Source: a virus
Lineage: Duplodnaviria > Caudoviricetes
IMG/VR virus record: IMGVR_UViG_3300017766_003924
Coordinates: 20,478 to 84,477 of that record
Direction: 5' to 3' (one strand)
DNA length: 64,000 bases
Shown: positions 1 through 64,000 of the stretch, one piece after another
How positions within the stretch are numbered: position 1 is the stretch's first letter
How the letters are laid out: each line of letters starts with the position of its first letter
Made by a program: the position numbers and the translations under genes
Notes under the pieces: generated by a model
What the model saw: only the letters and a program-made list of their open reading frames with translations
Databases searched by the model: none
Told to the model about the DNA's origin: nothing

Positions 1-68
1 CTACCGGTACCACATGCTGTGCATTGCATTGCTAAAGGACGAGAAATAGGTCGTGTATTAGGATTCAT
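1..68 (-). CDS. 5' end of a hypothetical protein running off the window (MNPNTRPISRPLAMQCTACGTG...), possible CxxC zinc ribbon
   Basis: Manual translation; ATG at 68, TAAATA 6 nt upstream, CTAC motif. Partial. Confidence 0.5.
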   Translation of the reverse strand, partial: MNPNTRPISRPLAMQCTACGTG

Positions 69-80
69 ATTAAATATTTA

Positions 81-1001
81 TTACTGTAACCGACTAATTA
101 AGCTACTGACTGTTTTAGGCATGTTTACCTTCTTAGTGAAGAGAGCCTTCCAATTGTACATATATTTGACATGATCCATTAAACCATGATTAGTGCAGAG
201 CATCTCAAAATAGGTCCAATCTGGCTTTAGATCCTTCTTTGCTTCAAATTGCTTCTCATAAACGGGTAACTCTTCTAATTCAATTTCTACTCCCCGGCTG
301 ATATTCATCATATCAAAATTTTCAGATATGACTTGACGCTGTTCATCGGTTAATGATTTGAGATTTTCATCCCAATTTGAAATGAATTTACGAGATTTAA
401 CTTCTCCATATCCTTCGAGACCTTTAATATTATCTGAAGCATCACCTTTAATAACTTTATACTTTAAGAAATCTTCTCGGCGCAACTTGAATTTACTTTC
501 AAATGTCTCAAGGGTTATGAGTTCCTTTTTGATCGGTAAGAAGACATTTGTATTATGATCAACTAATTGACATAAGTCTTGATCTGCAGTAACTATTGTA
601 ACCTTATCATCTTTATGTTTTGTAGAGAGATAATATATTACATCATCACCTTCAAGGACATTGGGGTAGATGCATTTAATACCTAATGCAGTTAAGAGCT
701 CACTAATTGCTTCTTCATCCTTATGAATGTCGTAAACATCAGTCTTGTCTCTGTTTGCCTTATAGGAACCTTCTTTAAGCTTCTTTCTAAAGTTTGTAGA
801 GGGGTAGGTAAGCTTTTTATCCCATGCTCCATATATCACATCAGGCGCGAATGTCTTGATGTACGACTTAACACACATTAAAAATACGTTCAGGTTGTTT
901 ATATTTTCACCTGCAGAATTTAGTGTAGGTTCATTGAGCTTTGTGACATGATAAATTCTATATAAAAGATTGTTATTGTCAAGTATTAATACCCTTTTCA
1001 T
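81..1001 (-). CDS. rnh: T4 RNase H-like 5'-3' exonuclease / flap endonuclease
   Basis: LILDxNNL N-terminus, YKANR, EGDDVI, TADQDLCQL, GDASDNIKG (helix-hairpin-helix) FEN/PIN motifs. Confidence 0.9.
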   Translation of the reverse strand: MKRVLILDNNNLLYRIYHVTKLNEPTLNSAGENINNLNVFLMCVKSYIKTFAPDVIYGAWDKKLTYPSTNFRKKLKEGSYKANRDKTDVYDIHKDEEAISELLTALGIKCIYPNVLEGDDVIYYLSTKHKDDKVTIVTADQDLCQLVDHNTNVFLPIKKELITLETFESKFKLRREDFLKYKVIKGDASDNIKGLEGYGEVKSRKFISNWDENLKSLTDEQRQVISENFDMMNISRGVEIELEELPVYEKQFEAKKDLKPDWTYFEMLCTNHGLMDHVKYMYNWKALFTKKVNMPKTVSSLISRLQ

Positions 1002-1060
1002 ACTTTAATTATAATACATCCTTTCAGATGTATATGAGAAATCTTGTATATTATTCACTG

Positions 1061-1408
1061 TTAACTCAAATCAGCATCATCATCAGGAATAAATCCTGAA
1101 TTTCTCAATGATGAGAAGAAATGACCTAAGAGGTGAGAAAGAGAATCAAGCTCTTGATCATTGTGCTTGCAGATTAACATAATTCTCTTCCCTTCATTAT
1201 CATACCCCATAAGAGTAAAGCACGTCAACTGCTTCTGAAGATCATTAATAAGATTCTGCGTTGCAGGATCGATATTATCTTGACCACCAGGAATGGTAGA
1301 TGAAAATGATTCAATAGCATTTACCACATCATCTAAGCCTGAGTCTTGCTTAGCAGGTTCAGGAACAGTCGGTGTATTATCTTTTTGTTTTTCTTTTTTA
1401 TGTGCCAT
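1061..1408 (-). CDS. hypothetical protein
   Basis: 115 aa ORF packed in the replication operon. Confidence 0.6.
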   Translation of the reverse strand: MAHKKEKQKDNTPTVPEPAKQDSGLDDVVNAIESFSSTIPGGQDNIDPATQNLINDLQKQLTCFTLMGYDNEGKRIMLICKHNDQELDSLSHLLGHFFSSLRNSGFIPDDDADLS

Positions 1409-1727
1409 ATGTATATCTAATAATGTTTTGAGGTTTTATACCATATTTTAGAAGATAGCGCAATACTACTTCCATTGAATCGGTATCAAGCTGTAGGTGT
1501 CTCGGAAACCATTGACCACCATCATTAAACTCAAAACTAACCTGATTAAATTCTGTCTTGTTTTCGTAACAAGTTATAAAGAGTGCATTTACCGTAGGGT
1601 TAACGAGTATAGTCCACTTTCTAGGGTCAACATCTGAATAATCTGCAAATATCTTATTTGCAATGTATCCATTATCTCTAAGCCTCTTTAGAAAGTAGCT
1701 TAGTGTTGTGACCTTATTCTTTGGCAT
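1398..1727 (-). CDS. hypothetical protein
   Basis: 109 aa ORF overlapping neighbours. Confidence 0.65.
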   Translation of the reverse strand: MPKNKVTTLSYFLKRLRDNGYIANKIFADYSDVDPRKWTILVNPTVNALFITCYENKTEFNQVSFEFNDGGQWFPRHLQLDTDSMEVVLRYLLKYGIKPQNIIRYTYGT

Positions 1728-2458
1728 TACTTTATTAAGCTTGCAGCTATATATAGAAATTTATTATGGTCGTCGGAAATATCAAATAATGTAACTCCTA
1801 GTTCACTATTGATTTTAATCTTAATATCTTCAGATCGCGTTGCTGCTATGATTCGTATTGTATCAAATGGTAAAATTACTGGATCAGTCAACTCTGTACC
1901 AACTAATGTTGTATTAACGGTCAGAGTAAAGTTATCTACATTATCTCTACTCTTATCGTCTAATTCAATGATAACGGTATCTTGATTACAGGTGATATAC
2001 ACCTTACTGCAATCTTGAATAACCGTACTAGCTCTAATCACCTCTACGACATTTCTATATGTGAGACTAAATGAGGTATCCCACTTTAATGCTTTTATTT
2101 TCTGAACGTTTACTTGAGGTACTGATGCAATCCCGCTCTCAAGTAAGTGATATGTAAATCTAATTTTTGAATCTTTATATTTGAGATTATTGTCATCATA
2201 TATAAAGTCAAATTCATCTGCTTCAATAAACTTTACCATCTTTATTAACTTACCTACATTTGGTAAATCAATAGTAATTTTGTCAAAATCTTGATCACAA
2301 TTACAAAGCGTTGATGTGATTAAAATTAATGTTCCGTCAACATTTTGAGCAATAGATGATATTGCTGTCTTAGTAAGATTGACGGAACAGAGATTTGTAA
2401 TTCTTGCTATACTGTCTAAAAAGTCGAGAAATTTAGCTTTGTTTAGAGTAATTTTCAT
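1727..2458 (-). CDS. 45: DNA polymerase sliding clamp (gp45-like)
   Basis: 243 aa, two-domain beta-rich pattern, N-terminal 'FLDFLDSIARI' helix, replication context. Confidence 0.7.
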   Translation of the reverse strand: MKITLNKAKFLDFLDSIARITNLCSVNLTKTAISSIAQNVDGTLILITSTLCNCDQDFDKITIDLPNVGKLIKMVKFIEADEFDFIYDDNNLKYKDSKIRFTYHLLESGIASVPQVNVQKIKALKWDTSFSLTYRNVVEVIRASTVIQDCSKVYITCNQDTVIIELDDKSRDNVDNFTLTVNTTLVGTELTDPVILPFDTIRIIAATRSEDIKIKINSELGVTLFDISDDHNKFLYIAASLIK

Positions 2459-2951
2459 TGTCGTAATTCAATGTTATACTCTTAATGGGCTTTTTCAATG
2501 TATCTTCTAATTTCTTATTGATTTTATTCTGTGTGTCTAATTTATCAGATAATAATAACACAGAGTCAGAGAGAGATTTTAATATGTCGAGAATTTGCTT
2601 TTGACCGTCTAGTAGAGAATTATACTGCTCTAGTGAGATATTCGCAATATTAGGTGCGGGCTTTACGACTGTAGCAGGCTGTACTGTGGGTTGTGGTGGT
2701 GCTACAGGTTGAGGTACTGGTCTACTAATTTCCTGAGCTATATCCGCAACAGGGTCAGGTTTATTTGCGAGTGCTTCTCTAACTGATTTATTTACAAGAT
2801 CCTTGACAACTGTAGCAGGCTGTCTGATATCACGCTTAAGTTGGTTCGTAGGGTTCGTAATGGAACTGTTTACATCATTAAGTTGCCGCGTTGTCATAAA
2901 AGACAACGCGGCAAGCGCTTGCATTTCCTGTATAGTGTCGTTATTACTCAT
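2433..2951 (-). CDS. hypothetical protein with Pro-rich linker and C-terminal coiled coil
   Basis: 172 aa ORF between gp32 and clamp; true start uncertain. Confidence 0.6.
   Translation of the reverse strand: MSNNDTIQEMQALAALSFMTTRQLNDVNSSITNPTNQLKRDIRQPATVVKDLVNKSVREALANKPDPVADIAQEISRPVPQPVAPPQPTVQPATVVKPAPNIANISLEQYNSLLDGQKQILDILKSLSDSVLLLSDKLDTQNKINKKLEDTLKKPIKSITLNYDNENYSKQS
2883..2914. repeat. perfect 13-bp inverted repeat (TTGCCGCGTTGTC-ataaaa-GACAACGCGGCAA)
   Basis: Read directly; lies just downstream of gp32, within the next ORF's 5' end. Confidence 0.85.
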
Positions 2952-3792
2952 TATCTTTATTTAATCCATCGAGAAGAGAGTCAATACTCACATCTTCATC
3001 GATAGATGTCTTCGGATCCGCATAAGGAATATCATCATCAGCAGGTTCAGCCTTTGCTTTTGCTGCTTTTGCTGGAGCCTTAGCAGGAGCCTCTTCCTTA
3101 ACTTCTCCATAGAAGTCTTCAGTGAAGAGTTTCTTTAAGTCATTATAAGACTTAACTTGAACTAAGCTTGCTAACTCAATTGGATTAGCTAATACTTCCT
3201 TAATCTTAGCTTCACTATCTAATCCTTCGATAGCTGATGCCTTTGTCTTAAACTTAGAAGATACGAAGGAAGGAAAATCTCCTTGCTTCTCACACTTGAT
3301 AACTAAGTTGCAACCATTCTTTGAGAGATCGAAAATCCTCTCACCGAGTTCATCCGCATCTTCCTCCATAGCGCTCATAATGATCTTATGAAGCTGTTTT
3401 CCGAATCGGAGAATCTTAACAGAGCCATTATTTTCAGGCTTAGACTGGTCTTCAATAACCCAAACCTTAACTAACCAGCTCTCTTTGCGAACTACACCTG
3501 CAATCTTTTCCTTCTCAATAGCAGATCCTGACTTGAGAATCTTACCACGAATTTCAGAAATTGGATCAGGCTGCTCGTATGTAGTAGGAGATGTTTCAAT
3601 AATAAAGTTGTTATTAGTGAAGCTCTTCCAACCATGAGTGTAATAATGAAAGAATGTACTTTCAGGTTTCTTTACATTAGGAATAAGACGAACGGTGTAG
3701 GTCTTACCAACTTCGAGCTTTAAAATGTCTTTGAAGCTATTAGTTTGAGGCTTTTTGAGGGTGTCCTTGATACTTGTAAATAAGTTATTCAT
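2944..3792 (-). CDS. 32: single-stranded DNA-binding protein (gp32-like)
   Basis: TYTVRLIP, FFHYYTHGW, DPISE, GKQL..II, FDLSKNGCNL, YxSSKF-like core, acidic C-terminal tail. Confidence 0.88.
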   Translation of the reverse strand: MNNLFTSIKDTLKKPQTNSFKDILKLEVGKTYTVRLIPNVKKPESTFFHYYTHGWKSFTNNNFIIETSPTTYEQPDPISEIRGKILKSGSAIEKEKIAGVVRKESWLVKVWVIEDQSKPENNGSVKILRFGKQLHKIIMSAMEEDADELGERIFDLSKNGCNLVIKCEKQGDFPSFVSSKFKTKASAIEGLDSEAKIKEVLANPIELASLVQVKSYNDLKKLFTEDFYGEVKEEAPAKAPAKAAKAKAEPADDDIPYADPKTSIDEDVSIDSLLDGLNKDNE

Positions 3793-3839
3793 ATATTTGT
3801 TTCTTGTTTATTTGTGAATAATTGTTAATTTATTCATAA

Positions 3840-4502
3840 TTATTTAATACTATTCACATCAGATTTCAACAAGGTTTCTACAATTTTTTTCAGTTTTGTA
3901 AAGTTTTGTGAGGTATAAAGCTGCATCCGGAACCAATCACTTTTGTTGTATCTTTCACCTAATGTAAATTCAAGATAATCTTTATCCTGAAACTTAAAAA
4001 ATACATCTTCAATATTAAAGAGTAGGAGAGTATAAATGTTTACACTTCTATTCTTTAAATGGATGATGCAGGAGGGTACATAACTGCTTTCAGTTGTAAA
4101 GTTGATGTACTCACCTATACTAATTTTATTTTCTTTACAAAACTCAATAATGAACTTTATAGATCTCTTGGTGAGGGCAATTTGTTCTGGAGCATCAGGA
4201 GGTAGTAAATCTATATGTTTACAATAAGTCGTATAATCCTTGATTGCTTTAGGTGAGGTAAAATAATTTAATGCATAATACCTCTCTTCACACGACTCTC
4301 TAATATTAAACGGAGACTTTAAAAATATGTCTACATCTATATAAGGATGTGATTTAAAGAATATGCAGAGCTTTTTTAAGTGTGGATATACATCACCATC
4401 TTCAAATCCTGAGAAGTCTTTTCTATATTTGAATGGTAGACCCTTCGATGTACGTGTCACTCTTAGAAACACATTATAGATATACTTCTCGTATTCAGTC
4501 AT
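3840..4502 (-). CDS. hypothetical protein, possibly helicase loader (gp59-like)
   Basis: 220 aa basic/aromatic protein directly upstream of gp32; call rests on size and position only. Confidence 0.4.
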   Translation of the reverse strand: MTEYEKYIYNVFLRVTRTSKGLPFKYRKDFSGFEDGDVYPHLKKLCIFFKSHPYIDVDIFLKSPFNIRESCEERYYALNYFTSPKAIKDYTTYCKHIDLLPPDAPEQIALTKRSIKFIIEFCKENKISIGEYINFTTESSYVPSCIIHLKNRSVNIYTLLLFNIEDVFFKFQDKDYLEFTLGERYNKSDWFRMQLYTSQNFTKLKKIVETLLKSDVNSIK

Positions 4503-4795
4503 TACTTAAAATTCTTTGTTATAAACGCTTTATGCGAATTAATGTACTTTTGTATGTATTTACTTTTAAACAGGGTCGGATCAATTTCTAAATAGGTTCT
4601 AAACAGTTCTTGATCGCTATCAGTGTTAATTGCTGCTTTTAATGTTTCCCTATACTCTTTATTTTTTAGAAGGAGAAGGAATACTTGTGCAAAATTAAAC
4701 TTACGACCGTAGAGGAGAGAGAGCCAGGTACAAAAGGTGATTATTAACTTCTTTGTTTCTATGTCTTCGATATTTTCTGAATTAAAGTGCTTCAT
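4502..4795 (-). CDS. hypothetical protein
   Basis: 97 aa ORF in operon. Confidence 0.55.
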   Translation of the reverse strand: MKHFNSENIEDIETKKLIITFCTWLSLLYGRKFNFAQVFLLLLKNKEYRETLKAAINTDSDQELFRTYLEIDPTLFKSKYIQKYINSHKAFITKNFK

Positions 4796-4800
4796 TTACT

Positions 4801-5721
4801 TTATTTAACTTGTACAAATGTTTTTGTAAACTTTGCAAATTCAGCCGTTATCTTTCCACCTGCAGCTTTTTCGTGACCCCCACCATCAATAAGTGATTGA
4901 GCTACTGTAGAGAGATTGAGTTTACAATTTTTAGATTTACGAATTGATACCTTTTGAGTTGCTAAATCAACATAAAAGACAACATCAAATTTATACTTGT
5001 TGTTTATGATGCCGATAAGTTCATTAGGGTAATAAGGCTTTAGTGATGGTGTAATTATCGGTTGAATTATACCTACAGAATATTTTTCATCATCAATCTT
5101 ACAATTATCTTTTTTGTAAATATTGCACACCTTTAACTGACTAGCAATTTTACTCTTTTCTGTCTGTATAATATCTTGCTGGTCATAGCTAAATCCATCA
5201 AACCCATCCTGGAACAGCTCTATAAAGTCAGCTGCTTTTGAATCCCATGGTAGTGAATTATACACAAACATTAAGTTGAGAGTATCCTTATATTTCAACC
5301 TATAGCAATCATAATCATCAATAAGTGATATTAACTTAATTTGCTCTAACGTAAGCTTAATATCAGGATACTTTTTAGAGAATATATTGAACAATAATTT
5401 AGTACAGCTTGTATCAACTTTATGGTTAATTATTGCAGAACGATATACTGCTGTATTATGTGACTCATGATGGTCATAGATAATGTTTCCGATAGAGTCT
5501 ATGCACTTGTTTGTTGTTGCAAGTTGAGATAGATCTAAATCAAAGAACAATACTTCATCATATGACATTCTTTCAGTCTTAAACCAATATTCAATCTTAG
5601 AAGAACAAGATGAAAGAGCTGACGTCATATACTTGAACTCCTTATCGGGGTGAAACCATTTGTATACTAAGAGACACCCTACACCATCTAGGTCCCAGTC
5701 AGAGAAAATAAAAGTTTTCAT
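4801..5721 (-). CDS. DHH-family phosphoesterase
   Basis: DxDLDG, FFDL, YDHH, IDDYD and C-terminal GGGHEKAAG (DHHA1) motifs. Confidence 0.9.
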   Translation of the reverse strand: MKTFIFSDWDLDGVGCLLVYKWFHPDKEFKYMTSALSSCSSKIEYWFKTERMSYDEVLFFDLDLSQLATTNKCIDSIGNIIYDHHESHNTAVYRSAIINHKVDTSCTKLLFNIFSKKYPDIKLTLEQIKLISLIDDYDCYRLKYKDTLNLMFVYNSLPWDSKAADFIELFQDGFDGFSYDQQDIIQTEKSKIASQLKVCNIYKKDNCKIDDEKYSVGIIQPIITPSLKPYYPNELIGIINNKYKFDVVFYVDLATQKVSIRKSKNCKLNLSTVAQSLIDGGGHEKAAGGKITAEFAKFTKTFVQVK

Positions 5722-5733
5722 ATTTGTATTATA

Positions 5734-7092
5734 TTATTCATCATCAGATTTAAAGAGCTTATTTACGGTATTTAATACTGCTACAGTTTCATCAGTACTA
5801 GATATATCTTCATCTTGACTAAGTGTTAATGTTTCGTAATCGATATTCATACGAAATGCACCGAAGTTAGGACCAAAGCGACTCTTACAGATGCCTAGAT
5901 TTATAACTCCTAATTCCTTTTCTTCATCTTGTTGCCAGAGAACACCAATAAAGTCAGGTGTAGTTGCGAGACCGAGACTCTCACCAAGTGTTTCAATACC
6001 CGGATTTACTTCTGTTAACCCATCACGATTAATTTGAGCTGCCGAAATAATAGGGCATTCAAATACATAAGAAAGAGCTCTTACCTGCTCTACTATATAC
6101 TTTCCTTTTTCATAAAGAGTAGTACCTACAAGGGAGTTAAGGATTGTGAGGTAATCAATAACAATTGCATCGATTTTCTTATACTTCTTAACAATCTTTT
6201 TAAAGAATCCTTCAAGCTGCTTTGGAGTAATGGTACTTGGTGGAAATTCCTTTACAATAATTCTACTGTGTGGATTTTTTGTCTTATATGCATTAACTCT
6301 ATTTTTAAGTTCAGAAGTATTTTGAGCAAGAGATCCTATAGGTATTTTTGTGATGCGAGAAGAGAGTCTCTTTGCATACATCAATTCTGACATCTCTAAT
6401 GAGACAAGAAGTACAGTCTTACCTTGATCAGCCATGTTACAAACCAGATTACCAAGCATGATTGATTTACCTACATTGGTACCACCTGCAAATAAGTATA
6501 GCGCTCTACCAGATTCTATGAATCCTCCACCTATCTTCTTATCAAGCCACTCAAAGCCAGTTGAAATATATTTTTCTGTAGCAAGAAGATCTTTTATATG
6601 TCGATCTATGTTTCCTAAATAATCTAAACCTAAATCATGTATAAGAGTAATACTACATACATCTTCAAATCGTTTAAGTACTTCAGACGTGTTTATATCT
6701 CCACTTTCACATTGAGTTGCAGTATCAACTAATGCAAAATATAGCTCTTTCTCTTTAATAAATTTTTCAGTATTGTAATACAGTTCATCTTTATTAAACT
6801 TTGAATCTATACCTTTAAGACCTTCTAACAGACTTCTAAAATTTGTTTTTTGCTCTTCTGTTAGAAGGTATGACTTAATTTCTGTAGTATTCGGTAGCGC
6901 ACCTCTCTTAGTGTAAAAGTCTTTAATAATCTGAACTACATCACGTGAAGCAGGCTTAGTAAATATTTTTGGTGTTAAATGTTCTATAGTTGATGCAAGA
7001 AACTCTTCATTCGTCAATATATTATAGATTATAACATCTTCAAAAAAATTCAAATTGATCGCGCTGTTCTGTTGAACGCTTTTTTTCGCCAT
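5734..7092 (-). CDS. 41: replicative DnaB-like helicase (gp41)
   Basis: GGTNVGKS Walker A, SLEMSE, VKEFPP, IVIDYL, SAAQINR, KSRFG. Confidence 0.93.
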   Translation of the reverse strand: MAKKSVQQNSAINLNFFEDVIIYNILTNEEFLASTIEHLTPKIFTKPASRDVVQIIKDFYTKRGALPNTTEIKSYLLTEEQKTNFRSLLEGLKGIDSKFNKDELYYNTEKFIKEKELYFALVDTATQCESGDINTSEVLKRFEDVCSITLIHDLGLDYLGNIDRHIKDLLATEKYISTGFEWLDKKIGGGFIESGRALYLFAGGTNVGKSIMLGNLVCNMADQGKTVLLVSLEMSELMYAKRLSSRITKIPIGSLAQNTSELKNRVNAYKTKNPHSRIIVKEFPPSTITPKQLEGFFKKIVKKYKKIDAIVIDYLTILNSLVGTTLYEKGKYIVEQVRALSYVFECPIISAAQINRDGLTEVNPGIETLGESLGLATTPDFIGVLWQQDEEKELGVINLGICKSRFGPNFGAFRMNIDYETLTLSQDEDISSTDETVAVLNTVNKLFKSDDE

Positions 7093-7125
7093 ATGTATAT
7101 ATTATCAGTATTCTTGATAATACAA

Positions 7126-7875
7126 TTAGGTACCCCACTTTTGTAAAAACTTTTCTTGATTAGCTTTGAAGATTGGGTCCTCTAGAGATTTAAGACCAGG
7201 AGAAACGTGGAATATATTGTGTACTTGTGAAAATACCCCTATCTTTAGACGCTTTTCATTGGCTGCTAAACAGAAGTCTAAATCGTAACAATGAAAAGAG
7301 AATTGATTATCAAACTGGAGGTTATTATCTTGAAGAGTTTTTAATGTAGTACACATTATGAGACCATCAACAAGAATACACCGCTGTCCTTGAGGTCCAA
7401 ATGTTGTTACACATTCAACATCTCCATATGGATGAGATACAGCACCGGCCCATGCTTTACGATCAGACATTATATGCCATAGTGTAGGCTCTGTAATATT
7501 TAAGAGACCACCAGAACCTGCTGCTCCTACAATATCGAACTTCTCAAAATCTTTATAGAGTCCTTGATAAAAGAATGAAAGGCTCGATCTAATAAATACA
7601 TCATCATGTACAAATACTACAATTTGATCTCCCTTGGTATTTTTTGAAAGATGCTTTACTGCATCATTATATACCTTCGAGAGTGAATCAGTATTACTAT
7701 GCTTTATAAGGTGTGTATATTGAACACCTTCAATATTACAATGAAAGGTAGCATACTCAGCGGAAATATCTGAATAAATCCAGGTTTTTTCATCAACATA
7801 CTTGAATATGTTAGTGCTTATATTACCTACTGATTGTTTAGTGGCTGTAACGAATGTAATGTTTAATTTATTCAT
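7126..7875 (-). CDS. GT-A fold glycosyltransferase (family 2-like)
   Basis: SLSKVYN, VFVHDDV (DxD-like), DIVGAAG, VDGLIM, FHCYDLDFC. Confidence 0.8.
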   Translation of the reverse strand: MNKLNITFVTATKQSVGNISTNIFKYVDEKTWIYSDISAEYATFHCNIEGVQYTHLIKHSNTDSLSKVYNDAVKHLSKNTKGDQIVVFVHDDVFIRSSLSFFYQGLYKDFEKFDIVGAAGSGGLLNITEPTLWHIMSDRKAWAGAVSHPYGDVECVTTFGPQGQRCILVDGLIMCTTLKTLQDNNLQFDNQFSFHCYDLDFCLAANEKRLKIGVFSQVHNIFHVSPGLKSLEDPIFKANQEKFLQKWGT

Positions 7876-8530
7876 CTATAAAATAAGAAGATTTGATTAC
7901 TGTTTTTAATAGGATGTTGTTGAAGATATCGTATGCGCATCCGTTGGGTAGTTCATTGAAGGACGCCGTTTTGACAGATGAAAAGCTTGTATCATTAAAA
8001 TAGAGAGTTGACCCATTACGAGCTATATATACCTTCTTTGATTTTTCATCCAGACACCAAATACCTACAGTTCCTTCTAGGAGTTCTAATGTTTTGAGTA
8101 TACCTATATGAGTATCATAGTCACTAAACTCTAAACCAATTAACTTGGGTATTATTTCTGAATCAACAGAAGATTTAAGTAATTCTCGAGCATTATATGT
8201 CTTAACTAATTCAGAGTAGTTAGAAATTACTCCATTATGAGCAACGAGTAAATATCTACTTCTAAAGGGGTGCATATTCGAGCGGGCAGGTTCTCTCTCA
8301 CAAGTAGTAGGTGCTTGTGTGTGACCGAGATAGTAAAAATTATCACCTGGATCAGGCTTTTGAAATAATACAGCATCTATATCAATAGGCATTTTAAAGA
8401 TGTGTTCTGTTGTACGGCCAAAATTTCTTTCAAATTCTATAAATGATACTGCTTTAGAGCCTCGCGTTAAGTTATCTCTATAGAGTTGTTTAAATTCTGT
8501 TAAATCGTTTGATCCAAATATTCCACACAT
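7868..8530 (-). CDS. stand-alone class II (Ntn) glutamine amidotransferase
   Basis: N-terminal MCGIFG nucleophile Cys, GHTQAPT, HPF, AHNGVISN, DSE motifs. Confidence 0.85.
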   Translation of the reverse strand: MCGIFGSNDLTEFKQLYRDNLTRGSKAVSFIEFERNFGRTTEHIFKMPIDIDAVLFQKPDPGDNFYYLGHTQAPTTCEREPARSNMHPFRSRYLLVAHNGVISNYSELVKTYNARELLKSSVDSEIIPKLIGLEFSDYDTHIGILKTLELLEGTVGIWCLDEKSKKVYIARNGSTLYFNDTSFSSVKTASFNELPNGCAYDIFNNILLKTVIKSSYFIDE

Positions 8531-8535
8531 ATATT

Positions 8536-9561
8536 TTAATTATTGTTTAATTGAACGGTAAAATCAACATGTTTTATAGCTGATAAATCCTTACCACCTG
8601 CATAACTTATAGATGATTGAAGTGCTTCTTTAATATTTTGAGTAACCTCTCTAATAGTACATCCTGCAGCAATCTCTAATTCTCTACCTTCAATGTGTTT
8701 ATTTGTTTTCTTTGCTTGAAATGATGTAGACCCATAGTAGACCTTTTTACCATCTTTTATCTCAGCCGGTGAATCAATACATTGTGCAAAGAGTCTACCG
8801 GTCATAACCATATCAGCACCGAACCTTATTGCCTTAGCAATATCACCAATATGTTTAACACCACCGTCTGCTATGAGATATTTTCGTTTAAAGATTCCAG
8901 GTGTTGATGCACACTTATATCTCCATTCACATAATGCATCCCAACACTTATCTATTGCAGTTACCATAGGCATTGAAAACCCTGTTTGAAGGCGGGTAGT
9001 ACAAATAGACCCTTGTCCTATTCCGACCTTTACAATGTCAGCACCTGCATCAAAGAGATCCATAGTACCATCATATGTAGTCACGTTACCTGCAATAATA
9101 ATTACTTCAGGAAATAAGCTCTCTATCAGTTTAATCCTATCATACACTTTACTATGATGACCATGAGCTACGTCAATGGTGATAAAGTCTACTCTGTGTT
9201 TTCCCTTGTGTATGTCTTTAAGTACTAATTCCGTATCTTCATTAACACCTGTACTTATACTTACAACATTAAAATCAGCATTGTTTGCATATTCAACAAA
9301 TTTATAAACGTCTATATTTTCGAGTCGATGCATTACATAGAAAATATTGAGACTATCATATAGTTGAGCAGTTTCAGTATTTACAACTGTAGCCATATTA
9401 GCAGGTATTACAGGTAAATTAAATTTAAACAGCTTTTTCTTATGAGGAAATGTTAATGTTACTGATGTATCTCCTACTGACCGTGTAGGAAGTGTAGATG
9501 ACATGGGTGTTAAGAGTACATTATCATAACACAATGCTATTTTATCATTAAAGTCAATCAT
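8536..9561 (-). CDS. guaC: GMP reductase (IMPDH/GMPR family, no CBS domains)
   Basis: [53 protein letters not shown]-terminus typical of GuaC. Confidence 0.82.
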
Positions 9562-10271
9562 ACTATTGGCTTACAGTTGTATTTCTCCCAGTTAATAGTC
9601 TTTGAATATGATACTGGGTCTATATATCCTGCATCTATAAATCCTTTAATACGACTCGAGCATGAAGGACACTCACCACATGAAAGTATATTCTTTGAAT
9701 AGCAAGTCCGTGTATCTTTAAAGTCTATTCCACACTTGATACCTAATTCAATTATTTCTTTCTTTGAAAGCTTAATAAGAGGTGCTTCGATAGATATCTG
9801 ATTTCTACGATTTAGTGAAGTTACTTTATTCATCCATAACCAAAACTCTTCACTAGCATCCCAATATCCACTTACCGTATCAATTTCTGCTGCACCATAG
9901 AATACCTTCTCTGCACCATAGTTTTCTGCACATGCACATGCAATAGAAAGCATCATCATGTTTCTAAACGGTACATAAGTCGTAGGTTGTGGATCCCCTA
10001 AGATGTCTTTCATTTTAGGAATATCTAATTGATCATTTGTCAGAGATGATATTTGTGTTACATCTTTAAGAAATGAAATATCGAGCTGTTTATATGATGC
10101 TCCTATTTTAGCAGTTTGTGACTGAGCATTATTCAATTCGAAAGAGTGTTTCTGTCCATAGTAAAAACCTAGAGTCTGAATTTTATCATACCCTAGGTTT
10201 TTGTGTACGTGATGTAATACTACTGAAGAGTCGAGCCCTCCACTTAATACTACTAACGCTTTTTTAATCAT
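9558..10271 (-). CDS. queC: 7-cyano-7-deazaguanine (preQ0) synthase
   Basis: LSGGLDS PP-loop, YGQKH, TYVPFRN, CY...CGECPSC zinc site. Confidence 0.95.
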   Translation of the reverse strand: MIKKALVVLSGGLDSSVVLHHVHKNLGYDKIQTLGFYYGQKHSFELNNAQSQTAKIGASYKQLDISFLKDVTQISSLTNDQLDIPKMKDILGDPQPTTYVPFRNMMMLSIACACAENYGAEKVFYGAAEIDTVSGYWDASEEFWLWMNKVTSLNRRNQISIEAPLIKLSKKEIIELGIKCGIDFKDTRTCYSKNILSCGECPSCSSRIKGFIDAGYIDPVSYSKTINWEKYNCKPIV

Positions 10272-10287
10272 ATATGATTATCATATA

Positions 10288-11415
10288 TTATTCTTCATCG
10301 TTTTCAATCGCTTTTTCTTGTAATATAACGGCTTCGACTTCTTTTATCGAGTTATAGCGATACTTAGACTGAACAATCTTATCCAATTCTGGAATAAGTT
10401 TCTTCCATACCTCTGCATCTTTCTCGAAATTTTTACGGTAACCTAACTTTTCACCTGTCGCTTTGATGGTAAATGTCTTACCATTTGTCTCGATTATTCC
10501 ATAGTTAACACACATATCTATTAACCCTGAGTATTGATCTAACCCAGTGAGGAAGTTGTTGTACATCGATGCCTTGAGGAAAGGTGGCACAAAGCGGTTT
10601 TTTACAGTAAAGGCACCGAGAGTAACGCCACTAAATCTATGACCTTCTGCAATCATAGTGTCTTGATCATTATTTTCATCCTTCTTCTCATTGCTTACAG
10701 TTGTCTGTACTAATACTGACGCAAGATAAATCGGCCCAGATCCACCTGCTTGATTCTTAACAGTAGAGGCATACATTGCTGCAGGGTCATCATAAGTATG
10801 ATTAGTGAAAATAATGGTGACACCAGCTTTTGCGGCTTTATAAGTTAACACTCTCATCATTGCCTTTAATTGCTTTGCACGGAGACCCATGTCTGATGCA
10901 TCCTTACCTTCTACTGCATCTTTAATTTCTTTAGCTGTGGTAAGATTGCCTAGTGAGTCAATACCGATAATAATTTCATTCTTGATTTTAGATTCAATAA
11001 TCTTATCGAGAAAGTTAACAACCTGATTCTTACAGTCATTAATTGTCTGGACGGGGTACCACTTTGCACGTTTAACATCAACACCCATTGCAAGTGCAGA
11101 TGCTCTATCTTGTGCTACTTCAGAATCCCATATTGCAGCATAAAGATTTTTGTCTCTCTTTTGAGCATTACCGATAATCTTATTGAGAATGCTAGACTTG
11201 CCTGACATTGAAGGACCGGAAAAGCCGGTAATACGAGCCTTAGGAATACCACCTTCAACCAGCTTACCGGATATGATTGCATTTAAAGCGTAGCATCCTG
11301 TATCATACCATTTATCTACAGTTGATAAGGTTACTTTATCAAGCCATTCCCCATCGGGATTAAGTTTATCTACTACAGAAAACAAATCATTTATTTCATC
11401 AGAATTTTTACTCAT
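10288..11415 (-). CDS. uvsX: RecA-like recombinase UvsX
   Basis: DTGCYALNAIISG, GPSMSGKS, IDSLGNL, DMGLRAK, FTNHTY, GGSG. Confidence 0.93.
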   Translation of the reverse strand: MSKNSDEINDLFSVVDKLNPDGEWLDKVTLSTVDKWYDTGCYALNAIISGKLVEGGIPKARITGFSGPSMSGKSSILNKIIGNAQKRDKNLYAAIWDSEVAQDRASALAMGVDVKRAKWYPVQTINDCKNQVVNFLDKIIESKIKNEIIIGIDSLGNLTTAKEIKDAVEGKDASDMGLRAKQLKAMMRVLTYKAAKAGVTIIFTNHTYDDPAAMYASTVKNQAGGSGPIYLASVLVQTTVSNEKKDENNDQDTMIAEGHRFSGVTLGAFTVKNRFVPPFLKASMYNNFLTGLDQYSGLIDMCVNYGIIETNGKTFTIKATGEKLGYRKNFEKDAEVWKKLIPELDKIVQSKYRYNSIKEVEAVILQEKAIENDEE

Positions 11416-11431
11416 ACACTGTATTCTATCA
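11416..11431 (-). promoter_or_regulatory. extended -10-like element (TGA-TAGAAT) 7 nt upstream of the uvsX ATG
   Basis: Minus strand reads TGATAGAATACAGTGT-ATG. Confidence 0.5.
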
Positions 11432-11441
11432 TGAAAAATAA

Positions 11442-11472
11442 AAAAAGCAACGGCGGTTAGCCGTTGCTTTTT
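11442..11472 (-). terminator. rho-independent terminator (possibly bidirectional)
   Basis: AAAAAGCAACGGC-ggtta-GCCGTTGCTTTTT stem with T tracts on both strands. Confidence 0.85.
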
Positions 11473-11488
11473 AGATAGTTATAACCTT

Positions 11489-11851
11489 TTACTTGTCGAA
11501 AAGATTAACAACTTTTCCCCCTGGAGGCTTCCCTGGCATCACACCGGGTCCCGGTGTTATAATTGAAGAAAACATGCGTCTATACTGCTCAACTAAGCGA
11601 TCATCAACTTCTGCTCCTGCGAGGGTATTGAGACCTGCATTCTTGAAGTTAACAGTAACGTCAGCTCCACCCTTTAAGAGCTCCTTAAAGACATAAGGAA
11701 TGAGCTGAACGGACATTTGTCCATTCTGAGTTGGTGCAATATTGACAACAACTGGGTTTTTAATAGGTGTAACATCTGCCTCTGGCCATTCAGTGCCAGG
11801 TTCACCAATGATGAGACGACCGAGGGTATCTACTACGTTAATAAGTTTCAT
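11489..11851 (-). CDS. hypothetical small beta-barrel (Sm-like) protein
   Basis: 120 aa; G-R-L-I-I-G-E, IKNPVVV and SVQLIPY pattern as seen in T4-like phage Sm-like proteins. Confidence 0.5.
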   Translation of the reverse strand: MKLINVVDTLGRLIIGEPGTEWPEADVTPIKNPVVVNIAPTQNGQMSVQLIPYVFKELLKGGADVTVNFKNAGLNTLAGAEVDDRLVEQYRRMFSSIITPGPGVMPGKPPGGKVVNLFDK

Positions 11852-11884
11852 ATTCGAGTTAATTATGTATTATATTTTCAGAGT

Positions 11885-14482
11885 TCAAGAGAATAAATCT
11901 AGCAAATTTGATTTTACTTGGCGATCTGGCCGAGTAATAGGCCATTTTGCTATTTCATAAAAGCTTTCAACGATTGAAAATACGATTTTTGAGAACATGA
12001 GCTCATAGTCAACTTTAAGATCTCGTTTAAATTCTTCTGGAAAGTAATATTTGTATCCGATTGACGATATTCCATACTTATTAGGTGACTGTACATAAAG
12101 ATACCTTACCTTATCTCCCGTACCTATTGGTTCATATTGCTTATCTACTCCATATTTCTTAAGAAGTATGTTATGAAAGTATGCAGCCTTAACATGAATA
12201 GGCATCCCTTTATTGGTCTTAAAGTCTATACACTTTGTTGCATGCTTTTCATAATCAGATATGCCAGAAGTAAATGAAATATCAGTAATGTCTAGAGCTT
12301 TGAATATCGTATAAGTTTCAAATACAACTTCATTAGTCTTTTTGATATCCTGTGTGGTAATCATAGTTTCTATGATTTTCTTGATATAAGGCTTGACTGG
12401 TTTAGGCAATGTAGTTCGTACTACTTCAACACCAACATACTTCCATTTATTGCAGGGTATCTTTTTGTTATCTAATACATGCAGCACATATCTCTTTTTT
12501 TCTTTGAAAAATGCAGTATCACAGATAGCTTCTCGTTTGAATATAAATCTACAATCCATTGAGTTGAGCTCGGTTACACCCCAATTATAAATCTCTTTAT
12601 TGAGATGATTTTCTATATCATTAACTATTTTATGTACTCCGCTTGATACATTACCCGTCTTTGAGTCAATGAACTCGATTTTAAGCTTATCTACAACAGG
12701 CTTGAGAGTAATGTAACTTGAATCTGTATCGTTATATATAGATACATCACACGTTTCATTAATAAGTTTAGATACGTATGAATTTAAAATTTCGTTAGAT
12801 TGCTTAATGACTGCTTGACCAGTTAAAGTAATAGATCTTGCTATATCAGAATCACCCATGGGAGCATATTTGTTACCAAAGTATCCATATGTCCGGTTAA
12901 TTAAAATCTTAAGTGTAAATTGATGAATATCTAACTGTTCATGTTTATACTTAAGCTCTGCAAGTTTATCAGGCTGTTTACCACTTTTTTCCAACTCATA
13001 GATTTCTTTTGATAGAGTATCTGATCGATTTTGAATTTCTACACGTTTCTTGTAATAGTTATCAACAATCTCAGGGAAAATTCCTTTGGTCTTTTGTGTA
13101 AAGCACACTCCTGCTCGAGTGAGTGATAACTTTTCAATTTCTACTAGTTTCTTAAACTTCTCATCAGGTAATGTTACAGTCTTACCATTTATATGTCTAA
13201 ATGTAGTAGTTCCGTCTGAGTTTTTATTCCAATATCCTACTTTAGTCTCTGGTGAGAGATTTAAAGTAATCATAGTATTAGGATATAGACTATTAACGTC
13301 AAATGATGCTATATATTTTTGAAAGCCTTGTTTAGGGGGTGCTACGAACGCACCTTCGTATTTACTATCCTTTTCAAAGCCTGTATCAAATACCGGAGCG
13401 ATTTTACCTCTCTTTCGAGCTTCGATAACAGCGGCTCCTGTGATTACTGAGATTGTACCCATTCCGCTTTCGAAAGGTACTAACCCTACATATGAAAGCA
13501 TTCTTAACAGACCTAAGTACTGAAGTTTACATTCAAGCTTTTTTAAGAGGTTAACGTCCTGAATGTTATATTCAACAAATTTGTTCCAGTCTTTTTCTGC
13601 TAAATCATAGAGACTAATATTACCATAGTCAGTCTTTTTTTCACCTAGTTCTCTCTGTGCAATATCATTTAACTTAAATGATTCTTTGGTACCCGGACTG
13701 AATATTTTATATGCATCAAGATAGTCAACACATGATACACCTTGAATATACCACTTATTGACAAACTTACCATATTGTCCTTGAATCTGTCTACAATATA
13801 CATTCTGTGTTGGTGAAAGCCTTTTTATTTCCTCATCACCAAAGAGTCTCTTGATTCTATTAATAATGTAAGGTATATCAAAGTATTCTGAATTCCACCC
13901 TGAAAGAATATCGTAGTAATCTTTCTCCATATGGGCTAAGAAGCTTGTAAGAAGTTCTCTTTCTGTATGACACCACTTGTATTCTACTGTAGAGTCAAAT
14001 GTATTACCAGTGTATTCGCCCAATCCCCATACAAAGAATTTATTATGTAAGCTGTCATAAATGGTGATTACATTTATTACTGTATCAGCTTCTTCAAGAG
14101 AAGGGAACCCATCTTCTCTAGGGCACTCAATGTCTACAAATCCAATTTTAAGACGATACTTTGTCATATCGTCAGATTCGTTAACTTTATCAAACATGTC
14201 AATGAGAAACTGTTGCTCAGGATTTATGTTTTCATAGATCCGTTTAATGTTTGAGTCTTTTGTATACTTATACCTATCGTAACCAGAAGGAAATACTTTT
14301 TTCTTGAGTGTAGTATTAAAGAGACTTATTAATCCTGTTTTTTCTGCTGTTTCAATGTAGAGATAAGGATTGTAAGAAATATCTACAGAGATGCGTTTAC
14401 CTTCCTCATCCCAGGTGAATAACCTACAGCACCCTAAACGAGGAAGGTAAACGACGTTCCGATAACCGGGAAAATAATTCAT
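11885..14482 (-). CDS. 43: family B DNA polymerase (gp43)
   Basis: Exo motifs DIE, SGWNSEYFDIPY, YNIQDV; Pol motifs SFDVNSLYP, KILINRTYG, YNDTDS, KKRY. Confidence 0.97.
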   Translation of the reverse strand: MNYFPGYRNVVYLPRLGCCRLFTWDEEGKRISVDISYNPYLYIETAEKTGLISLFNTTLKKKVFPSGYDRYKYTKDSNIKRIYENINPEQQFLIDMFDKVNESDDMTKYRLKIGFVDIECPREDGFPSLEEADTVINVITIYDSLHNKFFVWGLGEYTGNTFDSTVEYKWCHTERELLTSFLAHMEKDYYDILSGWNSEYFDIPYIINRIKRLFGDEEIKRLSPTQNVYCRQIQGQYGKFVNKWYIQGVSCVDYLDAYKIFSPGTKESFKLNDIAQRELGEKKTDYGNISLYDLAEKDWNKFVEYNIQDVNLLKKLECKLQYLGLLRMLSYVGLVPFESGMGTISVITGAAVIEARKRGKIAPVFDTGFEKDSKYEGAFVAPPKQGFQKYIASFDVNSLYPNTMITLNLSPETKVGYWNKNSDGTTTFRHINGKTVTLPDEKFKKLVEIEKLSLTRAGVCFTQKTKGIFPEIVDNYYKKRVEIQNRSDTLSKEIYELEKSGKQPDKLAELKYKHEQLDIHQFTLKILINRTYGYFGNKYAPMGDSDIARSITLTGQAVIKQSNEILNSYVSKLINETCDVSIYNDTDSSYITLKPVVDKLKIEFIDSKTGNVSSGVHKIVNDIENHLNKEIYNWGVTELNSMDCRFIFKREAICDTAFFKEKKRYVLHVLDNKKIPCNKWKYVGVEVVRTTLPKPVKPYIKKIIETMITTQDIKKTNEVVFETYTIFKALDITDISFTSGISDYEKHATKCIDFKTNKGMPIHVKAAYFHNILLKKYGVDKQYEPIGTGDKVRYLYVQSPNKYGISSIGYKYYFPEEFKRDLKVDYELMFSKIVFSIVESFYEIAKWPITRPDRQVKSNLLDLFS

Positions 14483-14512
14483 ATTACGCGTTTATAATAT
14501 GAATATATCTTC

Positions 14513-15700
14513 TTATTTCAAATACTTTCTTAGCGGTGAACCGAAAGGTGTAGTATAGAGCTCGAAATGCTTCGAAAGATTTTCATCATTTTCTAAAAAT
14601 CTCGTTTCTGCATACTTACGAGCTGATCGTGAAATATTCATATAGTCTGTTGAATAATTCAAAACCTTTTTAAGTTGATCAATCATTTCGTCTCCAGTCT
14701 TAAAGCGATATGGAGCATTTGAATAGGTACAAAGATCTTGACAGACAATCGGAATACCATAGCAGCATGCTTCGATATATTTTAAATCGCTCTTTGCTTT
14801 ATTGAAGGTGTTGTCTTGTAAAGGTGCAACCATTGCCTGTACATTAAGGTTATCAATCTGTTCAGGGTAATCATAGATAGGCTTCCAGGGATGGAATTCA
14901 ATTTTACCACTCTTAACAAGATCTTGCAGAGATAGGGGATATGCACCTAAAAATACCCATTGAAATTGATTTACAGTAGAGCGTACAGCATTAAGAACAT
15001 GCTCAAAATCATCTCTTTGCTTGACTCGGTTATCTACATCAAAATGAGCGCCGGAACCGGGATATAACACACGTGGCTTCTTTTTATTCTTTGAAAAGTT
15101 TGTGTAGATCTTTTGTTCATTATAAAATCTTCCCATCCAAAACTTAGGTGGGTAATTAGGTATAACTGTAACATTAGGGTTACCTGTCTTTGATTTATAA
15201 TAATCCTTCATGAAATCGCATGTAACAGAGATTTCATCACACATGTTCATTATTTCAATTGCAGCCTTTTTAATTTCTGGATCCGCAAATGCAATCTTAA
15301 ATTTATTATATTCTGGAATATCTTCATGGAATATAATGTCATCTATCTCGTAGATTAATTTACATTTAGTGTGTTCCTTAAGAAACCGTATAAATTGTAA
15401 TTGGTGAGGTGCAGCTTGCCGCTGAATCTTAACTGTCTGAAGGTTCTCGTAATACTTTAAATCGAGAATCATTGTAGAATTACTCGACACATTTAACCGC
15501 TGATAACCATTTAGTAGTTGTTCAGGCCAGAGCATTCTCCAGTATCCACAACCGCTCGTATCTGCGATATAATTATGACACCGCTGAAGGGTTGCTTCCT
15601 TCATTTCAATTGGTTGATTTGGAGCAGCGTGCGGTACTACTGGTGTGAACTGCTTTATGTGTGATAATCCAAAATGTGGTAAATTAGGAATCTGTATCAT
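14513..15700 (-). CDS. GT-B fold glycosyltransferase
   Basis: GCGYWRM, YEIDD, CDEISVT, VIPN, VAPLQDNTFNKAKSDLKYIE, GIP motifs. Confidence 0.8.
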   Translation of the reverse strand: MIQIPNLPHFGLSHIKQFTPVVPHAAPNQPIEMKEATLQRCHNYIADTSGCGYWRMLWPEQLLNGYQRLNVSSNSTMILDLKYYENLQTVKIQRQAAPHQLQFIRFLKEHTKCKLIYEIDDIIFHEDIPEYNKFKIAFADPEIKKAAIEIMNMCDEISVTCDFMKDYYKSKTGNPNVTVIPNYPPKFWMGRFYNEQKIYTNFSKNKKKPRVLYPGSGAHFDVDNRVKQRDDFEHVLNAVRSTVNQFQWVFLGAYPLSLQDLVKSGKIEFHPWKPIYDYPEQIDNLNVQAMVAPLQDNTFNKAKSDLKYIEACCYGIPIVCQDLCTYSNAPYRFKTGDEMIDQLKKVLNYSTDYMNISRSARKYAETRFLENDENLSKHFELYTTPFGSPLRKYLK

Positions 15701-15709
15701 AATTACTTA

Positions 15710-17530
15710 TTATAAGTAATTAATCAAAGTCTCTGATATATCAACTCGCGTTGTGATGTCGTTTTCCTTCTGCAAGAAGATGATTTCACCGGTTGCACTC
15801 TTAATACTTTCTTTACGGTGACTGATGAGGTATATGCACTCATTATACTGCTCAACTCGTTCTCTTAAAACATTCAGAATGAGCTCAATACCCCTTTCGT
15901 CTAAACTCGTATCAAAGAGTTCATCAAATGCACAGAGGTTGTACACGACGTTACCTTGGATACGTCTCATATCCATGAACGCAAATAAGCATGCAAAGTC
16001 TATATCTTTTCTCTCAGCACCGCTTAAGTTAAAATAAGAACAGATCTTATTTTTCGAATTTACAATCTCCTCTTCAAAGTATTCATTAAAGGTACATACA
16101 AATCTAGATTCGAGTTTATTAAGGTAGTACTGTATGCGATTATTAAAGAGTGCTAACAATTTCTTAACTATAAATGATTTAACACCTTCTTCAGATACAA
16201 TAAATTTGACTGTATCAATTATCGCGATTTTACTTCTTAATGCTTCTATTTCTTGTTTGATAGTAATAATGCGCTGAACTATATCCTGTAGTTGAATATC
16301 ATTTTGTTCTGCTTGATTATTAAGAGACTCGATATCCTTTAAAATAGATTCATTCCAGACGTTTAATTGATCTATTTGACAAGTAAGAGATTCGTTCTCT
16401 TTAATTCTGTCATGATAATTATTGATTAGTAGCTTCTGCTTGTCAAGATTAGTTTGTAATTGTTTTACTATTTGCTCAAGCGACTTTTTCTTTGTTGTAA
16501 ACTGCGCATCTTTCGCGTCTAGCTCTTGAATCTCTTTTGTAATATTTGTAATTTCCTGCTCTGCATTACACTTAACGTGTTCAGAAATAGGCTGTAAACA
16601 TACAGAACAATTACTGTCAGTAACATTGATTTTAGTTAAGATATTCTGCTTCACTGTTTTAATTGCCTTAACTTCTGCAATATTATTTCTAAGCGTGTTT
16701 ATCTTTTCATTACCTTCGACTATACCATTCTTTAATTTAGAGATTATATTTTCAGCTTCAGTTAAGATATTTGCTTCAACCTTTGTAATTCTCTTTGAAT
16801 TAGATTCTATTATTTCAATATTCTTTTTATAGGTAGAATTTAGAGATTTAATTTTTTCTAAGCGTGCTTCTTTACTATTATCAAATATTTGCTTTTGTTG
16901 ACGCTCAAATTTTGTTGCCTCTTCATGACGTGCAACCGTAACATTGAGACTACCTTGAACCTCATTATATTCTCCTCGAGCTTGTTTAAGCATGTCAGAA
17001 AAAATTTCTAGATTGAATATACCTTCAATAAATTTTCTCTTTTCTACTTTCTTTTGTGCTGAAAACGGAGTCGTTTCATTAACCGTTAATATTACACAGT
17101 TTTTAAATATATCGGGAGTGCCTGATATTAATTTCTGTATATAGAGATTCGTGTTAATTATAGTGTCACGTGTTACATCTTGACCATCTATGAAGATGTA
17201 ACAAGCACTAGGATTGAGTGTCCGGACTACTTGAACATTCTTTATAGAATTATTTTCTTCTATAGAAAACCAAATAGACACTTCAGTCGTATTATAGGTA
17301 AGGTTATGGATTATTCTTTCTTTAGGTAAATCTCTTAATGTATTACCAAACAGAGAAAAGAATATACCATCCGCAATTGTTGTCTTACCTACACCATTAC
17401 GTCTATCAACTTTATCTTTATTGATACCCGTAATAATGTTCAAACCTTGCTTAAATTCTATAGTGATTGGAACATCACCTACAGATAGAAAGTTCTTGAT
17501 TGAAATTTTGCTAAATTTTATATACTTCAT
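15710..17530 (-). CDS. 46: SbcC/Rad50-like recombination ATPase (gp46)
   Basis: IKNFLSVG, NGVGKTT, coiled coil with CSVC zinc hook, LSGAE signature, FDELFD. Confidence 0.95.
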   Translation of the reverse strand: MKYIKFSKISIKNFLSVGDVPITIEFKQGLNIITGINKDKVDRRNGVGKTTIADGIFFSLFGNTLRDLPKERIIHNLTYNTTEVSIWFSIEENNSIKNVQVVRTLNPSACYIFIDGQDVTRDTIINTNLYIQKLISGTPDIFKNCVILTVNETTPFSAQKKVEKRKFIEGIFNLEIFSDMLKQARGEYNEVQGSLNVTVARHEEATKFERQQKQIFDNSKEARLEKIKSLNSTYKKNIEIIESNSKRITKVEANILTEAENIISKLKNGIVEGNEKINTLRNNIAEVKAIKTVKQNILTKINVTDSNCSVCLQPISEHVKCNAEQEITNITKEIQELDAKDAQFTTKKKSLEQIVKQLQTNLDKQKLLINNYHDRIKENESLTCQIDQLNVWNESILKDIESLNNQAEQNDIQLQDIVQRIITIKQEIEALRSKIAIIDTVKFIVSEEGVKSFIVKKLLALFNNRIQYYLNKLESRFVCTFNEYFEEEIVNSKNKICSYFNLSGAERKDIDFACLFAFMDMRRIQGNVVYNLCAFDELFDTSLDERGIELILNVLRERVEQYNECIYLISHRKESIKSATGEIIFLQKENDITTRVDISETLINYL

Positions 17531-17531
17531 A

Positions 17532-18578
17532 TTATTGACTACATTTTAAATATAGTTCTTGGGTATATTTGATTACGTCTTTTTTATTGTTAATATCTAA
17601 TGCTTCAACAAATTCTTCAATGACCTTATTAATGTCTACACACTCTAAGTCTGTATTTACATAGTTGATATCATTATGTGGGTTGTTGAGAGTAATTTCT
17701 GTTGTAAATATTGCAGGTTTTAAGGTTTGTAATGACTTATATAGAATATCAGAATCTTCAGATGATATATTTCTATCAATAATGAGCTTGACAATATTTC
17801 CTTCAAAGATGCCGCGAAGCTTATCAGTAAGCCCTGGTTCCTTTATCATCTCAGAAAGTCTAATCTTTTTATGGAGAGGAGAAATTTTGTTTTCTATAAA
17901 CTCATATGAAAGAGTAGTGATATCTAGAATATAAATACCCTTTCGATCACTCATATCTCCATAGTCCATCTGAAATGGATTACCTACATATAAAATTGTA
18001 GAGTTATCATAAATTCTCTCTTGTCTTACATGAAGGTGTCCTGAGATTACTAATTTACCTTTATTGCATACATCTTCAGATGTAAAGCCATGAGAGCACA
18101 CCTTTACATCGTTAAATTTAAAGTTTTGTATTTCGAAGTGACCTATGACAATGTCTGATTTAGGTATATCTGAAATAGGGGTACCCCAAGGACAGAATGT
18201 TATACTCTTTCCAAAGAAGCACTCAGTATGCATCTGGTTAAATACCGTTACATTACTATATCCATTGAATATAGATAAAGAATTAATTTCAGAGGTATCT
18301 TTAAGATATGCATCATGGTTACCTACAATGAAGTAAAGATTAAAGTCTTTAAACTTTTTAAGTAAATCGGAGCCGAAGTTAATTGTTGATACTTCTATAG
18401 AATCCCTATAATGCCACCAATCACCACCAAAGAATATGTCTTTGATACCCCGCTCTTTAAATTCTAAAATACACCAATCTGCCCACTCAGAAGCTATCTT
18501 ATACCATAGCCTTGAATTTTGGTGAACACCTAAATGTAAATCTGAAAAAATTCCTACTTTAGTATTATTCAGTATCAT
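17532..18578 (-). CDS. 47: SbcD/Mre11-like recombination nuclease (gp47)
   Basis: FSDLHLG, GGDWW, VGNHD, GHFEI, SGHLH, YVGNP metallophosphoesterase motifs. Confidence 0.95.
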   Translation of the reverse strand: MILNNTKVGIFSDLHLGVHQNSRLWYKIASEWADWCILEFKERGIKDIFFGGDWWHYRDSIEVSTINFGSDLLKKFKDFNLYFIVGNHDAYLKDTSEINSLSIFNGYSNVTVFNQMHTECFFGKSITFCPWGTPISDIPKSDIVIGHFEIQNFKFNDVKVCSHGFTSEDVCNKGKLVISGHLHVRQERIYDNSTILYVGNPFQMDYGDMSDRKGIYILDITTLSYEFIENKISPLHKKIRLSEMIKEPGLTDKLRGIFEGNIVKLIIDRNISSEDSDILYKSLQTLKPAIFTTEITLNNPHNDINYVNTDLECVDINKVIEEFVEALDINNKKDVIKYTQELYLKCSQ

Positions 18579-19122
18579 ATTGATCGTAATGACCTTCGTA
18601 ATTCTGATGGCTTGAAAACTTTGTATCTACATGCTCACCAGAGTATATTTTATCATTATATACTTGCTCTTGATATTGATTTAATGTTTCGCGGTGCTTC
18701 TTCTCTCGCTTGATTCTATTAATAAATGCATGAAACGCAATGGTGGTAAAGTATGAGAATACATTTGTATCGGCTTTAACATTACATTTCTTTTTACGTA
18801 GCGCATCAACCATCTTAATAATAGCATCTCCAATCATATCCTCTTTATAGGTATAATTGATAAAGTTAGGTGCATAGCTCAACCCTTCGGCGATATTTTT
18901 AATAGAGTTTGCAAGGCTTTCAGACAGCTCACCATTTAGGTAGTACTCTGCGATTTCTGCTTTTAGCATGTCTGGGTTAACATAGAACTTTTCTTTATCA
19001 ACGGATGACGGTTTACGTCCTCTGTTAGACTTGCGTTCATGTTTCACGGGCGTGGTAACTGTCATATTTGAGATTGTTTTCATTGTATATTTTAATTCGC
19101 GATTGCAAGTGTGTTTCACCAT
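18565..19122 (-). CDS. 55: late-transcription sigma factor (gp55)
   Basis: YVN, IAEGLS..PNFINYTYKEDMIGDA, FSYFTTIAFHAFINRIKREKK; start may be internal. Confidence 0.92.
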   Translation of the reverse strand: MVKHTCNRELKYTMKTISNMTVTTPVKHERKSNRGRKPSSVDKEKFYVNPDMLKAEIAEYYLNGELSESLANSIKNIAEGLSYAPNFINYTYKEDMIGDAIIKMVDALRKKKCNVKADTNVFSYFTTIAFHAFINRIKREKKHRETLNQYQEQVYNDKIYSGEHVDTKFSSHQNYEGHYDQYDTE

Positions 19123-20488
19123 ATTCTAACATATCCGCAATATCATATACGGATAATTCCTTCTTTAATTCATGGATACGTACACCTCTACCAATTGATT
19201 GTAAAATCTTAATTTTAGCTTTTCCACCACCAGCAAATATAATATTGTGTATGTTATTAATGCTGATACCAGTAGAAAATATTTTTGAGATAGCAACACA
19301 TATCACATCGTTGTTGCTTTCCATTACTTGCTTTACCTTATCTCTATCTTCTACTTCCACCTCTCCCCGGATAAAGTATATTTGTTTATCAGAGTTATGT
19401 TTGAGATAATCAGTTAGAAGTTCACCGTGTTCTATATGGTCAAGAAGTATCAAAGAATTACCTACTGCTTTATGTGATATTTTTTTAATTAGATTATTAC
19501 GAAACTCTGATTTTTTAATAAAAGTGTGTTCTAATCTATATTTGCTCGTAGTATCTGCTTTATCGCAGCTCTTATAATCTGGTGAGGTCTTATAATACAC
19601 TTTAATTACATGTATACGTGCTGCGGTAATCGCTTCCTTCTTTATTAACTCAACTCTATCTACATCAAAGATTATAGGTCCAAATTTACCAACAATATTC
19701 CAATAATCGTGATTGTCTGGAGGCATCGTACCAGTGAACCCATACTTATAATTAGTAGGTATACTCTTTAGAATTTTATTTACCTTATTATCTTTTCTAA
19801 CCTTATGAACCTCATCAACAATACATACATCAACATTGCTTATAGTCTTTAACTCATGTTTTCTATTTTGTAAAATACCTAAATTTGAAATAATAATATT
19901 GGTGTTAGGTTCTAAATCATAATTTCCTGTCCATCTATTAAACTTAAAGTCTACGCAATAGTTTGTAAAGTCTTTAAAAGTCTGATTTACTAGTCCGATG
20001 TCAGGTACTATTACTAGTGCTTTGAAATTAGGTAAAGCATTATAGAGGGTATTAAGGAGACTAGCCATAATGAGAGTCTTTCCTGCACCAGTTTCTGCTC
20101 TAATTACACCCCTTCCATACTGAAGAGCGCTTTTAACTGCAGCTAATTGATAATCTCTAAGTGTGAAGGTACCTAATGTGGGTTGTATATCAGTAAATGA
20201 AGTAAATTTTTTAGGGTGAATTACATCTAACAGTAGAGGGTCAATTGTGATGACCATATTTGGATTGTATTCCTTTACCCACTTGATTATACTAAATGTT
20301 AATCCGGGATCATAATTTCCATTCATTGAAATCATATGAATTCGATCAGGTATAAAGAAGTAGCCTCTCCGCTTTGCGAATTCCGCACCTTTATTAACAA
20401 TCGAGAATTTCTCTCGGATGAGGGGTAATAGGTCCGTCTGAACTACTCCGGTCTGATTTGATGAATTATATGTGAATACAACTTCCAT
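19037..20488 (-). CDS. uvsW: UvsW SF2 DNA helicase
   Basis: LRDYQ, ETGAGKT, VDEVH, GFTGT, FSTGISI, LQSIGRGVR. Confidence 0.93.
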   Translation of the reverse strand: MEVVFTYNSSNQTGVVQTDLLPLIREKFSIVNKGAEFAKRRGYFFIPDRIHMISMNGNYDPGLTFSIIKWVKEYNPNMVITIDPLLLDVIHPKKFTSFTDIQPTLGTFTLRDYQLAAVKSALQYGRGVIRAETGAGKTLIMASLLNTLYNALPNFKALVIVPDIGLVNQTFKDFTNYCVDFKFNRWTGNYDLEPNTNIIISNLGILQNRKHELKTISNVDVCIVDEVHKVRKDNKVNKILKSIPTNYKYGFTGTMPPDNHDYWNIVGKFGPIIFDVDRVELIKKEAITAARIHVIKVYYKTSPDYKSCDKADTTSKYRLEHTFIKKSEFRNNLIKKISHKAVGNSLILLDHIEHGELLTDYLKHNSDKQIYFIRGEVEVEDRDKVKQVMESNNDVICVAISKIFSTGISINNIHNIIFAGGGKAKIKILQSIGRGVRIHELKKELSVYDIADMLEYGETHLQSRIKIYNENNLKYDSYHARET

Positions 20489-20925
20489 TATAACGTTTCG
20501 AGTTTAATTATTTCTGTAAGGTTTTTAATATCGTACGTCATATTACCGCAAATCTTTTCAACCTTTTCAAGATATTCAATAATCACCGAAAGATCTTCTA
20601 TTTTGTTCTGAATATCTTGATATTGGTCAGATTTAATTATCATTCCCTCAATAGTGGTAGTTGCGAGCTTTACTGGACTACTTTCATTTACTTTAGTAGT
20701 ACCTTCACGGAGAAGATGCTTTTGTCTCCGCTTTAATTCAGATAACTCACCTTTATGTCTCATTAAACGACCAACCCACTTATGCTTAATTCCTGGGAGT
20801 CTTAATTGCTTATCCTTTAACGAAAGCTGATCAAGGGTTACATCCTCTTGAATCTCCTTGATATATTGATTTACTAATTCCATACCTTTATTCTTAAATA
20901 ATATTATAGATAGCATTATATGCAA
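20488..20925 (-). CDS. uvsY: UvsY recombination mediator
   Basis: Helical, LEKVEKI...YDIKN C-terminus, adjacent to uvsW; likely true start at 20883 (MELVNQY). Confidence 0.75.
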   Translation of the reverse strand: MHIMLSIILFKNKGMELVNQYIKEIQEDVTLDQLSLKDKQLRLPGIKHKWVGRLMRHKGELSELKRRQKHLLREGTTKVNESSPVKLATTTIEGMIIKSDQYQDIQNKIEDLSVIIEYLEKVEKICGNMTYDIKNLTEIIKLETL

Positions 20926-20940
20926 TATCTGTAACTATAT

Positions 20941-21759
20941 ATGTTCAATAATAAAGTTCAGGAATTTTTGAGTGAGAGCGATGAGAATAACGATCTCAAC
21001 AATAAAAACCTCTTTAAATTTCACAAAAAGCTGTCAGATCAAGTAAGAACAAAGACAGAAGAAGCAGGTAAAGCCTTTGATGCAGCAGACTTCAAAGTGG
21101 GTGATACACTATACACTCAAGCAGGTAGCGAGGTTCGTGTAATCGGACGAGGTTTAAAGTTTTCTAAGAAATCAGGTAGAGGAATGATTCTAGGTGAAGT
21201 CATTAGCTCAAAAAAATATCCTCATTCAGTAGGTACAAAGACGTTTATCTATGTAGATATGCTCTCTTATGATGAACCAATTACAGAGAATTTTATTGGA
21301 GGCAATACTTCAGGGGTAGTTGGTTTTGGATCAGGTAACGCAGCATCCTCTTCAACAGATACATACGCACCAGGAGATAATAGACTTCCTTCTGTTATAG
21401 GTAAAAAGAAAGGAAAGAAAAAGATTCACATTCAGCGTAGACCGCTTATTAAAGAGCGTTGTGAGACATGCGATCTACCTGTTCAAGTATTAGACGACTC
21501 AACTGGCGCGTACTTTAACATAACATATATTGATAAAGAGGATAAGACTTTTATCGTTATAACTGATATTCACATCCCAGCCGATGCTAAGGGTGCTACT
21601 AAGAGATTGTTTGCTGCTCTTAAAGAGATATCGTCTACAACTCAATACCCTACTATGATACCTGCTGCGGTGGTACAATCCGATAAAAGACGAGAGATAT
21701 TAAAAAAGTACGGATTCGAAGGTGATGGTGATATGGTGTGTACCTGTGGATTAGCTTGA
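20941..21759 (+). CDS. hypothetical protein, candidate internal head protein
   Basis: 272 aa; N-terminus MFNNKVQEFLSE resembles the T4 capsid-targeting sequence. Confidence 0.6.
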   Translation: MFNNKVQEFLSESDENNDLNNKNLFKFHKKLSDQVRTKTEEAGKAFDAADFKVGDTLYTQAGSEVRVIGRGLKFSKKSGRGMILGEVISSKKYPHSVGTKTFIYVDMLSYDEPITENFIGGNTSGVVGFGSGNAASSSTDTYAPGDNRLPSVIGKKKGKKKIHIQRRPLIKERCETCDLPVQVLDDSTGAYFNITYIDKEDKTFIVITDIHIPADAKGATKRLFAALKEISSTTQYPTMIPAAVVQSDKRREILKKYGFEGDGDMVCTCGLA

Positions 21760-21788
21760 AATACACCTAGTAGTATTTAAATAGTGGT

Positions 21789-22328
21789 ATGAGTAACGCG
21801 TCTAAGAATAAGGGTAAAGCTTTTGAGAGAGAGTTCGCAAAGCACCTGACATCAATCTTTGGTCTTAATTTTAATAGGGTACCGAATTCCGGTGCATTTA
21901 CTGGTGGTTTGAATAGCTTTCGTAATAACTATCTTACCGAAGAGCAAAAGCTTCTTGCTACTGGAGATATTATTGTACCTAAGGAATTAGGGAGATATGC
22001 ATTTGAATGTAAGTGGTATAAGGATTTCGAGTGGCATCATGTATTAACTCAAAATCTCACACTCGATAAATGGATTGCGCAGGCAAGTGCAACCTCAAAG
22101 CAGTGGTTCCTCATCTTTAAGATAAACCGTCAAGGATGGTTTGTAGTTTACAGTGATGTGAATGCATCTCTCTATAAGCATGTAGGTAATAAGATTCTGT
22201 ATGGTAAGAACATTATTGTTTCTGGTGATCAATTTTTTGAATTGAATAAAGAAACTCTGTTATTACCTATGGTAGATCTTGAACCTGTGAAGAGTGATGT
22301 TAATATTACATTGACATGTTCGAAATAG
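21789..22328 (+). CDS. PD-(D/E)XK Holliday junction resolvase-like nuclease
   Basis: SKNKGKAFERE, RVPNSGA, GDII, FECKWYK. Confidence 0.8.
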   Translation: MSNASKNKGKAFEREFAKHLTSIFGLNFNRVPNSGAFTGGLNSFRNNYLTEEQKLLATGDIIVPKELGRYAFECKWYKDFEWHHVLTQNLTLDKWIAQASATSKQWFLIFKINRQGWFVVYSDVNASLYKHVGNKILYGKNIIVSGDQFFELNKETLLLPMVDLEPVKSDVNITLTCSK

Positions 22329-22846
22329 TAATACCTCACTTTAATTATAGAGTATTTCATTTTAATTACATATTTCATAATCAGCTTGAAATAGACATAT
22401 GTAATGAATGGAGTCTTTATGGTATCTCTCAGTTCAATAATGATGCCAAGAGACTCGCAAAGCATCATACTCTCCGTACTATAATATCACTTTTAGAAGG
22501 AAAGGAAAAGATTTTATTCTACATCTGTAAAGATTTAAAGTACACCTCATCTCGTAAGCAATTTCCATTATTTCCAGAGTGGTATACCAATTATCTATTA
22601 ACTACCTTCAAACAGCACAATATTTCATGTCTGATTAATGGTAAGTTTAAATCTGTAGATACATTAAAAGGTGAAATCTTAATAGAGAATGGGTTCTATC
22701 AAGAAGTTATTAACACAATACAATCTAAGAAGCCAGTAAAGATACAGAAGTTAAAAGATGACTGTAGACGGAATGGTCTCTTATACGTCCAAAAATTCCT
22801 TGAACAGCCTAAAAATAACCACTTGATTTCTTCCACTATGTCATAA
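22316..22846 (+). CDS. hypothetical protein
   Basis: 176 aa ORF. Confidence 0.55.
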   Translation: MFEIVIPHFNYRVFHFNYIFHNQLEIDICNEWSLYGISQFNNDAKRLAKHHTLRTIISLLEGKEKILFYICKDLKYTSSRKQFPLFPEWYTNYLLTTFKQHNISCLINGKFKSVDTLKGEILIENGFYQEVINTIQSKKPVKIQKLKDDCRRNGLLYVQKFLEQPKNNHLISSTMS

Positions 22847-22932
22847 CTATAATTGAGAGGGGAGAAAAAGGCGTAATCCGATATTGCGCATCGCGCTCAA
22901 TCGGAGATAATAAATAATTAAAACATTATCCT

Positions 22933-23253
22933 ATGAATTTTGATACTAAAATAAATGAATTACTACAAGAATTTGTAGTATCATCGACTGTAAACTCTAA
23001 TCCTACAACGACTTTAAATAATCAGAGAACTAAAAATAATCAATTAAATAATAAGTCTCCAGAGAGTGATAATGTTAAAAGTCATCAGACTATGTTAGAT
23101 ATTGAAGATAAGCGTACAAATAACATACCTCTATCTCCTGAAGAAATAGAATTCGAAAGAACCTTTAAATCTACTCAACCCATGAGGAATCAAGGGGTAA
23201 AGGGTTTAACTCAATATCTCAAGACCACATCACAGCAGCAACCACGTAGATAA
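22933..23253 (+). CDS. hypothetical Asn-rich protein
   Basis: 106 aa; TAAATA upstream; MNFDTKINELLQE N-terminus. Confidence 0.55.
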   Translation: MNFDTKINELLQEFVVSSTVNSNPTTTLNNQRTKNNQLNNKSPESDNVKSHQTMLDIEDKRTNNIPLSPEEIEFERTFKSTQPMRNQGVKGLTQYLKTTSQQQPRR

Positions 23254-23259
23254 TATTTT

Positions 23260-23562
23260 ATGAATTCTTTACCTTTATTAAGTAAGCTCATTCTCGAACA
23301 AGAACAACAACTTGATGCTGCAATGCCTCAGCCAGGTGCTGATTCAGCCCTTCCCCAAGGTGCACCTTCAGCATCTCCTCAGGCTCCTCAACCTCTTACA
23401 TCAGAAGGTAAAGTATTTCTAATCGACCTCATTAAGAGGGCTCTCGCTATTAGTCCTGATAATATCTCTCAGCAAGACAAGGCTGTATTTAATGAGAAGC
23501 TTACTACAGAAAACGCAGATACGGTATTAAAAAAACTACAAAATATCATTGAACAATTTTAA
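23260..23562 (+). CDS. hypothetical protein with Pro/Ala/Gln linker
   Basis: 100 aa ORF. Confidence 0.55.
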   Translation: MNSLPLLSKLILEQEQQLDAAMPQPGADSALPQGAPSASPQAPQPLTSEGKVFLIDLIKRALAISPDNISQQDKAVFNEKLTTENADTVLKKLQNIIEQF

Positions 23563-23593
23563 GTAAAGCTAATATTTACTTATAGTTCAATAT

Positions 23594-24901
23594 ATGCAAT
23601 CCTGTGATAAATCGACAGAATGCTTTACTATCTTTTCAAAACATCCCGATCATCCATTAAGGGTAATTGGTGTTGCTACTCCCGAGACTCACGATAAAGT
23701 TTGTAAGATAGTAAAAGCTGAGAGACCAGAAGGTCTAAAGATATTAGTATCAGAGTTGTTCACACAAAGTAACTGGAAGAATCTACCTCACATTGAAGAA
23801 CAGGTTCTAAACAGTTTTCATCGCATATCTACGTTAGACATCATAAAGTTCAAAAGCTTCGTTCGGATCAAGAGCTCGCAAGGGTATCTTGATGATCTCT
23901 TCGGTTGTGATATAATAAACTTCAAAGATTACCTCTATAACAAGCTTAAGACTGATTCTACCGACTTTATATCTGATTATAGTGAATTCGGACAGGTGAT
24001 ATCAGATTTATGGAATATTAAGTTTGATATTGGTGCCGTATTTGTCGGTCCCGGAGAGTTATGTATCTCTCTTCTTACTGGATGTCAAAAGAGTCGTTTT
24101 GGAGATCTGAACTATAAACAGTATGAGATAGAACTTAAAAGCAATTATGGGAGATTAGGTAAATCTCTCTTTACTCATAAATTTAGAGAAAATTTATTAA
24201 GTTCAGGAATACCGATAGATGTTGAGAAGGAATATTTAAATTGGAATAATATCAAGCTCGAAATATTGAGATCTAAGATACTCACACAGTTTGCAAAAAA
24301 GAAGAGTAATTATCCACTAGAGCACAATCTCGAAACATCATCATTTCCAGTTATAATGATTGATTTTCAGCAGATACCAAATTCCAAAACACTACTTCAG
24401 AATATCAATCAATATTTTAACTATCGTCAGGACATTAAAGATATCAAAGATGGGGTTACTCGAGTCAAATGGCTTGAGTGTGTCTACACCTGCTTAATGT
24501 ATGAGAATAATTTAACTGAAGAGCAATTTTTAAAGATACTTTCATTCACTCGTACCGAACAATTAGATGTAGATGAAGAATTAGAGTTATTAAGTGGATT
24601 GAGGCTATTAGAAAAGATGTATGGAATAAAGCAAAAACTTTCAATAGAAAAAGATAGAGAATTATTAGTCTTTTTAATATGGGCTATACAGCTTACTGCT
24701 TATAGAGCAGTAACCAAATTCGATTTCCTATTCTTAGTAAATCCTAAGACATATGAAATAGCAGTGTTTAATACACATAAGAAATCTATAACAGAATGTC
24801 TTATATCTACATTTCAATTTTTATACGCTAAAAAAGATAAGTTCTATGCTAAGTTAGATGTTGATGATCGAAATAAAGGAATTAGTATCTCAATGAAATG
24901 A
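23594..24901 (+). CDS. hypothetical protein with restriction-endonuclease-like PD-(D/E)XK motif
   Basis: GPGELCISLL...GDL.....EIELKS. Confidence 0.5.
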   Translation: MQSCDKSTECFTIFSKHPDHPLRVIGVATPETHDKVCKIVKAERPEGLKILVSELFTQSNWKNLPHIEEQVLNSFHRISTLDIIKFKSFVRIKSSQGYLDDLFGCDIINFKDYLYNKLKTDSTDFISDYSEFGQVISDLWNIKFDIGAVFVGPGELCISLLTGCQKSRFGDLNYKQYEIELKSNYGRLGKSLFTHKFRENLLSSGIPIDVEKEYLNWNNIKLEILRSKILTQFAKKKSNYPLEHNLETSSFPVIMIDFQQIPNSKTLLQNINQYFNYRQDIKDIKDGVTRVKWLECVYTCLMYENNLTEEQFLKILSFTRTEQLDVDEELELLSGLRLLEKMYGIKQKLSIEKDRELLVFLIWAIQLTAYRAVTKFDFLFLVNPKTYEIAVFNTHKKSITECLISTFQFLYAKKDKFYAKLDVDDRNKGISISMK

Positions 24902-26025
24902 GTAATTTCTTTACACATATTGAACATTTTGAAGACTATTTTTTAGATTATAGGAACCTACCAAGGCTACAATCCTTTATAGATGATATATCTCTAGGTT
25001 TAAATACCACAGTAAATCATAAGGTTGATGGTAATATTATGATTATATTCGGGATCAACAAATTCAACAGTAAATTCTTCATCGCAACTAAATCAGGAGT
25101 CTCTGTATCATCACCTAAATTTATCTATAGCGTAGAGGATATATTCAAGCATTATCCCGGTGATGATAGAATAAGTTTGAGGCAAAAGCTTACCTGTATT
25201 TTTAAATATCTCAATGAATGGTTTAAAACCATAGCAGATGATAATGATCTTATCTTTCAATGTGATATTCTTTTCGCACACCCCTATATTAGGAAACATA
25301 CTTCCGCTGATCAATTTATATTTCAACCTAATACAGTCGTATATAAGACAACTGATAAAGATTTAAAGGATAGCGTAGTAGGTATATGCATACATTCAGC
25401 ATATATTAATAGATCAGATAAAGAGGCACTTCAACTTGAAAAGTATAAAGGCTTATTTGCATGCAACATAGAATCTACCTCAGATGTATTTGTATGTTCT
25501 AGTAAAGCAAATACCATATCATCAACATATAAAGACCTCCACAATCTTTTACCAAGAATAGACACACCTCTATGTAATGAACATATTGAAAAGTCTTCCC
25601 GTACCTATATATCAAACAAGATAAAGGATTATCTCCACCACGGAAATTGTAGCCAATTAGGTGAATATAATATACATTCATATGCAAGGAGTACTTTAAA
25701 GCTAGGTGAGGGCTGGTGGGATGATGTATTGCTAGAAATGCATGCTAATGAGATAACACGAAGGTTTTCATCAGCATATATAGATAGAGCTAATATACCT
25801 CAGAAGGATATGAGAATGTTTGTTTTGACCGCTATTAACCTCTTGCGTATTAAGTATTACATTTTAAATAAAATTACAAAGATTAACACTCACTTCTTGA
25901 AAGATGGAAAGAGCTTTATCAATGATAAAGAAACTCAAGGTGAAGGGTGGGTCGTAACACATAACGAACTCGAGTTAAAATTTATTGATAGAGCTGAATT
26001 TTCTCAAGCACACTTTTTAAAATGA
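24898..26025 (+). CDS. DUF6267-like protein with ligase-type nucleotidyltransferase motifs
   Basis: HIEHFED, KVDG, FFIATKS, FQPNTVVY, EGWVV, KFIDRAEFS. Confidence 0.6.
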   Translation: MSNFFTHIEHFEDYFLDYRNLPRLQSFIDDISLGLNTTVNHKVDGNIMIIFGINKFNSKFFIATKSGVSVSSPKFIYSVEDIFKHYPGDDRISLRQKLTCIFKYLNEWFKTIADDNDLIFQCDILFAHPYIRKHTSADQFIFQPNTVVYKTTDKDLKDSVVGICIHSAYINRSDKEALQLEKYKGLFACNIESTSDVFVCSSKANTISSTYKDLHNLLPRIDTPLCNEHIEKSSRTYISNKIKDYLHHGNCSQLGEYNIHSYARSTLKLGEGWWDDVLLEMHANEITRRFSSAYIDRANIPQKDMRMFVLTAINLLRIKYYILNKITKINTHFLKDGKSFINDKETQGEGWVVTHNELELKFIDRAEFSQAHFLK

Positions 26026-27674
26026 CATTTGAAATTAATATACCAGTATCCAACATTAATGACTTCAGCCCCTTAATATACTTAGACCTTTATAAAATCA
26101 ACGGTACCCGCGCATTTGTGAAGACCTTTCACACTTCAAAAGTTTTACAATCCTCTAAGGAGTGTTTTAGTTACAAATTTTCCTTTCCAGGTAATAAAGA
26201 AGACTTTAAAGCATTAATAGTTAAACAAGGCGATGAGACAATTTTTAGTGAGTTTTACAATCAACCAGCGCATATTGAAATCAATAACTTTCATATAGTT
26301 GTTGCATGTCGCAATGCTGAAAAGTATATAGGTGAATGTATTAGTAGTATCATACGACAGACCCACTTTAGGTGTAATATTGTAGTGATAGATGATAATT
26401 CTATAGATTCAACAAGCTTAGTAGTACAAGAAATAATAGAGAAATATCCTATTCAAGGAATTCGTATTATTAAGAATGATCAGCATCGCGGTATTGGATA
26501 TTCTAAGAGGTTAGGATGCTCTTTAGCGAAGCCTGGTGATATTATCTGCATTTTAGACGGTGACGACTACTTAACTAACAATCAAGCGCTCGAGAAGATA
26601 AATGAAGAGTATAATAAAGATATACGGGTAGGTTGTATATACACAAACTTTTATTTCATCAATTCAGATAAGGTTGTTCCTGCGCAATGGATATATCAAT
26701 TTAATAATAAACAGAGCGGCTATAAACAAGATTGCGTATCTCACTTTCTTACCTTTAAGGCTGATGTATACAACCTCTCAAAGGGATATGATGCAAGTAA
26801 TAAATTCTGTACAGATAAACAAATTATAAATGAGTTAGCATGTGTAACAAATCTACGCTATTTACCTCTATATACATATGGTTATAGGCTACATCAAGAT
26901 AACATTGATAGCCAGTATACCTCTACTGAAGTTTCAGATAATTTTTTAAGAATAAAGGATATTTATAAAGAGAAGGATAACAATATGTCTATTATTGTTA
27001 CTCATCACAATAGAGATATATTACCCCTCCTTAAATCCATTAATACATCAATAGTTAACAACCTTATTGAACTCATAATTGTTACTACATATAAAGAATT
27101 ACCTGAGCCTATAACAAGCTATATTAATACTGAATTGCAGGTTCCGATTTACATTATTCACTTTAATGAAGAGTTTAATAAGTCTAAGATGATAAATTTA
27201 GGTGTATTATCATCTAACTTTAATAGGTTACTCTTTTTAGATTGTGATATGAAGTTTGATGAGGGGTTTATTAAAAGTGCAAATATTGCCATTGATTATA
27301 GTAATGTATTTTTTCCAATATGTTTTGATGAAGATACAAATACAGCTCGTAATAAAGGATATGGTAATTGTGGTTTAATGAAGCGGGATTTCTATAGAGT
27401 TCAAGGCTTCGACGAAGATTTTAAAACGTGGGGCGGTGAAGACACTCACTTCTTTCATAAATGTTCACTTGAACCCTTCAATATTCACCGACAAGAATAT
27501 CCCACATTTATACATCTTCCTCATGAATATAAGGACGTATGGCATAAAACTGTTGTTAATAGAGATGTTTTGAAGGAAAGTGTTACAGAGTATAGAGCTC
27601 GTGCAGATAAAAATGTTGCATTCTTTAATAAAAAGATTAATGAATACAAGAAAAAATTCTCCATCCAGAGCTAA
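26022..27674 (+). CDS. two-domain glycosyltransferase (GT2 plus galactosyltransferase C-terminal-like domain)
   Basis: VACRNAEKYI, IDDNSID, LDGDD; second domain FNKSKMIN, LFLDCD, GFDEDFKTWGGED. Confidence 0.85.
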   Translation: MTFEINIPVSNINDFSPLIYLDLYKINGTRAFVKTFHTSKVLQSSKECFSYKFSFPGNKEDFKALIVKQGDETIFSEFYNQPAHIEINNFHIVVACRNAEKYIGECISSIIRQTHFRCNIVVIDDNSIDSTSLVVQEIIEKYPIQGIRIIKNDQHRGIGYSKRLGCSLAKPGDIICILDGDDYLTNNQALEKINEEYNKDIRVGCIYTNFYFINSDKVVPAQWIYQFNNKQSGYKQDCVSHFLTFKADVYNLSKGYDASNKFCTDKQIINELACVTNLRYLPLYTYGYRLHQDNIDSQYTSTEVSDNFLRIKDIYKEKDNNMSIIVTHHNRDILPLLKSINTSIVNNLIELIIVTTYKELPEPITSYINTELQVPIYIIHFNEEFNKSKMINLGVLSSNFNRLLFLDCDMKFDEGFIKSANIAIDYSNVFFPICFDEDTNTARNKGYGNCGLMKRDFYRVQGFDEDFKTWGGEDTHFFHKCSLEPFNIHRQEYPTFIHLPHEYKDVWHKTVVNRDVLKESVTEYRARADKNVAFFNKKINEYKKKFSIQS

Positions 27675-27682
27675 ATACTTAT

Positions 27683-28291
27683 GTGGATACTTTACGATAT
27701 AAGATAACATCGTTTTTCCTTAAAAGGTTCGCACACTTTAAGGTCTTTAAGTATCCTTTCTTCGTAGTCTATGATCCCGGGAGCTACCTCATCAAAGGAT
27801 CGGATTATTATATCGTAAAAGACCTCATTAAACCAGGAGATATTCTTTTAAGAGGGTATGACAACTATCTCGATGGCTACTTTATTCCTGGAACCTATAG
27901 TCATGCAGCAATGTGTATAGATAAAGAAAAGATCATACACTCAATGACCCCTAATGTACAGTATATTGATCTCTGTACCTTTATGAGATGTGATAAGATT
28001 GCGATTATTAGACCGCTTTTAGATGTATATAAGAGAGCTACTGCAGTTAAGAGAGCAGTAAAGCAATTAGGTTCACCATATGATTATGACTTCATATTTG
28101 AAGAAGGAGGCAATAATAAGAGGTACTTTAGTTGTTCTGAACTTATATACCACGCTTATTATCCGTACAGAGAAGAGCTCGATTGGAATCTAAAGCAGAA
28201 GGATTACTTCTTTTTTAACAAAAAAATATTTGCCCCTGATGATTGTTTACCAACCACCAAGAGCAAATCTACGATTATCTGGTCTAAGTAA
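27683..28291 (+). CDS. permuted papain-like amidase (YiiX/YaeF, NlpC/P60 superfamily)
   Basis: PGDILL, SHAAM (His precedes Cys), PYDYDF, CSELIY; GTG start 5 nt after TAAATA. Confidence 0.8.
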   Translation: MDTLRYKITSFFLKRFAHFKVFKYPFFVVYDPGSYLIKGSDYYIVKDLIKPGDILLRGYDNYLDGYFIPGTYSHAAMCIDKEKIIHSMTPNVQYIDLCTFMRCDKIAIIRPLLDVYKRATAVKRAVKQLGSPYDYDFIFEEGGNNKRYFSCSELIYHAYYPYREELDWNLKQKDYFFFNKKIFAPDDCLPTTKSKSTIIWSK

Positions 28292-28292
28292 T

Positions 28293-28937
28293 TTACTTAC
28301 TCTTCGAGAACTCTACAAATTTGTAAAACTCTGCTCTCGAATTATCATTATTATCTAAGAACGCACCAGACATGCGAGCTGTTCTCATCGTTGAATCATG
28401 TTTAATTCCTCTATTTGAGCAACAAGTATGATCACATTCAAGTAATACCGCAACACCCTTGTTACCTTCACACACCTCATCGATATAATTAAAGATCTGC
28501 TGAGTGAGTGACTCCTGTACTTGAGGTCTCCGAGCAAACCAATCTACAATTCGATTAAGTTTGCTTAAACCAATCACTTTACCTTCCTTAGAGGGTATAT
28601 AAGCTACATGAGCAATACCTGTAAAGGCTAAATGATGATGAGAACACAGGGATGTTAGTTTGATATTGTTCTGACATACCATACCGTTATAACCTTCGAT
28701 ATTATCGAAGGCTGTTACATTCGGTGGCTTTGTGTAGCATCCCGATATAATGTCTGTTACGAACGCTTTAGCGACTCTGTGAGGAGTATTGCTAGAATGA
28801 GGATCATTTCTCCAGTCGATTGCGAGAGCATCGAGAAATTGCTCATATGCCACTTCAGCACGACTAACAATTTGTTCGAGCTCCACGGGAGTCCTCTCTT
28901 TATTTCCATTTGCATAGGGTATTTTTTCGAGTTCCAT
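28293..28937 (-). CDS. folE: GTP cyclohydrolase I
   Basis: TPHRVAK, SLCSHHHL, GLSKLNRIV, RRPQVQE, C...RG. Confidence 0.96.
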   Translation of the reverse strand: MELEKIPYANGNKERTPVELEQIVSRAEVAYEQFLDALAIDWRNDPHSSNTPHRVAKAFVTDIISGCYTKPPNVTAFDNIEGYNGMVCQNNIKLTSLCSHHHLAFTGIAHVAYIPSKEGKVIGLSKLNRIVDWFARRPQVQESLTQQIFNYIDEVCEGNKGVAVLLECDHTCCSNRGIKHDSTMRTARMSGAFLDNNDNSRAEFYKFVEFSKSK

Positions 28938-28991
28938 ATATTACATTGATTATTATAAATTCATCGCTAAATTAATCAATTAAATAATTAC

Positions 28992-29336
28992 ATGAATATT
29001 AATAAATTAATAGCAGAGCAATACAGCAAACTTAACCTCAGAAGAGTTAAGCTTAAGTCTGATCCCGCTAACCTAGCTTCGTGCTATGAAGGTTATGTAC
29101 TTGAAGAGTGTGCGGGTGAGGTTAAGATCATTATCATAACTAATCCTCCTCCTGCTAGTGCAGTTAATGGTATAGTAACTACCACACCAGATAAGATAGA
29201 AGATGTTGAAGCGGGTATAGCTTCTGATAATCCAGTATTACAGCAAGTTAATAACACCGACAATGATGAATTTAAAACGGAGTATTTGAAAAATGATACT
29301 TCAATCCCTAATCTGAAAAAATTACTTCAAAAATAA
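28992..29336 (+). CDS. hypothetical protein
   Basis: 114 aa; TAAATA 5 nt upstream; MNINKLIAE N-terminus. Confidence 0.6.
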   Translation: MNINKLIAEQYSKLNLRRVKLKSDPANLASCYEGYVLEECAGEVKIIIITNPPPASAVNGIVTTTPDKIEDVEAGIASDNPVLQQVNNTDNDEFKTEYLKNDTSIPNLKKLLQK

Positions 29337-29845
29337 TGAAAGTAGGTATTATACCTGGTGCCTTTAAGCCCCCTCATAAGGGACACTTCTTAGCAGCACA
29401 AAAAGCTGCAGATGAGAATGATATGGTTTATATTCTTATCTCATCAAAGGAGCGAGATGGTATAACTGGTAAGCAGTCTTACGATGTATGGGATACATAT
29501 CGTAATGAATTAACTAACATCATACCGATAATTTGTAAAGTAACACCAGTAAGAGATACATATGAAATGATAGAAGAGTGGAATGCAGACTCAAACTATC
29601 ATCATTATCAGATATCCTTATATGCTGATAAAGAGGATCAAGATAGATTTAAGAGCATTTCAAAATATAGTGGTAACCTAAAGTCTGTAATTCTAAAAGA
29701 ATCAGAACGAGTTCTTTCAGGCACTCTAGTTAGAGAGCATCTCTCTCAAGGAATTATTGAAAATCTTCAAAATGATTTTCCACCACAATTTAATCTGAAT
29801 AATATATTGAAATTGTTAAATGTGACATGTACAATTAGTGCATGA
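29336..29845 (+). CDS. cytidylyltransferase-like (HIGH superfamily) protein
   Basis: PGAFKPPHKGH and LSGTLVR motifs. Confidence 0.85.
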   Translation: MKVGIIPGAFKPPHKGHFLAAQKAADENDMVYILISSKERDGITGKQSYDVWDTYRNELTNIIPIICKVTPVRDTYEMIEEWNADSNYHHYQISLYADKEDQDRFKSISKYSGNLKSVILKESERVLSGTLVREHLSQGIIENLQNDFPPQFNLNNILKLLNVTCTISA

Positions 29846-31827
29846 ATTTTAACAAGACAATGTACATCATGAGAGGGGTACCCGGATCAGGTAAATCCAC
29901 CCTTGCGCATAATATTGCACCTAAAGAGTGCATCTTCTCTACAGATGACTTTTGGGGGCCTTTGTATGAATTCGACATTACCCGTCTCGGAGAAGCTCAT
30001 AGGTGGAACGAGCAGCGCGTTAAAGATGCTGCTCTTGCAAATCTTACACCTATTGTAGTAGATAATACCAATATTCTTAAAAGAGCAGTAGACGTCTACG
30101 TTGAAATTGCAAAAGAGAACGGATATACAGTAGTAATTGCTGAATCTTTTGATCCATTATGGTCTGAATTTAAAGGTCTTGCACGGAGGTATAATGATCC
30201 TACGATACATGGACTAACTCTTGATGAGATGGCTCGTATTAATGCCCGCCGTGAATACATAATTGATGTATTTGCTAAACGCAATATTCACAATGTACCA
30301 AAAATCACCATTGAGAACATGCTTGATAGGTATGAAGCTATTGAATTCACCGACATAGTCAGGCCATATTCTGATACAGCTTTTGAGTTTAGAGACTTTT
30401 TAAAGGCATACAACAATACTTTATTGTCCAATGCTTTTGATTTCTTATTTTCTCTCAAATTCTCATTTCCAAAGCATGATGCATATATCGTAGGTGGATG
30501 TGTAAGGGACATCTTATTAGGTCTTCCTATTAAAGATGTTGATATTTGTACAAATATACCCGTTCAAGATCTCGTACATAAGTTTCATTGTCACGATATC
30601 GGTAAATCAAAAGATTTTGGAATTGTGACAGTTACTTGGAAGCCTGGTGTAACCTTTGAAGTGTCTCACTTTCGTGAAGAATTTGGTACCTCGAACAATC
30701 GGCATCCAGATAATGTACATTTAATTGAGAGTTTCAAAGGTGATACTACCCGGAGAGACTTTACTATTAATAGCATGGGTATTAATGTTTATGGTGTTTT
30801 AGTTGATTTCAATAATGGATTAACTAATTTAAATAACCATATTCTCCGCTGTGTAGGTAACCCAGTAGATCGCTTCACTGAAGATGCATTACGCATCTTG
30901 AGATGTATTCGGTTTGCAGCTGTATACAATCTGAATATTGACCCTAAGACTTGTGAAGGTATCTGGCAAACAAAACATTTATTGCGTAACATATCTCAAG
31001 AGAGGATTACTGATGAATTGTTTAAGGTTGCAGAATCAGGACCTGCTCTTGCTACGTTTATTACTCAGCTTGATGTATTTGGTATACTCGACATTCTATT
31101 TCCTGAAGTAGCAAATTTTAAGGGATACATGCATAATGGAATTCACCATCCTGAAGGTGGTCAAACTCTTTATGGTGCATTCTCGGTAATGGGTCACGTT
31201 ATTGAAGTATTAAAAGCAAGTAAGACTAATAACCCCCTTTATAACGTTGCAGCATTATTCCATGACATTGGTAAGCCCTCTGCATATAGATTAAAAGATG
31301 GTAAGCATACGTATTACGGTCACGAGACTCGCGGAGAGCAGATGTTTGCAGAAATTGGAACAAGATTAAAGCTGGCTAACACCCAGATTAATTTAATTCA
31401 GTTTTGCTGCGGGAAGCACATGTTAGTGCATAATCTTGATACCCTTTCACTCAAGACGCTAATTCCTTTAATTCAGTCTGAGTTTTGGCCTGCATTAAAA
31501 GAAGTGTCATATATGGATGAAGCATCGCGCGGATCAACACACTTTGATATAAATGAGTTCAACAAGCGAATCTCTGATGCAGAAGAAAAGGTAAGATTTG
31601 CATCTGCAGGTCAGGATTTCAATAAGACTTTAAGAGAGTACGTTACTGGAGAAAGAGTCCTTCAAGTAGTACCCGAAATTAGTATTACTAAGAAGTATAT
31701 CGGGTTAGTACTCCAGAAAGTTAAAGATGTTATAATCTCAAAAATTGAGAAGAAAGAAGAGATAACTAAAGAATTTGTTGATGAACAAATTAAAATAGCA
31801 TATACTTCCATTTGTAATGAACAGTGA
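29842..31827 (+). CDS. cca: fusion: AAA_33/N4BP2-like P-loop polynucleotide kinase + class II tRNA nucleotidyltransferase (CCA/poly(A) polymerase) + HD domain
   Basis: MRGVPGSGKST, STDDF, IVVDNTN; AYIVGGCVRD, DVDICT, RRDFTINSM, EDALRILR, SQERI; HHPEG, LFHDIGKP, YGHE. Confidence 0.88.
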   Translation: MNFNKTMYIMRGVPGSGKSTLAHNIAPKECIFSTDDFWGPLYEFDITRLGEAHRWNEQRVKDAALANLTPIVVDNTNILKRAVDVYVEIAKENGYTVVIAESFDPLWSEFKGLARRYNDPTIHGLTLDEMARINARREYIIDVFAKRNIHNVPKITIENMLDRYEAIEFTDIVRPYSDTAFEFRDFLKAYNNTLLSNAFDFLFSLKFSFPKHDAYIVGGCVRDILLGLPIKDVDICTNIPVQDLVHKFHCHDIGKSKDFGIVTVTWKPGVTFEVSHFREEFGTSNNRHPDNVHLIESFKGDTTRRDFTINSMGINVYGVLVDFNNGLTNLNNHILRCVGNPVDRFTEDALRILRCIRFAAVYNLNIDPKTCEGIWQTKHLLRNISQERITDELFKVAESGPALATFITQLDVFGILDILFPEVANFKGYMHNGIHHPEGGQTLYGAFSVMGHVIEVLKASKTNNPLYNVAALFHDIGKPSAYRLKDGKHTYYGHETRGEQMFAEIGTRLKLANTQINLIQFCCGKHMLVHNLDTLSLKTLIPLIQSEFWPALKEVSYMDEASRGSTHFDINEFNKRISDAEEKVRFASAGQDFNKTLREYVTGERVLQVVPEISITKKYIGLVLQKVKDVIISKIEKKEEITKEFVDEQIKIAYTSICNEQ

Positions 31828-32836
31828 AAGTCTAAATGAAAAGGGTGCCTTTAAGCATCTACCTAGAGAGCGTCAACCTGAGAGAATTCCTACACCTTTA
31901 ATACGCAGTGTAATTAAGGATGTAGACAATGAATTCACTTCAGTGGGAACATGCTACTTTATTGATGAAGAAAAGAAAGCGCGCGCATGCGGAAAGTCTA
32001 CGATTGGAGACTTAGATGTTTTGTTTGTTCCCTTTAATACAGATTGGAGACAGCAAATAACTAACTCTCAAAAGGTAAGCGATTTTGTATCTAATGGTCA
32101 TCAATTAATGACTGTTTATAATGTATTTGGTGAAAAATACATGGTAGACTTCATTAGTATTTCGCATACCAAGTTAGAGTTTAACCTATTTTACTTCTCA
32201 TATGGAACCACCCTCTCTGCCTGCTTAGGTTCATTTGCTCGCTCTATCGGATATAAATGGACGAATGAAGGCCTTTTTAAAAGAGTGAAGGATAAGAAGG
32301 GAAATTGGCATAATATCTTTTTAACTGATAAAGTTATTACAGCACTTAACATTTTAGGTTTAAGTCTACCATACCCTAATGTTGATGACCTCTTTACATG
32401 GCAAGGTGTTGCCAACTTTATTACTTCATCGACCCGGTTTAATCACAAATTATGGTCAAATGGTAATCGAGAAGTAACAAATGCAGTTATACCTCTAAAT
32501 AAGAACGCACGTGAAGCAATTGAGAAAAAGCCCGAGACTCTTAATGCAGTCATTCAAATTGCTTTTACATGCAAGGCTGTAGAACCACCTTTAGATATGT
32601 GGCATTTTGAGAGGATTATACTTTCTGAGGATAAAATTGACGAGATTTTAGAAGATATCAACTTTATTGAAAAGATCGACAGAGCTATAACCGGTCACGA
32701 TGTAATAGAGACATTGAAAATTTCTCACGGGCCAACGATTGGTAAAATTCTCAAGGATGTAAACGAAAAATTCACAGAAAACCAAAAAGAAGAAGCAATC
32801 CAGTGGCTTTTAAATAATCGACACTTATATTCTTAA
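31817..32836 (+). CDS. Pol-beta superfamily nucleotidyltransferase-like protein with CCA-enzyme-like C-terminal tail
   Basis: GKSTIGDLDVL...VDF catalytic pattern; C-terminal ITGHDV......GPTIGKIL. Confidence 0.55.
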   Translation: MNSESLNEKGAFKHLPRERQPERIPTPLIRSVIKDVDNEFTSVGTCYFIDEEKKARACGKSTIGDLDVLFVPFNTDWRQQITNSQKVSDFVSNGHQLMTVYNVFGEKYMVDFISISHTKLEFNLFYFSYGTTLSACLGSFARSIGYKWTNEGLFKRVKDKKGNWHNIFLTDKVITALNILGLSLPYPNVDDLFTWQGVANFITSSTRFNHKLWSNGNREVTNAVIPLNKNAREAIEKKPETLNAVIQIAFTCKAVEPPLDMWHFERIILSEDKIDEILEDINFIEKIDRAITGHDVIETLKISHGPTIGKILKDVNEKFTENQKEEAIQWLLNNRHLYS

Positions 32837-32845
32837 TTATACGAT

Positions 32846-33601
32846 ATGAAAGAAGACTTTTTGTTACTCGCAGGTGTTAACAATGAACCAGAGATTTTTT
32901 ATACTCTAGAGGGAGAAGGCAAATATGTCGGCAAACCTTCTGTTTTCATGAGACTCTTCGGATGTAATCTAACATGTAAGGGATTTGCATCTCCCGGTTC
33001 ACCACACGGATGTGACAGTTATATCTCATGGTCGGTAAAGAATAGAGTAAGCTTCGATCAGCTCTTTGAAATCTTCGAAAAGCAAGGCTTTGTTCAGAAC
33101 TTTATTGATGACCATGCAATATTTAAAATCACTGGTGGTGAACCTTTTATTAGAGAGAAGCCATTGATAGAATTTGTCAAAGCATTTAGAGAAAAATATG
33201 GATTTTTACCTCATATTGACTTTGAAACTAACGGAACTATAGTACCTAATGAATTCTGGGATAGAGAAGCAATGGCAACATTTACTGTCTCACCTAAGTT
33301 AGCATCTAATGGTGATCCCTATATAAAGAGATACAATGAAAAGGCATTAGAGTTTCACTCTTTAGCAAATTCTTGCTTCAAATTTGTAGTAAAGTCTGAA
33401 GCAGACATTCAAGAAATTGAAGATAATTACATCACACCTTTTAATTTGATGAGGAGTAAAGTGTATTTGATGCCCTGCTGCGGTAGTCGTGAAGAATTGA
33501 TTCAAAACTGCACGCAAACTGCAGAATGGTGTAAGAAGTATGGCTATAGCTTTAGTTCACGATTACACTTAATGTTGTGGGATAAAGCTCTTAGAGTATA
33601 A
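32846..33601 (+). CDS. queE: 7-carboxy-7-deazaguanine synthase (radical SAM)
   Basis: EIFYTLEGEG, VFMRLFGCNLTC...CDS, ITGGEP, ETNGT, SPKL, FKFVV, RLH. Confidence 0.92.
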   Translation: MKEDFLLLAGVNNEPEIFYTLEGEGKYVGKPSVFMRLFGCNLTCKGFASPGSPHGCDSYISWSVKNRVSFDQLFEIFEKQGFVQNFIDDHAIFKITGGEPFIREKPLIEFVKAFREKYGFLPHIDFETNGTIVPNEFWDREAMATFTVSPKLASNGDPYIKRYNEKALEFHSLANSCFKFVVKSEADIQEIEDNYITPFNLMRSKVYLMPCCGSREELIQNCTQTAEWCKKYGYSFSSRLHLMLWDKALRV

Positions 33602-33607
33602 AATAAT

Positions 33608-33871
33608 ATGTTGGAACAAACCCTTGGCCTTTTAATGACAGCAGGATTCTTTGTATCCTTTTTACCACAAATAATAAAGAGTGTACAGACAAAAAGTACT
33701 GAAGATATAAGTTACTTATTTTTAATCCTATACACCTTTTCTAACTTTTGCGGTATTGCATATACAGCATGTCAAAAGGAGCTCTTTTTATGGTGGATGA
33801 TAAGTTATATTAGCGGAGCCTTTATGGGAATGTTTTTAGTACTTTTAAAATTTTTCAACGACGATAAATAG
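33608..33871 (+). CDS. PQ-loop / SemiSWEET-type small membrane transporter
   Basis: 87 aa, three hydrophobic helices, FLPQIIKS..TKSTEDIS. Confidence 0.85.
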   Translation: MLEQTLGLLMTAGFFVSFLPQIIKSVQTKSTEDISYLFLILYTFSNFCGIAYTACQKELFLWWMISYISGAFMGMFLVLLKFFNDDK

Positions 33872-33875
33872 AATT

Positions 33876-34547
33876 ATGATTATATCAGCAACTGGAACTC
33901 AATGTATAGGTAAAACTACTTTCATTACCGACTTCAAAAATACCTGGAAGAACTATAAGTCTCCAGAAAAGTCTTACCGAGACTTCTTAAAAGCAAAAGA
34001 CATCGCTCATTCTGAGAATGCGACTAAAGAAACTCAAGAAGCAATTCTTGACTCTATTGTAGAGTGCTACAGTCAGTATGATCGAAGAGTAGATAATGTT
34101 ATTATTGATCGATGCCCGATTGACAATCTTGCATATACTCTTTGGCTCTATGAAAATGGTAAGGGTGGTATCGATGATAAGTTTATTGAACAATCCTTAG
34201 CTAAGTGCCAAGAATGTCTGCGCAAGATTGATGTTATATTTTTCTTCCCTATAACCGGAGTAGCCCCTGTTGAATTGGTTTCCGATGGATTTAGAAGTAT
34301 TGATCCAGTTTTTCGTAGCGATATAGATATGATTCTTAAAGCTATTGGCCGTGAATGGCAAAAGGAAAATTCTAAGTTTTACGTACCTGATGATAAGCCT
34401 GCATGGATTGAAATATTTGGAAAACCATTCGAAAGAATTGAAATGGTTAAGCTCTATCTCGATGCAGATGGGGATGTTCATGAATCTTCCGGTATTTTAG
34501 ATCCTTACGAGACTCAAAACCTCGAAAGAGAGTTAGTTTCTAAATAA
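33876..34547 (+). CDS. P-loop NTPase (AAA_28 / nucleoside monophosphate kinase-like)
   Basis: GTQCIGKTT, IIDRCPIDNLAY. Confidence 0.75.
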   Translation: MIISATGTQCIGKTTFITDFKNTWKNYKSPEKSYRDFLKAKDIAHSENATKETQEAILDSIVECYSQYDRRVDNVIIDRCPIDNLAYTLWLYENGKGGIDDKFIEQSLAKCQECLRKIDVIFFFPITGVAPVELVSDGFRSIDPVFRSDIDMILKAIGREWQKENSKFYVPDDKPAWIEIFGKPFERIEMVKLYLDADGDVHESSGILDPYETQNLERELVSK

Positions 34548-34559
34548 ATATAGGTAGAT

Positions 34560-34763
34560 ATGAATGAATTTAATCAGAAGGCATCTAAAGTTCTAAATGA
34601 GCAGTTTAAGTCTATAAAGCATACAAAGCGTGTGTTTTATCCTCGTAACTTTAATGTTTCTGATGAGTTCATCAATGCCCTCAAGAAGGAATTCGTTAAG
34701 CACAAGACTACTAAAGCAGAATTCCTCGTAAGATTAAAAAAGGCGTTAGACTTTCACATCTAA
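34560..34763 (+). CDS. hypothetical protein
   Basis: 67 aa; TAAATA upstream. Confidence 0.55.
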   Translation: MNEFNQKASKVLNEQFKSIKHTKRVFYPRNFNVSDEFINALKKEFVKHKTTKAEFLVRLKKALDFHI

Positions 34764-34787
34764 CGCCTCCCTAGTCTGATCTTAGGG

Positions 34788-35459
34788 TTATTTCTTAATT
34801 GTTTTTAGAACAGTAATGATATGCTTGAGAATTTCACTTCTCTTGATATCTTCTTCAGTAAATCTGAATACATGTATACCTTTCTCAACATTCTCAGGGG
34901 TATCGAATGCATCTAATACCTTCTTAAAGCCAGAGTGAGAACCGATATCTGCTTGCATCGTGTCACCAATTACAAACACTTTGCTATTTTCACCAATTCG
35001 TGTCAATACAGTTTGAAGTTCATCAAAATAATTATTTTGAGCTTCATCAACAATAACTACATTATTAGTAAAGGTACTCCCTCTCAAGTAGTTTACGGGC
35101 ATACACTTTACCTTCTCATCAATAAACAGCTTTGCAGCAATTTCTTTATTGACTAATTCATCCATCTTATCCAAGAGAGGGATAGTCCAAGGTTTAAATT
35201 TATCAGTTTCTGCACCTGGTAATATACCAAATTGTTTGTGTGCACTTTCTACTATAGATCGTATATAAAGTAAATGATCATAGCGTTTTTCAGAGAGATA
35301 CTTTAGTGCAACATATACCGCTAAGAATGTTTTTGCTGCTCCTGCAGGTCCATCTATGAAGATAAGTTTAGTAGATTCATCCATTGCCACCCTCAGAAAT
35401 GCATTCTGAGTGTCCGTAAATTTATAAGGTTTTTTAACCTCAAATTTTGGTTTTGACAT
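34788..35459 (-). CDS. phoH: PhoH-like ATPase
   Basis: GPAGAAKT, YLRGSTF, VDEAQN, TRIGENSK, GDTMQAD, RSEI. Confidence 0.93.
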   Translation of the reverse strand: MSKPKFEVKKPYKFTDTQNAFLRVAMDESTKLIFIDGPAGAAKTFLAVYVALKYLSEKRYDHLLYIRSIVESAHKQFGILPGAETDKFKPWTIPLLDKMDELVNKEIAAKLFIDEKVKCMPVNYLRGSTFTNNVVIVDEAQNNYFDELQTVLTRIGENSKVFVIGDTMQADIGSHSGFKKVLDAFDTPENVEKGIHVFRFTEEDIKRSEILKHIITVLKTIKK

Positions 35460-35535
35460 CTACAAATATTTAATGTAACTCTCTCCAGGCTTAATGTAAA
35501 TATGTAAAATAATTTTCATAGCATTATTTGGAAAT

Positions 35536-36396
35536 TTGTATATAATAATTGATATGAACGTCGGATTAGTAATAGTGACATACAATCGTCCTGAGTATTT
35601 CAGACAAGTCTTAAGATCAATAATTGACACAGATTGTGGAGATGTCCTTAACAACATCGTAATTGTAAATGATGGTACACCTTACCCTCATTGTAAAGAA
35701 TTATTTGAGATAGGAGAGTGGAAAGATGATATGGCTAATAGCTTCTGTAAAACTACTACTCTTAATCACAAACGCAATTTTGGCGTTGCTACTGCAAAAA
35801 ATAATGGATTGAGAGAACTTTACCATAAGACAGATGTAGAACACTTTTTTGTTATTGAGGATGACATATTAATTAAGAATAAAGATGTGTTTACTGCATA
35901 TATTGAAGCAAGTGATATTTCAGGATTAAAGCACTTCTGTTATGCATTACACGGACCAGCCAATAAGTTAAATAAGAAAGCAAACCCAAAGCTCACACTG
36001 AACTATAAAGATGGTGTTAGTGTTAGCCTCTATGAACATTGTGTAGGTGCATTCTGCTATTATCATAGGTCTGTATTTGATAAAGTAGGGTTTATGGACG
36101 AGAAACTTGTCAATGCCTGGGAACATTGCCTTCATACCTATGAAATTTATAAAGAAGGTTTATGTACACCCTTTTGGTGGATTCCTGATATAACCGATTC
36201 TGAAAAATATCTCTCTGAAATTGCATGTTCAGAAGATAGCTCAGTAATTAGACCTCGTGAAGATTGGCGTACTAATATTTCAAAAGGCGCAGAGAGAGTT
36301 AAAGGACTCATAGGCTATTATCCCTGGGAAATTCCTGTTGAAAGAGAAGAAATAGTAATCGGTCAACTCAAGAATATGAAATTAAATGAAAAGTAA
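35536..36396 (+). CDS. glycosyltransferase family 2
   Basis: IVTYNRP, IVNDG, GVATAKN, IEDD, GFMDE; likely true start ATG at 35554. Confidence 0.88.
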   Translation: MYIIIDMNVGLVIVTYNRPEYFRQVLRSIIDTDCGDVLNNIVIVNDGTPYPHCKELFEIGEWKDDMANSFCKTTTLNHKRNFGVATAKNNGLRELYHKTDVEHFFVIEDDILIKNKDVFTAYIEASDISGLKHFCYALHGPANKLNKKANPKLTLNYKDGVSVSLYEHCVGAFCYYHRSVFDKVGFMDEKLVNAWEHCLHTYEIYKEGLCTPFWWIPDITDSEKYLSEIACSEDSSVIRPREDWRTNISKGAERVKGLIGYYPWEIPVEREEIVIGQLKNMKLNEK

Positions 36397-37219
36397 TATT
36401 ACTCACATATTTCATGTAAGACTTGATACGGAAGAAAGACGTCAAAACCTTATCAACATTATTGTCTTCTTTAGTAAGTATTCTAAAGAAAATGACATAC
36501 CCTTTATCTTTATTGAAGATGATACAGAACCGAGATTTAAAGAAGTATATGATACATACTGTCATTATCTCTCTCCTAATAGTGACTATAGATTTCGTCT
36601 AAATGAAGGTATTTGGCAGAAGTGTAAATCATTTAATTATGGTCTCTCACTCGTTAAGACAGACTATGCTGTCTTTCATGATGTAGATGCAATTTTAAAT
36701 CCTCAACAAATTTTCGATTCTGTTACTGAATTACAATCAGACTCTGAAGCTTGTTTATGCTATCCGTATAATGGATATTTTATATGCTTATCATTTAAGC
36801 TTAAGCGAGAGTTTGAAAATGAAGGTTATCAAATATCAACTCTTTTGAGTCATTATAAACCAGGAATGCCAGTAAATTGGCAAGATGAAAACATCTTAGT
36901 AGGTCACTATAATTCTGTGGGTGGATGTGTTGTAGCAAAAGTAGATCTTTTCCGTAAGTGTGGAGGCTATAATGAAAACTTTATTGGTTGGGGATATGAA
37001 GATAATGAAATCGGTCATAGGGTGTATGGTCTCGGATATAAGGTTGTAAGGCTTTCAGATCTTAATTCACCACTCTTTCATATGCCCCATAGCGGTGAAG
37101 GTGCATCTCCTCGAGAACATAATCCTTATTACGAACACAATCGTGCAGAATGCACTAAGATTGAGAAAATGGGATTTTCAGAATTAAAAGAATATATACA
37201 AACTTGGAAAAATGAATAA
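36386..37219 (+). CDS. glycosyltransferase with galactosyltransferase (GT7 C-terminal-like) domain
   Basis: RRQNL, FHDVD, GGYNENFIGWGYED, LFHMPH. Confidence 0.85.
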   Translation: MKSNITHIFHVRLDTEERRQNLINIIVFFSKYSKENDIPFIFIEDDTEPRFKEVYDTYCHYLSPNSDYRFRLNEGIWQKCKSFNYGLSLVKTDYAVFHDVDAILNPQQIFDSVTELQSDSEACLCYPYNGYFICLSFKLKREFENEGYQISTLLSHYKPGMPVNWQDENILVGHYNSVGGCVVAKVDLFRKCGGYNENFIGWGYEDNEIGHRVYGLGYKVVRLSDLNSPLFHMPHSGEGASPREHNPYYEHNRAECTKIEKMGFSELKEYIQTWKNE

Positions 37220-38051
37220 AATTGTAATACCCAACCTTAAAGGCGGTCTCGGTAATCAGATGTTTCAGATTGCAACAACCTATGCATATGCGCAAAAGCA
37301 TGGATTAGATTGGGGCGTTAACTACAATCTGCAGCATTATTGTATACAGGGACATAATCCGAATCGCTACAAAGATACCCTCTTTAAAAACATTCCTGAA
37401 AAGAGAGTGAATATGGAGAACTTTAAGACTTATAGTGAACCTAAGTTCTCATATACCGAGATTCCCCTATTAGACACGACGCATAATATTGTTCTAGATG
37501 GGTATTTTCAATCAGAGAAGTACTTTAGTGATGAATCAGTGCGAGCATATATACAGAACACGTTATTCTCTGTTCCGAATGATGTTTATTCAAAAGTAGT
37601 ATCAAGTATTCAAAAGATAAAAGAACGACTCGGATACGATTCTCTCATTGGTATTCATGTTCGTCGCGGTGACTATAAAGTTTATTCGTCTACCCATCCA
37701 CTTTGCCCACCATCTTACTACAAGGATGCTATTAGAATTATTCGGAGTAAAATTAAAGATCAGAAGATGGGAATACTTCTCTTTACTGATGACCCTAATT
37801 CAGTATTTAGTGAGTTTAATTTTGAGGAAAATGATAACGTTATATTCTTCAATGGCTCATCTGAGTTAGAAGATCTCTGTGGATTATCTCTTTGTGATAA
37901 TTTAGTAATCTGCAACAGCTCATTCTCTTGGTGGGGTTCATATTTAGGTAACCCGAGATATGTAGTTGCACCTACAAAATGGTTCGGGGTAGATGGACCG
38001 AAAGATTTCCACGATGTTTTTAGAAAAGATTGGATTAAACTCAATTATTAA
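37212..38051 (+). CDS. alpha-1,2-fucosyltransferase family (GT11)
   Basis: GGLGNQMFQ, GYFQSEKYF, IHVRRGDY, FTDD, NSSFSWWG. Confidence 0.92.
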   Translation: MNKIVIPNLKGGLGNQMFQIATTYAYAQKHGLDWGVNYNLQHYCIQGHNPNRYKDTLFKNIPEKRVNMENFKTYSEPKFSYTEIPLLDTTHNIVLDGYFQSEKYFSDESVRAYIQNTLFSVPNDVYSKVVSSIQKIKERLGYDSLIGIHVRRGDYKVYSSTHPLCPPSYYKDAIRIIRSKIKDQKMGILLFTDDPNSVFSEFNFEENDNVIFFNGSSELEDLCGLSLCDNLVICNSSFSWWGSYLGNPRYVVAPTKWFGVDGPKDFHDVFRKDWIKLNY

Positions 38052-38056
38052 ATTTT

Positions 38057-38701
38057 ATGTTACTAGATTTAAATCACTGTATTAAAAAGTATGAGATGAA
38101 CCTTAAGGGTGTTATCCATATTGGCGCACACTTTGGAGAAGAAATAGAAGCATATCTTCAAATACCTACCATTACATCAGTATTGATGTTTGAACCTCAT
38201 CCGGATACCTTTGAGACTCTTAAACAAAAGGTTGAAGCACATAATTATAAAGAGAAGTTTGAAAACTTTTTTATTGTTAATAAAGGTCTTGGACCCTTTA
38301 GCTGCAAAATTGATATGTTTACTGAAACTGCTAATCAAGGTCAAAGTAATTCAGTATTAAAGCCTAAAGTTCATGCAGTTCAATATCCTAATATTAAGTT
38401 TGAAGGTAAGATTGAAATACAATTAGACCCTCTTGATAGATATGAGCCTTCAGAAGTCTTTAACTTTATCAATATTGATGTACAGGGGTTTGAGATGGAG
38501 GTCTTTAGAGGTGCACGAAAAACTCTAAAAAACATTGATTACATCATGACTGAAGTAAATCGTGATGAACTCTATGAGGGTTGTGCACAAGTAGAAGAAT
38601 TAGATGAATTTTTATCTAAACATCACTTTAAACGTGTTGAAACATCATGGGCTGGAGCAACTTGGGGTGATGCGCTCTACATAAAATCTGATTGGTATTA
38701 A
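38057..38701 (+). CDS. FkbM-family methyltransferase
   Basis: HIGAHFGEE, FEP, IDVQGFEMEVFRGA, EVN, WGDALY. Confidence 0.9.
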   Translation: MLLDLNHCIKKYEMNLKGVIHIGAHFGEEIEAYLQIPTITSVLMFEPHPDTFETLKQKVEAHNYKEKFENFFIVNKGLGPFSCKIDMFTETANQGQSNSVLKPKVHAVQYPNIKFEGKIEIQLDPLDRYEPSEVFNFINIDVQGFEMEVFRGARKTLKNIDYIMTEVNRDELYEGCAQVEELDEFLSKHHFKRVETSWAGATWGDALYIKSDWY

Positions 38702-38702
38702 G

Positions 38703-38870
38703 ATGATTACCTTGTTAAGCATCTTAGGCATACATTTATATAATATTCACTCTCTCGATTCTTCATATAGAAAAAGAATTAGAGAGGAGTGTGATAGAGT
38801 ATTAAATCAACCTAAGTATACTCCAACATACCCAACGTTTAAGCGTACCTTTCCTGACGTAAAATTATGA
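38703..38870 (+). CDS. small hypothetical protein (55 aa) not in ORF track
   Basis: Manual translation MITLLSILGIH...FPDVKL; fills the gap and overlaps the next start as ATGA. Confidence 0.45.
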   Translation: MITLLSILGIHLYNIHSLDSSYRKRIREECDRVLNQPKYTPTYPTFKRTFPDVKL

Positions 38871-39676
38871 TTTTAGATTTAATAGGCGGTGGATTTCAGC
38901 ATGCTTATAGTAGCACAGAGTGGAAAAAGCCTAAGCACTTTTCATGGTCATATAACACAGATACTCATCCAGTTCAAGTGTTTGTTGATGATGGTATATG
39001 GAATAACGTAAGATATGATAAAAAAGGTACGCTCTGGATTGGATGGCTTTTAGAATCTAGATTTATATCTAAAAAATATGAGAATTATATCCTCGAAAAT
39101 ATCAATTTTATTAAAGAACGGTTTGATTTCATTCTTACCCATAACGATCGGTTGATAGAGAGGGATCCAGCATTCTTTAAATGGTGTCCTGCATATGGTA
39201 CGTATATTAAAGACATACAAATATATCCAAAGTCAAAGCCTATATCGATGATTGCATCCGATAAACAAATGACAGAACAGCAAGTTTTAAGATATAATAT
39301 AGCTAAGAAGCTTCAACCACACTTAGATCTCTATGGTAGAGGATTTAAAGAAATAAAGGAAAAGGAAGAGGGATTAAAGGATTATATGTTCTCTATATGT
39401 ATTGAGAATGATACCTACCCTACTTATTTTACTGAAAAGATTCTTGACTGCTTTGCAACAGGTACAGTCCCGATTTATATGGGACACACTAATGTGTGTA
39501 AACACTTTAACGAAAAAGGAATATTATTTCTTGAAAAAAGAATTGATTTATCACAATTTACATACGATTATTATGTATCGATGATGCCTTATATAGAAGA
39601 TAATCTTCAGAGAGTTAAACAGTTTGACGTTCTCGATGATTGGATCTATCTAACATACATTAAACCATTGCTATAA
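38867..39676 (+). CDS. GT10-like (alpha-1,3-fucosyltransferase-type) glycosyltransferase
   Basis: WLLES, THN, YGRG, YMFSICIEN, YFTEKILDCFATGTVPIYMG. Confidence 0.8.
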   Translation: MILDLIGGGFQHAYSSTEWKKPKHFSWSYNTDTHPVQVFVDDGIWNNVRYDKKGTLWIGWLLESRFISKKYENYILENINFIKERFDFILTHNDRLIERDPAFFKWCPAYGTYIKDIQIYPKSKPISMIASDKQMTEQQVLRYNIAKKLQPHLDLYGRGFKEIKEKEEGLKDYMFSICIENDTYPTYFTEKILDCFATGTVPIYMGHTNVCKHFNEKGILFLEKRIDLSQFTYDYYVSMMPYIEDNLQRVKQFDVLDDWIYLTYIKPLL

Positions 39677-40062
39677 TGAGTAAAGAATTAAAAGTTCGAG
39701 TTTTCGATAGATACAGTAAAGCGTATCTAACATCTCGCGGTAAAGAATATGGAGAGTCACCATTTGTTTATTACAATTTGGGTGTACCTTACAATTTGAG
39801 TGAGATCCTCGCATATAAAGAGGAACATGGTTATGATAGATTTAAAGTAGAAGAATTTACCGGATTACGAGACAAAGATGGAATAGATATATATGACGGA
39901 GATATCTTACAAAATGAACTTACAAAACGTACATATGAAGTATGTTGGGATAGTGGTGGAGAATGGGTAAAGTGTGATTTACAAGATGGACGACTTGACG
40001 AGGAACTATATAAAAGTTTAGTAAAGTGTACAATAATTGGTAATGTTTCAGAAAATGAATAG
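39676..40062 (+). CDS. YopX-family protein
   Basis: KVRVFD, FTGLRDKDGIDIYDGDIL, IIGNV. Confidence 0.88.
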   Translation: MSKELKVRVFDRYSKAYLTSRGKEYGESPFVYYNLGVPYNLSEILAYKEEHGYDRFKVEEFTGLRDKDGIDIYDGDILQNELTKRTYEVCWDSGGEWVKCDLQDGRLDEELYKSLVKCTIIGNVSENE

Positions 40063-40795
40063 ATTTTGTATTATAAATCAACCTGCTGGATTAGGTGATA
40101 TTTGCTTTTGTCAAAAAATCGCAGTAGAAATATGTCAAAAGTACGGATGCGAAGTAATATGGCCAGTTATTAATGAGTTTCTCTGGATACAAAACTACAT
40201 TAAAACACCTGGTGTAACATTTACATCTAAAGTAGACTTACATAGTGAGATTTTACCTCGTTTAGCAAATAAACACAATAAAATAGAATGGCTCGACCTT
40301 CAAACTGCTGATCAGCACTACCCTAATGAATCAGTAATGCTTGCAAAATATAAGTATGCAGGTATAGATTGGTCAAATTGGTCTGAATATTTTAAGTTTG
40401 AGCGCAATCATCAAAAAGAAGATGAACTATATAAGAAGTTAGTAGGAGATACTCAAGACTACATCTTCGTCAATCGTAATTATGGTTCTCCACCTAATTA
40501 TGTTCAATGTAAGTATATCGATATGGATTACTTACGTGAAATATACCCTCACTACAAGATTATAGAAATGAATTTCTTAGAGGGATATACTCTGTTTGAT
40601 TGGTCTAAAATTCTTGAGAATGCAGGAGCTATACATACAGCTGAAACTTCTCTGAACTATATAATGGAAAAACTAGACATACGAATTCAAAAGTATATCT
40701 ATTCAAAACATACACCACCATCATTCAACCATGTTGATATGCTTTTTACGGGCTGCTATTATATGGATGAAAGCGCATTACCTACTAAAAAATGA
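40037..40795 (+). CDS. putative glycosyltransferase-like protein
   Basis: QPAGLGDI, W.KILENA..IHTAETS pattern; likely start at 40056 (MNRF). Confidence 0.55.
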   Translation: MVMFQKMNRFCIINQPAGLGDICFCQKIAVEICQKYGCEVIWPVINEFLWIQNYIKTPGVTFTSKVDLHSEILPRLANKHNKIEWLDLQTADQHYPNESVMLAKYKYAGIDWSNWSEYFKFERNHQKEDELYKKLVGDTQDYIFVNRNYGSPPNYVQCKYIDMDYLREIYPHYKIIEMNFLEGYTLFDWSKILENAGAIHTAETSLNYIMEKLDIRIQKYIYSKHTPPSFNHVDMLFTGCYYMDESALPTKK

Positions 40796-41301
40796 AAATT
40801 AAGTACTATCCAGTTACACGAGCTGGTACAATCGCAAAGACACCGGATTATTACAATTCCTTTGATAAACCTCTATGTTGTGATTTAGTAGGAATGACTG
40901 ATTCTTTAATATACCGTCAATCATCTCTCTATGATATGTATACCAGAATTTGTGGAGAAGATGTACCATTTATACATCCTGGTAGATTGACTATCGAAAA
41001 TAAAGAAGTCTCATCGAACGAGATTGTACAATTAATTTACCCTCATTGGAAGGCGTATAGGGAAACAGTAATCTTACCTAAAATACAAGAACTTAAGGAA
41101 TTAATACAAAAGCTTAAAGATGACTATAAAAATAGCTGTCAATCTCTTTATTTTATTGCATTTGAATCTAGTTACACTATCACACAGTATAAAAACAATA
41201 TACGTATGCTAGAGGCTTTACAGATAGGTAAAATATATACCCTCGATGATAGTGAAGATTCCATTAAGATTGTAGATGACATTAAACCAGTAACAATATG
41301 A
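40792..41301 (+). CDS. hypothetical protein
   Basis: 169 aa, ATGA overlaps with neighbours. Confidence 0.55.
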   Translation: MKIKYYPVTRAGTIAKTPDYYNSFDKPLCCDLVGMTDSLIYRQSSLYDMYTRICGEDVPFIHPGRLTIENKEVSSNEIVQLIYPHWKAYRETVILPKIQELKELIQKLKDDYKNSCQSLYFIAFESSYTITQYKNNIRMLEALQIGKIYTLDDSEDSIKIVDDIKPVTI

Positions 41302-41651
41302 TAGATAGACAACGCTTTAAACACTTTAAATTTTCTGAATCCGACTTTCAAATGCTTGATAAGTATGAAAAAAAGGGTTGGAAATTTGATATCGAAGAGA
41401 GCTTCGATCCTCATACACGTGAAGATGATGAATATTTTAATTTTCAGAGCCCCCGAATGAAGTCTCCAACTACATTGTGGATAACTCCATTTACAGAGCA
41501 AGAATTGATACAAATGGAGTTAAATAAAGTTCTCTATGAATTCATGGATAGACATGAACATACACTAACAGATGCTATTAGTAAAAAGATTCTTAGTATG
41601 TTCGAAGGAGATAAAGTTCCAGATATTAAAGATGTATTAAAGGTTATATGA
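41298..41651 (+). CDS. hypothetical protein
   Basis: 117 aa, ATGA overlaps. Confidence 0.55.
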   Translation: MIDRQRFKHFKFSESDFQMLDKYEKKGWKFDIEESFDPHTREDDEYFNFQSPRMKSPTTLWITPFTEQELIQMELNKVLYEFMDRHEHTLTDAISKKILSMFEGDKVPDIKDVLKVI

Positions 41652-41965
41652 AAAAACGTGAAAAAGATTGGATTATCGAAGTAACTGCAGATGAAAATGA
41701 TGCAGATTATGTTACAGAGATTTCTACAATTAGTAATGAGTGGCTTGAAAAAATAAAGCCAGTTATTGCAGCTATTAAGAAGAATCATGGGGATTACCCA
41801 AGAGGTGAAATAGTAGGAAAGAATGAAAAATCTGCAGAGGATATTTACGGTCACCTTCCAGGATTTCAAGGATTTGATGCTCTAGTACCCTATGGTGAAT
41901 ACGGCATTCATTCAATTGACAAGATTGTCATTTATCCATACATTGAAAAGACCCGATTGTTATGA
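41648..41965 (+). CDS. hypothetical protein
   Basis: 105 aa, ATGA overlaps. Confidence 0.55.
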   Translation: MKKREKDWIIEVTADENDADYVTEISTISNEWLEKIKPVIAAIKKNHGDYPRGEIVGKNEKSAEDIYGHLPGFQGFDALVPYGEYGIHSIDKIVIYPYIEKTRLL

Positions 41966-42234
41966 ACATTACTCTTCATAAACCGAGAAGATACTCTCAG
42001 TGCACTAAGAGATGGGTAAGGCCCTCTTATCTTACAGAATATTCACGACGAAATCCTTACAATAGCGGATATTGTGAAGATCAAAAGCTCATTCAGCGGC
42101 TCATAGAAACCACAACATATACTATTTTCATTTTAAATTTCATTGGTTTGCAGAGCTTCAAGAAATGTTACTCGAGAATAACAAGTGTGATGTACAGGTT
42201 ATTGGAAATATATTTGAAACACCCTATATATTAA
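41962..42234 (+). CDS. hypothetical protein
   Basis: 90 aa. Confidence 0.45.
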   Translation: MNITLHKPRRYSQCTKRWVRPSYLTEYSRRNPYNSGYCEDQKLIQRLIETTTYTIFILNFIGLQSFKKCYSRITSVMYRLLEIYLKHPIY

Positions 42235-42238
42235 AAAA

Positions 42239-42421
42239 ATGATAAAGTTACTTGAAAAGGATTATAGTTGGGAATCTTTATATGATGCTGAACGAGATGT
42301 TTCAGAAGCCATAAGTGAAGATGAGATCCCTAAAGAGTTAAAGAAGGTATATAAAGAATTTTGGAGTGGTAAAGGTACTGGTGGAGTTATAAAGATTAAA
42401 ATCGAATGGCATCCAGATTAA
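42239..42421 (+). CDS. hypothetical protein
   Basis: 60 aa. Confidence 0.5.
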   Translation: MIKLLEKDYSWESLYDAERDVSEAISEDEIPKELKKVYKEFWSGKGTGGVIKIKIEWHPD

Positions 42422-42425
42422 ATTT

Positions 42426-42725
42426 ATGGATACTATAAACATTATAAAGACAGAACATGGATTTAGGTTTGAAGATACTGGTCCATCCTTTCAAGAGTTA
42501 GTTAGAAGTGATGAATGGCAAGCAGCATTAATAGTATATGATAAGTACAGAAGAAAGTATAATCTTGAAGATAAGCATTTATTAGCACTACGAGATTATG
42601 TAGTTGAGTTTTCTTCAAATAAAAAATCTTCTGGTAAAGCTGTCAATAAAGATCATTTAATTCAAATAGCAGTATCACACATAAAAAATATGATACAAAA
42701 TTCACAAAGTGAAACATATGAGTAA
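42426..42725 (+). CDS. hypothetical protein
   Basis: 99 aa. Confidence 0.5.
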   Translation: MDTINIIKTEHGFRFEDTGPSFQELVRSDEWQAALIVYDKYRRKYNLEDKHLLALRDYVVEFSSNKKSSGKAVNKDHLIQIAVSHIKNMIQNSQSETYE

Positions 42726-43569
42726 ACTAACAGCAGTTATAGTCGGAAGAAATGATAATTATGGTGGTGATCTTGTTAAGAGAGCAGCATTTTGCTTTGA
42801 ACAATTACTAGCATATACAGTTGATGAAATTATATATGTAGATTGGAACACTATAAATGGTGTTAGTCTTCTTGATAAAGTAAAATCCTCGTGTATAGGT
42901 ATTATAAGTTGTGATAAGATAAAAGAGTACCGGGTTACTCCAGACATTATTGCTCAGTATTTACCTCATTGTAAAGATATTTCTATTGTTGAAACGGTAG
43001 CTCGAAATGTGGGTATTCAGAGAGCATCAGAAGATTCATGGGTTCTCTCAACTAATGTTGATATCCTTCTTGATCAGAATATAAAGCATATTCTTCCATA
43101 TCTTTCAAAGAGGTGTATGTATACTGCACGTCGTAGAGATGTACCTAAAGACTACTATTTAAAATACGACAACGGCATCGATCTATTTCATGATTTACAT
43201 GCAGTATATAATAAATTTCCTGCAAAGCCTCATGCAGATCAGCATTGTGATTCGGGAGATATATGGTCATTAGCAGTGTGTTGTGGAGACTTTCAACTCG
43301 CTCATAAGAGCCATTGGAATAATATTCGAGGATTTGAAGAAGAGATGGTAGGTAGATGTTATGCAGATACCAATCTCATGAAGAAGTCGTATATGGTAGG
43401 AGAGATTAATTGTCTTGAAATAGATAACTTCTTTCACCTAAATCATGACAATAGTAAGATTACACTACCTGGTGAATATCTTCCTATAAATGATAGGTTA
43501 AAATATACAGTAAACTTTCAAAAATCTACTAATCCTGTTACATGGGGTATGAGCGATATAAATTTATGA
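42709..43569 (+). CDS. GT-A fold glycosyltransferase-like protein
   Basis: GRNDNYGG, YVDWN, RNVGIQRA, TNVDI, GDFQL, GFEE...D. Confidence 0.7.
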   Translation: MKHMSKLTAVIVGRNDNYGGDLVKRAAFCFEQLLAYTVDEIIYVDWNTINGVSLLDKVKSSCIGIISCDKIKEYRVTPDIIAQYLPHCKDISIVETVARNVGIQRASEDSWVLSTNVDILLDQNIKHILPYLSKRCMYTARRRDVPKDYYLKYDNGIDLFHDLHAVYNKFPAKPHADQHCDSGDIWSLAVCCGDFQLAHKSHWNNIRGFEEEMVGRCYADTNLMKKSYMVGEINCLEIDNFFHLNHDNSKITLPGEYLPINDRLKYTVNFQKSTNPVTWGMSDINL

Positions 43570-44156
43570 ACTTTGATAATAGAAAACAAGTATTTGAAGA
43601 AGAGAGTTATCTCGATTTCGAAAATGGTTATCCTGAAAGAAACATAGAGTGGTTTGAACAACATATCTACCCCCATATGTCTCCTTATTGCAATAAGGAC
43701 GATATAAGGCTTTTAGATGTAGGCTGTGCATCAGGATATTTTACTCGAAGATTTGAGCAATTGTGTAATGAAGTATATGGTGTAGATTTAGCATCAAATC
43801 GTATTAAACATGCAAAGCAATACGAGACTGACAAGCTGAAGTTTTATAATATAGACATTACTAAAGATCCGTTAATGAATGTACTTCCCAAGCGACCTAA
43901 TCTAATATTTTCAAATGCAGTTATACCTCACATTCCTCTTAAGGATAAAGCTGCAGCATTTGAAAATATTGCAGCATGCAGTACTCTAGATGCAACATTT
44001 GTACTTTTTGATGATTTAGTACCTTCGGGTTGCGTTGATGACTTTGCCGGGTTATATAGTAGAGAATGGATTGACCAAAATACTCCATGGAGTGTAGTGA
44101 AAGTAGTTGATATTACCCCAGGAACATATAAAATCGTACTCAATAAAAAGTGTTAA
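43542..44156 (+). CDS. class I SAM-dependent methyltransferase
   Basis: LLDVGCASGYF, GVDLA, FSNAVIPHI; likely start at 43566 (MNFD). Confidence 0.88.
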   Translation: MGYERYKFMNFDNRKQVFEEESYLDFENGYPERNIEWFEQHIYPHMSPYCNKDDIRLLDVGCASGYFTRRFEQLCNEVYGVDLASNRIKHAKQYETDKLKFYNIDITKDPLMNVLPKRPNLIFSNAVIPHIPLKDKAAAFENIAACSTLDATFVLFDDLVPSGCVDDFAGLYSREWIDQNTPWSVVKVVDITPGTYKIVLNKKC

Positions 44157-44159
44157 ATT

Positions 44160-45185
44160 ATGAGTCTTGCAATCGTTACTACTACTATTAATTCACCTAC
44201 AGAAGCCACTAAGATGCTAGTACAGCTAGCAATCAATAATGGTTACTATTTTATAGTTGTGGGTGATACAAAAACTCCTCATAGCCATTATGAAGAGCTG
44301 TTTGATAGTCAACTATATAGTAGAGATAAGCTCATATATCTTCACCCTGATAAACAAGAAGCTTTATATCCTGAAATTTCACAATTGTTAGGATGGAAAA
44401 CTATTCAACGACGTAATATTGGCTTTCTCTATGCATTAGAGCATTTAATGTCGGGTTGGATCTACACTGTAGATGATGATAATATTCCATATTACGACAA
44501 ACTCAATCATTGGCTTAAGTTATGTAGTGGTATTAGTCACCCGCTTTCTCTGAACGTTGATATGTGGAAAACTCAAGAGAGTGTATTTGACCCTCTTGCT
44601 GCTACTAATCATGATGACCTATGGCATCGCGGATTTCCTCTATCTCTTCTAAAGACGAAAAATCATATTACCTTTGAGAAGCCTGAATATCTGAATAGCA
44701 TCAAAGTAATTGCAGGATTGTGGGATGGTGATCCTGATATTGATGCTATTACAAGAATTACAAAGAAACCTTTAGTATCACTTAAGACGAAATCAGGAGA
44801 TTCATATTCTTTTGCTCGTAATAAGGGACGTACCGTTGCACCCTTTAATAGTCAAAATACAATTCTTCATAAATCATGCTTTAAATACTATTGCGTACTT
44901 CCTGGGGTAGGAAGAATGGATGATATTTGGGGTGCATATCTGTTACAAAAGTTTGACCCAGATGCTGAGATTATCTTTACACCTCCAACTGTATATCAGG
45001 AACGCAATCAGCAATGCTTAGTGAAGAATCTCGAAAATGAGTTACTTGGTTACAAGTATACAGAATCAGTTATTAGCTGTGATACTATAAATCATCTTGA
45101 TTTTATTCCTCAGCAAACAAAAGACTTTTATCAAGCATATTATGATAAAGTCACCCAGATATTAAAACATAATTCATCATTTTAA
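44160..45185 (+). CDS. STELLO (DUF288)/RGP-like glycosyltransferase or sugar mutase
   Basis: VTTTIN, VVGDTKTP, RRNIGFLYA, YTVDDDN, WHRGFP, GDPDIDA, FNSQNT, RMDDIW. Confidence 0.75.
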   Translation: MSLAIVTTTINSPTEATKMLVQLAINNGYYFIVVGDTKTPHSHYEELFDSQLYSRDKLIYLHPDKQEALYPEISQLLGWKTIQRRNIGFLYALEHLMSGWIYTVDDDNIPYYDKLNHWLKLCSGISHPLSLNVDMWKTQESVFDPLAATNHDDLWHRGFPLSLLKTKNHITFEKPEYLNSIKVIAGLWDGDPDIDAITRITKKPLVSLKTKSGDSYSFARNKGRTVAPFNSQNTILHKSCFKYYCVLPGVGRMDDIWGAYLLQKFDPDAEIIFTPPTVYQERNQQCLVKNLENELLGYKYTESVISCDTINHLDFIPQQTKDFYQAYYDKVTQILKHNSSF

Positions 45186-45221
45186 TGATTGATTTATTTG
45201 TAGAACATTTAACATATTAGT

Positions 45222-46226
45222 ATGAATCAAAAAACAGCGTTAGTGTTAGGTGGTGGAGGGTTTATCGGTAATCATCTCGTCAATAGATTGAGAGCTGATG
45301 GATATTGGGTAAGAGCAGTAGATTTAAAGTATCCTGAGTATTCAGAATCTCATGCAGATGAGTTTATTATGGGTGATTTACGAAATCCACTTTTCGTATC
45401 CACGGTTATGTTTGGACCTTATCAAATCTCTCCTAAGGAAGGTAGCTTTGATGAAGTATATCAGCTTGCAGCAGATATGGGCGGTGCAGGATTTATCTTT
45501 ACTGGTGCTAACGACGCTGCAATTATGCACAACTCTGCCACCATTAATCTTAATGTAGCAGAAGCAGCAAAGAATCATGGAGTAAAAAAGATATTCTATA
45601 GCTCTAGTGCTTGTATGTATCCAGCATTCAATCAAGAAGACCCAGAAAATCCAAATTGTGAAGAGTCCTCTGCATATCCTGCATATCCCGATAGTGAGTA
45701 TGGATGGGAAAAGCTCTTTAGTGAACGCCTATTCTTAGCATATCAGCGCAATTATGGTCTCAATGTGAGGATTGCACGCTTTCACAATATCTTCGGCCCT
45801 CTCGGTACTTGGGATGGTGGTAGAGAAAAGGCACCTGCGGCTATTTGTAGAAAGATCGCATTAGCGCAAGATGGTGATACTATTGAAATCTGGGGTAATG
45901 GTAATCAAACTCGAAGCTTTCTTTATGTTGATGAATGCGTTGAAGGAATTATTAGATTGATGAAATCTGACTTCACTGGTCCAGTTAATATCGGATCGGA
46001 AGAAATGGTTACTATTAATCAGCTTGTAGATTATGTTAGTGAAATCGCACAAAAGAAAATTATTAAGAAGCATATTCCTGGCCCTACTGGTGTCAAAGGC
46101 CGTAACTCAGACAATAAGCTTATCACCAAGAAGTTGGAATGGGCACCCAATTATCCACTTAAGAAGGGCCTAAGCCAAGTTTATCCTTGGATTCTCTCAC
46201 AGATTGAATTAAAATCAAAAGCGTAA
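45222..46226 (+). CDS. NAD-dependent epimerase, GDP-mannose 3,5-epimerase-like
   Basis: GGGGFIG, LAADMGGAGFI, YSSSACMYP, YGWEKLFSER, RFHNIFGP, GGREKAPAAICRK, GVKGRNSDN. Confidence 0.9.
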   Translation: MNQKTALVLGGGGFIGNHLVNRLRADGYWVRAVDLKYPEYSESHADEFIMGDLRNPLFVSTVMFGPYQISPKEGSFDEVYQLAADMGGAGFIFTGANDAAIMHNSATINLNVAEAAKNHGVKKIFYSSSACMYPAFNQEDPENPNCEESSAYPAYPDSEYGWEKLFSERLFLAYQRNYGLNVRIARFHNIFGPLGTWDGGREKAPAAICRKIALAQDGDTIEIWGNGNQTRSFLYVDECVEGIIRLMKSDFTGPVNIGSEEMVTINQLVDYVSEIAQKKIIKKHIPGPTGVKGRNSDNKLITKKLEWAPNYPLKKGLSQVYPWILSQIELKSKA

Positions 46227-46229
46227 AAT

Positions 46230-46814
46230 ATGATTATAACTCCTCAAACATATAACGGTGACTTGATTCATCAACCTTTTGCATATCAAATATTTCGTAA
46301 GAATGTACTTCCTATCGGTAATATTGTAAGCTTTGTTGGTCCCGCAGATGTTACTACTAATTTAATTGATCTTGAAGATAAACTTGCAAATGATTACATC
46401 TACTCTGAAAAGATGGTGCATTTCTGTTGGGAAATACCTGATGGTCTCCTCACCAAATTTGGTGCTGTTGCACATCAGCGGTTACTTAACACAGGCATCG
46501 CTAATATACTCCATAAATACATCCAAAAACCTATTGAGGTAGATGGTGATGACATTATGGTTCATGCAGAATTTATTCAGCGTAATATCACTCAGAATGT
46601 AGGTAAAGCAAGTGTAAGTATTGTACATCAGTTAAATGGTGTTACTTTAGGACATACAGGAATTAATATCACTGCAGGTGAGAAGGCTCCAGGATTTGCA
46701 TATTCTACAAAATTAACTGATGAGCAAGCTACAAAGTTTCAAAACGAGGTCATTAAGTTCTTTTATGAACTCCAAGACGACATGTTTATCGCTACGACGA
46801 AGGTAATCGTTTAA
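46230..46814 (+). CDS. DUF366 family protein (lipoate/biotin ligase-like fold)
   Basis: YNG..I, IVSFVGPADV, IDLED, IYSEKMVHF, QRLL, GDDI, K.SVSI, HTGINI. Confidence 0.8.
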   Translation: MIITPQTYNGDLIHQPFAYQIFRKNVLPIGNIVSFVGPADVTTNLIDLEDKLANDYIYSEKMVHFCWEIPDGLLTKFGAVAHQRLLNTGIANILHKYIQKPIEVDGDDIMVHAEFIQRNITQNVGKASVSIVHQLNGVTLGHTGINITAGEKAPGFAYSTKLTDEQATKFQNEVIKFFYELQDDMFIATTKVIV

Positions 46815-46815
46815 T

Positions 46816-47292
46816 ATGAAAAAATATCAAAGTACAAAAATTATTGAGTTAGGATCTGCTGCATTTAGACAATGGGCATCAACTCACTCTCACTGTCAAT
46901 ATTTGCATGGGTATAATCTCACTGCTAAATTTTGGATTGAATCGAGAGAACTAGATCATCGCAATTGGGTGTTTGATTTTGGTGATTTTGATGAAATTAA
47001 GCGCCAGTTAAGAGAACTAATTGACCATAAAACGTTAGTTGCTGCAAATGATCCAGCACTGCAGTATTATCAAGTAATGGAAAAGCAGGGAATAATGCAG
47101 CTTACTATTATGCCGAATGGCGTTGGTATTGAACGTACCGCAGAGCTATGTTATAATATTGCGTCTGAATATATTTTTAAACAGATTAAAGCTGGTAAGT
47201 GTAATCCTGGATGTATGATAGTAAAGGTAGAGGTATGGGAACACGATAAAAACTCTGCAGTGTTTATTCCTGATAATGTATATACTGCATAA
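46816..47292 (+). CDS. queD: 6-carboxytetrahydropterin synthase
   Basis: SHCQYLHGY, WVFDFG, DHKTLV, E..AE, VEVWEHDKNSA. Confidence 0.9.
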   Translation: MKKYQSTKIIELGSAAFRQWASTHSHCQYLHGYNLTAKFWIESRELDHRNWVFDFGDFDEIKRQLRELIDHKTLVAANDPALQYYQVMEKQGIMQLTIMPNGVGIERTAELCYNIASEYIFKQIKAGKCNPGCMIVKVEVWEHDKNSAVFIPDNVYTA

Positions 47293-47705
47293 TGAATACC
47301 ATATTTGATTATCTAAAAGATATCATCAAAGAAAAGAAGGGTAATTTAATAACGAATGTAGATGATGAGTCTACATTCGTCCCTTTCTTAGTAAATAGAT
47401 GGCTATCAATGCATTCACCACAGAATGCAATTCTCGTTAATTTAACAGGAAATCAGAATTGGAGTATCTTTAATACTAAGACTGAATACTACAAGTATCT
47501 CTTAGCTCTTATTCCTCAAGATAATCGCATTTACATTAGTTACATAAAAAAGGTAAAAGAGAATGTTAACAAAGATGAGGAACATATTGAAGAAATCGTT
47601 TCTCTTTTATCTAATCAATTACAACTATCAAAGAGAGAGATACGTATGTATATTGAAACAACTGGTTTAGATCTTACTCCGTATAAAAAGATCCTTAAAA
47701 GTTGA
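47292..47705 (+). CDS. 62: clamp-loader small subunit (gp62-like)
   Basis: IFDYLKDI, FVPFLVNRWLSM, YKYLL..IP...YISYIKK. Confidence 0.7.
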   Translation: MNTIFDYLKDIIKEKKGNLITNVDDESTFVPFLVNRWLSMHSPQNAILVNLTGNQNWSIFNTKTEYYKYLLALIPQDNRIYISYIKKVKENVNKDEEHIEEIVSLLSNQLQLSKREIRMYIETTGLDLTPYKKILKS

Positions 47706-47740
47706 TTTAACACGTTTAATTTTTAAATATTAGCACAAAT

Positions 47741-48136
47741 ATGAGTAAGCCACAACCTTCCGGTCCTGCACCTATCAAAGTCGATAATTATCTCGGTACT
47801 GAATTTTCACTCCTTGATGACTATGCAATTGAAAAGACACTAGACACCATTCTCTTAGTTGAATTTGCTGATACTGCACAGAGTGGAGAGATGACAAGAA
47901 ATGGTATCGTTATTCCTATCGGTCAAATGACCTCAAAGCCTTGGAGACTAGGTAAGATCATTATTGCAGGTACCAAGTGTGAACAAGTTAAGGTTGGAGA
48001 CTATATTACCTTCCCTAACGATAAGGGCATTCCCGTAAGCAATATTAAAGTTAAAGCTGGTGGTGAGATTCTCACAATTAAACAAGCGATCTTCCTCGAT
48101 GAAAATCGCATTTTCGGAGTCTGCGTAAAGGCATAA
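47741..48136 (+). CDS. groES: GroES/Cpn10-like co-chaperonin (gp31 analogue)
   Basis: D.ILLVE, NGIVIP, GKIIIAG, QVKVGDYITFP, LDENRIFGV. Confidence 0.8.
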   Translation: MSKPQPSGPAPIKVDNYLGTEFSLLDDYAIEKTLDTILLVEFADTAQSGEMTRNGIVIPIGQMTSKPWRLGKIIIAGTKCEQVKVGDYITFPNDKGIPVSNIKVKAGGEILTIKQAIFLDENRIFGVCVKA

Positions 48137-48137
48137 T

Positions 48138-48518
48138 ATGACACAAGAAGAGAGATTTAAAGCAACAATAGATGTAGCCTCATACGGACAGCGTGTACAT
48201 CGCACTGGTTGGGTAGGCTTCGATTTAGATGCTACTCTTGCAGTTTATAACGGGTGGATAGAAGGTAAGATAGGTGACATGATTCCAAGCTGCAAGGCTT
48301 TGTTAGAATATGTGCTTAAGTCTGGGATAGAAGCGCGCATTATGACTGCTCGTGCGTGTGGTATCGATGCTGAAGAGCAAACAAAATTAATTCAAGATTG
48401 GCTTGAAGAGAATGGATTGCCGAGATTACAGGTGACCTGCAGTAAGGATTATGAAATGATTTGTCTGGTAGATGATAGAGCTTTTGCAATTGAAAAGAAC
48501 ACAGGGAAACTTATTTAA
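48138..48518 (+). CDS. HAD-family phosphatase (polynucleotide 3'-phosphatase-like)
   Basis: GFDLDATLA (DxDxT), MTAR, KD...VDDRA. Confidence 0.75.
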   Translation: MTQEERFKATIDVASYGQRVHRTGWVGFDLDATLAVYNGWIEGKIGDMIPSCKALLEYVLKSGIEARIMTARACGIDAEEQTKLIQDWLEENGLPRLQVTCSKDYEMICLVDDRAFAIEKNTGKLI

Positions 48519-48895
48519 TGAATGTAAATTTAGGTACATTAAAAAATTTACTATTACAAAATGTCTGCGAAATTAAGTTCTCGCGTCGTCGTCCTGTACC
48601 CGGTAAACCTTTGACCCGGCGCATGTTATGTACTAATTCTTTTCAATTGTTAAATTCCACAAATGGTCGACTTGCATTAAATTATCGACCTGCAGTCAAT
48701 AGACCTGCATATAATCCCACAGCATATAATATCATTATTACGTGGGATTTATTTATGCAGGATTATCGGTGTATTAGCATGGACCAGTGTGAGTTAATTA
48801 CATTAATACCTGCAAATGAGTTGTTTTGGAAGTACTTTAGAGAAAAGCTCCAATACATGTCACCACAAGAAAAGCTTTCGTTCATGAATCAATAG
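48518..48895 (+). CDS. DUF2693/SH3-barrel-like T4-type conserved protein
   Basis: L...VCEIKF.R, RRMLCTN, WDL..QDYR. Confidence 0.55.
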   Translation: MNVNLGTLKNLLLQNVCEIKFSRRRPVPGKPLTRRMLCTNSFQLLNSTNGRLALNYRPAVNRPAYNPTAYNIIITWDLFMQDYRCISMDQCELITLIPANELFWKYFREKLQYMSPQEKLSFMNQ

Positions 48896-48896
48896 T

Positions 48897-49235
48897 ATGG
48901 ATAATTTTTTTAATACCTTAGAACAGTCTCTCAATAACTTCCTCCAGAGGGATGTATCCTTTATAATTGATAAAAAGATTATAAAGATGGGTAAAGTCAT
49001 TTTATATCAAGTTCAAGACTTTTCAATAATATTCACCCTCCAAGAAAATAACAAGCGTAAATTTTACACTATACCTATACCCTTCAAAGTTAATAGCGAT
49101 GTCAAGCGAACATCATTCAGTTACAAGTTATCTGATATTGAATTTTCTCTTCCTGAATTAAAGAAGAATAAGGATCATAAACCTTCAAAAATGCATGATC
49201 AAACATTGAATATTATATGGAATACATTATATTAA
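48897..49235 (+). CDS. hypothetical protein
   Basis: 112 aa. Confidence 0.55.
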   Translation: MDNFFNTLEQSLNNFLQRDVSFIIDKKIIKMGKVILYQVQDFSIIFTLQENNKRKFYTIPIPFKVNSDVKRTSFSYKLSDIEFSLPELKKNKDHKPSKMHDQTLNIIWNTLY

Positions 49236-49239
49236 TATA

Positions 49240-50886
49240 ATGCTCAATAATTACTTTCCTAGCAATTTTACACCTAACAAGTCACAGGTTTACATTCTTA
49301 AAGAACTTGCTAAAGCAATTTCTCAAAAGCAGAAGTATATCATAATTTCTGCACCTACCGGTGCTGGTAAAAGCTTAATCGCTGCAACTCTCGCAAACTA
49401 CTCAAAATCATGTGAACCATGGTATAGGGATTTAGTAAATTCATACCAGATATATAAAATTGATCAAGAAACTGGTGAATTCGTATATAGTAATAAAGTA
49501 AAAGAATCAGAGCGTTTTGGTTCAACCACACTTACGGTTACTAAATCATTACAGGATCAGTACTACAATACATTTCCTGACTTCATTAAAGTGTTAAAAG
49601 GTCAGAGTAATTATCTTTGTCAGGTTGATACTAATTTTGATGTTGAAACAGCACCTTGCCTTTATGTGCCTGATATGAAGCAAGAATGCTATGCATGTAA
49701 TCGGTGCACTTACTACAATAAGCGTAATGAAGTAGCTACAGAGAAGTTCAGTACTCTTAATTATGCACTCTTTTTAAATCTTCCAGAACCTATTAAATAT
49801 CGTCAATTTATTATTTGTGATGAATCATCAGAATTAGAGGATGAAATTGTAAAGCGGTTTACTGTAGATATTGTATATAAGCGGTTAGATGCACTTAAGA
49901 TAACATATAAGAGACTTAATACTGATGACTCAAAGAAAGCATTTGCATGGCTACAGGATATCTTTATTCAGCTTCAAGAGATGTATAGAAGCTTAGTCGA
50001 TGCATCAGCACGAAACTATAAATCAAAGCTTAAAATCTCTGATGCAGAGAAAGTAAGAATGAAAGCATGTAAGCAACTCATTCTTTCTCTCGAGAAGGTT
50101 ATACCTAATTGGCATATTTGTGATTATTGTGTCGAGTATTCAGGTAACAATGTATTGTTTTCACCTCTACGGATTGATACAATTACAGGATGTGTATTTG
50201 ATTATGCAGAGCATGTAATCTTAATGTCAGCAACTATTATTGACCCTAAGAAGTATGCTGAAGAATTAGGTATTAAAGACTACTATTATATCGAAAGCCC
50301 TTCAGAATTTGATAGTGCTCGTTCTCCGATTTACATATCTCAAAAGTTTTTTGTAAGTCATAAAAACAGTAAAGAGGTAATTCCTAAGCTCTGTCAAATG
50401 GCAGAGCAAATAGTTGATGAGCATCCTGATGATAAGGGAGTAATTCATACTCATAGTCTAGATATTACTCGTGCAGTTCAAGGACATTTTAATTATACTA
50501 AATCTCGGAGTAGATTTCTATATCGAGATAATGAGATTAAGAATGAGAACATTCTGTCTCTTCATAAGATGTCTAAAACACCAACAGTATTAGTAAGCCC
50601 CAGCTTAACTCATGGTGTTGACCTTAAGGATGATCTTTCAAGATTTCAGATTATCTTTAAAACACCGTATCTCCCTCTTCAATCAAAACGTATAAAGCAG
50701 AAGTTTGAATTAGATCGAGAGTGGTACACTAATAAAACACTCAGTACCCTGGTTCAAACTTGTGGTAGATCTACACGAAATGCAGATGACTATAGTATCA
50801 CCTATATTTTAGATGGTATGGCTGCTCGTCTCATTATGGATAACCGCAATAAACTACCTAAGCACTTTTTAGATAGAATCATGTAA
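49240..50886 (+). CDS. DinG/XPD-family SF2 helicase with Fe-S cysteines
   Basis: SAPTGAGKS, LQDQY, LKG..NYLC, C..C, ICDES, MSATI, QTCGRSTR...D. Confidence 0.88.
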   Translation: MLNNYFPSNFTPNKSQVYILKELAKAISQKQKYIIISAPTGAGKSLIAATLANYSKSCEPWYRDLVNSYQIYKIDQETGEFVYSNKVKESERFGSTTLTVTKSLQDQYYNTFPDFIKVLKGQSNYLCQVDTNFDVETAPCLYVPDMKQECYACNRCTYYNKRNEVATEKFSTLNYALFLNLPEPIKYRQFIICDESSELEDEIVKRFTVDIVYKRLDALKITYKRLNTDDSKKAFAWLQDIFIQLQEMYRSLVDASARNYKSKLKISDAEKVRMKACKQLILSLEKVIPNWHICDYCVEYSGNNVLFSPLRIDTITGCVFDYAEHVILMSATIIDPKKYAEELGIKDYYYIESPSEFDSARSPIYISQKFFVSHKNSKEVIPKLCQMAEQIVDEHPDDKGVIHTHSLDITRAVQGHFNYTKSRSRFLYRDNEIKNENILSLHKMSKTPTVLVSPSLTHGVDLKDDLSRFQIIFKTPYLPLQSKRIKQKFELDREWYTNKTLSTLVQTCGRSTRNADDYSITYILDGMAARLIMDNRNKLPKHFLDRIM

Positions 50887-50894
50887 ATAATTAC

Positions 50895-51590
50895 ATGCGG
50901 AATACACCATATTACTTTGAAGTAAAGACTTTAATATCTCAGTTTGCAGCAGCATTTAATGATATTATCATTAATCGTTATGATAGCAGCGGGACTATTA
51001 GAGATAAAGTTCAAGTTGCCTATACCTATGCACCAAAGCAGCGCGTTTTACATGATTTAGTGAATAAAGGACAGGAGATTAAGATACCAATTGTGTCTAT
51101 CTTCTATACCGGCCTTCAATACGATTCAACGCGTGTATTTTATAAAGACCAAACATCTTATCTTTCACAGGTAATCAATAATACTGACAGTTCATCACTA
51201 CCATTCAGTAAGCTTTTACAGCCTACTCCATATAATATCACTATCAATATGTCTATTATATGCAGGTTTCAAGAAGATTTAGATCAAATTATATCTAATT
51301 TCGCACCTTATAGTAATCCATATATCATTATATCATGGAAAACACCTGCTGCATTTACCCAACTACCTACAGAGATTCGTACTGAAGTAGAATGGAGTGG
51401 TTCTATTAATGTTGATACACAACCAACATTACCTGATAGTCAGAAGCAGCATATTATTGCAACTACTTCATTTACTATTAAAGGTTGGCTCTTTCCATAC
51501 AAGGCAACTAACGATACTGCACCTATTATCTACAAGGTTGATTCAAACTTTACAGCAGTTACCGGGTTTGATGTACTTCCTTACGATTAA
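50895..51590 (+). CDS. 15: tail terminator / sheath stabilizer (gp15-like)
   Basis: FAAAFNDI.INR, YAPKQR, P.PYNI...MSI, DQIISNFAPY.NP, TSFTIKGWLFP. Confidence 0.88.
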   Translation: MRNTPYYFEVKTLISQFAAAFNDIIINRYDSSGTIRDKVQVAYTYAPKQRVLHDLVNKGQEIKIPIVSIFYTGLQYDSTRVFYKDQTSYLSQVINNTDSSSLPFSKLLQPTPYNITINMSIICRFQEDLDQIISNFAPYSNPYIIISWKTPAAFTQLPTEIRTEVEWSGSINVDTQPTLPDSQKQHIIATTSFTIKGWLFPYKATNDTAPIIYKVDSNFTAVTGFDVLPYD

Positions 51591-51598
51591 ATAACTGT

Positions 51599-52006
51599 AT
51601 GGCATTATCAGCTCAACCTACGGAGTTATGGACGTTATCTGCTCGCCCTCAGATAACGTATATTTCTCTTGAAGAGACTACTTTAGGCTTCTCAGCAACG
51701 GTAAAAATACTAGGATATAACCTCTCCACTGTAGATCTCATATTGGTATCTGCTAACAGTGACATGTTTTTTGATGATTTATCTGCGGTTGATAGATTTA
51801 GCATCTATAATACATTGTCTGCCAAATATCCCCCTATTTCTGGTATTAGAGTGCATAACTATACTAAAGTAACGGATAACACTATCACATTTACCCTCTC
51901 TGCACCACAGAGTATGGGGTTAATAGATATAATTCTTTTCAATCGAGCAGGATACGGAAAATCAAGTACAGACGTTCTTCATCTCTCTACTATTACTGTG
52001 AATTAG
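51599..52006 (+). CDS. hypothetical virion protein (Ig/IPT-like)
   Basis: 135 aa beta-rich; TAAATA 5 nt upstream. Confidence 0.5.
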   Translation: MALSAQPTELWTLSARPQITYISLEETTLGFSATVKILGYNLSTVDLILVSANSDMFFDDLSAVDRFSIYNTLSAKYPPISGIRVHNYTKVTDNTITFTLSAPQSMGLIDIILFNRAGYGKSSTDVLHLSTITVN

Positions 52007-52023
52007 ATTAATTTAGAAGTGTA

Positions 52024-52031
52024 TATAAATA
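52024..52031 (+). promoter_or_regulatory. T4-type late promoter TATAAATA upstream of portal
   Basis: Exact T4 gp55 consensus; gp55 encoded in window. Confidence 0.75.
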
Positions 52032-52047
52032 ATTAATATAATTTACT

Positions 52048-53907
52048 ATGCAGGTTTCTACAAATCAAGACCGAGGAGATTCCTTCGGGAGGCAGTTTAT
52101 AAAGTATATTTCTGATAAATTACCCTATCAGAATTATACTGCTATTGATAATCTCGAAACCCTCAATCCGAAATACAAACACTTCTTTCAATCTGGTACT
52201 ATCAGAGATGAATTGCTTTCTAAATACTCTGTTTCATCAAATGTTATTGAAGGTGGTAATCCTGCTAATGGTATTGGAGGTATTGTTTTAGATGATAAGT
52301 ATAGTAATTACATTTATGCAAATGTAGACCAAGATAAAGGCAAGAGACTCAGAGATTATCGTATCATGGCTGCATTTTCTGAAGTTTCAGATGCATTAGA
52401 TGAAATTTGTGATGAATTTTTAAACAGAGACAATGATGGTGAGTTTGTTAAGCTTGATATCAAGAGTGGAGACCAGAGCGAAGAGGTTCAAAAAGAAATT
52501 AAGAAGGAGTTTAAGAAATTTGTTGAATACTTTAACTTTGATGAGCGGGGCTGGGAGTATGTACGTAATCTACTTGTAGATGGTGAGCTATATTTTGAAC
52601 ATATCATTCACTCTAAGTCACCAGAGTCGGGTATTTTAGGTATTATTTCAATACCTACTGAAATTGTTGACCCTATTTACGACAATGTTCAAAATTACCT
52701 CATTAAAGGATTTCTTCTTCGCAAACCCATCTTAGATCCAACACGTACTACTCTTCAGAACAAGTCACTAGTGCGTATGCAATTGGTTCCTCTTGATAAA
52801 AATCAAGTAACCTACATCAATTCAGGTGTATGGAATGAAGAAAAGACTTTCCGCTTACCGTTCATCGAAAAGGCCCGTAGAGCATATCGTCAATTGTCTC
52901 AAATTGAAGATGCAATTGTAATTTACCGTTTGGTAAGAGCACCAGAGCGTTTAGTATTCAATGTTGATGTAGGAAGCATGAACGCCCCTCAAGCAGAAGC
53001 ATACTTAAAGCGTTTAATGAACCAATACTGGTCACGTAAGACATTTGATAAGAGTCAAGGTAATGATGGACGCGTAGTTCAAGCATTTAACCCTCAATCA
53101 ATGCTTGATAACTTCTGGTTTGCAAAGAGAGAAGGATCACAAGGTACTAATGTTACCTCTCTTGCAGGTGGTCAAAACCTTGGACAGCTTGATGACTTGA
53201 TTTATTTCATTAAAAAGCTTTATAGTGCGTTAAAGGTTCCAACAAACCGAGTAGACCCTAATAGTCAAACTAAAGATGGTTCTGAAGTGCTCCGTGAAGA
53301 GTTAAAGTTTGCAAAATTTATTATAAGGTTGCAGCAACAATTCTCTGTATCTATTAGAGACTCGTTTGTTACTCATTTAAAGCTTAAGAAACTCTGGGAT
53401 AAGTACAGCCTTAAGGAACCTCACCTCAAGGTAGCATTTAACCCTCCATCTAACTTCTATGAGTTGAGAGAGCAACAGAAGTTTGAATTGAAGTCAAACA
53501 ACTTTAATGCAATGGCAGGTAATGATATGATAGCACCATCTTATGCACAGAAGCTTTATCTCGGGTGGGATGATGAGAAGATTGCTGCTAATAGAGAGTG
53601 GCTCAAGAAAGATGCTGCGCTTCGCTGGGAGAAGTCTCAGATTGAAACTGCTGGTCCAAATTGGAGAGAAGCCGTGGTACAAGGTCAACCTGCAGGTGAA
53701 GCAGCACCGGGTGGCGGAGGAATGGGTGGTGGAGGAGCACCAGTTTCGTCAAGTGGTAGCTCAGGATTACCACCTGATTTCGGTCCTGCACCGGGTGAGC
53801 AGCCCGTAGATGGTCAGCCAGCAGGAGGAGAAGCTACTCAAGGAGCGCAACCAGCACCTAACGCAAATGGGCAACCAGCTCAAAATAATGCTGCACCCCA
53901 GAGGTAA
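52048..53907 (+). CDS. 20: portal protein (gp20)
   Basis: DALDEICDE, LVDGELYF, QIEDAIVIYRLVRAPERLVFNVDVG, QSMLDNFWFAKREG, LPGG-like LAGGQNLG, REELKFAKFI. Confidence 0.96.
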   Translation: MQVSTNQDRGDSFGRQFIKYISDKLPYQNYTAIDNLETLNPKYKHFFQSGTIRDELLSKYSVSSNVIEGGNPANGIGGIVLDDKYSNYIYANVDQDKGKRLRDYRIMAAFSEVSDALDEICDEFLNRDNDGEFVKLDIKSGDQSEEVQKEIKKEFKKFVEYFNFDERGWEYVRNLLVDGELYFEHIIHSKSPESGILGIISIPTEIVDPIYDNVQNYLIKGFLLRKPILDPTRTTLQNKSLVRMQLVPLDKNQVTYINSGVWNEEKTFRLPFIEKARRAYRQLSQIEDAIVIYRLVRAPERLVFNVDVGSMNAPQAEAYLKRLMNQYWSRKTFDKSQGNDGRVVQAFNPQSMLDNFWFAKREGSQGTNVTSLAGGQNLGQLDDLIYFIKKLYSALKVPTNRVDPNSQTKDGSEVLREELKFAKFIIRLQQQFSVSIRDSFVTHLKLKKLWDKYSLKEPHLKVAFNPPSNFYELREQQKFELKSNNFNAMAGNDMIAPSYAQKLYLGWDDEKIAANREWLKKDAALRWEKSQIETAGPNWREAVVQGQPAGEAAPGGGGMGGGGAPVSSSGSSGLPPDFGPAPGEQPVDGQPAGGEATQGAQPAPNANGQPAQNNAAPQR

Positions 53908-53910
53908 TAT

Positions 53911-54672
53911 ATGATAAAGGAGTCACCAGATGATATGTCTGTGGGTACGGTTAACTATACCTGCTACGATAATGATGCTCATTGCTTTACTGTTTTTACA
54001 GAGTTTAATTTATCAATTATTAGTAACCATACAGAAACTCATAACAATAATATAATGTTTTTATCTGACTTTATAAAGGCAACAATATTAAATGATAAAT
54101 ATTCACAAGATCGAGTAAAGAGGCGTACACAAGACGGTGGATATAAAGTTCACTATACCACTAATAGTGCTTTAGAAGATCTCTTTAGTAAATATCCGGA
54201 TATCTATAACACATACTCGCACATAGGTAGCAATGATGTGCATTCAGAATTAAATCTTATAGAAGGTAGATATTGGGATAAGGATATACCCGCTGTTTCC
54301 TTTTATAATAACATTTCTCAAGTTTCACGTGCATTACACCAGATTGAAAGATTAGTATTTCACCCTCTTCATGTTATTAAAGAGCGTTTAATATTTGAAG
54401 TATATGATGATTTTAGATATAAGATTGTAAATTATTCTGATATAAAGAATTTTTCAGGTACATCATCTAATACAGTTGATTTAATGAGAAAGCAGCATTT
54501 AGACCCTAATGCAAAAGCTCAGCTTGACACACCTAAAAATTCTCTTAAAGCACAAGAAACTGCGCAACAAAAAGGCTTTAATTCTGCCGCACAATACAAC
54601 AATAGTAAGATAATTGGAGATAGTTTCAACTTCAAAGAATACTTTAAAAGGCATTATACTCTCCTTAAATAA
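53911..54672 (+). CDS. hypothetical protein
   Basis: 253 aa between portal and sheath. Confidence 0.6.
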   Translation: MIKESPDDMSVGTVNYTCYDNDAHCFTVFTEFNLSIISNHTETHNNNIMFLSDFIKATILNDKYSQDRVKRRTQDGGYKVHYTTNSALEDLFSKYPDIYNTYSHIGSNDVHSELNLIEGRYWDKDIPAVSFYNNISQVSRALHQIERLVFHPLHVIKERLIFEVYDDFRYKIVNYSDIKNFSGTSSNTVDLMRKQHLDPNAKAQLDTPKNSLKAQETAQQKGFNSAAQYNNSKIIGDSFNFKEYFKRHYTLLK

Positions 54673-54691
54673 GATTTTTGTTGCTCGAGTA

Positions 54692-54699
54692 TATAAATA
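54692..54699 (+). promoter_or_regulatory. T4-type late promoter TATAAATA, 7 nt before sheath ATG
   Basis: Exact consensus. Confidence 0.8.
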
Positions 54700-54706
54700 T
54701 TAGTAT

Positions 54707-57043
54707 ATGGCAGCACAAAGAACAATTCAGTCTCCGGGTGTGGAGATAAGGGAGATCGATTTATCTCTTCGTCCGAACCCTACCATTGGTACAACTGTAT
54801 TAATTGTAGGTTTTGCACCGCAAGGTCCAATCGACGAGGTATTTCAGCCTACAAGCTTTACAGAATTTGAACAAATTTACGGTAAGCCTACTAATGCAGC
54901 AGAGAGATATTTTTATCACTCCGCTCGTGCAGCTTTCCAGAGTAATGCTAACATCTTAACTACTAGAATTCCTTATGGTTCTGGGTCAGGTTTAGGTACT
55001 GGTAATGATTATTCTGCAATGTTCTTCCCTGTGTATGGTTACAACGGTGAAGATACAGTTACAAGCTCAGTCGCAGCGGGTGTTTCACTTTCTGCAGTAA
55101 GTACCGCATATGTCTTCGGTAAACCATCATTAGTCACTCTTACCCAAGCTCAGTACAATCAAATCTCACAAGGTCAGTTTAACTGGTTTAATACTGTTTC
55201 AGTATCTGCAACCTTTAGTTCTGATTCTACTACATGGGGTAAAGCTGGTTTAATCATCTTAAATACGTCTAAGACTGTTATTAATGATAACTATGAAGGT
55301 TATTATGTAGCAATCTCTGATAATTACAATCTTAACCCTGCAACGAATTTCGACGCAGTTGTTAAGCAGTATACTATCACTCCAAGCGACTCTACCTTAA
55401 CCGTTGAGGTGCCTGATGCACGTAGAAATTTTGCTCTTTCTGCAATATCAACAAACTATGGATCAAACAGCATCTCTGAAATTGTTGAAAACATTCCTTC
55501 ATTCGATATTTCAACATCTTCATATGATGATACTCTCATATTGACCCTCTTTAAGGTTCGTAAGACTGTATTTGGTGATGCTCTTAAGCTTGATAACGTC
55601 TTGACTGAAGCATATGTTGGTTCTCTTGATAGTTTCCGTAAGGTGCAGAGAGAAAATGGTGGTGAAGCACGTTCATTCTTCTTAGGTGACGTTGAAGATT
55701 CTTCTCCAAACATCAAAGTGTTAGTCAATCCGAACATCTCTACAAACAGTGGAACTTGGCTTAATGCTCAAGGTACACCAACGAAGAAGGTTCGTTTCCT
55801 TTCACGTCGTATCATTACTGATTCTGCAGTAGTTAACCTCTCTGCATACATTGGTATTAAGAGTTCTGCATTAAATGGTATAGCTACATATACATCACAC
55901 GCTGATGCATTGTGGGCATTTGGTAATTACCAGACTGCAGTACCATCTAATAAGGTGATTGGTGCAATTCCTACTAAGTTGAGCAGATTGTTCAATCAGA
56001 TTGACAACATTGAAGCATTCCCAATCGATATCACTATCGAAGCAGGTTTAGGTACCATATTCGTAGGTTCAAGAAACGTTCCAACACTTTCTGGTGCTAA
56101 TGTCTTCGATGATACAGTTACTATTACCTTAGGTGAAAGTACTGATACATCTAATACCGGCTTCTATCAGCTCCGTGAAACCATGGAAGCAGAAGCACAA
56201 CGTAACATTCGTGATGATTATCTCTCTGTGTTCAATGAGTTTAAATCATTTGCAGAAAGCAAGCGTAAGGATCACATCTTTGTTGCAGATCCACTCCGTT
56301 ACTTCTTCGTGCAAGGTGAGAACTTTAAGACCTTTGATGATAAGTCAAAGACCTTCACACAGCATGTTTACTGGCCATTGAGACACCTCTTCGGAAGTAT
56401 AAGCACAAGCTATGCATGTACTTATGCAAACTGGGGTCGTACATATGATGGTAATATCGATAGTCAGGTCTGGTTACCATTCTCTGGTGTCATTGCAAGC
56501 ATCATGGCAAACAATGATCAGATTAACAATCAGTGGTCTGCACCTGCAGGCTTTGAAGCTGGTCGTGTTGGATTCTTTAGTGATATCGCAGTTGTTCCAA
56601 GTATGAAGCAACGTGATCTTCTCTATAAGATTAGTGTTAACCCAATTACACAATTCCCTGTTGAAGGTACCGTAGTGTATGGTCAGAAGACTCTCTATAA
56701 GGTTCCAAGCGCATTCGACCGTATTAATGTACGTAGATTGTTCTTGAATCTTGAAAAGTCTACTTACAATACTGTGAAGTATTTCGTATTCAAGCCTAAT
56801 ACACTCTTAACCAGAACTCAGGTAGTTAATACGCTTTCACCTATCTTTGAATTTGCAAAGAATAATGAAGGTGTGTATGATTACTTGATCGTCTGCGATA
56901 CTCGTAACAACACTCCTGATGTTATCGATCAGAATGAGCTCAAGGTAGACATCTATCTCAAGCCAGTTCGTACTGCAGAGTTTATTCTCGTTAACTTCTA
57001 TGCAACCAGAACTGGTGCAAACTTCGAAGAGTTGATTCAGTAA
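54707..57043 (+). CDS. 18: tail sheath protein (gp18)
   Basis: QSPGVEIREIDLS, WSAPAG, RDLLYKISVNPI, GQKTL, FDRINVRRLF, DIYLKPVRTAEFILVNF. Confidence 0.96.
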   Translation: MAAQRTIQSPGVEIREIDLSLRPNPTIGTTVLIVGFAPQGPIDEVFQPTSFTEFEQIYGKPTNAAERYFYHSARAAFQSNANILTTRIPYGSGSGLGTGNDYSAMFFPVYGYNGEDTVTSSVAAGVSLSAVSTAYVFGKPSLVTLTQAQYNQISQGQFNWFNTVSVSATFSSDSTTWGKAGLIILNTSKTVINDNYEGYYVAISDNYNLNPATNFDAVVKQYTITPSDSTLTVEVPDARRNFALSAISTNYGSNSISEIVENIPSFDISTSSYDDTLILTLFKVRKTVFGDALKLDNVLTEAYVGSLDSFRKVQRENGGEARSFFLGDVEDSSPNIKVLVNPNISTNSGTWLNAQGTPTKKVRFLSRRIITDSAVVNLSAYIGIKSSALNGIATYTSHADALWAFGNYQTAVPSNKVIGAIPTKLSRLFNQIDNIEAFPIDITIEAGLGTIFVGSRNVPTLSGANVFDDTVTITLGESTDTSNTGFYQLRETMEAEAQRNIRDDYLSVFNEFKSFAESKRKDHIFVADPLRYFFVQGENFKTFDDKSKTFTQHVYWPLRHLFGSISTSYACTYANWGRTYDGNIDSQVWLPFSGVIASIMANNDQINNQWSAPAGFEAGRVGFFSDIAVVPSMKQRDLLYKISVNPITQFPVEGTVVYGQKTLYKVPSAFDRINVRRLFLNLEKSTYNTVKYFVFKPNTLLTRTQVVNTLSPIFEFAKNNEGVYDYLIVCDTRNNTPDVIDQNELKVDIYLKPVRTAEFILVNFYATRTGANFEELIQ

Positions 57044-57060
57044 GATATAAAAACTAAAAG

Positions 57061-57097
57061 AGACCCGCGATATGATTAATATCGCGGGTCTTTTGTT
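57061..57097 (+). terminator. rho-independent terminator after sheath gene
   Basis: AGACCCGCGATAT-gatta-ATATCGCGGGTCT followed by TTTGTT. Confidence 0.88.
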
Positions 57098-57136
57098 CTA
57101 AGTAGCAAATAGTATTAACACTATGTTTGTATTAAC

Positions 57137-57194
57137 ATGTTATCAAACCCTTTTAGAACAAAGAGCTATGTGTTCTAAAAGGGTTTGATAACAT
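57137..57194. repeat. perfect 24-bp inverted repeat with 10-nt spacer
   Basis: ATGTTATCAAACCCTTTTAGAACA / TGTTCTAAAAGGGTTTGATAACAT read directly. Confidence 0.92.
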
Positions 57195-57229
57195 AGTGAT
57201 ATATTTGTAAATATATCTTAAATAAATAT

Positions 57230-58039
57230 ATGCAGAGTGCACGGAAAGTTGGTAACTTTAAAAAGTTCATGGCAAATAGCGGGTTAATTAAACCCACCAC
57301 GCCTCCTCCCTTAGGGCCCGATGATGCTGTCGTACCTCTTTTTGAAAAGATTAACAGTATTATCACTTCTGCAATTACCGAACAAACAGAACCTAAAGAG
57401 GAATCAATTCCAGTTAAACAAGAGGAAACTTTACCTAAAGAAGAACCGATTACACCAAAGCAGGATGTACCTCAACCAAAAAGTGAACCAAAGATTATAA
57501 GTCCTTCTGAGAAAGTAAAAGAATATTTACCTAAAGAAGAGCCGATTGCTAATACTTCAACAGCTCTTACTGTAGATTCCAAAGCTATATACAATGAAAT
57601 TCAAAAATATGTTGAGTTGAGGATGAAGAATATTGAAAACATGTATAAGAAGATCCCTGAGCCGGGTGGTGGTAGTGTTGCAAAACAATATGCTGCTGGG
57701 GGAACTATGGATGGTAATTTAATTGTTGAGGGAACCTTTAGAAGCTCACAAGGTACTATTAACCCAGTAACTGTTGTTACATCAGATACAACTATTACTA
57801 ATACATCATATACAATTCTTGCTTCTGCAACTACCACTAATATCGCTCTTACTCTCCCCTCCCCTGTCGATAACTACGGAAGACTCTTTAATTTTAAAAA
57901 GATTGATAGCTCTATTTACAATATTGTTCTTTCTGGTAGTAACGGAGACCTTATTGATGGAGAAGAATCAATATCTATTACCACACAGTATGAGACCATC
58001 ACTCTTCATAGTGATGGGAGCGGTTGGTGGATCATTTAA
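57230..58039 (+). CDS. virion-associated protein with Pro/Glu/Lys repeats and a tail-fibre-like C-terminal module
   Basis: PKEE repeats, GGGSVAKQYAAGG, LTLPSP..GR.FNFKKID...W.II. Confidence 0.6.
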   Translation: MQSARKVGNFKKFMANSGLIKPTTPPPLGPDDAVVPLFEKINSIITSAITEQTEPKEESIPVKQEETLPKEEPITPKQDVPQPKSEPKIISPSEKVKEYLPKEEPIANTSTALTVDSKAIYNEIQKYVELRMKNIENMYKKIPEPGGGSVAKQYAAGGTMDGNLIVEGTFRSSQGTINPVTVVTSDTTITNTSYTILASATTTNIALTLPSPVDNYGRLFNFKKIDSSIYNIVLSGSNGDLIDGEESISITTQYETITLHSDGSGWWII

Positions 58040-58050
58040 TAAATATACAT

Positions 58051-60027
58051 ATGTCATATAATCCACATATTAATGGAAAAGAATTATTACAAAATAACTT
58101 TACGACTCCATTAACAGCTGGTCAAACCGCAACAGGTATTGGTCAAGATGTATCAAAATACCCATGTGTAACGGTTTCTTGTAAGACTGATACAGATTGT
58201 TTTCTCTATTTAGATTTTTCACCAGACAACACTAATTGGGATAGTACTCTCTCCTTTTCAGTATCTGCAAATATAAACGAGGTTCACAGAGTGACCGTTA
58301 CTCGTGCTTATTGCCGAGTACGAATATACAATCATACTTTAGTCAATCAAACATATCTTAGATCACAGACCCTTATCGGTGGACAGCCCCACCTTACAAG
58401 TTCACTAGGTGCTACTGTTCAACGAGATGCAGACTCGATCGTGTCTCGTTCAGTTATTATGGGTCAGACTGATAGCGGTGAATTTAGATTTACTCCAGTA
58501 ACACCTGAAGGTCACCTTGAGGTTGCTATACATGGGCCACGACTTCCGTTTGGAAGCATTCATACAGAGAACCTTTTACCTATTTTTCAGACAGATGCAG
58601 TTTATGGAATCAACGCACATTCATCAATTGCTACTACTGGACTTTCTTATGATCCCGGTCCTGCTATTGGAAGTAATTCAGCAACCGTTACTGGATCGAA
58701 CAACGTATTCAAATGTTCAACCGGGACAACAGCATACAGCTTTGGTACCCTTCAAAGTCGTAGAAGATTAAGATATCGACCAGGTCAAGGTGTTGTAGGT
58801 AGATTTGCAGGATTATTCAGCTCTCCTGTTACTGGTTCAATTGTAGTGGCAGGTTTTGGTACCGGTGAATCAGGATTCTACTTTGGATACAATGGAACAA
58901 GCTTCGGTATACTTCACAGTACAGGTGGTGTACGTGAGATTCAGACATTTACGGTCACTAACCGCACAACAACTGGAGGAACTACAACATTCCGCTTAAA
59001 CGGTTTCGATACTCAAGTGACTTTATCTGCCGCTGCTGATGTTACCGCAACCGCTTCTGATATTGCAACTAAAACATTCCCTGGTTGGTCTGTTGAGGCA
59101 CGTGGATCAACTGTAATATTTGTTGCAAATAGTGTAGGTAATAAAGCAGGATCATTTTCAATTACTCTTGGAACTGCAATCGGGACTGCAGGTACGTTTG
59201 CTGAGACATTAGCAGGGCTCGCATCAACTGACACATGGATACCACAAACAAGCTGGAATGGTGATACAATGGATGGTACCGGACCATCAGGTGTTGTAGC
59301 AAACTGGCAAAAAGGTAACGTATTTCAAATAGGTGTTCAGTATCTTGGTTTCGGCGCTATTACCTTCTTTATAGAAACTGTTCCCGAAAACGGTAACAAT
59401 GCTGAGTTCGTTAATGTTCATACTATTGGGGTACCTAACTCAAGAACGACAACTACAGTTTCTCAACCCTCTTTCCCATTTACGATGGCAGCATATTCAG
59501 CAGGCAGTACAACTGATGTGAGTGTTTCTGTAGGCTCATACGCAGGATTCATCGAAGGGCAGAAGAGGCTTACTGGACCAAGAATGTCCTATTTTAACAC
59601 AGCGGGTGTAACTTCAAGTACAAGTTCATATGTCCCTATTTTCACATTCCGCAATGACCTCGTTTTTGCAGGCCGCGTAAATCAGGCTGTTATTAATTTA
59701 TTATCAGTTGGTGGTGCATCTAAGAGTACCAACGGTATTACAACATTCTATGTTATTAAGAATGCATCATTAACTACCGGTACACCAACATGGACTCCCT
59801 TCTCACCAAGTTCCTGTACTTATATTGATACAACAGCAACAGCATGTACATTTACTAACAATGAGCAGGTAGTATGGGCGGGAACTACTACCGGTGACGG
59901 TCAATTCGGCTTTACGTTTGAAGATGACTTTACAATTCAACCTGGTGAAACGTTGACATTAGCCGTGAGATCTGTAGCAGGTACCGCAACATGCATTGGT
60001 CAGATTAATACTCGTGAGGATCAGTAA
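58051..60027 (+). CDS. large Thr/Gly-rich beta-structured virion protein
   Basis: ORF track starts at 58024, but ATG 58051 lies 5 nt after TAAATA and avoids overlap; located between sheath and tube genes. Confidence 0.65.
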   Translation: MSYNPHINGKELLQNNFTTPLTAGQTATGIGQDVSKYPCVTVSCKTDTDCFLYLDFSPDNTNWDSTLSFSVSANINEVHRVTVTRAYCRVRIYNHTLVNQTYLRSQTLIGGQPHLTSSLGATVQRDADSIVSRSVIMGQTDSGEFRFTPVTPEGHLEVAIHGPRLPFGSIHTENLLPIFQTDAVYGINAHSSIATTGLSYDPGPAIGSNSATVTGSNNVFKCSTGTTAYSFGTLQSRRRLRYRPGQGVVGRFAGLFSSPVTGSIVVAGFGTGESGFYFGYNGTSFGILHSTGGVREIQTFTVTNRTTTGGTTTFRLNGFDTQVTLSAAADVTATASDIATKTFPGWSVEARGSTVIFVANSVGNKAGSFSITLGTAIGTAGTFAETLAGLASTDTWIPQTSWNGDTMDGTGPSGVVANWQKGNVFQIGVQYLGFGAITFFIETVPENGNNAEFVNVHTIGVPNSRTTTTVSQPSFPFTMAAYSAGSTTDVSVSVGSYAGFIEGQKRLTGPRMSYFNTAGVTSSTSSYVPIFTFRNDLVFAGRVNQAVINLLSVGGASKSTNGITTFYVIKNASLTTGTPTWTPFSPSSCTYIDTTATACTFTNNEQVVWAGTTTGDGQFGFTFEDDFTIQPGETLTLAVRSVAGTATCIGQINTREDQ

Positions 60028-60179
60028 TATTACACTGTAATTAGAGTATTTTCTATAATCTCTTATAGGACAACATGATAGTTATCGGGTTTGCATATAA
60101 TATGAACAGATTCACACAAATAAAATATAAGCTCCAAGAAATCAAATCAATTTTATTTACAGATTAAATAATTATACTT

Positions 60180-60725
60180 ATGTCAGATGTAAAGCAAACA
60201 ATACAAGACTTTTATAGAGTAGCACAAGGACGTGACTTTACTCGCGACTTTCAATTAAGAGTTCTTGATATAACAGATAGAGGAGTATCTGTTCTTACAC
60301 AGGATGATTTAGTTTATGCAAATGTTGCAAATCTTCCTGAGAGAGCAGTCACCGCTGTAGCAGTCCCTTATATGGGTCTCCAGTTTAATGTACCAGGAGC
60401 TGCAACTTACCCAGGATCTGCAGCATATCCTATTACATTCTATGCTGACGGTGAACATATTATCCGTTCTGTGTTTGAGCGTTGGAGTCAATTAGTTTTT
60501 GATGACGCAACCAGCACTGGTGATTACAGACTCTTCGATACTTCCCGCATTACGCTCGTCCAGCTCAATCAGCAAATGAATGTTACCCGTGAATACGTCC
60601 TCCATGGCGTATTTCCAGTCTCTGTGGGAGCTCTCCAGTATGATATGAAAGGCAATGGTCAAGTAGTAAGCTTTACCGCTACCTTAGCATATCAATTCTG
60701 GCGTCGTAGACTCTTACAGCGATAA
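60180..60725 (+). CDS. 19: tail tube protein (gp19)
   Basis: FTRDFQLRV, VPYMG...VPG..Y, W..L, Y...GVFP.SVG.LQY, F..TLAYQFW. Confidence 0.88.
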   Translation: MSDVKQTIQDFYRVAQGRDFTRDFQLRVLDITDRGVSVLTQDDLVYANVANLPERAVTAVAVPYMGLQFNVPGAATYPGSAAYPITFYADGEHIIRSVFERWSQLVFDDATSTGDYRLFDTSRITLVQLNQQMNVTREYVLHGVFPVSVGALQYDMKGNGQVVSFTATLAYQFWRRRLLQR

Positions 60726-60734
60726 ATAATATAG

Positions 60735-61673
60735 ATGGCAACAGGCCCTATAAAACTTGACAACATAACAGCGCCCGTCGACCAAAGCCGCGACAGCGCT
60801 GTTGTTTTTTCTAATCTTACCGTTGATGGTCTCTTTCCTACTCGAGAAGTTTTCATGAACTTCCTTAGTGAGTGGGAAACTTCTATATCAACTCAATTCT
60901 TATGGACTGTTACCTTCCAGGTACCTCCTATTGTTTCAGATGAAGCAATGAAGACTTGGGGTGAGTTATGGACTGATCAATCTTGGAATGTAAATAGTAT
61001 CCGCAATACCCTACATACTCGATCATTAACAGAGAGTTATGGATGCTTATTCGCTCAATCCGTAATTCTTCCTGGTGAGAATATGGATTATGGAAATATT
61101 TCACCTGGTAATAGAAGTTTTCAACATATTCCTTTCCTTAGAGCACGAAATCAACCAGAAGTTCTCACATTGCGCTTCCAGGAGACCAATGCATCATTTA
61201 CTGACTTCCTTTTAAGACCATGGGCCATTCTTGCAGGTCATTATGGCTTGACTGCTCGTTCATTAGCAGAAAATATAAAGGCAGATGTAATAGTTACCCT
61301 CTATGCTAAAGCAGGTGGGCGTATTATAGAGACAAGTAACGGTCAGGATGTGAATATTAACAGCTTTGTACCGAGAAAGGTATGGATGTTTCATGATTGT
61401 GTACCTGTTTCAATAGGTAACACTGATTATACCTACGATACTACCGCATCTCCTGAACTTATTAACACAGTTTGGGTATATTCTCGCTATCAAGTACACT
61501 TTCCTGAAGTATCTCTCAAGCAAGTTGAAGAAAATAATAAGTTTAACAGCTTTCAGCTACCAATTCCGACCAAATATACACCTAGCAATCCAAGCGAGCG
61601 GTATGATACTATGCGTACGGGCACTATTAAAGAAAATGATAGAGTGCGCCCACGTAAAGCATCTATATTCTAA
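60735..61673 (+). CDS. tube-fold baseplate protein (gp54/gp48-like)
   Basis: AQSVILPGE, LTLRFQET, RPW, WMFHDCVPVSIG, TVW.YS tube-like pattern. Confidence 0.6.
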   Translation: MATGPIKLDNITAPVDQSRDSAVVFSNLTVDGLFPTREVFMNFLSEWETSISTQFLWTVTFQVPPIVSDEAMKTWGELWTDQSWNVNSIRNTLHTRSLTESYGCLFAQSVILPGENMDYGNISPGNRSFQHIPFLRARNQPEVLTLRFQETNASFTDFLLRPWAILAGHYGLTARSLAENIKADVIVTLYAKAGGRIIETSNGQDVNINSFVPRKVWMFHDCVPVSIGNTDYTYDTTASPELINTVWVYSRYQVHFPEVSLKQVEENNKFNSFQLPIPTKYTPSNPSERYDTMRTGTIKENDRVRPRKASIF

Positions 61674-62410
61674 TGAGATCAATAGCGTCGTATAAGATTT
61701 TTAACATAAGTAGTCAATGCGAAGAGGAGTTTTTAATAACTCCCATAACTTATTATGACTATAAAGCACTTGTTAAGACTCTTTTGTCAGGAAGTACTCA
61801 TGCTTGTGCAATTTTCTATAGAGATCTCCTTCAAAAGTACGTTTTAGATCGAAATATTGATGAAATTCACCCATTTACCCAGATTGGACTACTATTATCA
61901 TTACGAGACATCAGTATTTCAACAGAAACAACGTTTTTAGTCAATTCTAAGGAGTTTAAGTACAATACTTCTGAGTTAATCATAGGATTAAACCACATTT
62001 TACATGAAATTTCACTGTATTACACTAAAAACCCCAAAGAACTCAGTAATTCCACACTAAATCTAAGAGATATCCTTGATTCTGGTAACATTTCCACGTA
62101 TTCTGTGAGTAATTTCAAGAAACGTACGGGAATTCTTCAAATAGTCAGCACTATCCCCTTAATTACCATAGAAGATCAGGATATTTTCATTGATTTATTC
62201 AATATTTCTGAGTTTTTAACACAAATGTTGAGTACTTCCCCTATTGATTTCTATGAAACAGAGGTAGAACTACTCAAAAAGTTCAAATACACTATACCTC
62301 CTGATATTTCTGTGTTAGATTTGAACATTTTTATCAAGCTTTTACAAAAAACCACCGAAAAACAATCATCTACGGATGTTTCTATACCAAGCCCTTATGA
62401 ATCTCTCTAA
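61673..62410 (+). CDS. hypothetical protein, possibly baseplate hub assembly
   Basis: 245 aa; LLLSLRDISI resembles gp26-type proteins; position. Confidence 0.4.
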   Translation: MRSIASYKIFNISSQCEEEFLITPITYYDYKALVKTLLSGSTHACAIFYRDLLQKYVLDRNIDEIHPFTQIGLLLSLRDISISTETTFLVNSKEFKYNTSELIIGLNHILHEISLYYTKNPKELSNSTLNLRDILDSGNISTYSVSNFKKRTGILQIVSTIPLITIEDQDIFIDLFNISEFLTQMLSTSPIDFYETEVELLKKFKYTIPPDISVLDLNIFIKLLQKTTEKQSSTDVSIPSPYESL

Positions 62411-63131
62411 TACCTTTAATAATAACAGCTTTTACGTACCTTCTATAGGAGAATATGTCAATTTTCGTGAAATGTCTGTACAACAACTCAATAAACTCGA
62501 TAATTTGAAGGAAAATTACAGTTTATCCACTACATTCTACGACTTTAACAAGATATGTGATGAAATTATTGTAGAATGCTCACAGAATACCCTTAGATGG
62601 TACTCGAGCCTTGAGAGATTCTATCTTTTACTATGTATTAAATCACTTTCTCATGAAACAATAGATGTATATGATGGAAATAAGTTTATTACGTTCAATT
62701 TACCGAAATATATAGAGAGTATCGATGTTAAATCGGTGAAACTCCAGTCTGATAACATCAAGGTCGATAAAAGAGGTATAGTTGCGTATGTTAATGCACC
62801 ATCTCCTCAAGATGATATAGCAATTAATACAACTTTCTATCTAGAATGTGTTTCTGGTAAAGAAACAACCGATAACATATCAGAAATTGACTATACTACT
62901 TGGGATACTCTCAAATATATCAAAGAGTTAACTATAAATGGGCAATCTTTTATGAGTCTATCTCATATTCAGAAGATTGATGTATATAAATCCCTTCCTT
63001 ACTCTGTTGCTTTGGAGATTGATAAGGCTCGCCAGCAGTTCTTACAACAAGCAAGCTTACTCACGATCGGTATTCATAATAACACAAAGTTTGAACTGGT
63101 GCCGGATCTTGCCTTTATGACCTCTATATAA
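62376..63131 (+). CDS. hypothetical protein, possibly gp26-like baseplate hub assembly protein
   Basis: VPSIGE.V.FREMSV, ERFYLLL.IKS.S; likely start 62396 (MNLS). Confidence 0.45.
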   Translation: MFLYQALMNLSNTFNNNSFYVPSIGEYVNFREMSVQQLNKLDNLKENYSLSTTFYDFNKICDEIIVECSQNTLRWYSSLERFYLLLCIKSLSHETIDVYDGNKFITFNLPKYIESIDVKSVKLQSDNIKVDKRGIVAYVNAPSPQDDIAINTTFYLECVSGKETTDNISEIDYTTWDTLKYIKELTINGQSFMSLSHIQKIDVYKSLPYSVALEIDKARQQFLQQASLLTIGIHNNTKFELVPDLAFMTSI

Positions 63132-63134
63132 ATA
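63127..63134 (+). promoter_or_regulatory. T4-type late promoter TATAAATA, 7 nt before ATG 63142
   Basis: Exact consensus; same 21-bp context as the sheath promoter. Confidence 0.8.
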
Positions 63135-63141
63135 TTAGTAT

Positions 63142-64000
63142 ATGGAAGACCAAAATACAGGTCAAACACAGCAAGCGCAGGCAGGTCCACAGTCTGATCC
63201 AGTATATCTCTATGAAAATCTAAAGAAATTCTTAGAGAGTATTGACAGATCTGTTAATACCTTGTCAAAATCTGTAGATCATCTTAATACTAACATTGAA
63301 AAAGATGTAAACATTAAGGGCGGTAAAAAGGTTCATGAAAAGATTGACTTATATTCTGTTTCTGCTGAAGAAAGATTTCCAGATCTCACATATCGTCAAC
63401 GTTTAACTGCAATTAAAGATGAAAGAGCAAAACTTGAAAAGGAATATGGCGATATTCAGAAGTCAGTCATGTCATCTGTTAATGGCGCAAAGGGTATTTC
63501 TATAAAGCAACGTGAAGCTGCTAAAAAGTTAATAGAGTTAACCCTCGATGAAGTAGAAGTTCTTCAAGAATTGGATGCACCTATTAAGCAAATTGAAAAG
63601 GCTCTCAAACCTCAACGCAAGTTTCTTAAAGCTGCTATCGATAAAGGTATATTGGATGATTTAGAGTCAAAGCAGATGCGTAAAGATGTTAAAGAGACCA
63701 TGAAAAACTATGGAACATCTATTCCTGAACCCTTTATCAAATTTTTTAACGATATTAAAGAGCAAGCATCGAGTCAATATGGATTAGGTGGCAGTTTAAT
63801 ATCAGGTGCATTTGGTAAAGCGGGTAGATTCATCAAAGGTGATCCAATTGTAGGAGAGGCTCTTGATAAAGCTGATGATACAAAAAAGAAATCAGTTAAA
63901 TCAAAGAAAAGTAAAACTGTTTTACCTAAAGTAGGCACATCTCAAAAGGATAAACAGAAGATTGTACCAGAAGCAACGCTAGTTAAGATAGTTAACACGA
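63142..64000 (+). CDS. 5' part of a large helical, Lys/Glu-rich protein (tape-measure/hub-like), truncated by window end
   Basis: Manual translation of the start (MEDQNTGQTQQAQ...); apparently open to the window edge; follows baseplate genes. Confidence 0.55.
   Translation, partial: MEDQNTGQTQQAQAGPQSDPVYLYENLKKFLESIDRSVNTLSKSVDHLNTNIEKDVNIKGGKKVHEKIDLYSVSAEERFPDLTYRQRLTAIKDERAKLEKEYGDIQKSVMSSVNGAKGISIKQREAAKKLIELTLDEVEVLQELDAPIKQIEKALKPQRKFLKAAIDKGILDDLESKQMRKDVKETMKNYGTSIPEPFIKFFNDIKEQASSQYGLGGSLISGAFGKAGRFIKGDPIVGEALDKADDTKKKSVKSKKSKTVLPKVGTSQKDKQKIVPEATLVKIVNT

Follow-up and report, generated by a model that had tools for sequence, protein, structure and literature searches.

A four-gene cassette within the replication operon

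The analysed window comprises 64,000 nucleotides of an 84-kb IMG/VR record from an uncultured T4-like virus, which shares only ~30% identity with any cultured phage. Within its replication operon, genes for a DnaB-like replicative helicase (5734-7092, minus strand; Pfam DnaB_C, E 3.9e-21; phrog_19, E 7e-63) on the downstream side and the UvsX recombinase (10288-11415, minus strand; Pfam RecA, E 3.8e-19; phrog_97, E 5e-61) on the upstream side enclose four packed minus-strand genes, an arrangement noted in an earlier sequence-only reading and confirmed here by ORF calls and Pfam matches. In order of coordinates, these encode a PF13712-like glycosyltransferase (GT) of the GT-A fold (7126-7875; 249 aa; Pfam Glyco_tranf_2_5, E 3.9e-9), a stand-alone class II (Ntn) glutamine amidotransferase (Gat; 7868-8530; 220 aa; Pfam GATase_6, E 3e-10, and GATase_7, E 2.3e-7), a GMP reductase homologue that lacks the CBS domain (GuaC-like; 8536-9561; 341 aa; Pfam IMPDH/GMPR, E 2.7e-54) and the 7-cyano-7-deazaguanine (preQ0) synthase QueC (9558-10271; 237 aa; Pfam QueC, E 1.2e-57). 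The GT and Gat ORFs share 8 nt, Gat and GuaC are separated by 5 nt, and GuaC and QueC share 4 nt. UvsX is followed by a family B DNA polymerase (11885-14482), and an intrinsic-terminator-like hairpin with a 13-bp stem, six GC pairs and a T run is located upstream of uvsX (11442-11472, minus strand). As the cassette itself contains just one weak terminator-like site, a 5-bp stem within the Gat gene (8345-8357), co-transcription of the four genes is plausible. A megablast search with the cassette against 50,697 phage records yielded no match.

QueC, the only one encoded by this phage, scores as a QueC equivalog (NCBIfam TIGR00364, 172 bits against a cut-off of 150). Gat starts with MCGIFG and thus possesses the N-terminal nucleophile cysteine. 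The two proteins are encoded by separate ORFs with guaC between them, and no Gat-QueC fusion is present; Vibrio phage 2.275.O likewise encodes QueC and Gat as a split pair. The GuaC-like protein aligns end-to-end with its best PDB match, the GMP reductase 1ypf (E 2.5e-58), and retains the GSICTT catalytic loop. It scores below the equivalog cut-offs of both GMP reductase models (PRK05458, E 2.6e-80, 270 bits against 344; TIGR01306, 243 bits against 466), and is a diverged member of the family with GMP as its presumed substrate.

Deazaguanine pathway genes and a DpdA3 transglycosylase

In addition to QueC, the window encodes FolE (GTP cyclohydrolase I; 28293-28937, minus strand; Pfam E 2.5e-47, NCBIfam E 2e-50), a QueE-like 7-carboxy-7-deazaguanine synthase (32846-33601, plus strand) and QueD (6-carboxytetrahydropterin synthase; 46816-47292, plus strand; Pfam PTPS, E 6.6e-16), and hence a complete gene set for preQ0 synthesis. 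QueE was detectable only via Fer4_12 (Pfam, E 7e-5) and five NCBIfam QueE models, the best at E 4.8e-18 and all scoring below their cut-offs. A DUF366 protein is encoded directly next to QueD (46230-46814, plus strand; Pfam DUF366, E 4.6e-21). Furthermore, a bimodular QueF, the preQ0 reductase, was identified (G000:95-1021; PF14489, E 2.2e-19). The que genes of this phage are dispersed over more than 60 kb.

In profile searches, neither the window nor the 84-kb record yielded a DpdA-family transglycosylase; searches of the record with PF01702 (canonical TGT/DpdA), PF20314 (DpdA4) and PF04055 (radical SAM) all came back blank. This apparent case of a pathway lacking DpdA is resolved by a contig from another assembly (L249), which shares 11,022 bp with the beginning of the record at 99.76% identity and reaches 7.8 kb upstream of QueF. 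The contig, but not the record itself, carries a DpdA3 gene that starts ~3.2 kb beyond the record start. Its product shows 46% identity to the 'DNA guanine transglycosylase' of phage immuto (E 3e-63) and 41-42% identity to CP220-group proteins, with 41% for the protein of CP220 itself; aligned directly with its phiST counterpart, it gives an E value of 1e-10. No Campylobacter or immuto protein was retrieved by tblastn with phiST DpdA3, whereas the DpdA3 of the lineage studied here found both. The same contig encodes a DpdN-like formyltransferase (L249:5918-6448; Formyl_trans_N; 44% identity to immuto DpdN YP_010114479, E 6e-39), and the gene order DpdA3, small ORF, DpdN, kinase-like gene, QueF is that of immuto, except that an additional 283-aa ORF on the minus strand separates DpdN from the kinase-like gene.

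Modification of DNA by the predicted pathway is well supported, because the overlapping contig encodes a DpdA3 DNA transglycosylase. The sequence-only reading had likewise favoured DNA over tRNA as the target; its conclusion holds owing to DpdA3, while the ground it gave, the placement of the genes, does not carry it. That the que genes instead serve queuosine or archaeosine formation in tRNA is scarcely credible, as no tRNA-guanine transglycosylase (PF01702) is encoded in the 84-kb record and the transglycosylase that is present belongs to the DpdA3 family of phages with fully substituted DNA.

Among characterised systems, immuto, in which fdPreQ1 replaces G completely (Cui et al. 2023, PMC10516641), shares its enzyme set with this phage. 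Unlike immuto, which has a family A polymerase, this phage is T4-like with a family B polymerase and represents a different virus lineage, and it contains Gat and DUF366 as extra que-linked genes, neither of which has a detectable homologue in immuto. Complete G replacement has also been reported for the DpdA3 systems of Campylobacter phage CP220 and Cellulophaga phage phiST, with dADG and dDG, respectively (PMC10516641). Both have a DpdA3 family transglycosylase in common with this phage. According to the same study, phiST lacks the full pathway, synthesis in the Campylobacter phages ends at CDG, and QueF is listed for neither (PMC10516641); in contrast, this phage encodes canonical QueC and QueF.

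The glycosyltransferase and GuaC in relatives with and without the pathway

The GT exceeds the PF13712 gathering cut-off (37 against 27 bits), and Foldseek searches with its AF2 model (pLDDT 83.5) retrieved GT-A enzymes at E values of 1e-7 to 1e-4, the best match being the UDP complex 2qgi (E 1e-7). A DxD-type HDD motif (residues 90-92) is invariant in the family. The GT shares this motif and the GT-A fold with majastridin and other GT-A (GT2-like, PF13712) enzymes. It had no tblastn match among the 50,697 phage records, and none in immuto, CP220 or phiST. At least 579 IMG/VR stretches contain the GT, whose relatives there were recovered by an alignment-based scan but not by one with the single GT protein, and Atlas members of the family come predominantly from viruses.

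Six complete relatives were compared, three with the pathway (que-positive) and three without it (que-negative), a small set of related genomes. FolE, QueD, QueE, QueC, Gat, DUF366 and DpdA3 were present in all three que-positive genomes and in none of the que-negative ones, so that Gat strictly co-varies with the que genes across this set. The GT, by comparison, occurs in 6/6 complete relatives and in all seven genomes compared, que-positive and que-negative alike. The que-negative genomes (G026, G029 and G030; 211-243 kb) retain an orthologous GT with 24-25 of the 26 family-invariant residues, and encode no FolE, QueD, QueE, QueC, QueF, Gat, DUF366, DpdA3, DpdN or canonical TGT. In the tree, their GTs are nested among the que-linked ones, which suggests repeated loss of the pathway with retention of the GT. 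DpdA3, QueC and DUF366 were also found in all five near-complete GT-bearing que-positive relatives.

These patterns bear on the proposal, also raised in the sequence-only reading, that a 7-deazaguanine derivative in the DNA of the phage, namely G+, ADG or preQ1, receives a sugar from the GT, yielding a new glycosylated base. The GT lies at most four genes from QueC or Gat at 42 of the 57 informative unique GT loci and at most 2.5 kb from DUF366 at 45 of 86 DUF366-seeded loci, its proximity to these genes spans several gene orders and two genomic slots, and the QueC-Gat-GT trio also occurs in a different type of phage (L008). Such embedding among que-linked genes is far commoner than expected of an unrelated gene and counts against mere juxtaposition. 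The GT-A fold, the intact HDD motif and the position in the replication operon likewise speak for base glycosylation, and glycosylated 7-deazapurines exist among small molecules, e.g. huimycin and dapiramicin (bioRxiv 10.64898/2026.04.15.718813). However, a sugar-coated deazaguanine is improbable, because both the GT and GuaC occur in complete relatives without the pathway: three such genomes, devoid of que, dpdA and tgt, keep the orthologous GT with the same invariant residues, and the independence of the GT from que genes was the very observation named beforehand as speaking against this idea. In addition, immuto, CP220 and phiST, DpdA3 phages whose bases have been measured, have no GT match, the broader GT family includes TPR-fused members, among them bacterial ones with only short surrounding sequence, and, by our chemical reasoning, neither preQ1 nor fdPreQ1 offers a hydroxyl acceptor. 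A variant in which the GT, together with Gat and DUF366, extends an immuto-type pathway to a glycosylated or acylated preQ1-type DNA base in que-positive members and acts on another acceptor in que-negative ones also receives little credence. The GT belongs to the conserved gene core of this T4-like lineage, with a predicted nucleotide-sugar-dependent role independent of deazaguanine. As for another acceptor route, no ThyA-type hydroxymethylase was found in four complete genomes or the record. A QueC/Gat/GT triple fusion was considered for the long members of the GT family and rejected, as none of these contains QueC or Gat: their N-terminal extensions are TPR repeats where recognised by Pfam, and a single protein has a GT2 domain.

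GuaC adjoins que genes in this phage and in two further records (L056 and G022). It is rare among relatives: it is absent from 5/5 near-complete que-positive relatives, and a copy with 47% identity occurs at another locus in que-negative G026. GMP reductase homologues tailor products in 7-deazapurine clusters, where TubD is an NADPH-dependent deaminating reductase (PMC6112128), and the placement of an IMPDH/GMPR-family enzyme beside queC resembles that of ToyE/TubD in the antibiotic clusters. This precedent and the proximity to que genes in three records could suggest that GuaC reductively deaminates a 7-deaza-GMP analogue, providing a nucleotide-level route to a non-guanine 7-deazapurine. Such a function is very improbable, as GuaC is missing from the near-complete que-positive relatives and present in G026, and as base exchange by DpdA3 needs no nucleotide intermediate. 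Moreover, unlike in the ToyE/TubD clusters, the searches here turned up no phosphoribosyltransferase, adenylosuccinate synthetase or lyase as a partner: PF00156 (phosphoribosyltransferase) and PF00709 (adenylosuccinate synthetase) are absent from G000, G019 and G022, all three of which are incomplete, with the exception of one sub-threshold match. A literature search for GMP reductase, DUF366 or glycosyltransferases in connection with phage deazaguanines retrieved nothing relevant.

Proposed pathway and its product

We consider it likely, with a probability of roughly 0.7, that three elements with separate functions are simply juxtaposed in the cassette, which occupies a variable slot within the replication operon. 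Of its four genes, only those for QueC and Gat are part of a phage pathway of known kind for the replacement of guanine in DNA. FolE, QueD, QueE and QueC would produce preQ0, with Gat most likely donating ammonia from glutamine to QueC; QueF would reduce preQ0 to preQ1, and the DpdA3-family transglycosylase would exchange guanine in the phage DNA for the 7-deazaguanine. GuaC would be an ordinary, sporadically distributed enzyme of the nucleotide pool, presumably converting GMP to IMP, and the GT a lineage core gene outside the deazaguanine pathway. Telling the pathway genes (QueC, Gat and DUF366) apart from their neighbours (GT and GuaC) guards against wrongly predicting a glycosylated deazaguanine, and the pathway places a large uncultured aquatic T4-like lineage among the DpdA3-type guanine-replacing phages.

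Gat and QueC might alternatively represent a split archaeosine synthase, resulting in dG+ in the DNA, alone or beside preQ1 derivatives. Gat-QueC fusions, as found in phage 9g and Crenarchaeota, are associated with G+ (PMC10516641) and show the same pairing of an N-terminal-Cys class II amidotransferase with a QueC PP-loop ATPase, and QueC and Gat of this phage hit PHROG families that are as long as a fusion protein (phrog_10428, positions 256-460 of 476, and phrog_4736, positions 1-167 of 498, respectively). Furthermore, the complete relative G006 encodes QueC, Gat, DUF366 and DpdA3 and lacks both QueF and DpdN, so that synthesis, at least in G006, can go no further than preQ0, ADG or G+. This alternative is nevertheless unlikely for the phage studied here, which differs from the fusion systems in its separate genes interrupted by guaC and in the presence of QueF and DpdN. 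QueF is encoded by this phage and most que-positive relatives, and a DpdN-like enzyme lies beside DpdA3; both point to preQ1 chemistry. The single QueC scores as a QueC equivalog, and phage 9g was not among the tblastn matches of Gat. With QueF and the DpdN-like formyltransferase, the gene content favours a preQ1-derived base over archaeosine.

Returning to the proposed route via preQ1, the final base of this lineage may differ from that of immuto, since immuto needs neither Gat nor DUF366 to make fdPreQ1. Both genes co-vary perfectly with the pathway even though neither was detected in immuto, the closest characterised system, which makes them a useful lead. The DUF366 family is large and chiefly viral, and its Atlas model resembles the catalytic domains of biotin/lipoate ligases (TM 0.68); DUF366 may be an enzyme so far missing from deazaguanine metabolism. 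The sole cultured 'phage' match of DUF366 is Microcystis phage MaAM05, where the gene is located amid bacterial-looking genes.

The cassette and the deazaguanine pathway

The replication region of the window encodes a DnaB-like helicase (5734-7092) and UvsX (10288-11415) on the minus strand, with a family B DNA polymerase (11885-14482) beyond UvsX. ORF coordinates and Pfam matches bore out the sequence-only reading of four packed genes between helicase and UvsX, all on the minus strand. These encode a glycosyltransferase (GT; 7126-7875, 249 aa; Glyco_tranf_2_5, E 3.9e-9), a class II glutamine amidotransferase (Gat; 7868-8530, 220 aa; GATase_6/7, E 3e-10), GuaC (8536-9561, 341 aa; IMPDH/GMP reductase, E 2.7e-54) and QueC (9558-10271, 237 aa; QueC, E 1.2e-57). 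GT and Gat overlap by 8 nt and GuaC and QueC by 4 nt, while a 5-nt gap separates Gat from GuaC. A strong terminator-like hairpin (11442-11472) lies ahead of uvsX, a single weak terminator-like site (5-bp stem) occurs inside the cassette, in the Gat gene, and promoter-like matches are at chance level; co-transcription of the cassette is plausible.

The window also encodes FolE (28293-28937), a QueE-like radical SAM enzyme (32846-33601) and QueD (46816-47292), directly upstream of which lies a DUF366 gene (46230-46814, plus strand), and a bimodular QueF precedes the window at position 95-1021 of the source record G000 (PF14489, E 2.2e-19). Profiles for TGT/DpdA (PF01702) and DpdA4 (PF20314) had no match in the 84.5-kb record. 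Every phage with a 7-deazaguanine in its DNA is reported to carry a DpdA, and the DpdA3 subfamily to be detectable by profile methods only (Cui et al. 2023, PMC10516641). Using phiST DpdA3 (CGPG_00065) as query, homologues were identified in related IMG/VR loci (E 4e-16) and a small profile was then built, which matched 10 of 26 GT-bearing records. Among GT-bearing records with a completeness of 90% or more, five of five had DpdA3, at a distance of 34-163 kb from the GT.

An exact look-up of the window phage's QueF retrieved a 25-kb contig from another assembly (L249; JGI 3300017747), which shares 99.76% nucleotide identity with G000:1-11021 and reaches 7.8 kb further upstream. L249 encodes a DpdA3 (L249:4664-5491) that shares 40% identity with those of relatives, 46% with the 'DNA guanine transglycosylase' of immuto (E 3e-63) and 41-42% with CP220-group proteins, as well as a DpdN-like formyltransferase (Formyl_trans_N; L249:5918-6448) with 44% identity to immuto DpdN YP_010114479 (E 6e-39). 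Both genes lie just outside the IMG/VR record at its 5' end, with the start of DpdA3 approximately 3.2 kb away, and the apparent lack of a DpdA in the window phage is an assembly-edge effect. L249 and immuto share the order DpdA3, small ORF, DpdN, kinase-like gene and QueF, although L249 contains an extra 283-aa minus-strand ORF between DpdN and the kinase-like gene. The que genes, QueF and the DpdA3 and DpdN of L249 together make up a full immuto-type set in this phage population. The earlier suggestion of DNA modification is thus well supported by the genes on this overlapping contig, and QueC and Gat are, as judged from gene content, part of a system that replaces guanine in DNA and is of a known kind, the DpdA3 type, closest to that of immuto. 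The DNA bases of the characterised phages are fdPreQ1 in immuto, dADG in CP220 and dDG in phiST (Cui et al. 2023, PMC10516641); for the window phage, an fdPreQ1-like preQ1 derivative is most likely.

The glycosyltransferase

The sequence-only reading had further raised the possibility that the GT places a sugar on the 7-deazaguanine. Targeted scans identified complete genomes from clades with stand-alone GTs (G026, 211 kb with terminal repeats; G029, 243 kb; G030, 236 kb), which were compared with the complete, pathway-bearing relatives G008, G013 and G006. FolE, QueD, QueE, QueC, Gat, DUF366 and DpdA3 are present in all three of the latter and in none of the former, QueF and DpdN occur in G008 and G013 only, and GuaC in G026 only; the GT is present in 3/3 genomes of either group. 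Absences were scored by six-frame phmmer (E <= 1e-3), PF06508 and the DpdA3 profile; PF01702, searched in the three que-lacking genomes only, also gave no match. Of 26 residues that are invariant in the family, the GTs of these genomes retain 24 or 25. No GT match was obtained by tblastn against the deposited phage collection, which includes immuto, CP220 and phiST. GT and pathway thus each occur without the other, which contradicts a sugar-decorated 7-deazaguanine; independence of the GT from que genes in relatives had been named beforehand as the refuting outcome. A ThyA-type hydroxymethylase, as a route to a different sugar acceptor, was found neither in four complete genomes nor in the record.

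The GT has a GT-A fold (AF2 model, pLDDT 83.5) with an invariant HDD motif, and Foldseek ranks majastridin with UDP first (E 1e-7), then RmlT, WrtF and TarP. Named databases contain few close homologues, but the family is large, with 519 50%-identity clusters in a profile search (E<1e-30). Where Pfam recognises an N-terminal extension in a long member, it mostly consists of TPR repeats and in no case of QueC or Gat. Relatives are encoded on at least 579 IMG/VR stretches. Their clustering with que-linked genes is conspicuous, and most of the best 80 GT loci have the order UvsX-QueC-Gat-GT-DnaB. A second slot (QueC-Gat-GT-DUF366 or QueC-GT-Gat-x-DUF366) lies immediately ahead of a conserved small-gene block starting at window position 47292, and in L008, a phage of another type, the order is QueC-Gat-x-x-HNH-GT. 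QueC or Gat lies within four genes in 42 of 57 informative unique GTs, often with que-linked genes on both flanks, and the GT lies within 2.5 kb in 45/86 DUF366-seeded loci. The remaining 15 GTs stand alone and are nested among que-linked ones in a maximum-likelihood tree. From its distribution, the GT is best described as a GT-A enzyme that is core to the lineage and independent of deazaguanine, and the cassette is a juxtaposition of real genes.

Gat, DUF366 and GuaC

Gat begins with MCGIFG, supplying the Ntn nucleophile, and co-varies perfectly with QueC across the six complete genomes. The simplest role would be provision of glutamine-derived ammonia to QueC. A split archaeosine synthase formed by the two is a less likely yet credible alternative, above all in G006, where QueF and DpdN are missing. 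In contrast to the window phage, which has Gat and DUF366, the immuto pathway works without either. In the cultured Vibrio phage 2.275.O (MG592671.1 334988-336252), QueC is followed at once by a 'nucleophile aminohydrolase' homologous to Gat, so that split QueC-Gat pairs are not confined to this lineage.

DUF366 tracks the deazaguanine genes perfectly (5/5 near-complete pathway-bearing relatives, 0/3 que-lacking genomes), usually adjoins Gat and GT, and had no detected homologue in immuto. The Atlas model of DUF366 is similar to the catalytic domains of biotin/lipoate ligases (TM 0.68), and most of the 2368 members of its Atlas cluster are viral. DUF366 is a candidate for an enzyme of deazaguanine metabolism in phages that has yet to be described. 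The sole deposited 'phage' with a match ('Microcystis phage MaAM05', MW495066.1, 109-124 kb; L253) has glyS, mtgA, fabI, engB and fliM as neighbours, and the stretch looks bacterial.

GuaC is a diverged GMP reductase (NCBIfam E 2.6e-80, yet under the cut-off) with 1ypf as top PDB match and a retained catalytic GSICTT loop. None of the five near-complete pathway-bearing relatives carries it, and it was seen only in G000, G019, G022, L056 and G026, where the copy (G026:60824-61762; L182) is 47% identical and lies at an unrelated locus in a genome without deazaguanine genes. GMP-reductase homologues tailor 7-deazapurine nucleotides in toyocamycin and tubercidin clusters (PMC6112128); a similar role was rejected, as the required phosphoribosyltransferase and adenylosuccinate synthetase were not found in G000, G019 and G022, all incomplete. 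We read GuaC as an ordinary accessory gene, probably one that serves the nucleotide pool, is carried sporadically and came to lie in a variable slot.

The lineage and other genes of the window

The source record (84.5 kb), of which the window covers bases 20478-84477, has a CheckV completeness estimate of 40%. Its polymerase is at most ~30% identical to that of any of 50,697 deposited phages, with T4-like cyanophages as top matches, and the virus (approximately 34% G+C) therefore belongs to an uncultured T4-like lineage. A second glycosyltransferase (14513-15700, minus strand; phrog_7162, E 2.7e-23; no Pfam match) adjoins the polymerase gene and is kept in 7/7 compared genomes; as both glycosyltransferases occur in all seven, the lineage's replication module has two core GTs. 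Of the seven, only this record has a methyltransferase (43542-44156), a double-domain GT2 (26022-27674) and two ORFs that lack Pfam matches (42709-43569 and 44160-45185). Together with an NAD-dependent epimerase/GDP-fucose-synthase-like gene (45222-46226) beside the methyltransferase and the two ORFs, these look like a strain-specific sugar-metabolism island. In a single 661-aa ORF (29842-31827, plus strand), an AAA_33 kinase-like domain is joined to a PolyA_pol/CCA-adding nucleotidyltransferase head and an HD domain; another tRNA-nucleotidyltransferase-like ORF comes after it.

Follow-up and report, generated by a model that had tools for sequence, protein, structure and literature searches.

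A phage protein joining a polynucleotide kinase-like domain to a CCA-adding enzyme with an HD domain, a candidate tRNA end-repair enzyme

Many bacterial defences halt phages by cutting or modifying tRNAs, as do PrrC, RloC, PARIS, retron effectors and VapC-like toxins, and to our knowledge phage counter-measures have been worked out closely chiefly in the case of T4 Pnkp and Rnl1. A scheme of RNA repair in jumbo phages comprises a PNK, phosphoesterases including HD proteins, and a CCA enzyme (PMC7824862). In Runella slithyformis HD-Pnk, a kinase and an HD domain carry out end healing, as summarized in a passage citing Munir and Shuman 2017 (PMC6097658). The HD domain of the CCA enzymes of E. 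coli and M. tuberculosis is credited with phosphatase and 2',3'-cyclic phosphodiesterase activities in a passage citing Yakunin 2004 (PMC10673834), and the PNK domain of eukaryotic N4BP2 has been proposed to phosphorylate the 5'-OH ends made by its own Smr nuclease (PMC6598757). We describe here an uncharacterized variant on the known phage RNA-repair theme, which most likely mends tRNAs cut by bacterial defences.

The window, i.e. the whole stretch of 64,000 nucleotides that was analysed (IMGVR_UViG_3300017766_003924:20478-84477), comes from an 84-kb contig of a freshwater T4-like phage that is about 40% complete. A single ATG-started open reading frame on the plus strand (29842-31827) encodes a protein of 661 residues, P0001, without internal stops. 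Its start codon overlaps the stop of the upstream gene (ATGA) and its 3' end is overlapped over 11 nt by the downstream gene. Pfam recognized four domains in P0001, first a kinase (AAA_33), then a nucleotidyltransferase head (PolyA_pol), a neck that binds RNA (PolyA_pol_RNAbd) and finally HD, while PHROGs assigned residues 4-166 to an ATPase/polynucleotide kinase and residues 212-608 to a tRNA nucleotidyltransferase (E 1e-61). The ORF listing, Pfam and PHROGs thus agreed with the original prediction of one uninterrupted frame containing a kinase, a class II nucleotidyltransferase and an HD domain, and all the motifs that it quoted were found (GVPGSGKST, STDD and VVDNTN; GGCVRD..DVD, RRDFTIN and EDALR; HDIGK).

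We considered the possibility that the fusion arose by mis-assembly, or from two genes read through via a sequencing error, which had been named as something that would invalidate the prediction. The 90% protein cluster of P0001 is a singleton, and nothing else was found in favour of this explanation. Yet, the identical protein is recorded in both the JGI/IMG and the Logan assemblies, and a 58-kb Logan contig (depth 39; possibly derived from the source sample) covers positions 29700-31900 with 0 differences. Near-identical pieces from a second freshwater study (30097-30389 and 30405-30555) lie over the kinase/CCA junction, and at least five other divergent lineages have fusions homologous to this one. 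The two records of the protein, the spanning contig, the junction pieces and the fusions found elsewhere rule out an artefact, to which we give practically no chance. No RNA run was present among the listed sequencing runs that contain the sequence, so that RNA-level evidence for the locus was not found there.

The N-terminal domain (residues 1-170; 29842-30351, plus strand) is an N4BP2-like P-loop kinase of the Pnk clade, matched by Pfam AAA_33 over residues 8-101 (E 5e-9). It contains a Walker A motif (GxxGxGK[ST]; G12-V-P-G-S-G-K18-S19), followed by STDD, of which the invariant D35 is the candidate catalytic Asp and aligns with the NRDD of Pnkp1 (4XRP), and further downstream by D74-N-T-N. 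Residues G12, G17, K18, D35, H53 and D74 were unchanged across 96 kinase homologues. In T4 Pnk, the catalytic Asp, which comes after strand 2, is D35, and R38 touches the substrate phosphate. The Arg three residues past the catalytic Asp is replaced by Trp38 in P0001, and the family conserves H53, N56 and R59 in place of an R38 equivalent.

The nearest named sequence relatives of the kinase are N4BP2L1 (E 7e-37), N4BP2L2 and N4BP2. With an AF2 model of the domain (pLDDT 88.7), VIA-align identified the kinase of CthPnkp as the nearest solved structure (Z 14.8, rmsd 2.9 Å, 149 residues, 22% identity), followed by PSTK (Z 12.9), mammalian PNKP (12.8), the Mucorales tRNA-splicing 5'-OH kinase (12.6), T4 Pnk (12.3), the PFK-2 kinase (about 12) and Pnkp1 (11.6); the best Foldseek match was 4JT2 (E 4.5e-7). 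Sequence homology and the structural alignment of the model therefore bore out the assignment of the kinase as N4BP2-like with a Pnk fold. All three domains of P0001 look catalytically intact. Since PSTK and PFK-2 score near the polynucleotide kinases and Trp38 stands in place of Arg38, the fold alone leaves the substrate of the kinase unfixed.

A helical linker (residues 171-213; 30352-30480, plus strand) leads into the CCA head. AF2 predicted a helix at 176-199 with a lower pLDDT (62-69), and the region is weakly conserved in alignments A1 and A2. A cleaved polyprotein seems unlikely from inspection by eye for a site of the T4 prohead-protease type or an N-terminal capsid-targeting leader: the kinase begins at residue 7 and the linker has no clear (L/I)xE site.

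The central part of the protein is predicted to be a CCA-adding enzyme. Its class II nucleotidyltransferase head (residues 214-336; 30481-30849, plus strand; Pfam PF01743, E 3e-26) was aligned by phmmer, without gaps, to 1MIV, the CCA enzyme of B. stearothermophilus (E 1e-33). It carries motif A (G218-G219-C-V-R-D223 and D232-V-D234, invariant in alignment A2) and motif B (R304-R305-D306, likewise an invariant column). The neck and RNA-binding region (residues 337-425; 30850-31116, plus strand; aligned to 1MIV and 6IBP) matched Pfam PF12627 at 363-425 (E 1e-11) and holds motifs D (E347-D348-A-L-R351) and E (R354, R357). In class II CCA enzymes, motifs B (RRD) and D (EDxxR) form the protein template that selects CTP and ATP. 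Every class II CCA motif is thus retained, with A, B, D and E invariant. CC-adding enzymes have a shorter flexible loop in the stretch from motif A to motif B; the corresponding region of P0001 has no gaps relative to the B. stearothermophilus enzyme, and specificity for CCA, CC or A cannot be read from it by sequence alone.

The HD domain (residues 435-559; 31144-31518, plus strand) was recognized by Pfam PF01966 at 462-527 (E 6e-5), its 23.8 bits being barely over the cut-off of 22. Alignment with the Aquifex CC-adding enzyme 3WFO (E 9e-9) and the metal-binding residues H452, H474-D475-I-G-K, H494, H526/H530 and D559, all invariant in fused relatives, place this putative phosphoesterase in the HDIG type, as in bacterial CCA enzymes. 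The protein ends with a helical tail typical of CCA enzymes (residues 560-661; 31519-31827, plus strand), which was aligned to the tail of 3WFO; the tRNA_NucTran2_2 family was matched in the fused relatives P0124 and P0256.

P0001 is flanked by two genes for other nucleotidyltransferase-like proteins. The one upstream (29336-29845, plus strand; 169 aa) is translationally coupled to it and encodes a HIGH-type cytidylyl/adenylyltransferase-like protein (Pfam CTP_transf_like, E 3e-4; PHROG NMNAT, E 1e-7), with a homologue in locus L070 (E 1e-42) that also adjoins a CCA-HD gene. Downstream (31817-32836, plus strand; 339 aa) lies a gene for a Pol X-like protein of the Pol-beta nucleotidyltransferase type, which shows a GDLDV motif, a CCA-enzyme-like tail and a weak Pfam match to tRNA_NucTran2_2. 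Its AF2 model (pLDDT 79.9) matched Pol lambda/beta in Foldseek (E 3e-7, about 190 columns); a PDB sequence search gave no meaningful match and a loose-threshold Pfam search added nothing. In L004 and L070 a homologue likewise comes after CCA-HD, the product has a 98% twin (P0292), and a 350-aa gene occupies the equivalent position on the P0122 contig. The operon around P0001 carries NMNAT-like and AAA_28 (NadR-like) genes.

The sole ligase candidate on the contig is a DUF6267 protein (24898-26025, plus strand; 375 aa; Pfam PF19782, E 6e-34). It has KVDG and EGWV motifs, both kept in its L070 homologue, and in part of one Atlas cluster DUF6267 is fused to CTP_transf_like. As hhalign with phage Rnl1 aligned motif I alone, with a probability of 14%, the ligase reading of this protein stays a lead. 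DUF6267 had no meaningful match in a PDB sequence search and was not found in five related phage records; we regard its membership of a repair module as tentative. Searches of the 84-kb contig gave no match for Rnl1 (PF09511), Rnl2 (PF09414) or RtcB (PF01139), nor with the Rnl1 protein of L004 as the query, nor for Thg1 (PF04446), and neither the window nor the contig as a whole contained a recognizable tRNA gene. Because the contig is about 40% complete, the missing ligase and Thg1 matches are no evidence of absence.

The fusion recurs in several divergent lineages. The order kinase, CCA, HD is found in P0122, P0124/P0298, P0215, P0211 and L074, two fused forms bearing the JGI automatic name 'tRNA nucleotidyltransferase/poly(A) polymerase/predicted kinase'; the kinase is C-terminal to CCA-HD only in P0256, and P0123 and P0166 consist of kinase and HD without a CCA head. 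In L004, L031, L035, L014, L073, L075 and L079 the kinase and the CCA enzyme are encoded by neighbouring genes of their own, in either order, and about ten further loci have them at a distance of 2-9 kb. A quick tree of the CCA part did not recover the fused forms as monophyletic: P0001 grouped with the unfused P0002, and P0122 with the unfused P0012 and the L004 clade. No kinase was found within 20 kb of P0002, the closest CCA-HD relative (L070), indicating that the kinase is dispensable in that lineage. In IMG/VR, peptide patterns from P0122 and P0297, used singly or through alignment A5, revealed no close relatives, nor did a pattern search with P0001 in metagenomes.

The neighbours of these relatives include genes for RNA repair. 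A T4 Rnl1-type RNA ligase is encoded 2-8 kb away in four related contexts (the P0122 contig, G001/L004, G002/L031 and L070), and L070 additionally has Thg1 and PTH2. The tRNA genes of L004, for tRNA-Lys(UUU), Met and Arg(UCU), already encode CCA, so that the CCA enzyme is not needed there for maturation. In Tunturiibacter phage Tunturi_5, the best INPHARED match to the CCA enzyme, the annotation shows neither a kinase nor a ligase next to the gene for that enzyme.

These findings led us to favour, as rather probable, the view that P0001 is a phage tRNA/RNA end-repair enzyme in which healing of the T4 Pnkp kind is built into CCA repair and which needs a separate ligase. Using an NTP, the kinase would phosphorylate the 5'-OH ends that result from cleavage by metal-independent defence ribonucleases, for example anticodon nucleases. 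By analogy with the CCA enzymes of E. coli and M. tuberculosis, the HDIG domain would strip a 2',3'-cyclic phosphate or a 3'/2'-phosphate off the opposite end, and the class II head would restore a shortened or lost 3'-CCA. The healed 5'-phosphate and 3'-OH ends would then be sealed by a separate phage ligase, presumably Rnl1 in relatives and possibly the DUF6267 protein in this phage. We infer all the enzymatic activities, that they act on tRNA, and that they serve in counter-defence; this interpretation, also part of the original prediction, fits the comparative context, namely the recurrent fusion or adjacency and the Rnl1, Thg1, PTH2 and tRNA genes beside relatives. Fusions of other members of the kinase family, to a 2H phosphoesterase in P0167, to a DNA ligase in P0142 and to HD domains, also speak for it. 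The description as 'one-protein tRNA end repair' was right about the three domains but overstated, since the healing of breaks still requires a ligase and no Rnl1, Rnl2 or RtcB is found on the contig. The same gap, extended to Thg1 and tRNA genes, counts against the repair function itself, although the contig is about 40% complete; so do the dispensable kinase in the P0002 lineage, Trp38 and the near-equal scores of PSTK and PFK-2, the fusions of the kinase family to ART-PolyVal, and the HD score so close to the Pfam cut-off.

A more demanding version, in which a single tRNA molecule undergoes all three reactions in concert and the protein is a self-contained anti-defence device, appears doubtful to us. 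Acceptor ends that defence nucleases have cut in or near the CCA, and that carry a 2',3'-cyclic phosphate as a result, would be treated by the HD domain before the head restores them; anticodon-loop breaks would be readied for sealing not by a canonical Rnl but by DUF6267 as an unconventional ligase, and the Pol X-like neighbour might replace lost nucleotides. This would be a phage tRNA repair pathway not previously described.

We also considered that the domains might be fused only for co-expression or co-delivery, in the style of polyvalent proteins, CCA-HD maintaining tRNA 3' ends while the kinase acts elsewhere, on a nucleotide, an NAD-related metabolite, a signalling molecule or, PSTK-like, the aminoacyl/3' end of tRNA. 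The kinase family is indeed also fused to ART-PolyVal (P0127), and it adjoins polyvalent proteins; a CCA enzyme is likewise fused to ART-PolyVal in P0014, and the fused P0215 lies beside a protein of more than 4800 aa with ART-PolyVal and beside an AcrVA2-like gene. Given the ART-PolyVal fusion and the polyvalent neighbours, co-deployment, and not a common substrate, may explain part of the fusions. The structural scores of PSTK and PFK-2, weak sequence matches of the kinase to AvrRxo1 and gluconate kinase, the missing R38 equivalent and the NMNAT-like and NadR-like genes of the operon point the same way. Yet, the best structural matches of the kinase are all polynucleotide kinases, it stays with HD after loss of the head (P0123, P0166), a pairing as in the characterized HD-Pnk, and it is repeatedly associated with CCA, whichever gene comes first, with Rnl1 close by. 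A paper on polyvalent proteins makes no mention of CCA enzymes or polynucleotide kinases. On balance, co-delivery alone seems unlikely.

An alternative that we find improbable is a kit for DNA strand-break repair, comparable to mammalian PNKP with Pol beta and a ligase, in which the kinase and HD would clean nick ends, the Pol X-like neighbour fill them and DUF6267 seal them, the CCA head being secondary. The downstream protein does fold like a Pol lambda/beta palm and thumb, and DUF6267, which shows KxDG and EGxV motifs, is encoded 4 kb upstream. DNA ends are substrates of N4BP2 and PNKP. Runella HD-Pnk can heal DNA as well as RNA (PMC6097658). However, the head has the complete motif set, neck and tail of a tRNA CCA enzyme, the neighbours of relatives are RNA-specific (Rnl1, Thg1, PTH2, tRNA genes), and the PDB search and the hhalign result (14%, motif I only) gave no confirmation that DUF6267 is a ligase. 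Even less probable, indeed very much so, is an action against toxSAS/CapRel, put forward earlier, by which HD would hydrolyse the pyrophosphate that these toxins attach to the CCA of tRNAs, the head rebuilding the CCA if needed. Its basis is general, namely that HD domains can hydrolyse phosphoesters and CCA enzymes bind tRNA 3' ends; sequence and context contain no pointer to alarmone-synthetase toxins, the HD domain is of the CCA-enzyme HDIG type, and the conserved kinase and the Rnl1 neighbourhood would be left without a role. This proposal therefore found no support.

If P0001 is a tRNA/RNA end-repair enzyme as we propose, the HD domain of many CCA enzymes could provide the 3' healing in an enzyme of the Pnkp kind, the mending of breaks would go hand in hand with CCA repair, and P0001 would be a compact candidate anti-defence gene. 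The fused, split and reordered forms serve as a 'Rosetta stone', suggesting a likely RNA-end function for the large, mostly unannotated family of phage N4BP2-like kinases. Should the activities be ordinary or uncoupled, P0001 would be another member of the known phage RNA-repair toolkit. No enzyme with all three domains was found among solved structures or in a literature search of limited coverage, in agreement with the earlier statement that no characterized one was known; the architecture is not unique, though, in view of the other divergent fused forms.

Comparison with known systems places P0001 between several of them. As in T4 Pnkp (PseT), which acts with Rnl1 against PrrC, a 5'-OH kinase fold and a 3'-end phosphoesterase are present in one polypeptide, and Rnl1-type ligases belong to the gene clusters of relatives of P0001. 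In contrast to T4 Pnkp, the predicted 3' healing domain is HD(IG) instead of a HAD phosphatase, which P0001 lacks, a whole CCA-adding enzyme stands between the two healing domains, the kinase is of the N4BP2-like branch without the R38 equivalent, and Rnl1 was not found on the contig. The multidomain RNA repair systems of Clostridium thermocellum Pnkp (kinase-phosphatase-ligase) and the Pnkp1/Rnl/Hen1 complexes are similar in kind, CthPnkp being closest in kinase structure, but C. thermocellum Pnkp has a calcineurin-type metallophosphoesterase, its ligase in the same chain and no CCA-adding module. The eukaryotic N4BP2, N4BP2L1 and N4BP2L2 are closest in kinase sequence, whereas the partners in N4BP2 are Smr and CUE instead of CCA-HD.

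Runella HD-Pnk, a bifunctional healing enzyme encoded next to a ligase, shares with P0001 the combination of an HD phosphoesterase and a Pnk kinase, P0123 and P0166 being exactly that domain pair. HD-Pnk is made up of an N-terminal HD and a C-terminal Pnk and nothing else, whereas P0001 has the order kinase, CCA, HD, with an HD domain of the CCA-enzyme lineage, head and neck kept, and is encoded by a phage rather than a bacterial chromosome. With the bacterial CCA+HD enzymes (E. coli Cca; M. tuberculosis Rv3907c, PMC10673834), it has in common the order of head, neck, HDIG and tail and motifs A, B, D and E; unlike them, it adds an N-terminal polynucleotide-kinase domain of about 170 aa and is part of a phage operon with two other nucleotidyltransferases.

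The source contig (84.5 kb, an IMG/VR viral sequence, about 40% complete according to CheckV) comes from a T4-like myovirus, as shown by its genes for a family B DNA polymerase, a gp46/47-like SbcCD, a DnaB-type helicase, portal and tail sheath. The sequencing runs containing the window sequence are freshwater metagenomes. As originally predicted, the fusion protein P0001 is encoded by one uninterrupted ORF (29842-31827, + strand) with an ATG start, 661 codons and no internal stops. Its start codon shares an ATGA with the stop codon of the upstream gene, its 3' end is overlapped over 11 nt by the downstream gene (31817-32836, 339 aa), and a terminator-like hairpin at 34769-34787 suggests an operon spanning about 28992 to 34763. 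An assembly artefact might have created such a fusion. Yet, the identical protein was present in records from two assemblers, a 58-kb Logan contig (depth 39) spanned the ORF with no differences across 29700-31900, and near-identical pieces from a second study, covering 30097-30389 and 30405-30555, bridged the kinase/CCA junction. An artefactual origin is thus refuted, with hardly any probability left to it.

Pfam recognized AAA_33 (residues 8-101), the PolyA_pol head (214-336), PolyA_pol_RNAbd (363-425) and HD (462-527) in P0001, and PHROGs annotated residues 4-166 as 'ATPase / polynucleotide kinase' and 212-608 as 'tRNA nucleotidyltransferase'. The nearest named sequence relatives of the kinase were N4BP2L1, N4BP2L2 and N4BP2, in agreement with the N4BP2-like kinase initially proposed, and G12, G17, K18, D35, H53 and D74 were invariant in a 96-sequence alignment. 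When its AlphaFold model (mean pLDDT 88.7) was compared with solved structures by Foldseek and VIA-align, polynucleotide kinases ranked first: C. thermocellum Pnkp (Z 14.8, rmsd 2.9 Å, 149 residues), PSTK (Z 12.9), mammalian PNKP (Z 12.8), the Mucorales tRNA-splicing 5'-OH kinase (Z 12.6), T4 Pnk (Z 12.3) and Pnkp1 (Z 11.6). The model thus assigns the domain to the Pnk clade by fold, though, since PFK-2 kinases also scored about 12, fold alone does not settle its substrate. D35 corresponded in alignment to the part of Pnkp1 around the catalytic Asp; the Arg that follows the catalytic Asp in T4 Pnk is replaced by a Trp in P0001.

The best solved relatives of the head and neck were the CCA-adding enzymes of B. 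stearothermophilus (E 1e-33) and Planococcus, to both of which the head aligned without gaps, GGxVRD...DxD, RRD and EDxxR included, E. coli poly(A) polymerase being a weaker match (E 1e-26). The HD domain is of the HDIG type, and an alignment to the Aquifex CC-adding enzyme covered the HD region of that enzyme as well as its tail. The metal-site residues of the P0001 domain (H452, H474-D475, H494, H526/H530, D559) were invariant among fused relatives. These findings confirmed the class II nucleotidyltransferase motifs and the HD domain that had been read from the sequence. Phosphatase and 2',3'-cyclic phosphodiesterase activities are documented for the HD domains of CCA enzymes (PMC10673834, which cites Yakunin et al. 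2004).

A query with the kinase region alone, limited to targets of similar total length, retrieved two further kinase-CCA-HD proteins, P0122 (637 aa, 7 contigs) and P0124 (661 aa), the latter named 'tRNA nucleotidyltransferase/poly(A) polymerase/predicted kinase' by JGI. When 1.8 billion representatives were searched exhaustively with HMMER, 5173 kinase relatives emerged, the majority of them stand-alone proteins of 150-250 aa. Among the best 150 of these were P0215 (kinase-CCA-HD), P0211 (X-kinase-CCA), P0256 (CCA-HD-tail-kinase, the order being reversed) and P0166 (kinase-HD). In P0166, as in P0123, the kinase is followed only by the end of the neck, the HD domain and the tail, a domain pair shared with the characterised end-healing enzyme Runella HD-Pnk (PMC6097658). 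Other partners fused to this kinase family were a 2H phosphoesterase, an ATP-dependent DNA ligase and ART-PolyVal. At the DNA level, L074 held a further fused form, and kinase and CCA(-HD) genes adjoined in either order in L004 (with a 114-aa ORF between them), L031, L035, L014, L073, L075 and L079; about ten more loci had them 2-9 kb apart.

When the CCA parts were compared in a maximum-likelihood tree, built by a quick rather than a careful search, the fused proteins did not form one clade: P0001 grouped with the unfused P0002, P0122 grouped with the unfused P0012, beside the clade of the L004 enzyme, and P0124/P0215, P0211 and P0256 lay elsewhere, on long branches, which are uncertain. This suggests that two genes which travel together have fused, or come apart, more than once. 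Of note, L073 (437-2291) and L075 (4603-5962), from metagenome lineages only about 65-70% alike in DNA, each contain a row of three ORFs that differ in frame and encode the kinase, an N-terminal part of the CCA head with motif A, and the remainder of the CCA-HD protein. In both, the break in the head comes right behind the FEVAQFRxD strand, ahead of the flexible loop (near P0001 residues 280-285). Such an arrangement could reflect a pseudogene common to the two, a programmed frameshift or a CCA enzyme that is truly in two pieces.

The 339-aa protein had no Pfam family above cut-off. It is classed as a Pol X-like nucleotidyltransferase, because its GDLDV motif is invariant, its model (pLDDT 79.9) resembles Pol lambda/beta in the palm and thumb (Foldseek E 3e-7, about 190 columns) and its C-terminal tail weakly matches that of CCA enzymes. 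Homologues follow the CCA-HD gene in at least two other lineages (L004 and L070), and on the P0122 contig a positional counterpart of 350 aa is present. In the DUF6267 protein (24898-26025, 375 aa), two motifs, KVDG and EGWV, are reminiscent of covalent nucleotidyltransferases (ligases); both are conserved in its syntenic L070 homologue. Sequence searches of PDB and Pfam gave no match identifying it as a ligase, and its weak hhalign match to phage Rnl1 covered motif I only (probability 14%). In the ESM Atlas, part of one cluster has DUF6267 fused to a CTP_transf_like domain, which ties it to the type of the 169-aa upstream gene. The latter, a HIGH-type (NMNAT/cytidylyltransferase-like) nucleotidyltransferase (29336-29845), shares the operon with an AAA_28 (NadR-like) kinase (33876-34547); the two may be an NAD salvage pair or partners of DUF6267. 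No Rnl1, Rnl2, RtcB, Thg1 or tRNA gene was found on the window's own, about 40% complete contig, where the DUF6267 protein is the only candidate sealing enzyme.

The P0122 contig encodes a PF09511 (T4 Rnl1) ligase four genes downstream. In G001, a complete 236-kb phage, locus L004 reads kinase, 114-aa ORF, CCA-HD, NT5C-like, homologue of the 339-aa gene, two small ORFs, Rnl1, phosphoribosyltransferase and, 1.7 kb after the Rnl1 gene, tRNA-Lys(UUU), tRNA-Met and tRNA-Arg(UCU) (18983-19376). tRNA-Lys(UUU) is the classical target of PrrC. All three tRNA genes encode CCA, so their maturation does not require the CCA enzyme. In G002, the CCA-kinase pair of L031 and Rnl1 are 8 kb apart. P0002, the closest CCA-HD relative of P0001 (45% identity, without kinase), lies in L070, which is syntenic with the window for DUF6267, FolE, the HIGH-type nucleotidyltransferase, CCA-HD, the 339-aa homologue and the QueE-like gene, and additionally has PTH2, Thg1, Rnl1 and NADAR. 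The relatives' neighbourhood is the jumbo-phage RNA-repair set of Iyer et al. (ligases, PNK, phosphoesterases including HD, Pol-beta nucleotidyltransferases, CCA enzyme, Thg1 and PTH2; PMC7824862).

The window's repair genes are flanked by GTP cyclohydrolase I (FolE, 28293-28937, - strand) and a QueE-like radical SAM enzyme (32846-33601, + strand), and relatives have QueC and QueD/PTPS in addition; these 7-deazaguanine pathway genes presumably serve DNA modification. Beside the operon, 26022-27674 and 35536-46226 hold a long run of glycosyltransferases (GT2, GT10, GT11, GT7C-like) with FkbM and other methyltransferases and an epimerase/dehydratase, which suggests that DNA or the host surface is modified with sugars in an elaborate way. 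On its contig, the P0215 gene directly follows a gene for an ART-PolyVal protein of >4800 aa and precedes AcrVA2-like and UDG genes, in what looks like a counter-defence neighbourhood.

We infer all activities of P0001 and consider it fairly probable that the protein repairs RNA ends, most likely those of tRNA. Its kinase and HD domain would jointly act as in T4 Pnkp or Runella HD-Pnk, yielding 5'-P and 3'-OH ends, the nucleotidyltransferase head would restore CCA, and a separate ligase, outside P0001, would seal the break. The position of P0215 next to a giant ART-PolyVal protein would fit a fusion in the style of polyvalent proteins, its domains having no substrate in common, but we regard this as unlikely. 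It is still less probable that P0001 belongs to a kit for mending DNA nicks, together with the Pol X-like and DUF6267 proteins, and a role in reversing toxSAS pyrophosphorylation is scarcely to be expected.

The original prediction also knew of no characterised enzyme combining the three domains. Indeed, neither a solved structure nor a describing paper was found for a kinase-CCA-HD protein in the part of the literature covered, but the architecture is already visible in databases, as the JGI automatic names indicate. The underlying concept is likewise known from T4 Pnkp with Rnl1, from HD-Pnk and from published inventories of jumbo-phage repair genes. CCA joined to HD is a classical architecture, and the new element is the attached kinase.

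What the first reader, a model, noticed from the sequence alone, without database searches (positions are those of the whole stretch)
46230..47292. DUF366 immediately upstream of queD: candidate missing enzyme of a deazaguanine pathway
Seen: a DUF366-like ORF ending 1 nt before queD. Established: DUF366 is functionally uncharacterised and has a lipoate/biotin-ligase-like fold, a superfamily that adenylates carboxylates and transfers them to amines. CDG, the QueE product, carries a free 7-carboxylate. Inference: DUF366 could activate CDG (free or on a nucleotide) to make an amide such as ADG or a conjugate with an amine, amino-sugar or protein, possibly with the stand-alone Gat as nitrogen donor. 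This would be a new branch and would give DUF366 a function.
Basis: inference. Interest (0 to 1): 0.78.

Follow-up and report, generated by a model that had tools for sequence, protein, structure and literature searches.

The report
DUF366, unstudied partner of preQ0 genes
A phage gene of unknown function (DUF366, biotin/lipoate-ligase fold) sits next to a queD-like gene, and in bacteria, archaea and related phages the same family lies among the genes that make the 7-deazaguanine precursor preQ0, so it is probably an undescribed fifth part of that well-studied pathway.

Summary
ORF 46230-46814 is a full-length DUF366 protein (Pfam E 5e-21). Its stop lies 1 nt before a QueD-like ORF (46816-47292), in a T4-like uncultured myovirus that also carries folE, queE, queC, queF, a stand-alone Gat and a GuaC-like gene.

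The link to deazaguanine genes is real, but it does not run through queD. Only this genome, 1 of 84 related viral loci, has queD beside DUF366. In 61 of 84 loci the gene closes a QueC-Gat-x-x-glycosyltransferase-DUF366 operon. In 65 of 75 cellular loci from at least 10 bacterial phyla, DUF366 lies directly between queC and queE, in the order queD-queC-DUF366-queE-folE.

In an archaeal phylum sample, all 42 DUF366+ genomes have QueC, against 50 of 79 DUF366- genomes. Cellular QueCs that occur with DUF366 carry FPDN in place of the canonical YPDC pocket motif. One natural QueC-DUF366 fusion exists.

The fold is confirmed: AF2 pLDDT 96, and TM 0.82 to PDB 2DDZ, followed by BPL/LplA structures. 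The BPL catalytic Lys, the (N)D motif and the GxGxN motif appear to be retained. The GRGRxGR loop is absent.

Best reading: DUF366 is an accessory component that acts at the CDG stage, probably by ATP-dependent activation of the carboxylate. That mechanism is inferred, not shown. A new pathway branch is not supported. No paper in the searchable library describes this. The scan had already noted the DUF366-QueC link on other DNA.

The parts
46230..46814 (+). DUF366 (PF04017) protein, 194 aa, with a BPL/LplA-like fold. It keeps the family's conserved residues: D47-x-E49-D50, E68, Q83-R84, G106-D107-D108, K126-x-SVSI, H142-x-G-x-N146 and K191.
   Evidence: Pfam E 4.6e-21. AF2 pLDDT 96.4. TM 0.82 to 2DDZ. 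Conserved columns.
46816..47292 (+). QueD-like T-fold protein, 158 aa, starting 1 nt after the DUF366 stop. Its motif is CxxxHGY, and two of the three canonical zinc-binding His residues are replaced.
   Evidence: PF01242 E 6.6e-16 and phrog_2389 E 4.8e-33. Below the TIGR03367 cut-off. Alignment A5.
9558..10271 (-). QueC (preQ0 synthase family), 237 aa. Its pocket motifs read YGQKHSFE / VPFRN / YWDA. In most related phages QueC is in the same operon as DUF366.
   Evidence: PF06508 E 1.2e-57. Motif table. Synteny.
8536..9561 (-). GuaC-like GMP reductase family protein lying between QueC and Gat.
   Evidence: PF00478 E 2.7e-54. NCBIfam GMP reductase hit below cut-off.
7868..8530 (-). Stand-alone class II glutamine amidotransferase (Gat).
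   Evidence: GATase_6 E 3e-10. The homologous gene follows QueC in the QueC-Gat-..-GT-DUF366 operon of relatives.
7126..7875 (-). Glyco_tranf_2_5 glycosyltransferase. Its homologue directly precedes DUF366 in 61 of 84 related viral loci.
   Evidence: PF13712 E 3.9e-9..
28293..28937 (-). FolE (GTP cyclohydrolase I).
   Evidence: PF01227 E 2.5e-47.
32846..33601 (+). QueE-like radical SAM protein (CDG synthase family). It scores below all NCBIfam QueE cut-offs, as do the QueEs of cellular DUF366 operons.
   Evidence: Fer4_12 E 7e-5. TIGR03963 65.6 bits against a cut-off of 260.
45222..46226 (+). NAD-dependent sugar-nucleotide epimerase/dehydratase at the last position of a glycan island (35.5-46.2 kb). 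It is a neighbour and probably not a functional partner.
   Evidence: PF01370 E 1.5e-41 and phrog_540 E 1e-80. Island genes.
47292..47705 (+). gp62-like clamp-loader small subunit. It is the conserved downstream flank of DUF366 in 76 of 84 related viral loci, which shows that queD is an insertion at this slot.
   Evidence: phrog_225 E 1.9e-10. Cluster c1.

Best explanation
DUF366 is an accessory, so far undescribed component of 7-deazaguanine (preQ0) biosynthesis. It works at the 7-carboxy-7-deazaguanine (CDG) stage together with QueC and QueE.

Most likely mechanism (inferred): like the biotin and lipoate ligases whose fold it shares, it binds ATP and the CDG carboxylate and forms or holds CDG-AMP. 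This would carry out or assist the first half of the QueC reaction (CDG to the amide ADG, using ammonia). QueC would then complete the dehydration to the nitrile preQ0. In the phage lineage the ammonia could come from the co-operonic Gat.

In this phage the gene has been separated from its usual QueC-Gat-GT operon, and a QueD-like gene has been inserted after it.

Shown: family membership, fold, gene neighbourhood, co-occurrence, co-variation with a QueC motif, and one fusion.
Inferred: the ligand (CDG), ATP use, and the reaction.

I put about 0.9 on 'acts in the deazaguanine pathway' and about 0.4 on the specific carboxylate-activation mechanism.
For: - Cellular neighbourhood. Of 75 genome loci with a called DUF366 ORF, 52 have QueC directly upstream, 58 have QueE directly downstream, and 65 have at least one. 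The typical order is queD-queC-DUF366-queE-folE, with gaps of -1 or -4 nt. These loci span at least 10 bacterial phyla.
- Bacillota-type phylum sample. DUF366 is present in 24 of 251 genomes, and QueC is adjacent in 19 of those 24.
- Archaeal phylum sample. QueC is found in 42 of 42 DUF366+ genomes and in 50 of 79 DUF366- genomes (Fisher p 7e-7, not corrected for phylogeny).
- QueC co-variation. The canonical YPDC pocket motif (Y131 essential according to PMC13082051) reads FPDN in 59 of 61 bacterial DUF366-adjacent QueCs and in 18 of 20 archaeal QueCs from DUF366+ genomes. It reads FPDN in 0 of 20 and 1 of 17 QueCs from DUF366- genomes. The His of YxQxHxxE is also lost.
- Fusion. P0277 (408 aa) is QueC(4-213)-linker-DUF366(222-407).
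- Viral loci. At least 585 IMG/VR loci encode the phage clade. In 61 of 84 examined, DUF366 closes a QueC-Gat-127aa-87aa-GT-DUF366 operon. A distant virus (L010) has DUF366 overlapping FolE2 by 1 nt.
- Fold and motifs. An hhalign against eight BPLs (E 8e-5, probability 62%) aligns GDD with WPND, K126 with the catalytic Lys (BirA K183), and HTGIN with GxGIN. These residues are invariant in both the phage clade and the cellular clade.
- Position. The gene lies between the producer of CDG (QueE) and its consumer (QueC).
Against: - No biochemical data exist for any DUF366 protein.
- Canonical QueC alone converts CDG to preQ0 in vitro (established knowledge), so no extra enzyme is strictly needed.
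- The FPDN-type QueCs keep the PP-loop, the VPxRN motif and the zinc site, so they look like complete enzymes.
- DUF366 lacks the GRGRxGR lid that BPLs use for ATP and carboxylate binding, and the BPL alignment has only 62% probability.
- DUF366-like proteins at the same slot in other T4-like phages lack the Lys and GDD motifs. This favours a binding or scaffolding role.
- Phage QueCs of the same YWDC type occur in Vibrio phages such as VH7D, which make dPreQ1 without any DUF366.
- Some lineages (Sericytochromatia, one Archaeoglobales MAG) have DUF366 away from que genes.
- The fusion is a single metagenomic instance, on a contig that also shows a split tRNA synthetase gene.
- The co-occurrence statistics are not phylogenetically independent.
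Confidence: 0.4

Rival explanations
1. DUF366 is a non-catalytic partner. It would be a small oligomeric protein that binds CDG, ADG or preQ0 in the former adenylate pocket and hands the intermediate from QueE to QueC, or stabilises a QueE-QueC complex, without using ATP.
For: - The genes overlap QueC and QueE by 1-4 nt, which points to translational coupling.
- PH0223 self-associates in a two-hybrid screen (PMC1414084), and the 2DDZ entry holds six chains.
- The GRGRxGR lid is absent.
- Motif-less DUF366-like proteins persist at the same slot beside GT, GuaC-like and FolE genes in other T4-like phages.
- E68 is the only nearly invariant residue across the whole family. A single carboxylate is the usual anchor for a 2-amino-4-oxo-pyrimidine ring (inference).
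Against: The BPL catalytic Lys, the GDD motif and the HxGxN motif are strictly conserved across the cellular and main phage clades, between sequences only about 30% identical overall. That is the pattern expected for an active site.
Confidence: 0.25
2. One reading: DUF366 adenylates CDG and couples it to an amine other than ammonia (an amino sugar, a protein lysine or a nucleotide), giving a new conjugated 7-deazaguanine. In phages this could be combined with the adjacent glycosyltransferase and Gat.
For: - BPL and LplA transfer adenylated acids to amines.
- QueC-family Cap9 and QatC enzymes make CDG-protein amides, termed deazaguanylation (papers listed; PMC13082051).
- In 61 of 84 phage loci DUF366 directly follows a Glyco_tranf_2_5 gene, within a QueC-Gat-GT-DUF366 operon.
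- In this window DUF366 abuts a sugar-nucleotide epimerase and a glycan island.
Against: Cellular DUF366 genes lie in plain five-gene preQ0 operons with no acceptor, glycosyltransferase or Gat. These organisms have QueA (5 of 5 tested) or are archaea that need only preQ0. The glycan genes beside DUF366 differ from phage to phage, as expected of a hypervariable island and not of a pathway.
Confidence: 0.12
3. DUF366 takes part in the step after preQ0 (preQ0 to preQ1), replacing or assisting the nitrile reductase QueF in bacteria that lack it.
For: Among QueC+ genomes of the Bacillota-type sample, a true QueF is found in 1 of 22 DUF366+ genomes and in 29 of 46 DUF366- genomes (p 3e-6). QueF is absent from five DUF366+ genomes, two of them complete, and all four bacterial ones among them have QueA, so they need preQ1. 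DUF366 occupies the slot that queF holds in the Bacillus queCDEF operon.
Against: - A BPL fold has no nicotinamide, flavin or Fe-S site, and no conserved Cys.
- Archaea that do not make preQ1 carry DUF366.
- This phage has both a bimodular QueF and DUF366.
- 17 of the 46 QueC+ DUF366- genomes also lack QueF, so another substitute must exist anyway.
Confidence: 0.07
4. In this phage DUF366 has no link to deazaguanine metabolism. It would be the last gene of the sugar/glycan island, for example an acyl- or aminoacyl-ligase for an amino sugar, and it lies beside queD by chance.
For: - The gap to the upstream NAD epimerase is 3 nt.
- The region 35.5-46.2 kb encodes GT2, GT2, GT11, an FkbM methyltransferase, GT10, a methyltransferase and an epimerase.
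- In relatives L011 and L005 DUF366 is flanked by DegT aminotransferase, epimerases and methyltransferases.
- queD follows DUF366 in only 1 of 84 loci.
Against: The content of the island varies, while DUF366 and its downstream flank are constant (76 of 84 loci). The same protein clade sits in QueC operons in 61 of 84 loci. The cellular homologues, which share all active-site motifs, are embedded in que operons with no sugar genes.
Confidence: 0.05

Closest known systems
PH0223 of Pyrococcus horikoshii (PDB 2DDZ), the only solved member of Pfam DUF366 / COG2029
   Same: Same family (profile E 7e-34) and same fold (TM 0.82). The motifs GDD, K-LS(I/V)SI, HxGxN and the C-terminal K-V are shared (alignment).
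   Different: Only 23% identical. PH0223 is a structural-genomics entry with no assigned function. The phage clade has its own features: a W before E68, and an insertion after GDD.
Biotin protein ligase (BirA/BPL) and lipoate protein ligase (LplA), Pfam PF03099
   Same: The core alpha/beta fold matches (Foldseek E 1e-6 to 1e-4, TM 0.5-0.6; Atlas TM 0.61-0.68). hhalign aligns the WPND, catalytic Lys and GxGIN regions.
   Different: There is no PF03099 HMM hit, no GRGRxGR or RRxxGGGxVxHD loop, and no C-terminal cap or HTH domain. The protein is about 190 aa in total. No biotin or lipoate acceptor-protein context exists; the context is the que genes.
Canonical preQ0 pathway: FolE-QueD-QueE-QueC (B. 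subtilis queCDEF, E. coli)
   Same: All four genes are present in the phage record and in the cellular operons that carry DUF366.
   Different: The canonical pathway has four enzymes and no DUF366. In cellular DUF366 operons the QueC has FPDN in place of YPDC and lacks the His of YxQxHxxE. QueE scores far below every NCBIfam QueE model cut-off. queF is missing.
Phage 7-deazaguanine DNA-modification systems (Hutinet 2019; Cui et al. 2023, PMC10516641), including DpdL, DpdM, DpdN and Gat-QueC
   Same: The phage carries FolE, a QueD-like gene, QueE, QueC, QueF and Gat, as do known deazaguanine-modifying phages. The closest cultured QueCs (about 41% identity) are from KVP40-like Vibrio phages with dPreQ1 or mdPreQ1.
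   Different: No DpdA/TGT is detectable in the 84-kb fragment, which is about 40% complete. DUF366 is in none of the described systems. A tblastn search of 50,697 phage records finds it only in one record that looks like bacterial DNA. DpdL is a QueD paralogue with LxxxHRHxF, which matches neither DUF366 nor the CxxxHGY protein here.
AsnA (aspartate-ammonia ligase), a class II aaRS/BPL-superfamily amidoligase (from general knowledge)
   Same: It supplies the proposed chemistry: carboxylate + ATP gives an acyl-AMP, which then reacts with ammonia to give the amide, all on the same superfamily fold.
   Different: No sequence or specific structural match was obtained here. This is an analogy of mechanism only.

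Membership tests
Pfam DUF366 (PF04017) | HMM score above the gathering cut-off over the full domain length | tested here: met
   75.6 bits against a cut-off of 29.9. Residues 5-192 match profile positions 9-183 of 184. The own-genome search gives E 3e-22.
Pfam DUF366 (PF04017) | Fold of the solved member, PH0223 (2DDZ) | tested here: met
   AF2 model with pLDDT 96.4. Foldseek TM 0.82-0.84 and E 3e-12 to 2ddz_A.
Pfam DUF366 (PF04017) | Conserved family motifs: DxED, E, QR, GDD, KxSVSI, HxGxN and a C-terminal K | tested here: met
   All are present in P0001. They are invariant in the phage clade (A4) and in the cellular clade (A3). See the column print.
BPL/LplA/LipB adenylating ligases (PF03099) | Core alpha/beta fold of the catalytic domain | tested here: met
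   Foldseek hits to 2ej9, 1x2g, 5t8u, 8eni and others at E 2e-6 to 5e-4, TM 0.5-0.6. Atlas TM 0.61-0.68.
BPL/LplA/LipB adenylating ligases (PF03099) | Catalytic lysine (BirA K183 / PhBPL K111), with the preceding (W)PND motif and the following GxGxN motif | tested here: inconclusive
   hhalign against eight BPLs aligns K126, G-D107-D108 and H142-x-G-x-N146 to these motifs, but only at probability 62% and E 8e-5. No residue-level structural superposition was available.
BPL/LplA/LipB adenylating ligases (PF03099) | Gly/Arg-rich ATP/substrate lid (GRGRxGR in BPL; RRxxGGGxVxHD in LplA) | tested here: not met
   No such motif occurs in P0001 or in any DUF366 clade. The aligned region starts only at the W-E-x-P segment.
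BPL/LplA/LipB adenylating ligases (PF03099) | Sequence membership (HMM hit) | tested here: not met
   Pfam scan at E 0.01 or below returns DUF366 only. NCBIfam returns nothing.
BPL/LplA/LipB adenylating ligases (PF03099) | ATP-dependent adenylation of a carboxylic acid | not testable with these tools
   Needs an ATP-PPi exchange or AMP-formation assay with CDG.
preQ0 biosynthesis gene set (functional module) | Conserved operonic linkage with queC, queD, queE and folE across distant taxa | tested here: met
   65 of 75 cellular loci have QueC directly upstream and/or QueE directly downstream, across at least 10 bacterial phyla. In archaea the genes are adjacent in many genomes (coordinates). In 61 of 84 viral loci DUF366 is in a QueC operon.
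preQ0 biosynthesis gene set (functional module) | Co-occurrence: DUF366 is present only where QueC is present | tested here: met
   Archaeal phylum sample: 42 of 42 against 50 of 79. Bacillota-type sample: 22 of 24 against 46 of 227; one of the two exceptions has DUF366 at a contig edge and in the other no QueC was found.
preQ0 biosynthesis gene set (functional module) | Demonstrated requirement for or effect on preQ0, Q or G+ formation | not testable with these tools
   No genetic or biochemical data were found. 'DUF366' as a whole word returns 0 papers, and PF04017 and COG2029 return 0 relevant papers.
DpdL (proposed CDG decarboxylase, a QueD paralogue) | T-fold QueD paralogue with LxxxHRHxF in place of CxxxHGH | tested here: not met
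   DUF366 is not a T-fold protein. The neighbouring QueD-like ORF has C27-x3-H31-G-Y, so it keeps the Cys.
QueD (6-carboxytetrahydropterin synthase), for the neighbouring ORF 46816-47292 | NCBIfam equivalog score, the CxxxHGH motif and three zinc-binding His residues | tested here: not met
   TIGR03367 scores 36.8 bits against a cut-off of 89.25. The first His is F and the third His is Y in all five phage-clade sequences. Cys, Asp-His and Glu are retained. It is therefore called 'QueD-like' here.
QueF (nitrile reductase) | T-fold with a catalytic Cys and the E(S/L)K(S/A)hK(L/Y)(Y/F/W) motif | tested here: not met
   DUF366 has a different fold and no conserved Cys. A separate bimodular QueF is encoded at G000:314-931.

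The most novel reading that the evidence does not exclude
DUF366 is a BPL-fold, ATP-dependent CDG ligase (CDG + ATP + ammonia or another amine gives ADG or a CDG-amide). With an FPDN-type (or phage YWD-type) QueC it would form a two-protein nitrile synthase, which would add a fifth enzyme to the preQ0 pathway of many anaerobic bacteria, archaea and a large clade of uncultured T4-like phages. In phages the same enzyme, fed by Gat, could set the end product (ADG, G+ or a conjugate) that goes into DNA.
Probability: 0.3. Interest if true: 0.8.

Novelty: new variant of a known kind. Interest (0 to 1): 0.66.

Why it matters
The GTP-to-preQ0 pathway (FolE, QueD, QueE, QueC) is regarded as complete and has been reconstituted in vitro. 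Here a conserved fifth gene is wedged between queC and queE in at least ten bacterial phyla, is linked to QueC in archaea, and is present in at least 585 viral contigs. This suggests that in many organisms the CDG-to-preQ0 step runs differently from the textbook model.

It also gives a testable function to a 20-year-old structural-genomics orphan (2DDZ). The work identifies a QueC subtype (FPDN) that may depend on DUF366. It also points to a set of bacteria that need preQ1 but lack QueF.

For phage biology, it adds a recurrent, unrecognised member to the 7-deazaguanine DNA-modification toolkit of abundant uncultured T4-like phages. Phages use such modifications to evade restriction.

Tried and rejected
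- DpdL identity. DpdL of Cui et al. 2023 is a QueD paralogue and is unrelated to DUF366.
- Single-sequence PDB search with P0001 found nothing relevant. Only the family profile found 2DDZ.
- The only INPHARED tblastn hit, 'Microcystis phage MaAM05', is flanked by fliM, glyS, mtgA, fabI and secF. It looks like bacterial DNA, so it was not used as phage context.
- The search for related loci with the broad alignment A2 failed because no conserved stretch was available. Narrower alignments A3 and A4 worked.
- A search for fused forms using a DUF366 query over longer lengths found none. The fusion was found only with a QueC query.
- I tested whether the 202-aa ORF that follows QueC in Vibrio phage VH7D is a cryptic DUF366. 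It is not (hhalign probability 0.1%).
- I planned to fold the QueC-DUF366 fusion from a mixed alignment (A6). MAFFT placed the DUF366 rows on the QueC half, so the fold was not run.
- The radical SAM gene upstream of DUF366 in the Archaeoglobales locus L082 is not clearly QueE (16.5 bits).
- Promoter, terminator and T4 late-promoter (TATAAATA) scans gave nothing above chance near the locus.
- PHROGs and NCBIfam have no model that hits DUF366.
- Supplements of the two most relevant papers are not held, so I could not check whether PF04017 appears in their neighbourhood tables.
Full report
WHAT IS THERE. The window is part of an 84.5-kb IMG/VR viral record that is about 40% complete. It belongs to a T4-like myovirus: portal, gp13, gp15, clamp-loader and gp31-like genes surround the locus.

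ORF 46230-46814 (+, 194 aa, P0001) matches Pfam DUF366 (PF04017) at E 4.6e-21 over the whole domain. ORF 46816-47292 (+, 158 aa, P0002) matches PTPS/QueD (E 6.6e-16) and phrog_2389 'QueD-like' (E 4.8e-33). The DNA reads GTT TAA T ATG, so one nucleotide separates the two genes. An NAD-dependent sugar epimerase ends 3 nt upstream of DUF366, and a gp62-like gene overlaps the end of queD. No terminator-like site separates them.

THE REST OF THE PATHWAY IN THIS PHAGE. The window encodes the following deazaguanine-related genes:
- QueC (9558-10271, minus strand; E 1e-57)
- a GuaC-like GMP reductase (8536-9561, minus strand)
- a stand-alone class II Gat (7868-8530, minus strand)
- a Glyco_tranf_2_5 glycosyltransferase (7126-7875, minus strand)
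- FolE (28293-28937, minus strand)
- a QueE-like radical SAM protein (32846-33601, plus strand)

A bimodular QueF lies just outside the window (G000:314-931). No TGT/DpdA was found in the 84 kb, which means little for a fragment. The stretch 35.5-46.2 kb upstream of DUF366 is a glycan island: GT2, GT2, GT11, FkbM methyltransferase, GT10, another methyltransferase, and the epimerase.

FOLD. A profile of 59 family members finds PDB 2DDZ (PH0223, 'hypothetical protein') at E 7e-34. The AlphaFold2 model of P0001 is very confident (pLDDT 96.4, pTM 0.91). Foldseek ranks 2DDZ first (TM 0.82), followed by biotin and lipoate protein ligases (TM 0.5-0.6, E 2e-6 to 5e-4). The ESM Atlas gives the same picture.

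A profile-profile alignment against eight BPLs taken from DUF366-bearing genomes gave E 8e-5 and probability 62%. It aligns:
- G106-D107-D108 with the BPL (W)PND motif
- K126 with the catalytic lysine (BirA K183)
- H142-x-G-x-N146 with GxGIN
- W67-E68-x-P70 with the W-x-S-P that follows the BPL lid

The Gly/Arg-rich lid itself (GRGRxGR) has no counterpart. K126, GDD, HxGxN, DxED, E68, QR and a C-terminal Lys are invariant both in the phage clade and in the cellular clade, which are only about 30% identical to each other. This looks like a conserved active site, but use of ATP and a carboxylate is inferred and not shown.

IS THE queD ADJACENCY CONSERVED? No. I fetched 80 IMG/VR loci of the phage clade (at least 585 exist) plus earlier loci, called ORFs, and clustered them.
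- The downstream flank (gp62-like, gp31-like, and so on) is constant in 76 of 84 loci.
- queD follows DUF366 only in this window (1 of 84).
- In 61 of 84 loci the upstream genes are QueC, Gat (GATase_6), a 127-aa ORF, an 87-aa ORF and a Glyco_tranf_2_5 glycosyltransferase, all co-oriented and ending with DUF366.

In this window the homologous QueC-GuaC-Gat-GT cassette sits 36 kb away. Here the module has therefore been split, a glycan island lies upstream of DUF366, and queD has been inserted after it. Other relatives have various sugar genes upstream. This is the signature of a hypervariable slot.

A distant virus (L010, 36% identity) has DUF366 overlapping FolE2 by 1 nt, followed by a phosphoribosyltransferase. 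No cultured phage in INPHARED has DUF366. The single hit is a record that looks bacterial. PHROGs has no model for the family.

CELLULAR CONTEXT. This is the decisive evidence. Using the cellular-type members, 279 loci were found in one-per-species GTDB genomes, and I analysed the best 80.

Unbiased clustering of flanking ORFs gave four dominant neighbour families. Pfam identifies them as QueD, QueC, a QueE-type radical SAM protein, and FolE. The order queD-queC-DUF366-queE-folE(-surE) recurs in about 60 loci.

With HMMs built from these clusters, QueC is directly upstream in 52 of 75 loci and QueE directly downstream in 58 of 75. One or both occur in 65 of 75 loci, with typical gaps of -1 or -4 nt, in Bacillota and 10 other bacterial phyla. 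QueC-DUF366 pairs exist without QueE nearby (Gastranaerophilales). DUF366-QueE pairs exist without QueC nearby (Heliobacteria). So the link is to both neighbours, and the metabolite they share is CDG. Exceptions are Sericytochromatia, an Archaeoglobales MAG and one other archaeal contig.

CO-OCCURRENCE.
- In 251 genomes of the Desulfosporosinus phylum, DUF366 is in 24. Of those, 22 have a true QueC and 19 have it adjacent.
- In 121 genomes of the Archaeoglobales phylum, DUF366 is in 42. All 42 have QueC, against 50 of 79 genomes without DUF366 (p 7e-7). In many of these the two genes are adjacent.
- These p-values ignore shared ancestry and are only indicative.

A QueC SUBTYPE GOES WITH DUF366. 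I tested the idea against the catalytic signature published in PMC13082051: SGGxDS, YxQxHxxE, VPxRN, YPDC and the zinc motif, with Y35, R99, Y131 and Y189 essential.
- QueCs from DUF366- genomes have YPDC (19 of 20 bacterial; 7 of 7 readable high-scoring archaeal).
- QueCs next to DUF366 have FPDN (59 of 61 bacterial). In archaeal DUF366+ genomes 18 of 20 have FPDN.
- Only 1 of 17 readable QueCs from archaeal DUF366- genomes has FPDN (p 1e-24, uncorrected).
- The His of YxQxHxxE is also replaced in the DUF366-linked QueCs.
- The QueE of these operons, like the phage QueE, scores far below every NCBIfam QueE cut-off.

The phage QueCs are a third type (YWDC; YWDA in this window). That type also occurs in KVP40-like Vibrio phages, which have no DUF366. 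So the motif argument holds for cells and not for phages.

A 408-aa protein from one metagenomic contig is a QueC-linker-DUF366 fusion with both domains complete. The same contig has a split aspartyl-tRNA synthetase gene, so an assembly artefact cannot be excluded.

QueF. True QueF is found in 1 of 22 QueC+ DUF366+ genomes and in 29 of 46 QueC+ DUF366- genomes of the Bacillota-type sample. It is absent from five DUF366+ genomes. QueA was found in all five DUF366+ bacterial genomes tested, four of which are in that QueF-lacking set. These bacteria therefore need preQ1 but lack the known reductase. I do not think DUF366 is the substitute, for three reasons: the fold has no redox site, archaea carry DUF366, and this phage has both genes. 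The pattern remains unexplained and worth following.

INTERPRETATION. DUF366 is almost certainly (about 0.9) a functional part of 7-deazaguanine synthesis. Its position between the producer and the consumer of CDG, its ligase fold with a conserved Lys/Asp/Asn constellation, and its co-variation with QueC's substrate-pocket motif together make CDG activation or amidation the best single mechanism (about 0.4). The main rival is a non-catalytic CDG-handling or scaffolding role (about 0.25). That rival is supported by the missing lid and by motif-less DUF366-like genes at the same slot in other T4-like phages, beside GT, GuaC-like and FolE genes.

KNOWN OR NEW.
- 'DUF366' as a whole word returns no paper, and PF04017, COG2029 and IPR007162 return none.
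- PH0223 appears only in a two-hybrid table, as a self-interacting protein.
- The 2023 NAR survey of phage deazaguanine genes and the 2026 QueC-family preprint do not mention the family in their main texts. Their supplements are not held.
- NCBIfam has no model for it.

Within what can be searched, the function and the QueC link are unpublished. This scan had already noted the DUF366-QueC link on other DNA. Here I re-derived it independently and added four things: the FPDN co-variation counts, the archaeal co-occurrence, the synteny history of this phage clade, and the VH7D counter-example.

Noticed in passing
window 46816-47292; L100:1834-2298, L110:1789-2229, L168:1475-2071, L175:430-1047: The phage 'QueD' clade keeps the catalytic Cys, the Asp-His dyad and the Glu, but replaces two of the three aligned zinc-binding His residues (AAH becomes AAF; HGH becomes HGY). 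A conserved His directly precedes the Cys (S-H-C). It scores well below the QueD equivalog cut-off. Whether it still makes CPH4 is open. It is not DpdL.
   Followed up: partly
window 8536-9561 (-); L247:918-1916; L010:6702-7181: A GuaC-like GMP reductase lies between QueC and Gat, and directly before a DUF366-like gene in another T4-like phage. A phosphoribosyltransferase follows DUF366-FolE2 in L010. This recalls the toyocamycin route (ToyH PRTase, ToyE GMP-reductase homologue) and suggests nucleotide-level 7-deazapurine metabolism in these phages.
   Followed up: no
genomes G004, G005, G007, G008, G012 and the 251-genome sample: DUF366-bearing Bacillota have QueA but no detectable QueF (1 of 22, against 29 of 46 in QueC+ DUF366- genomes). 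The route from preQ0 to preQ1 in these bacteria is unknown.
   Followed up: partly
P0277 (ENA ERZ25072999, 17-kb contig): A single natural QueC-DUF366 fusion of 408 aa: QueC 4-213, a linker of about 8 residues, DUF366 222-407. The contig also has a split tRNA-synt_2 gene, so a frameshift artefact is possible.
   Followed up: partly
L245:6001-6549, L246:6001-6567, L247:1913-2479 (P0245, P0142, P0161; also P0190): Other marine T4-like phages carry very divergent DUF366-like genes at the same slot upstream of gp15 and portal. These lack the GDD, K-x-SVSI and DxED motifs and have no Pfam hit on record. Their neighbours include Glyco_tranf_2_5, GuaC-like, FolE and dCMP deaminase genes.
   Followed up: partly
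window 35536-46226: A glycan/sugar island of about 10 kb: two GT2, GT11 and GT10 (fucosyltransferase-like), an FkbM methyltransferase, YopX, a SAM methyltransferase, a 341-aa unknown and an NAD epimerase. Its content differs in each related phage (DegT aminotransferase, E1_dh, GT47-like, and others).
   Followed up: partly
L001 (MW495066.1, 'Microcystis phage MaAM05', 108417-124914): This GenBank phage record carries fliM, secF, glyS, mtgA, fabI, engB and a DUF366 gene. The stretch looks like bacterial chromosome and not phage DNA.
   Followed up: no
L010:7181-9115: An AAA_28 (NadR-like) kinase gene interrupted by an intein with a LAGLIDADG domain, next to the DUF366-FolE2-PRTase genes. A GIY-YIG/NUMOD3 homing endonuclease lies nearby.
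   Followed up: no
L248 (Vibrio phage VH7D 5432-12064): In VH7D, a phage known to carry mdPreQ1, the genes run FolE, 458-aa ORF, QueF, QueC, 202-aa ORF, then small ORFs and gp31. This slot is syntenic with the DUF366 slot here. The 202-aa ORF that overlaps the QueC stop is not DUF366-like and is unannotated.
   Followed up: partly
G000 whole record (84,477 b): No TGT/DpdA-family gene (PF01702) was detected, even though a full preQ0/preQ1 gene set is present. The record is only about 40% complete, so the inserting enzyme may lie in the missing part or be too divergent to detect (DpdA3- or DpdA4-like).
   Followed up: partly
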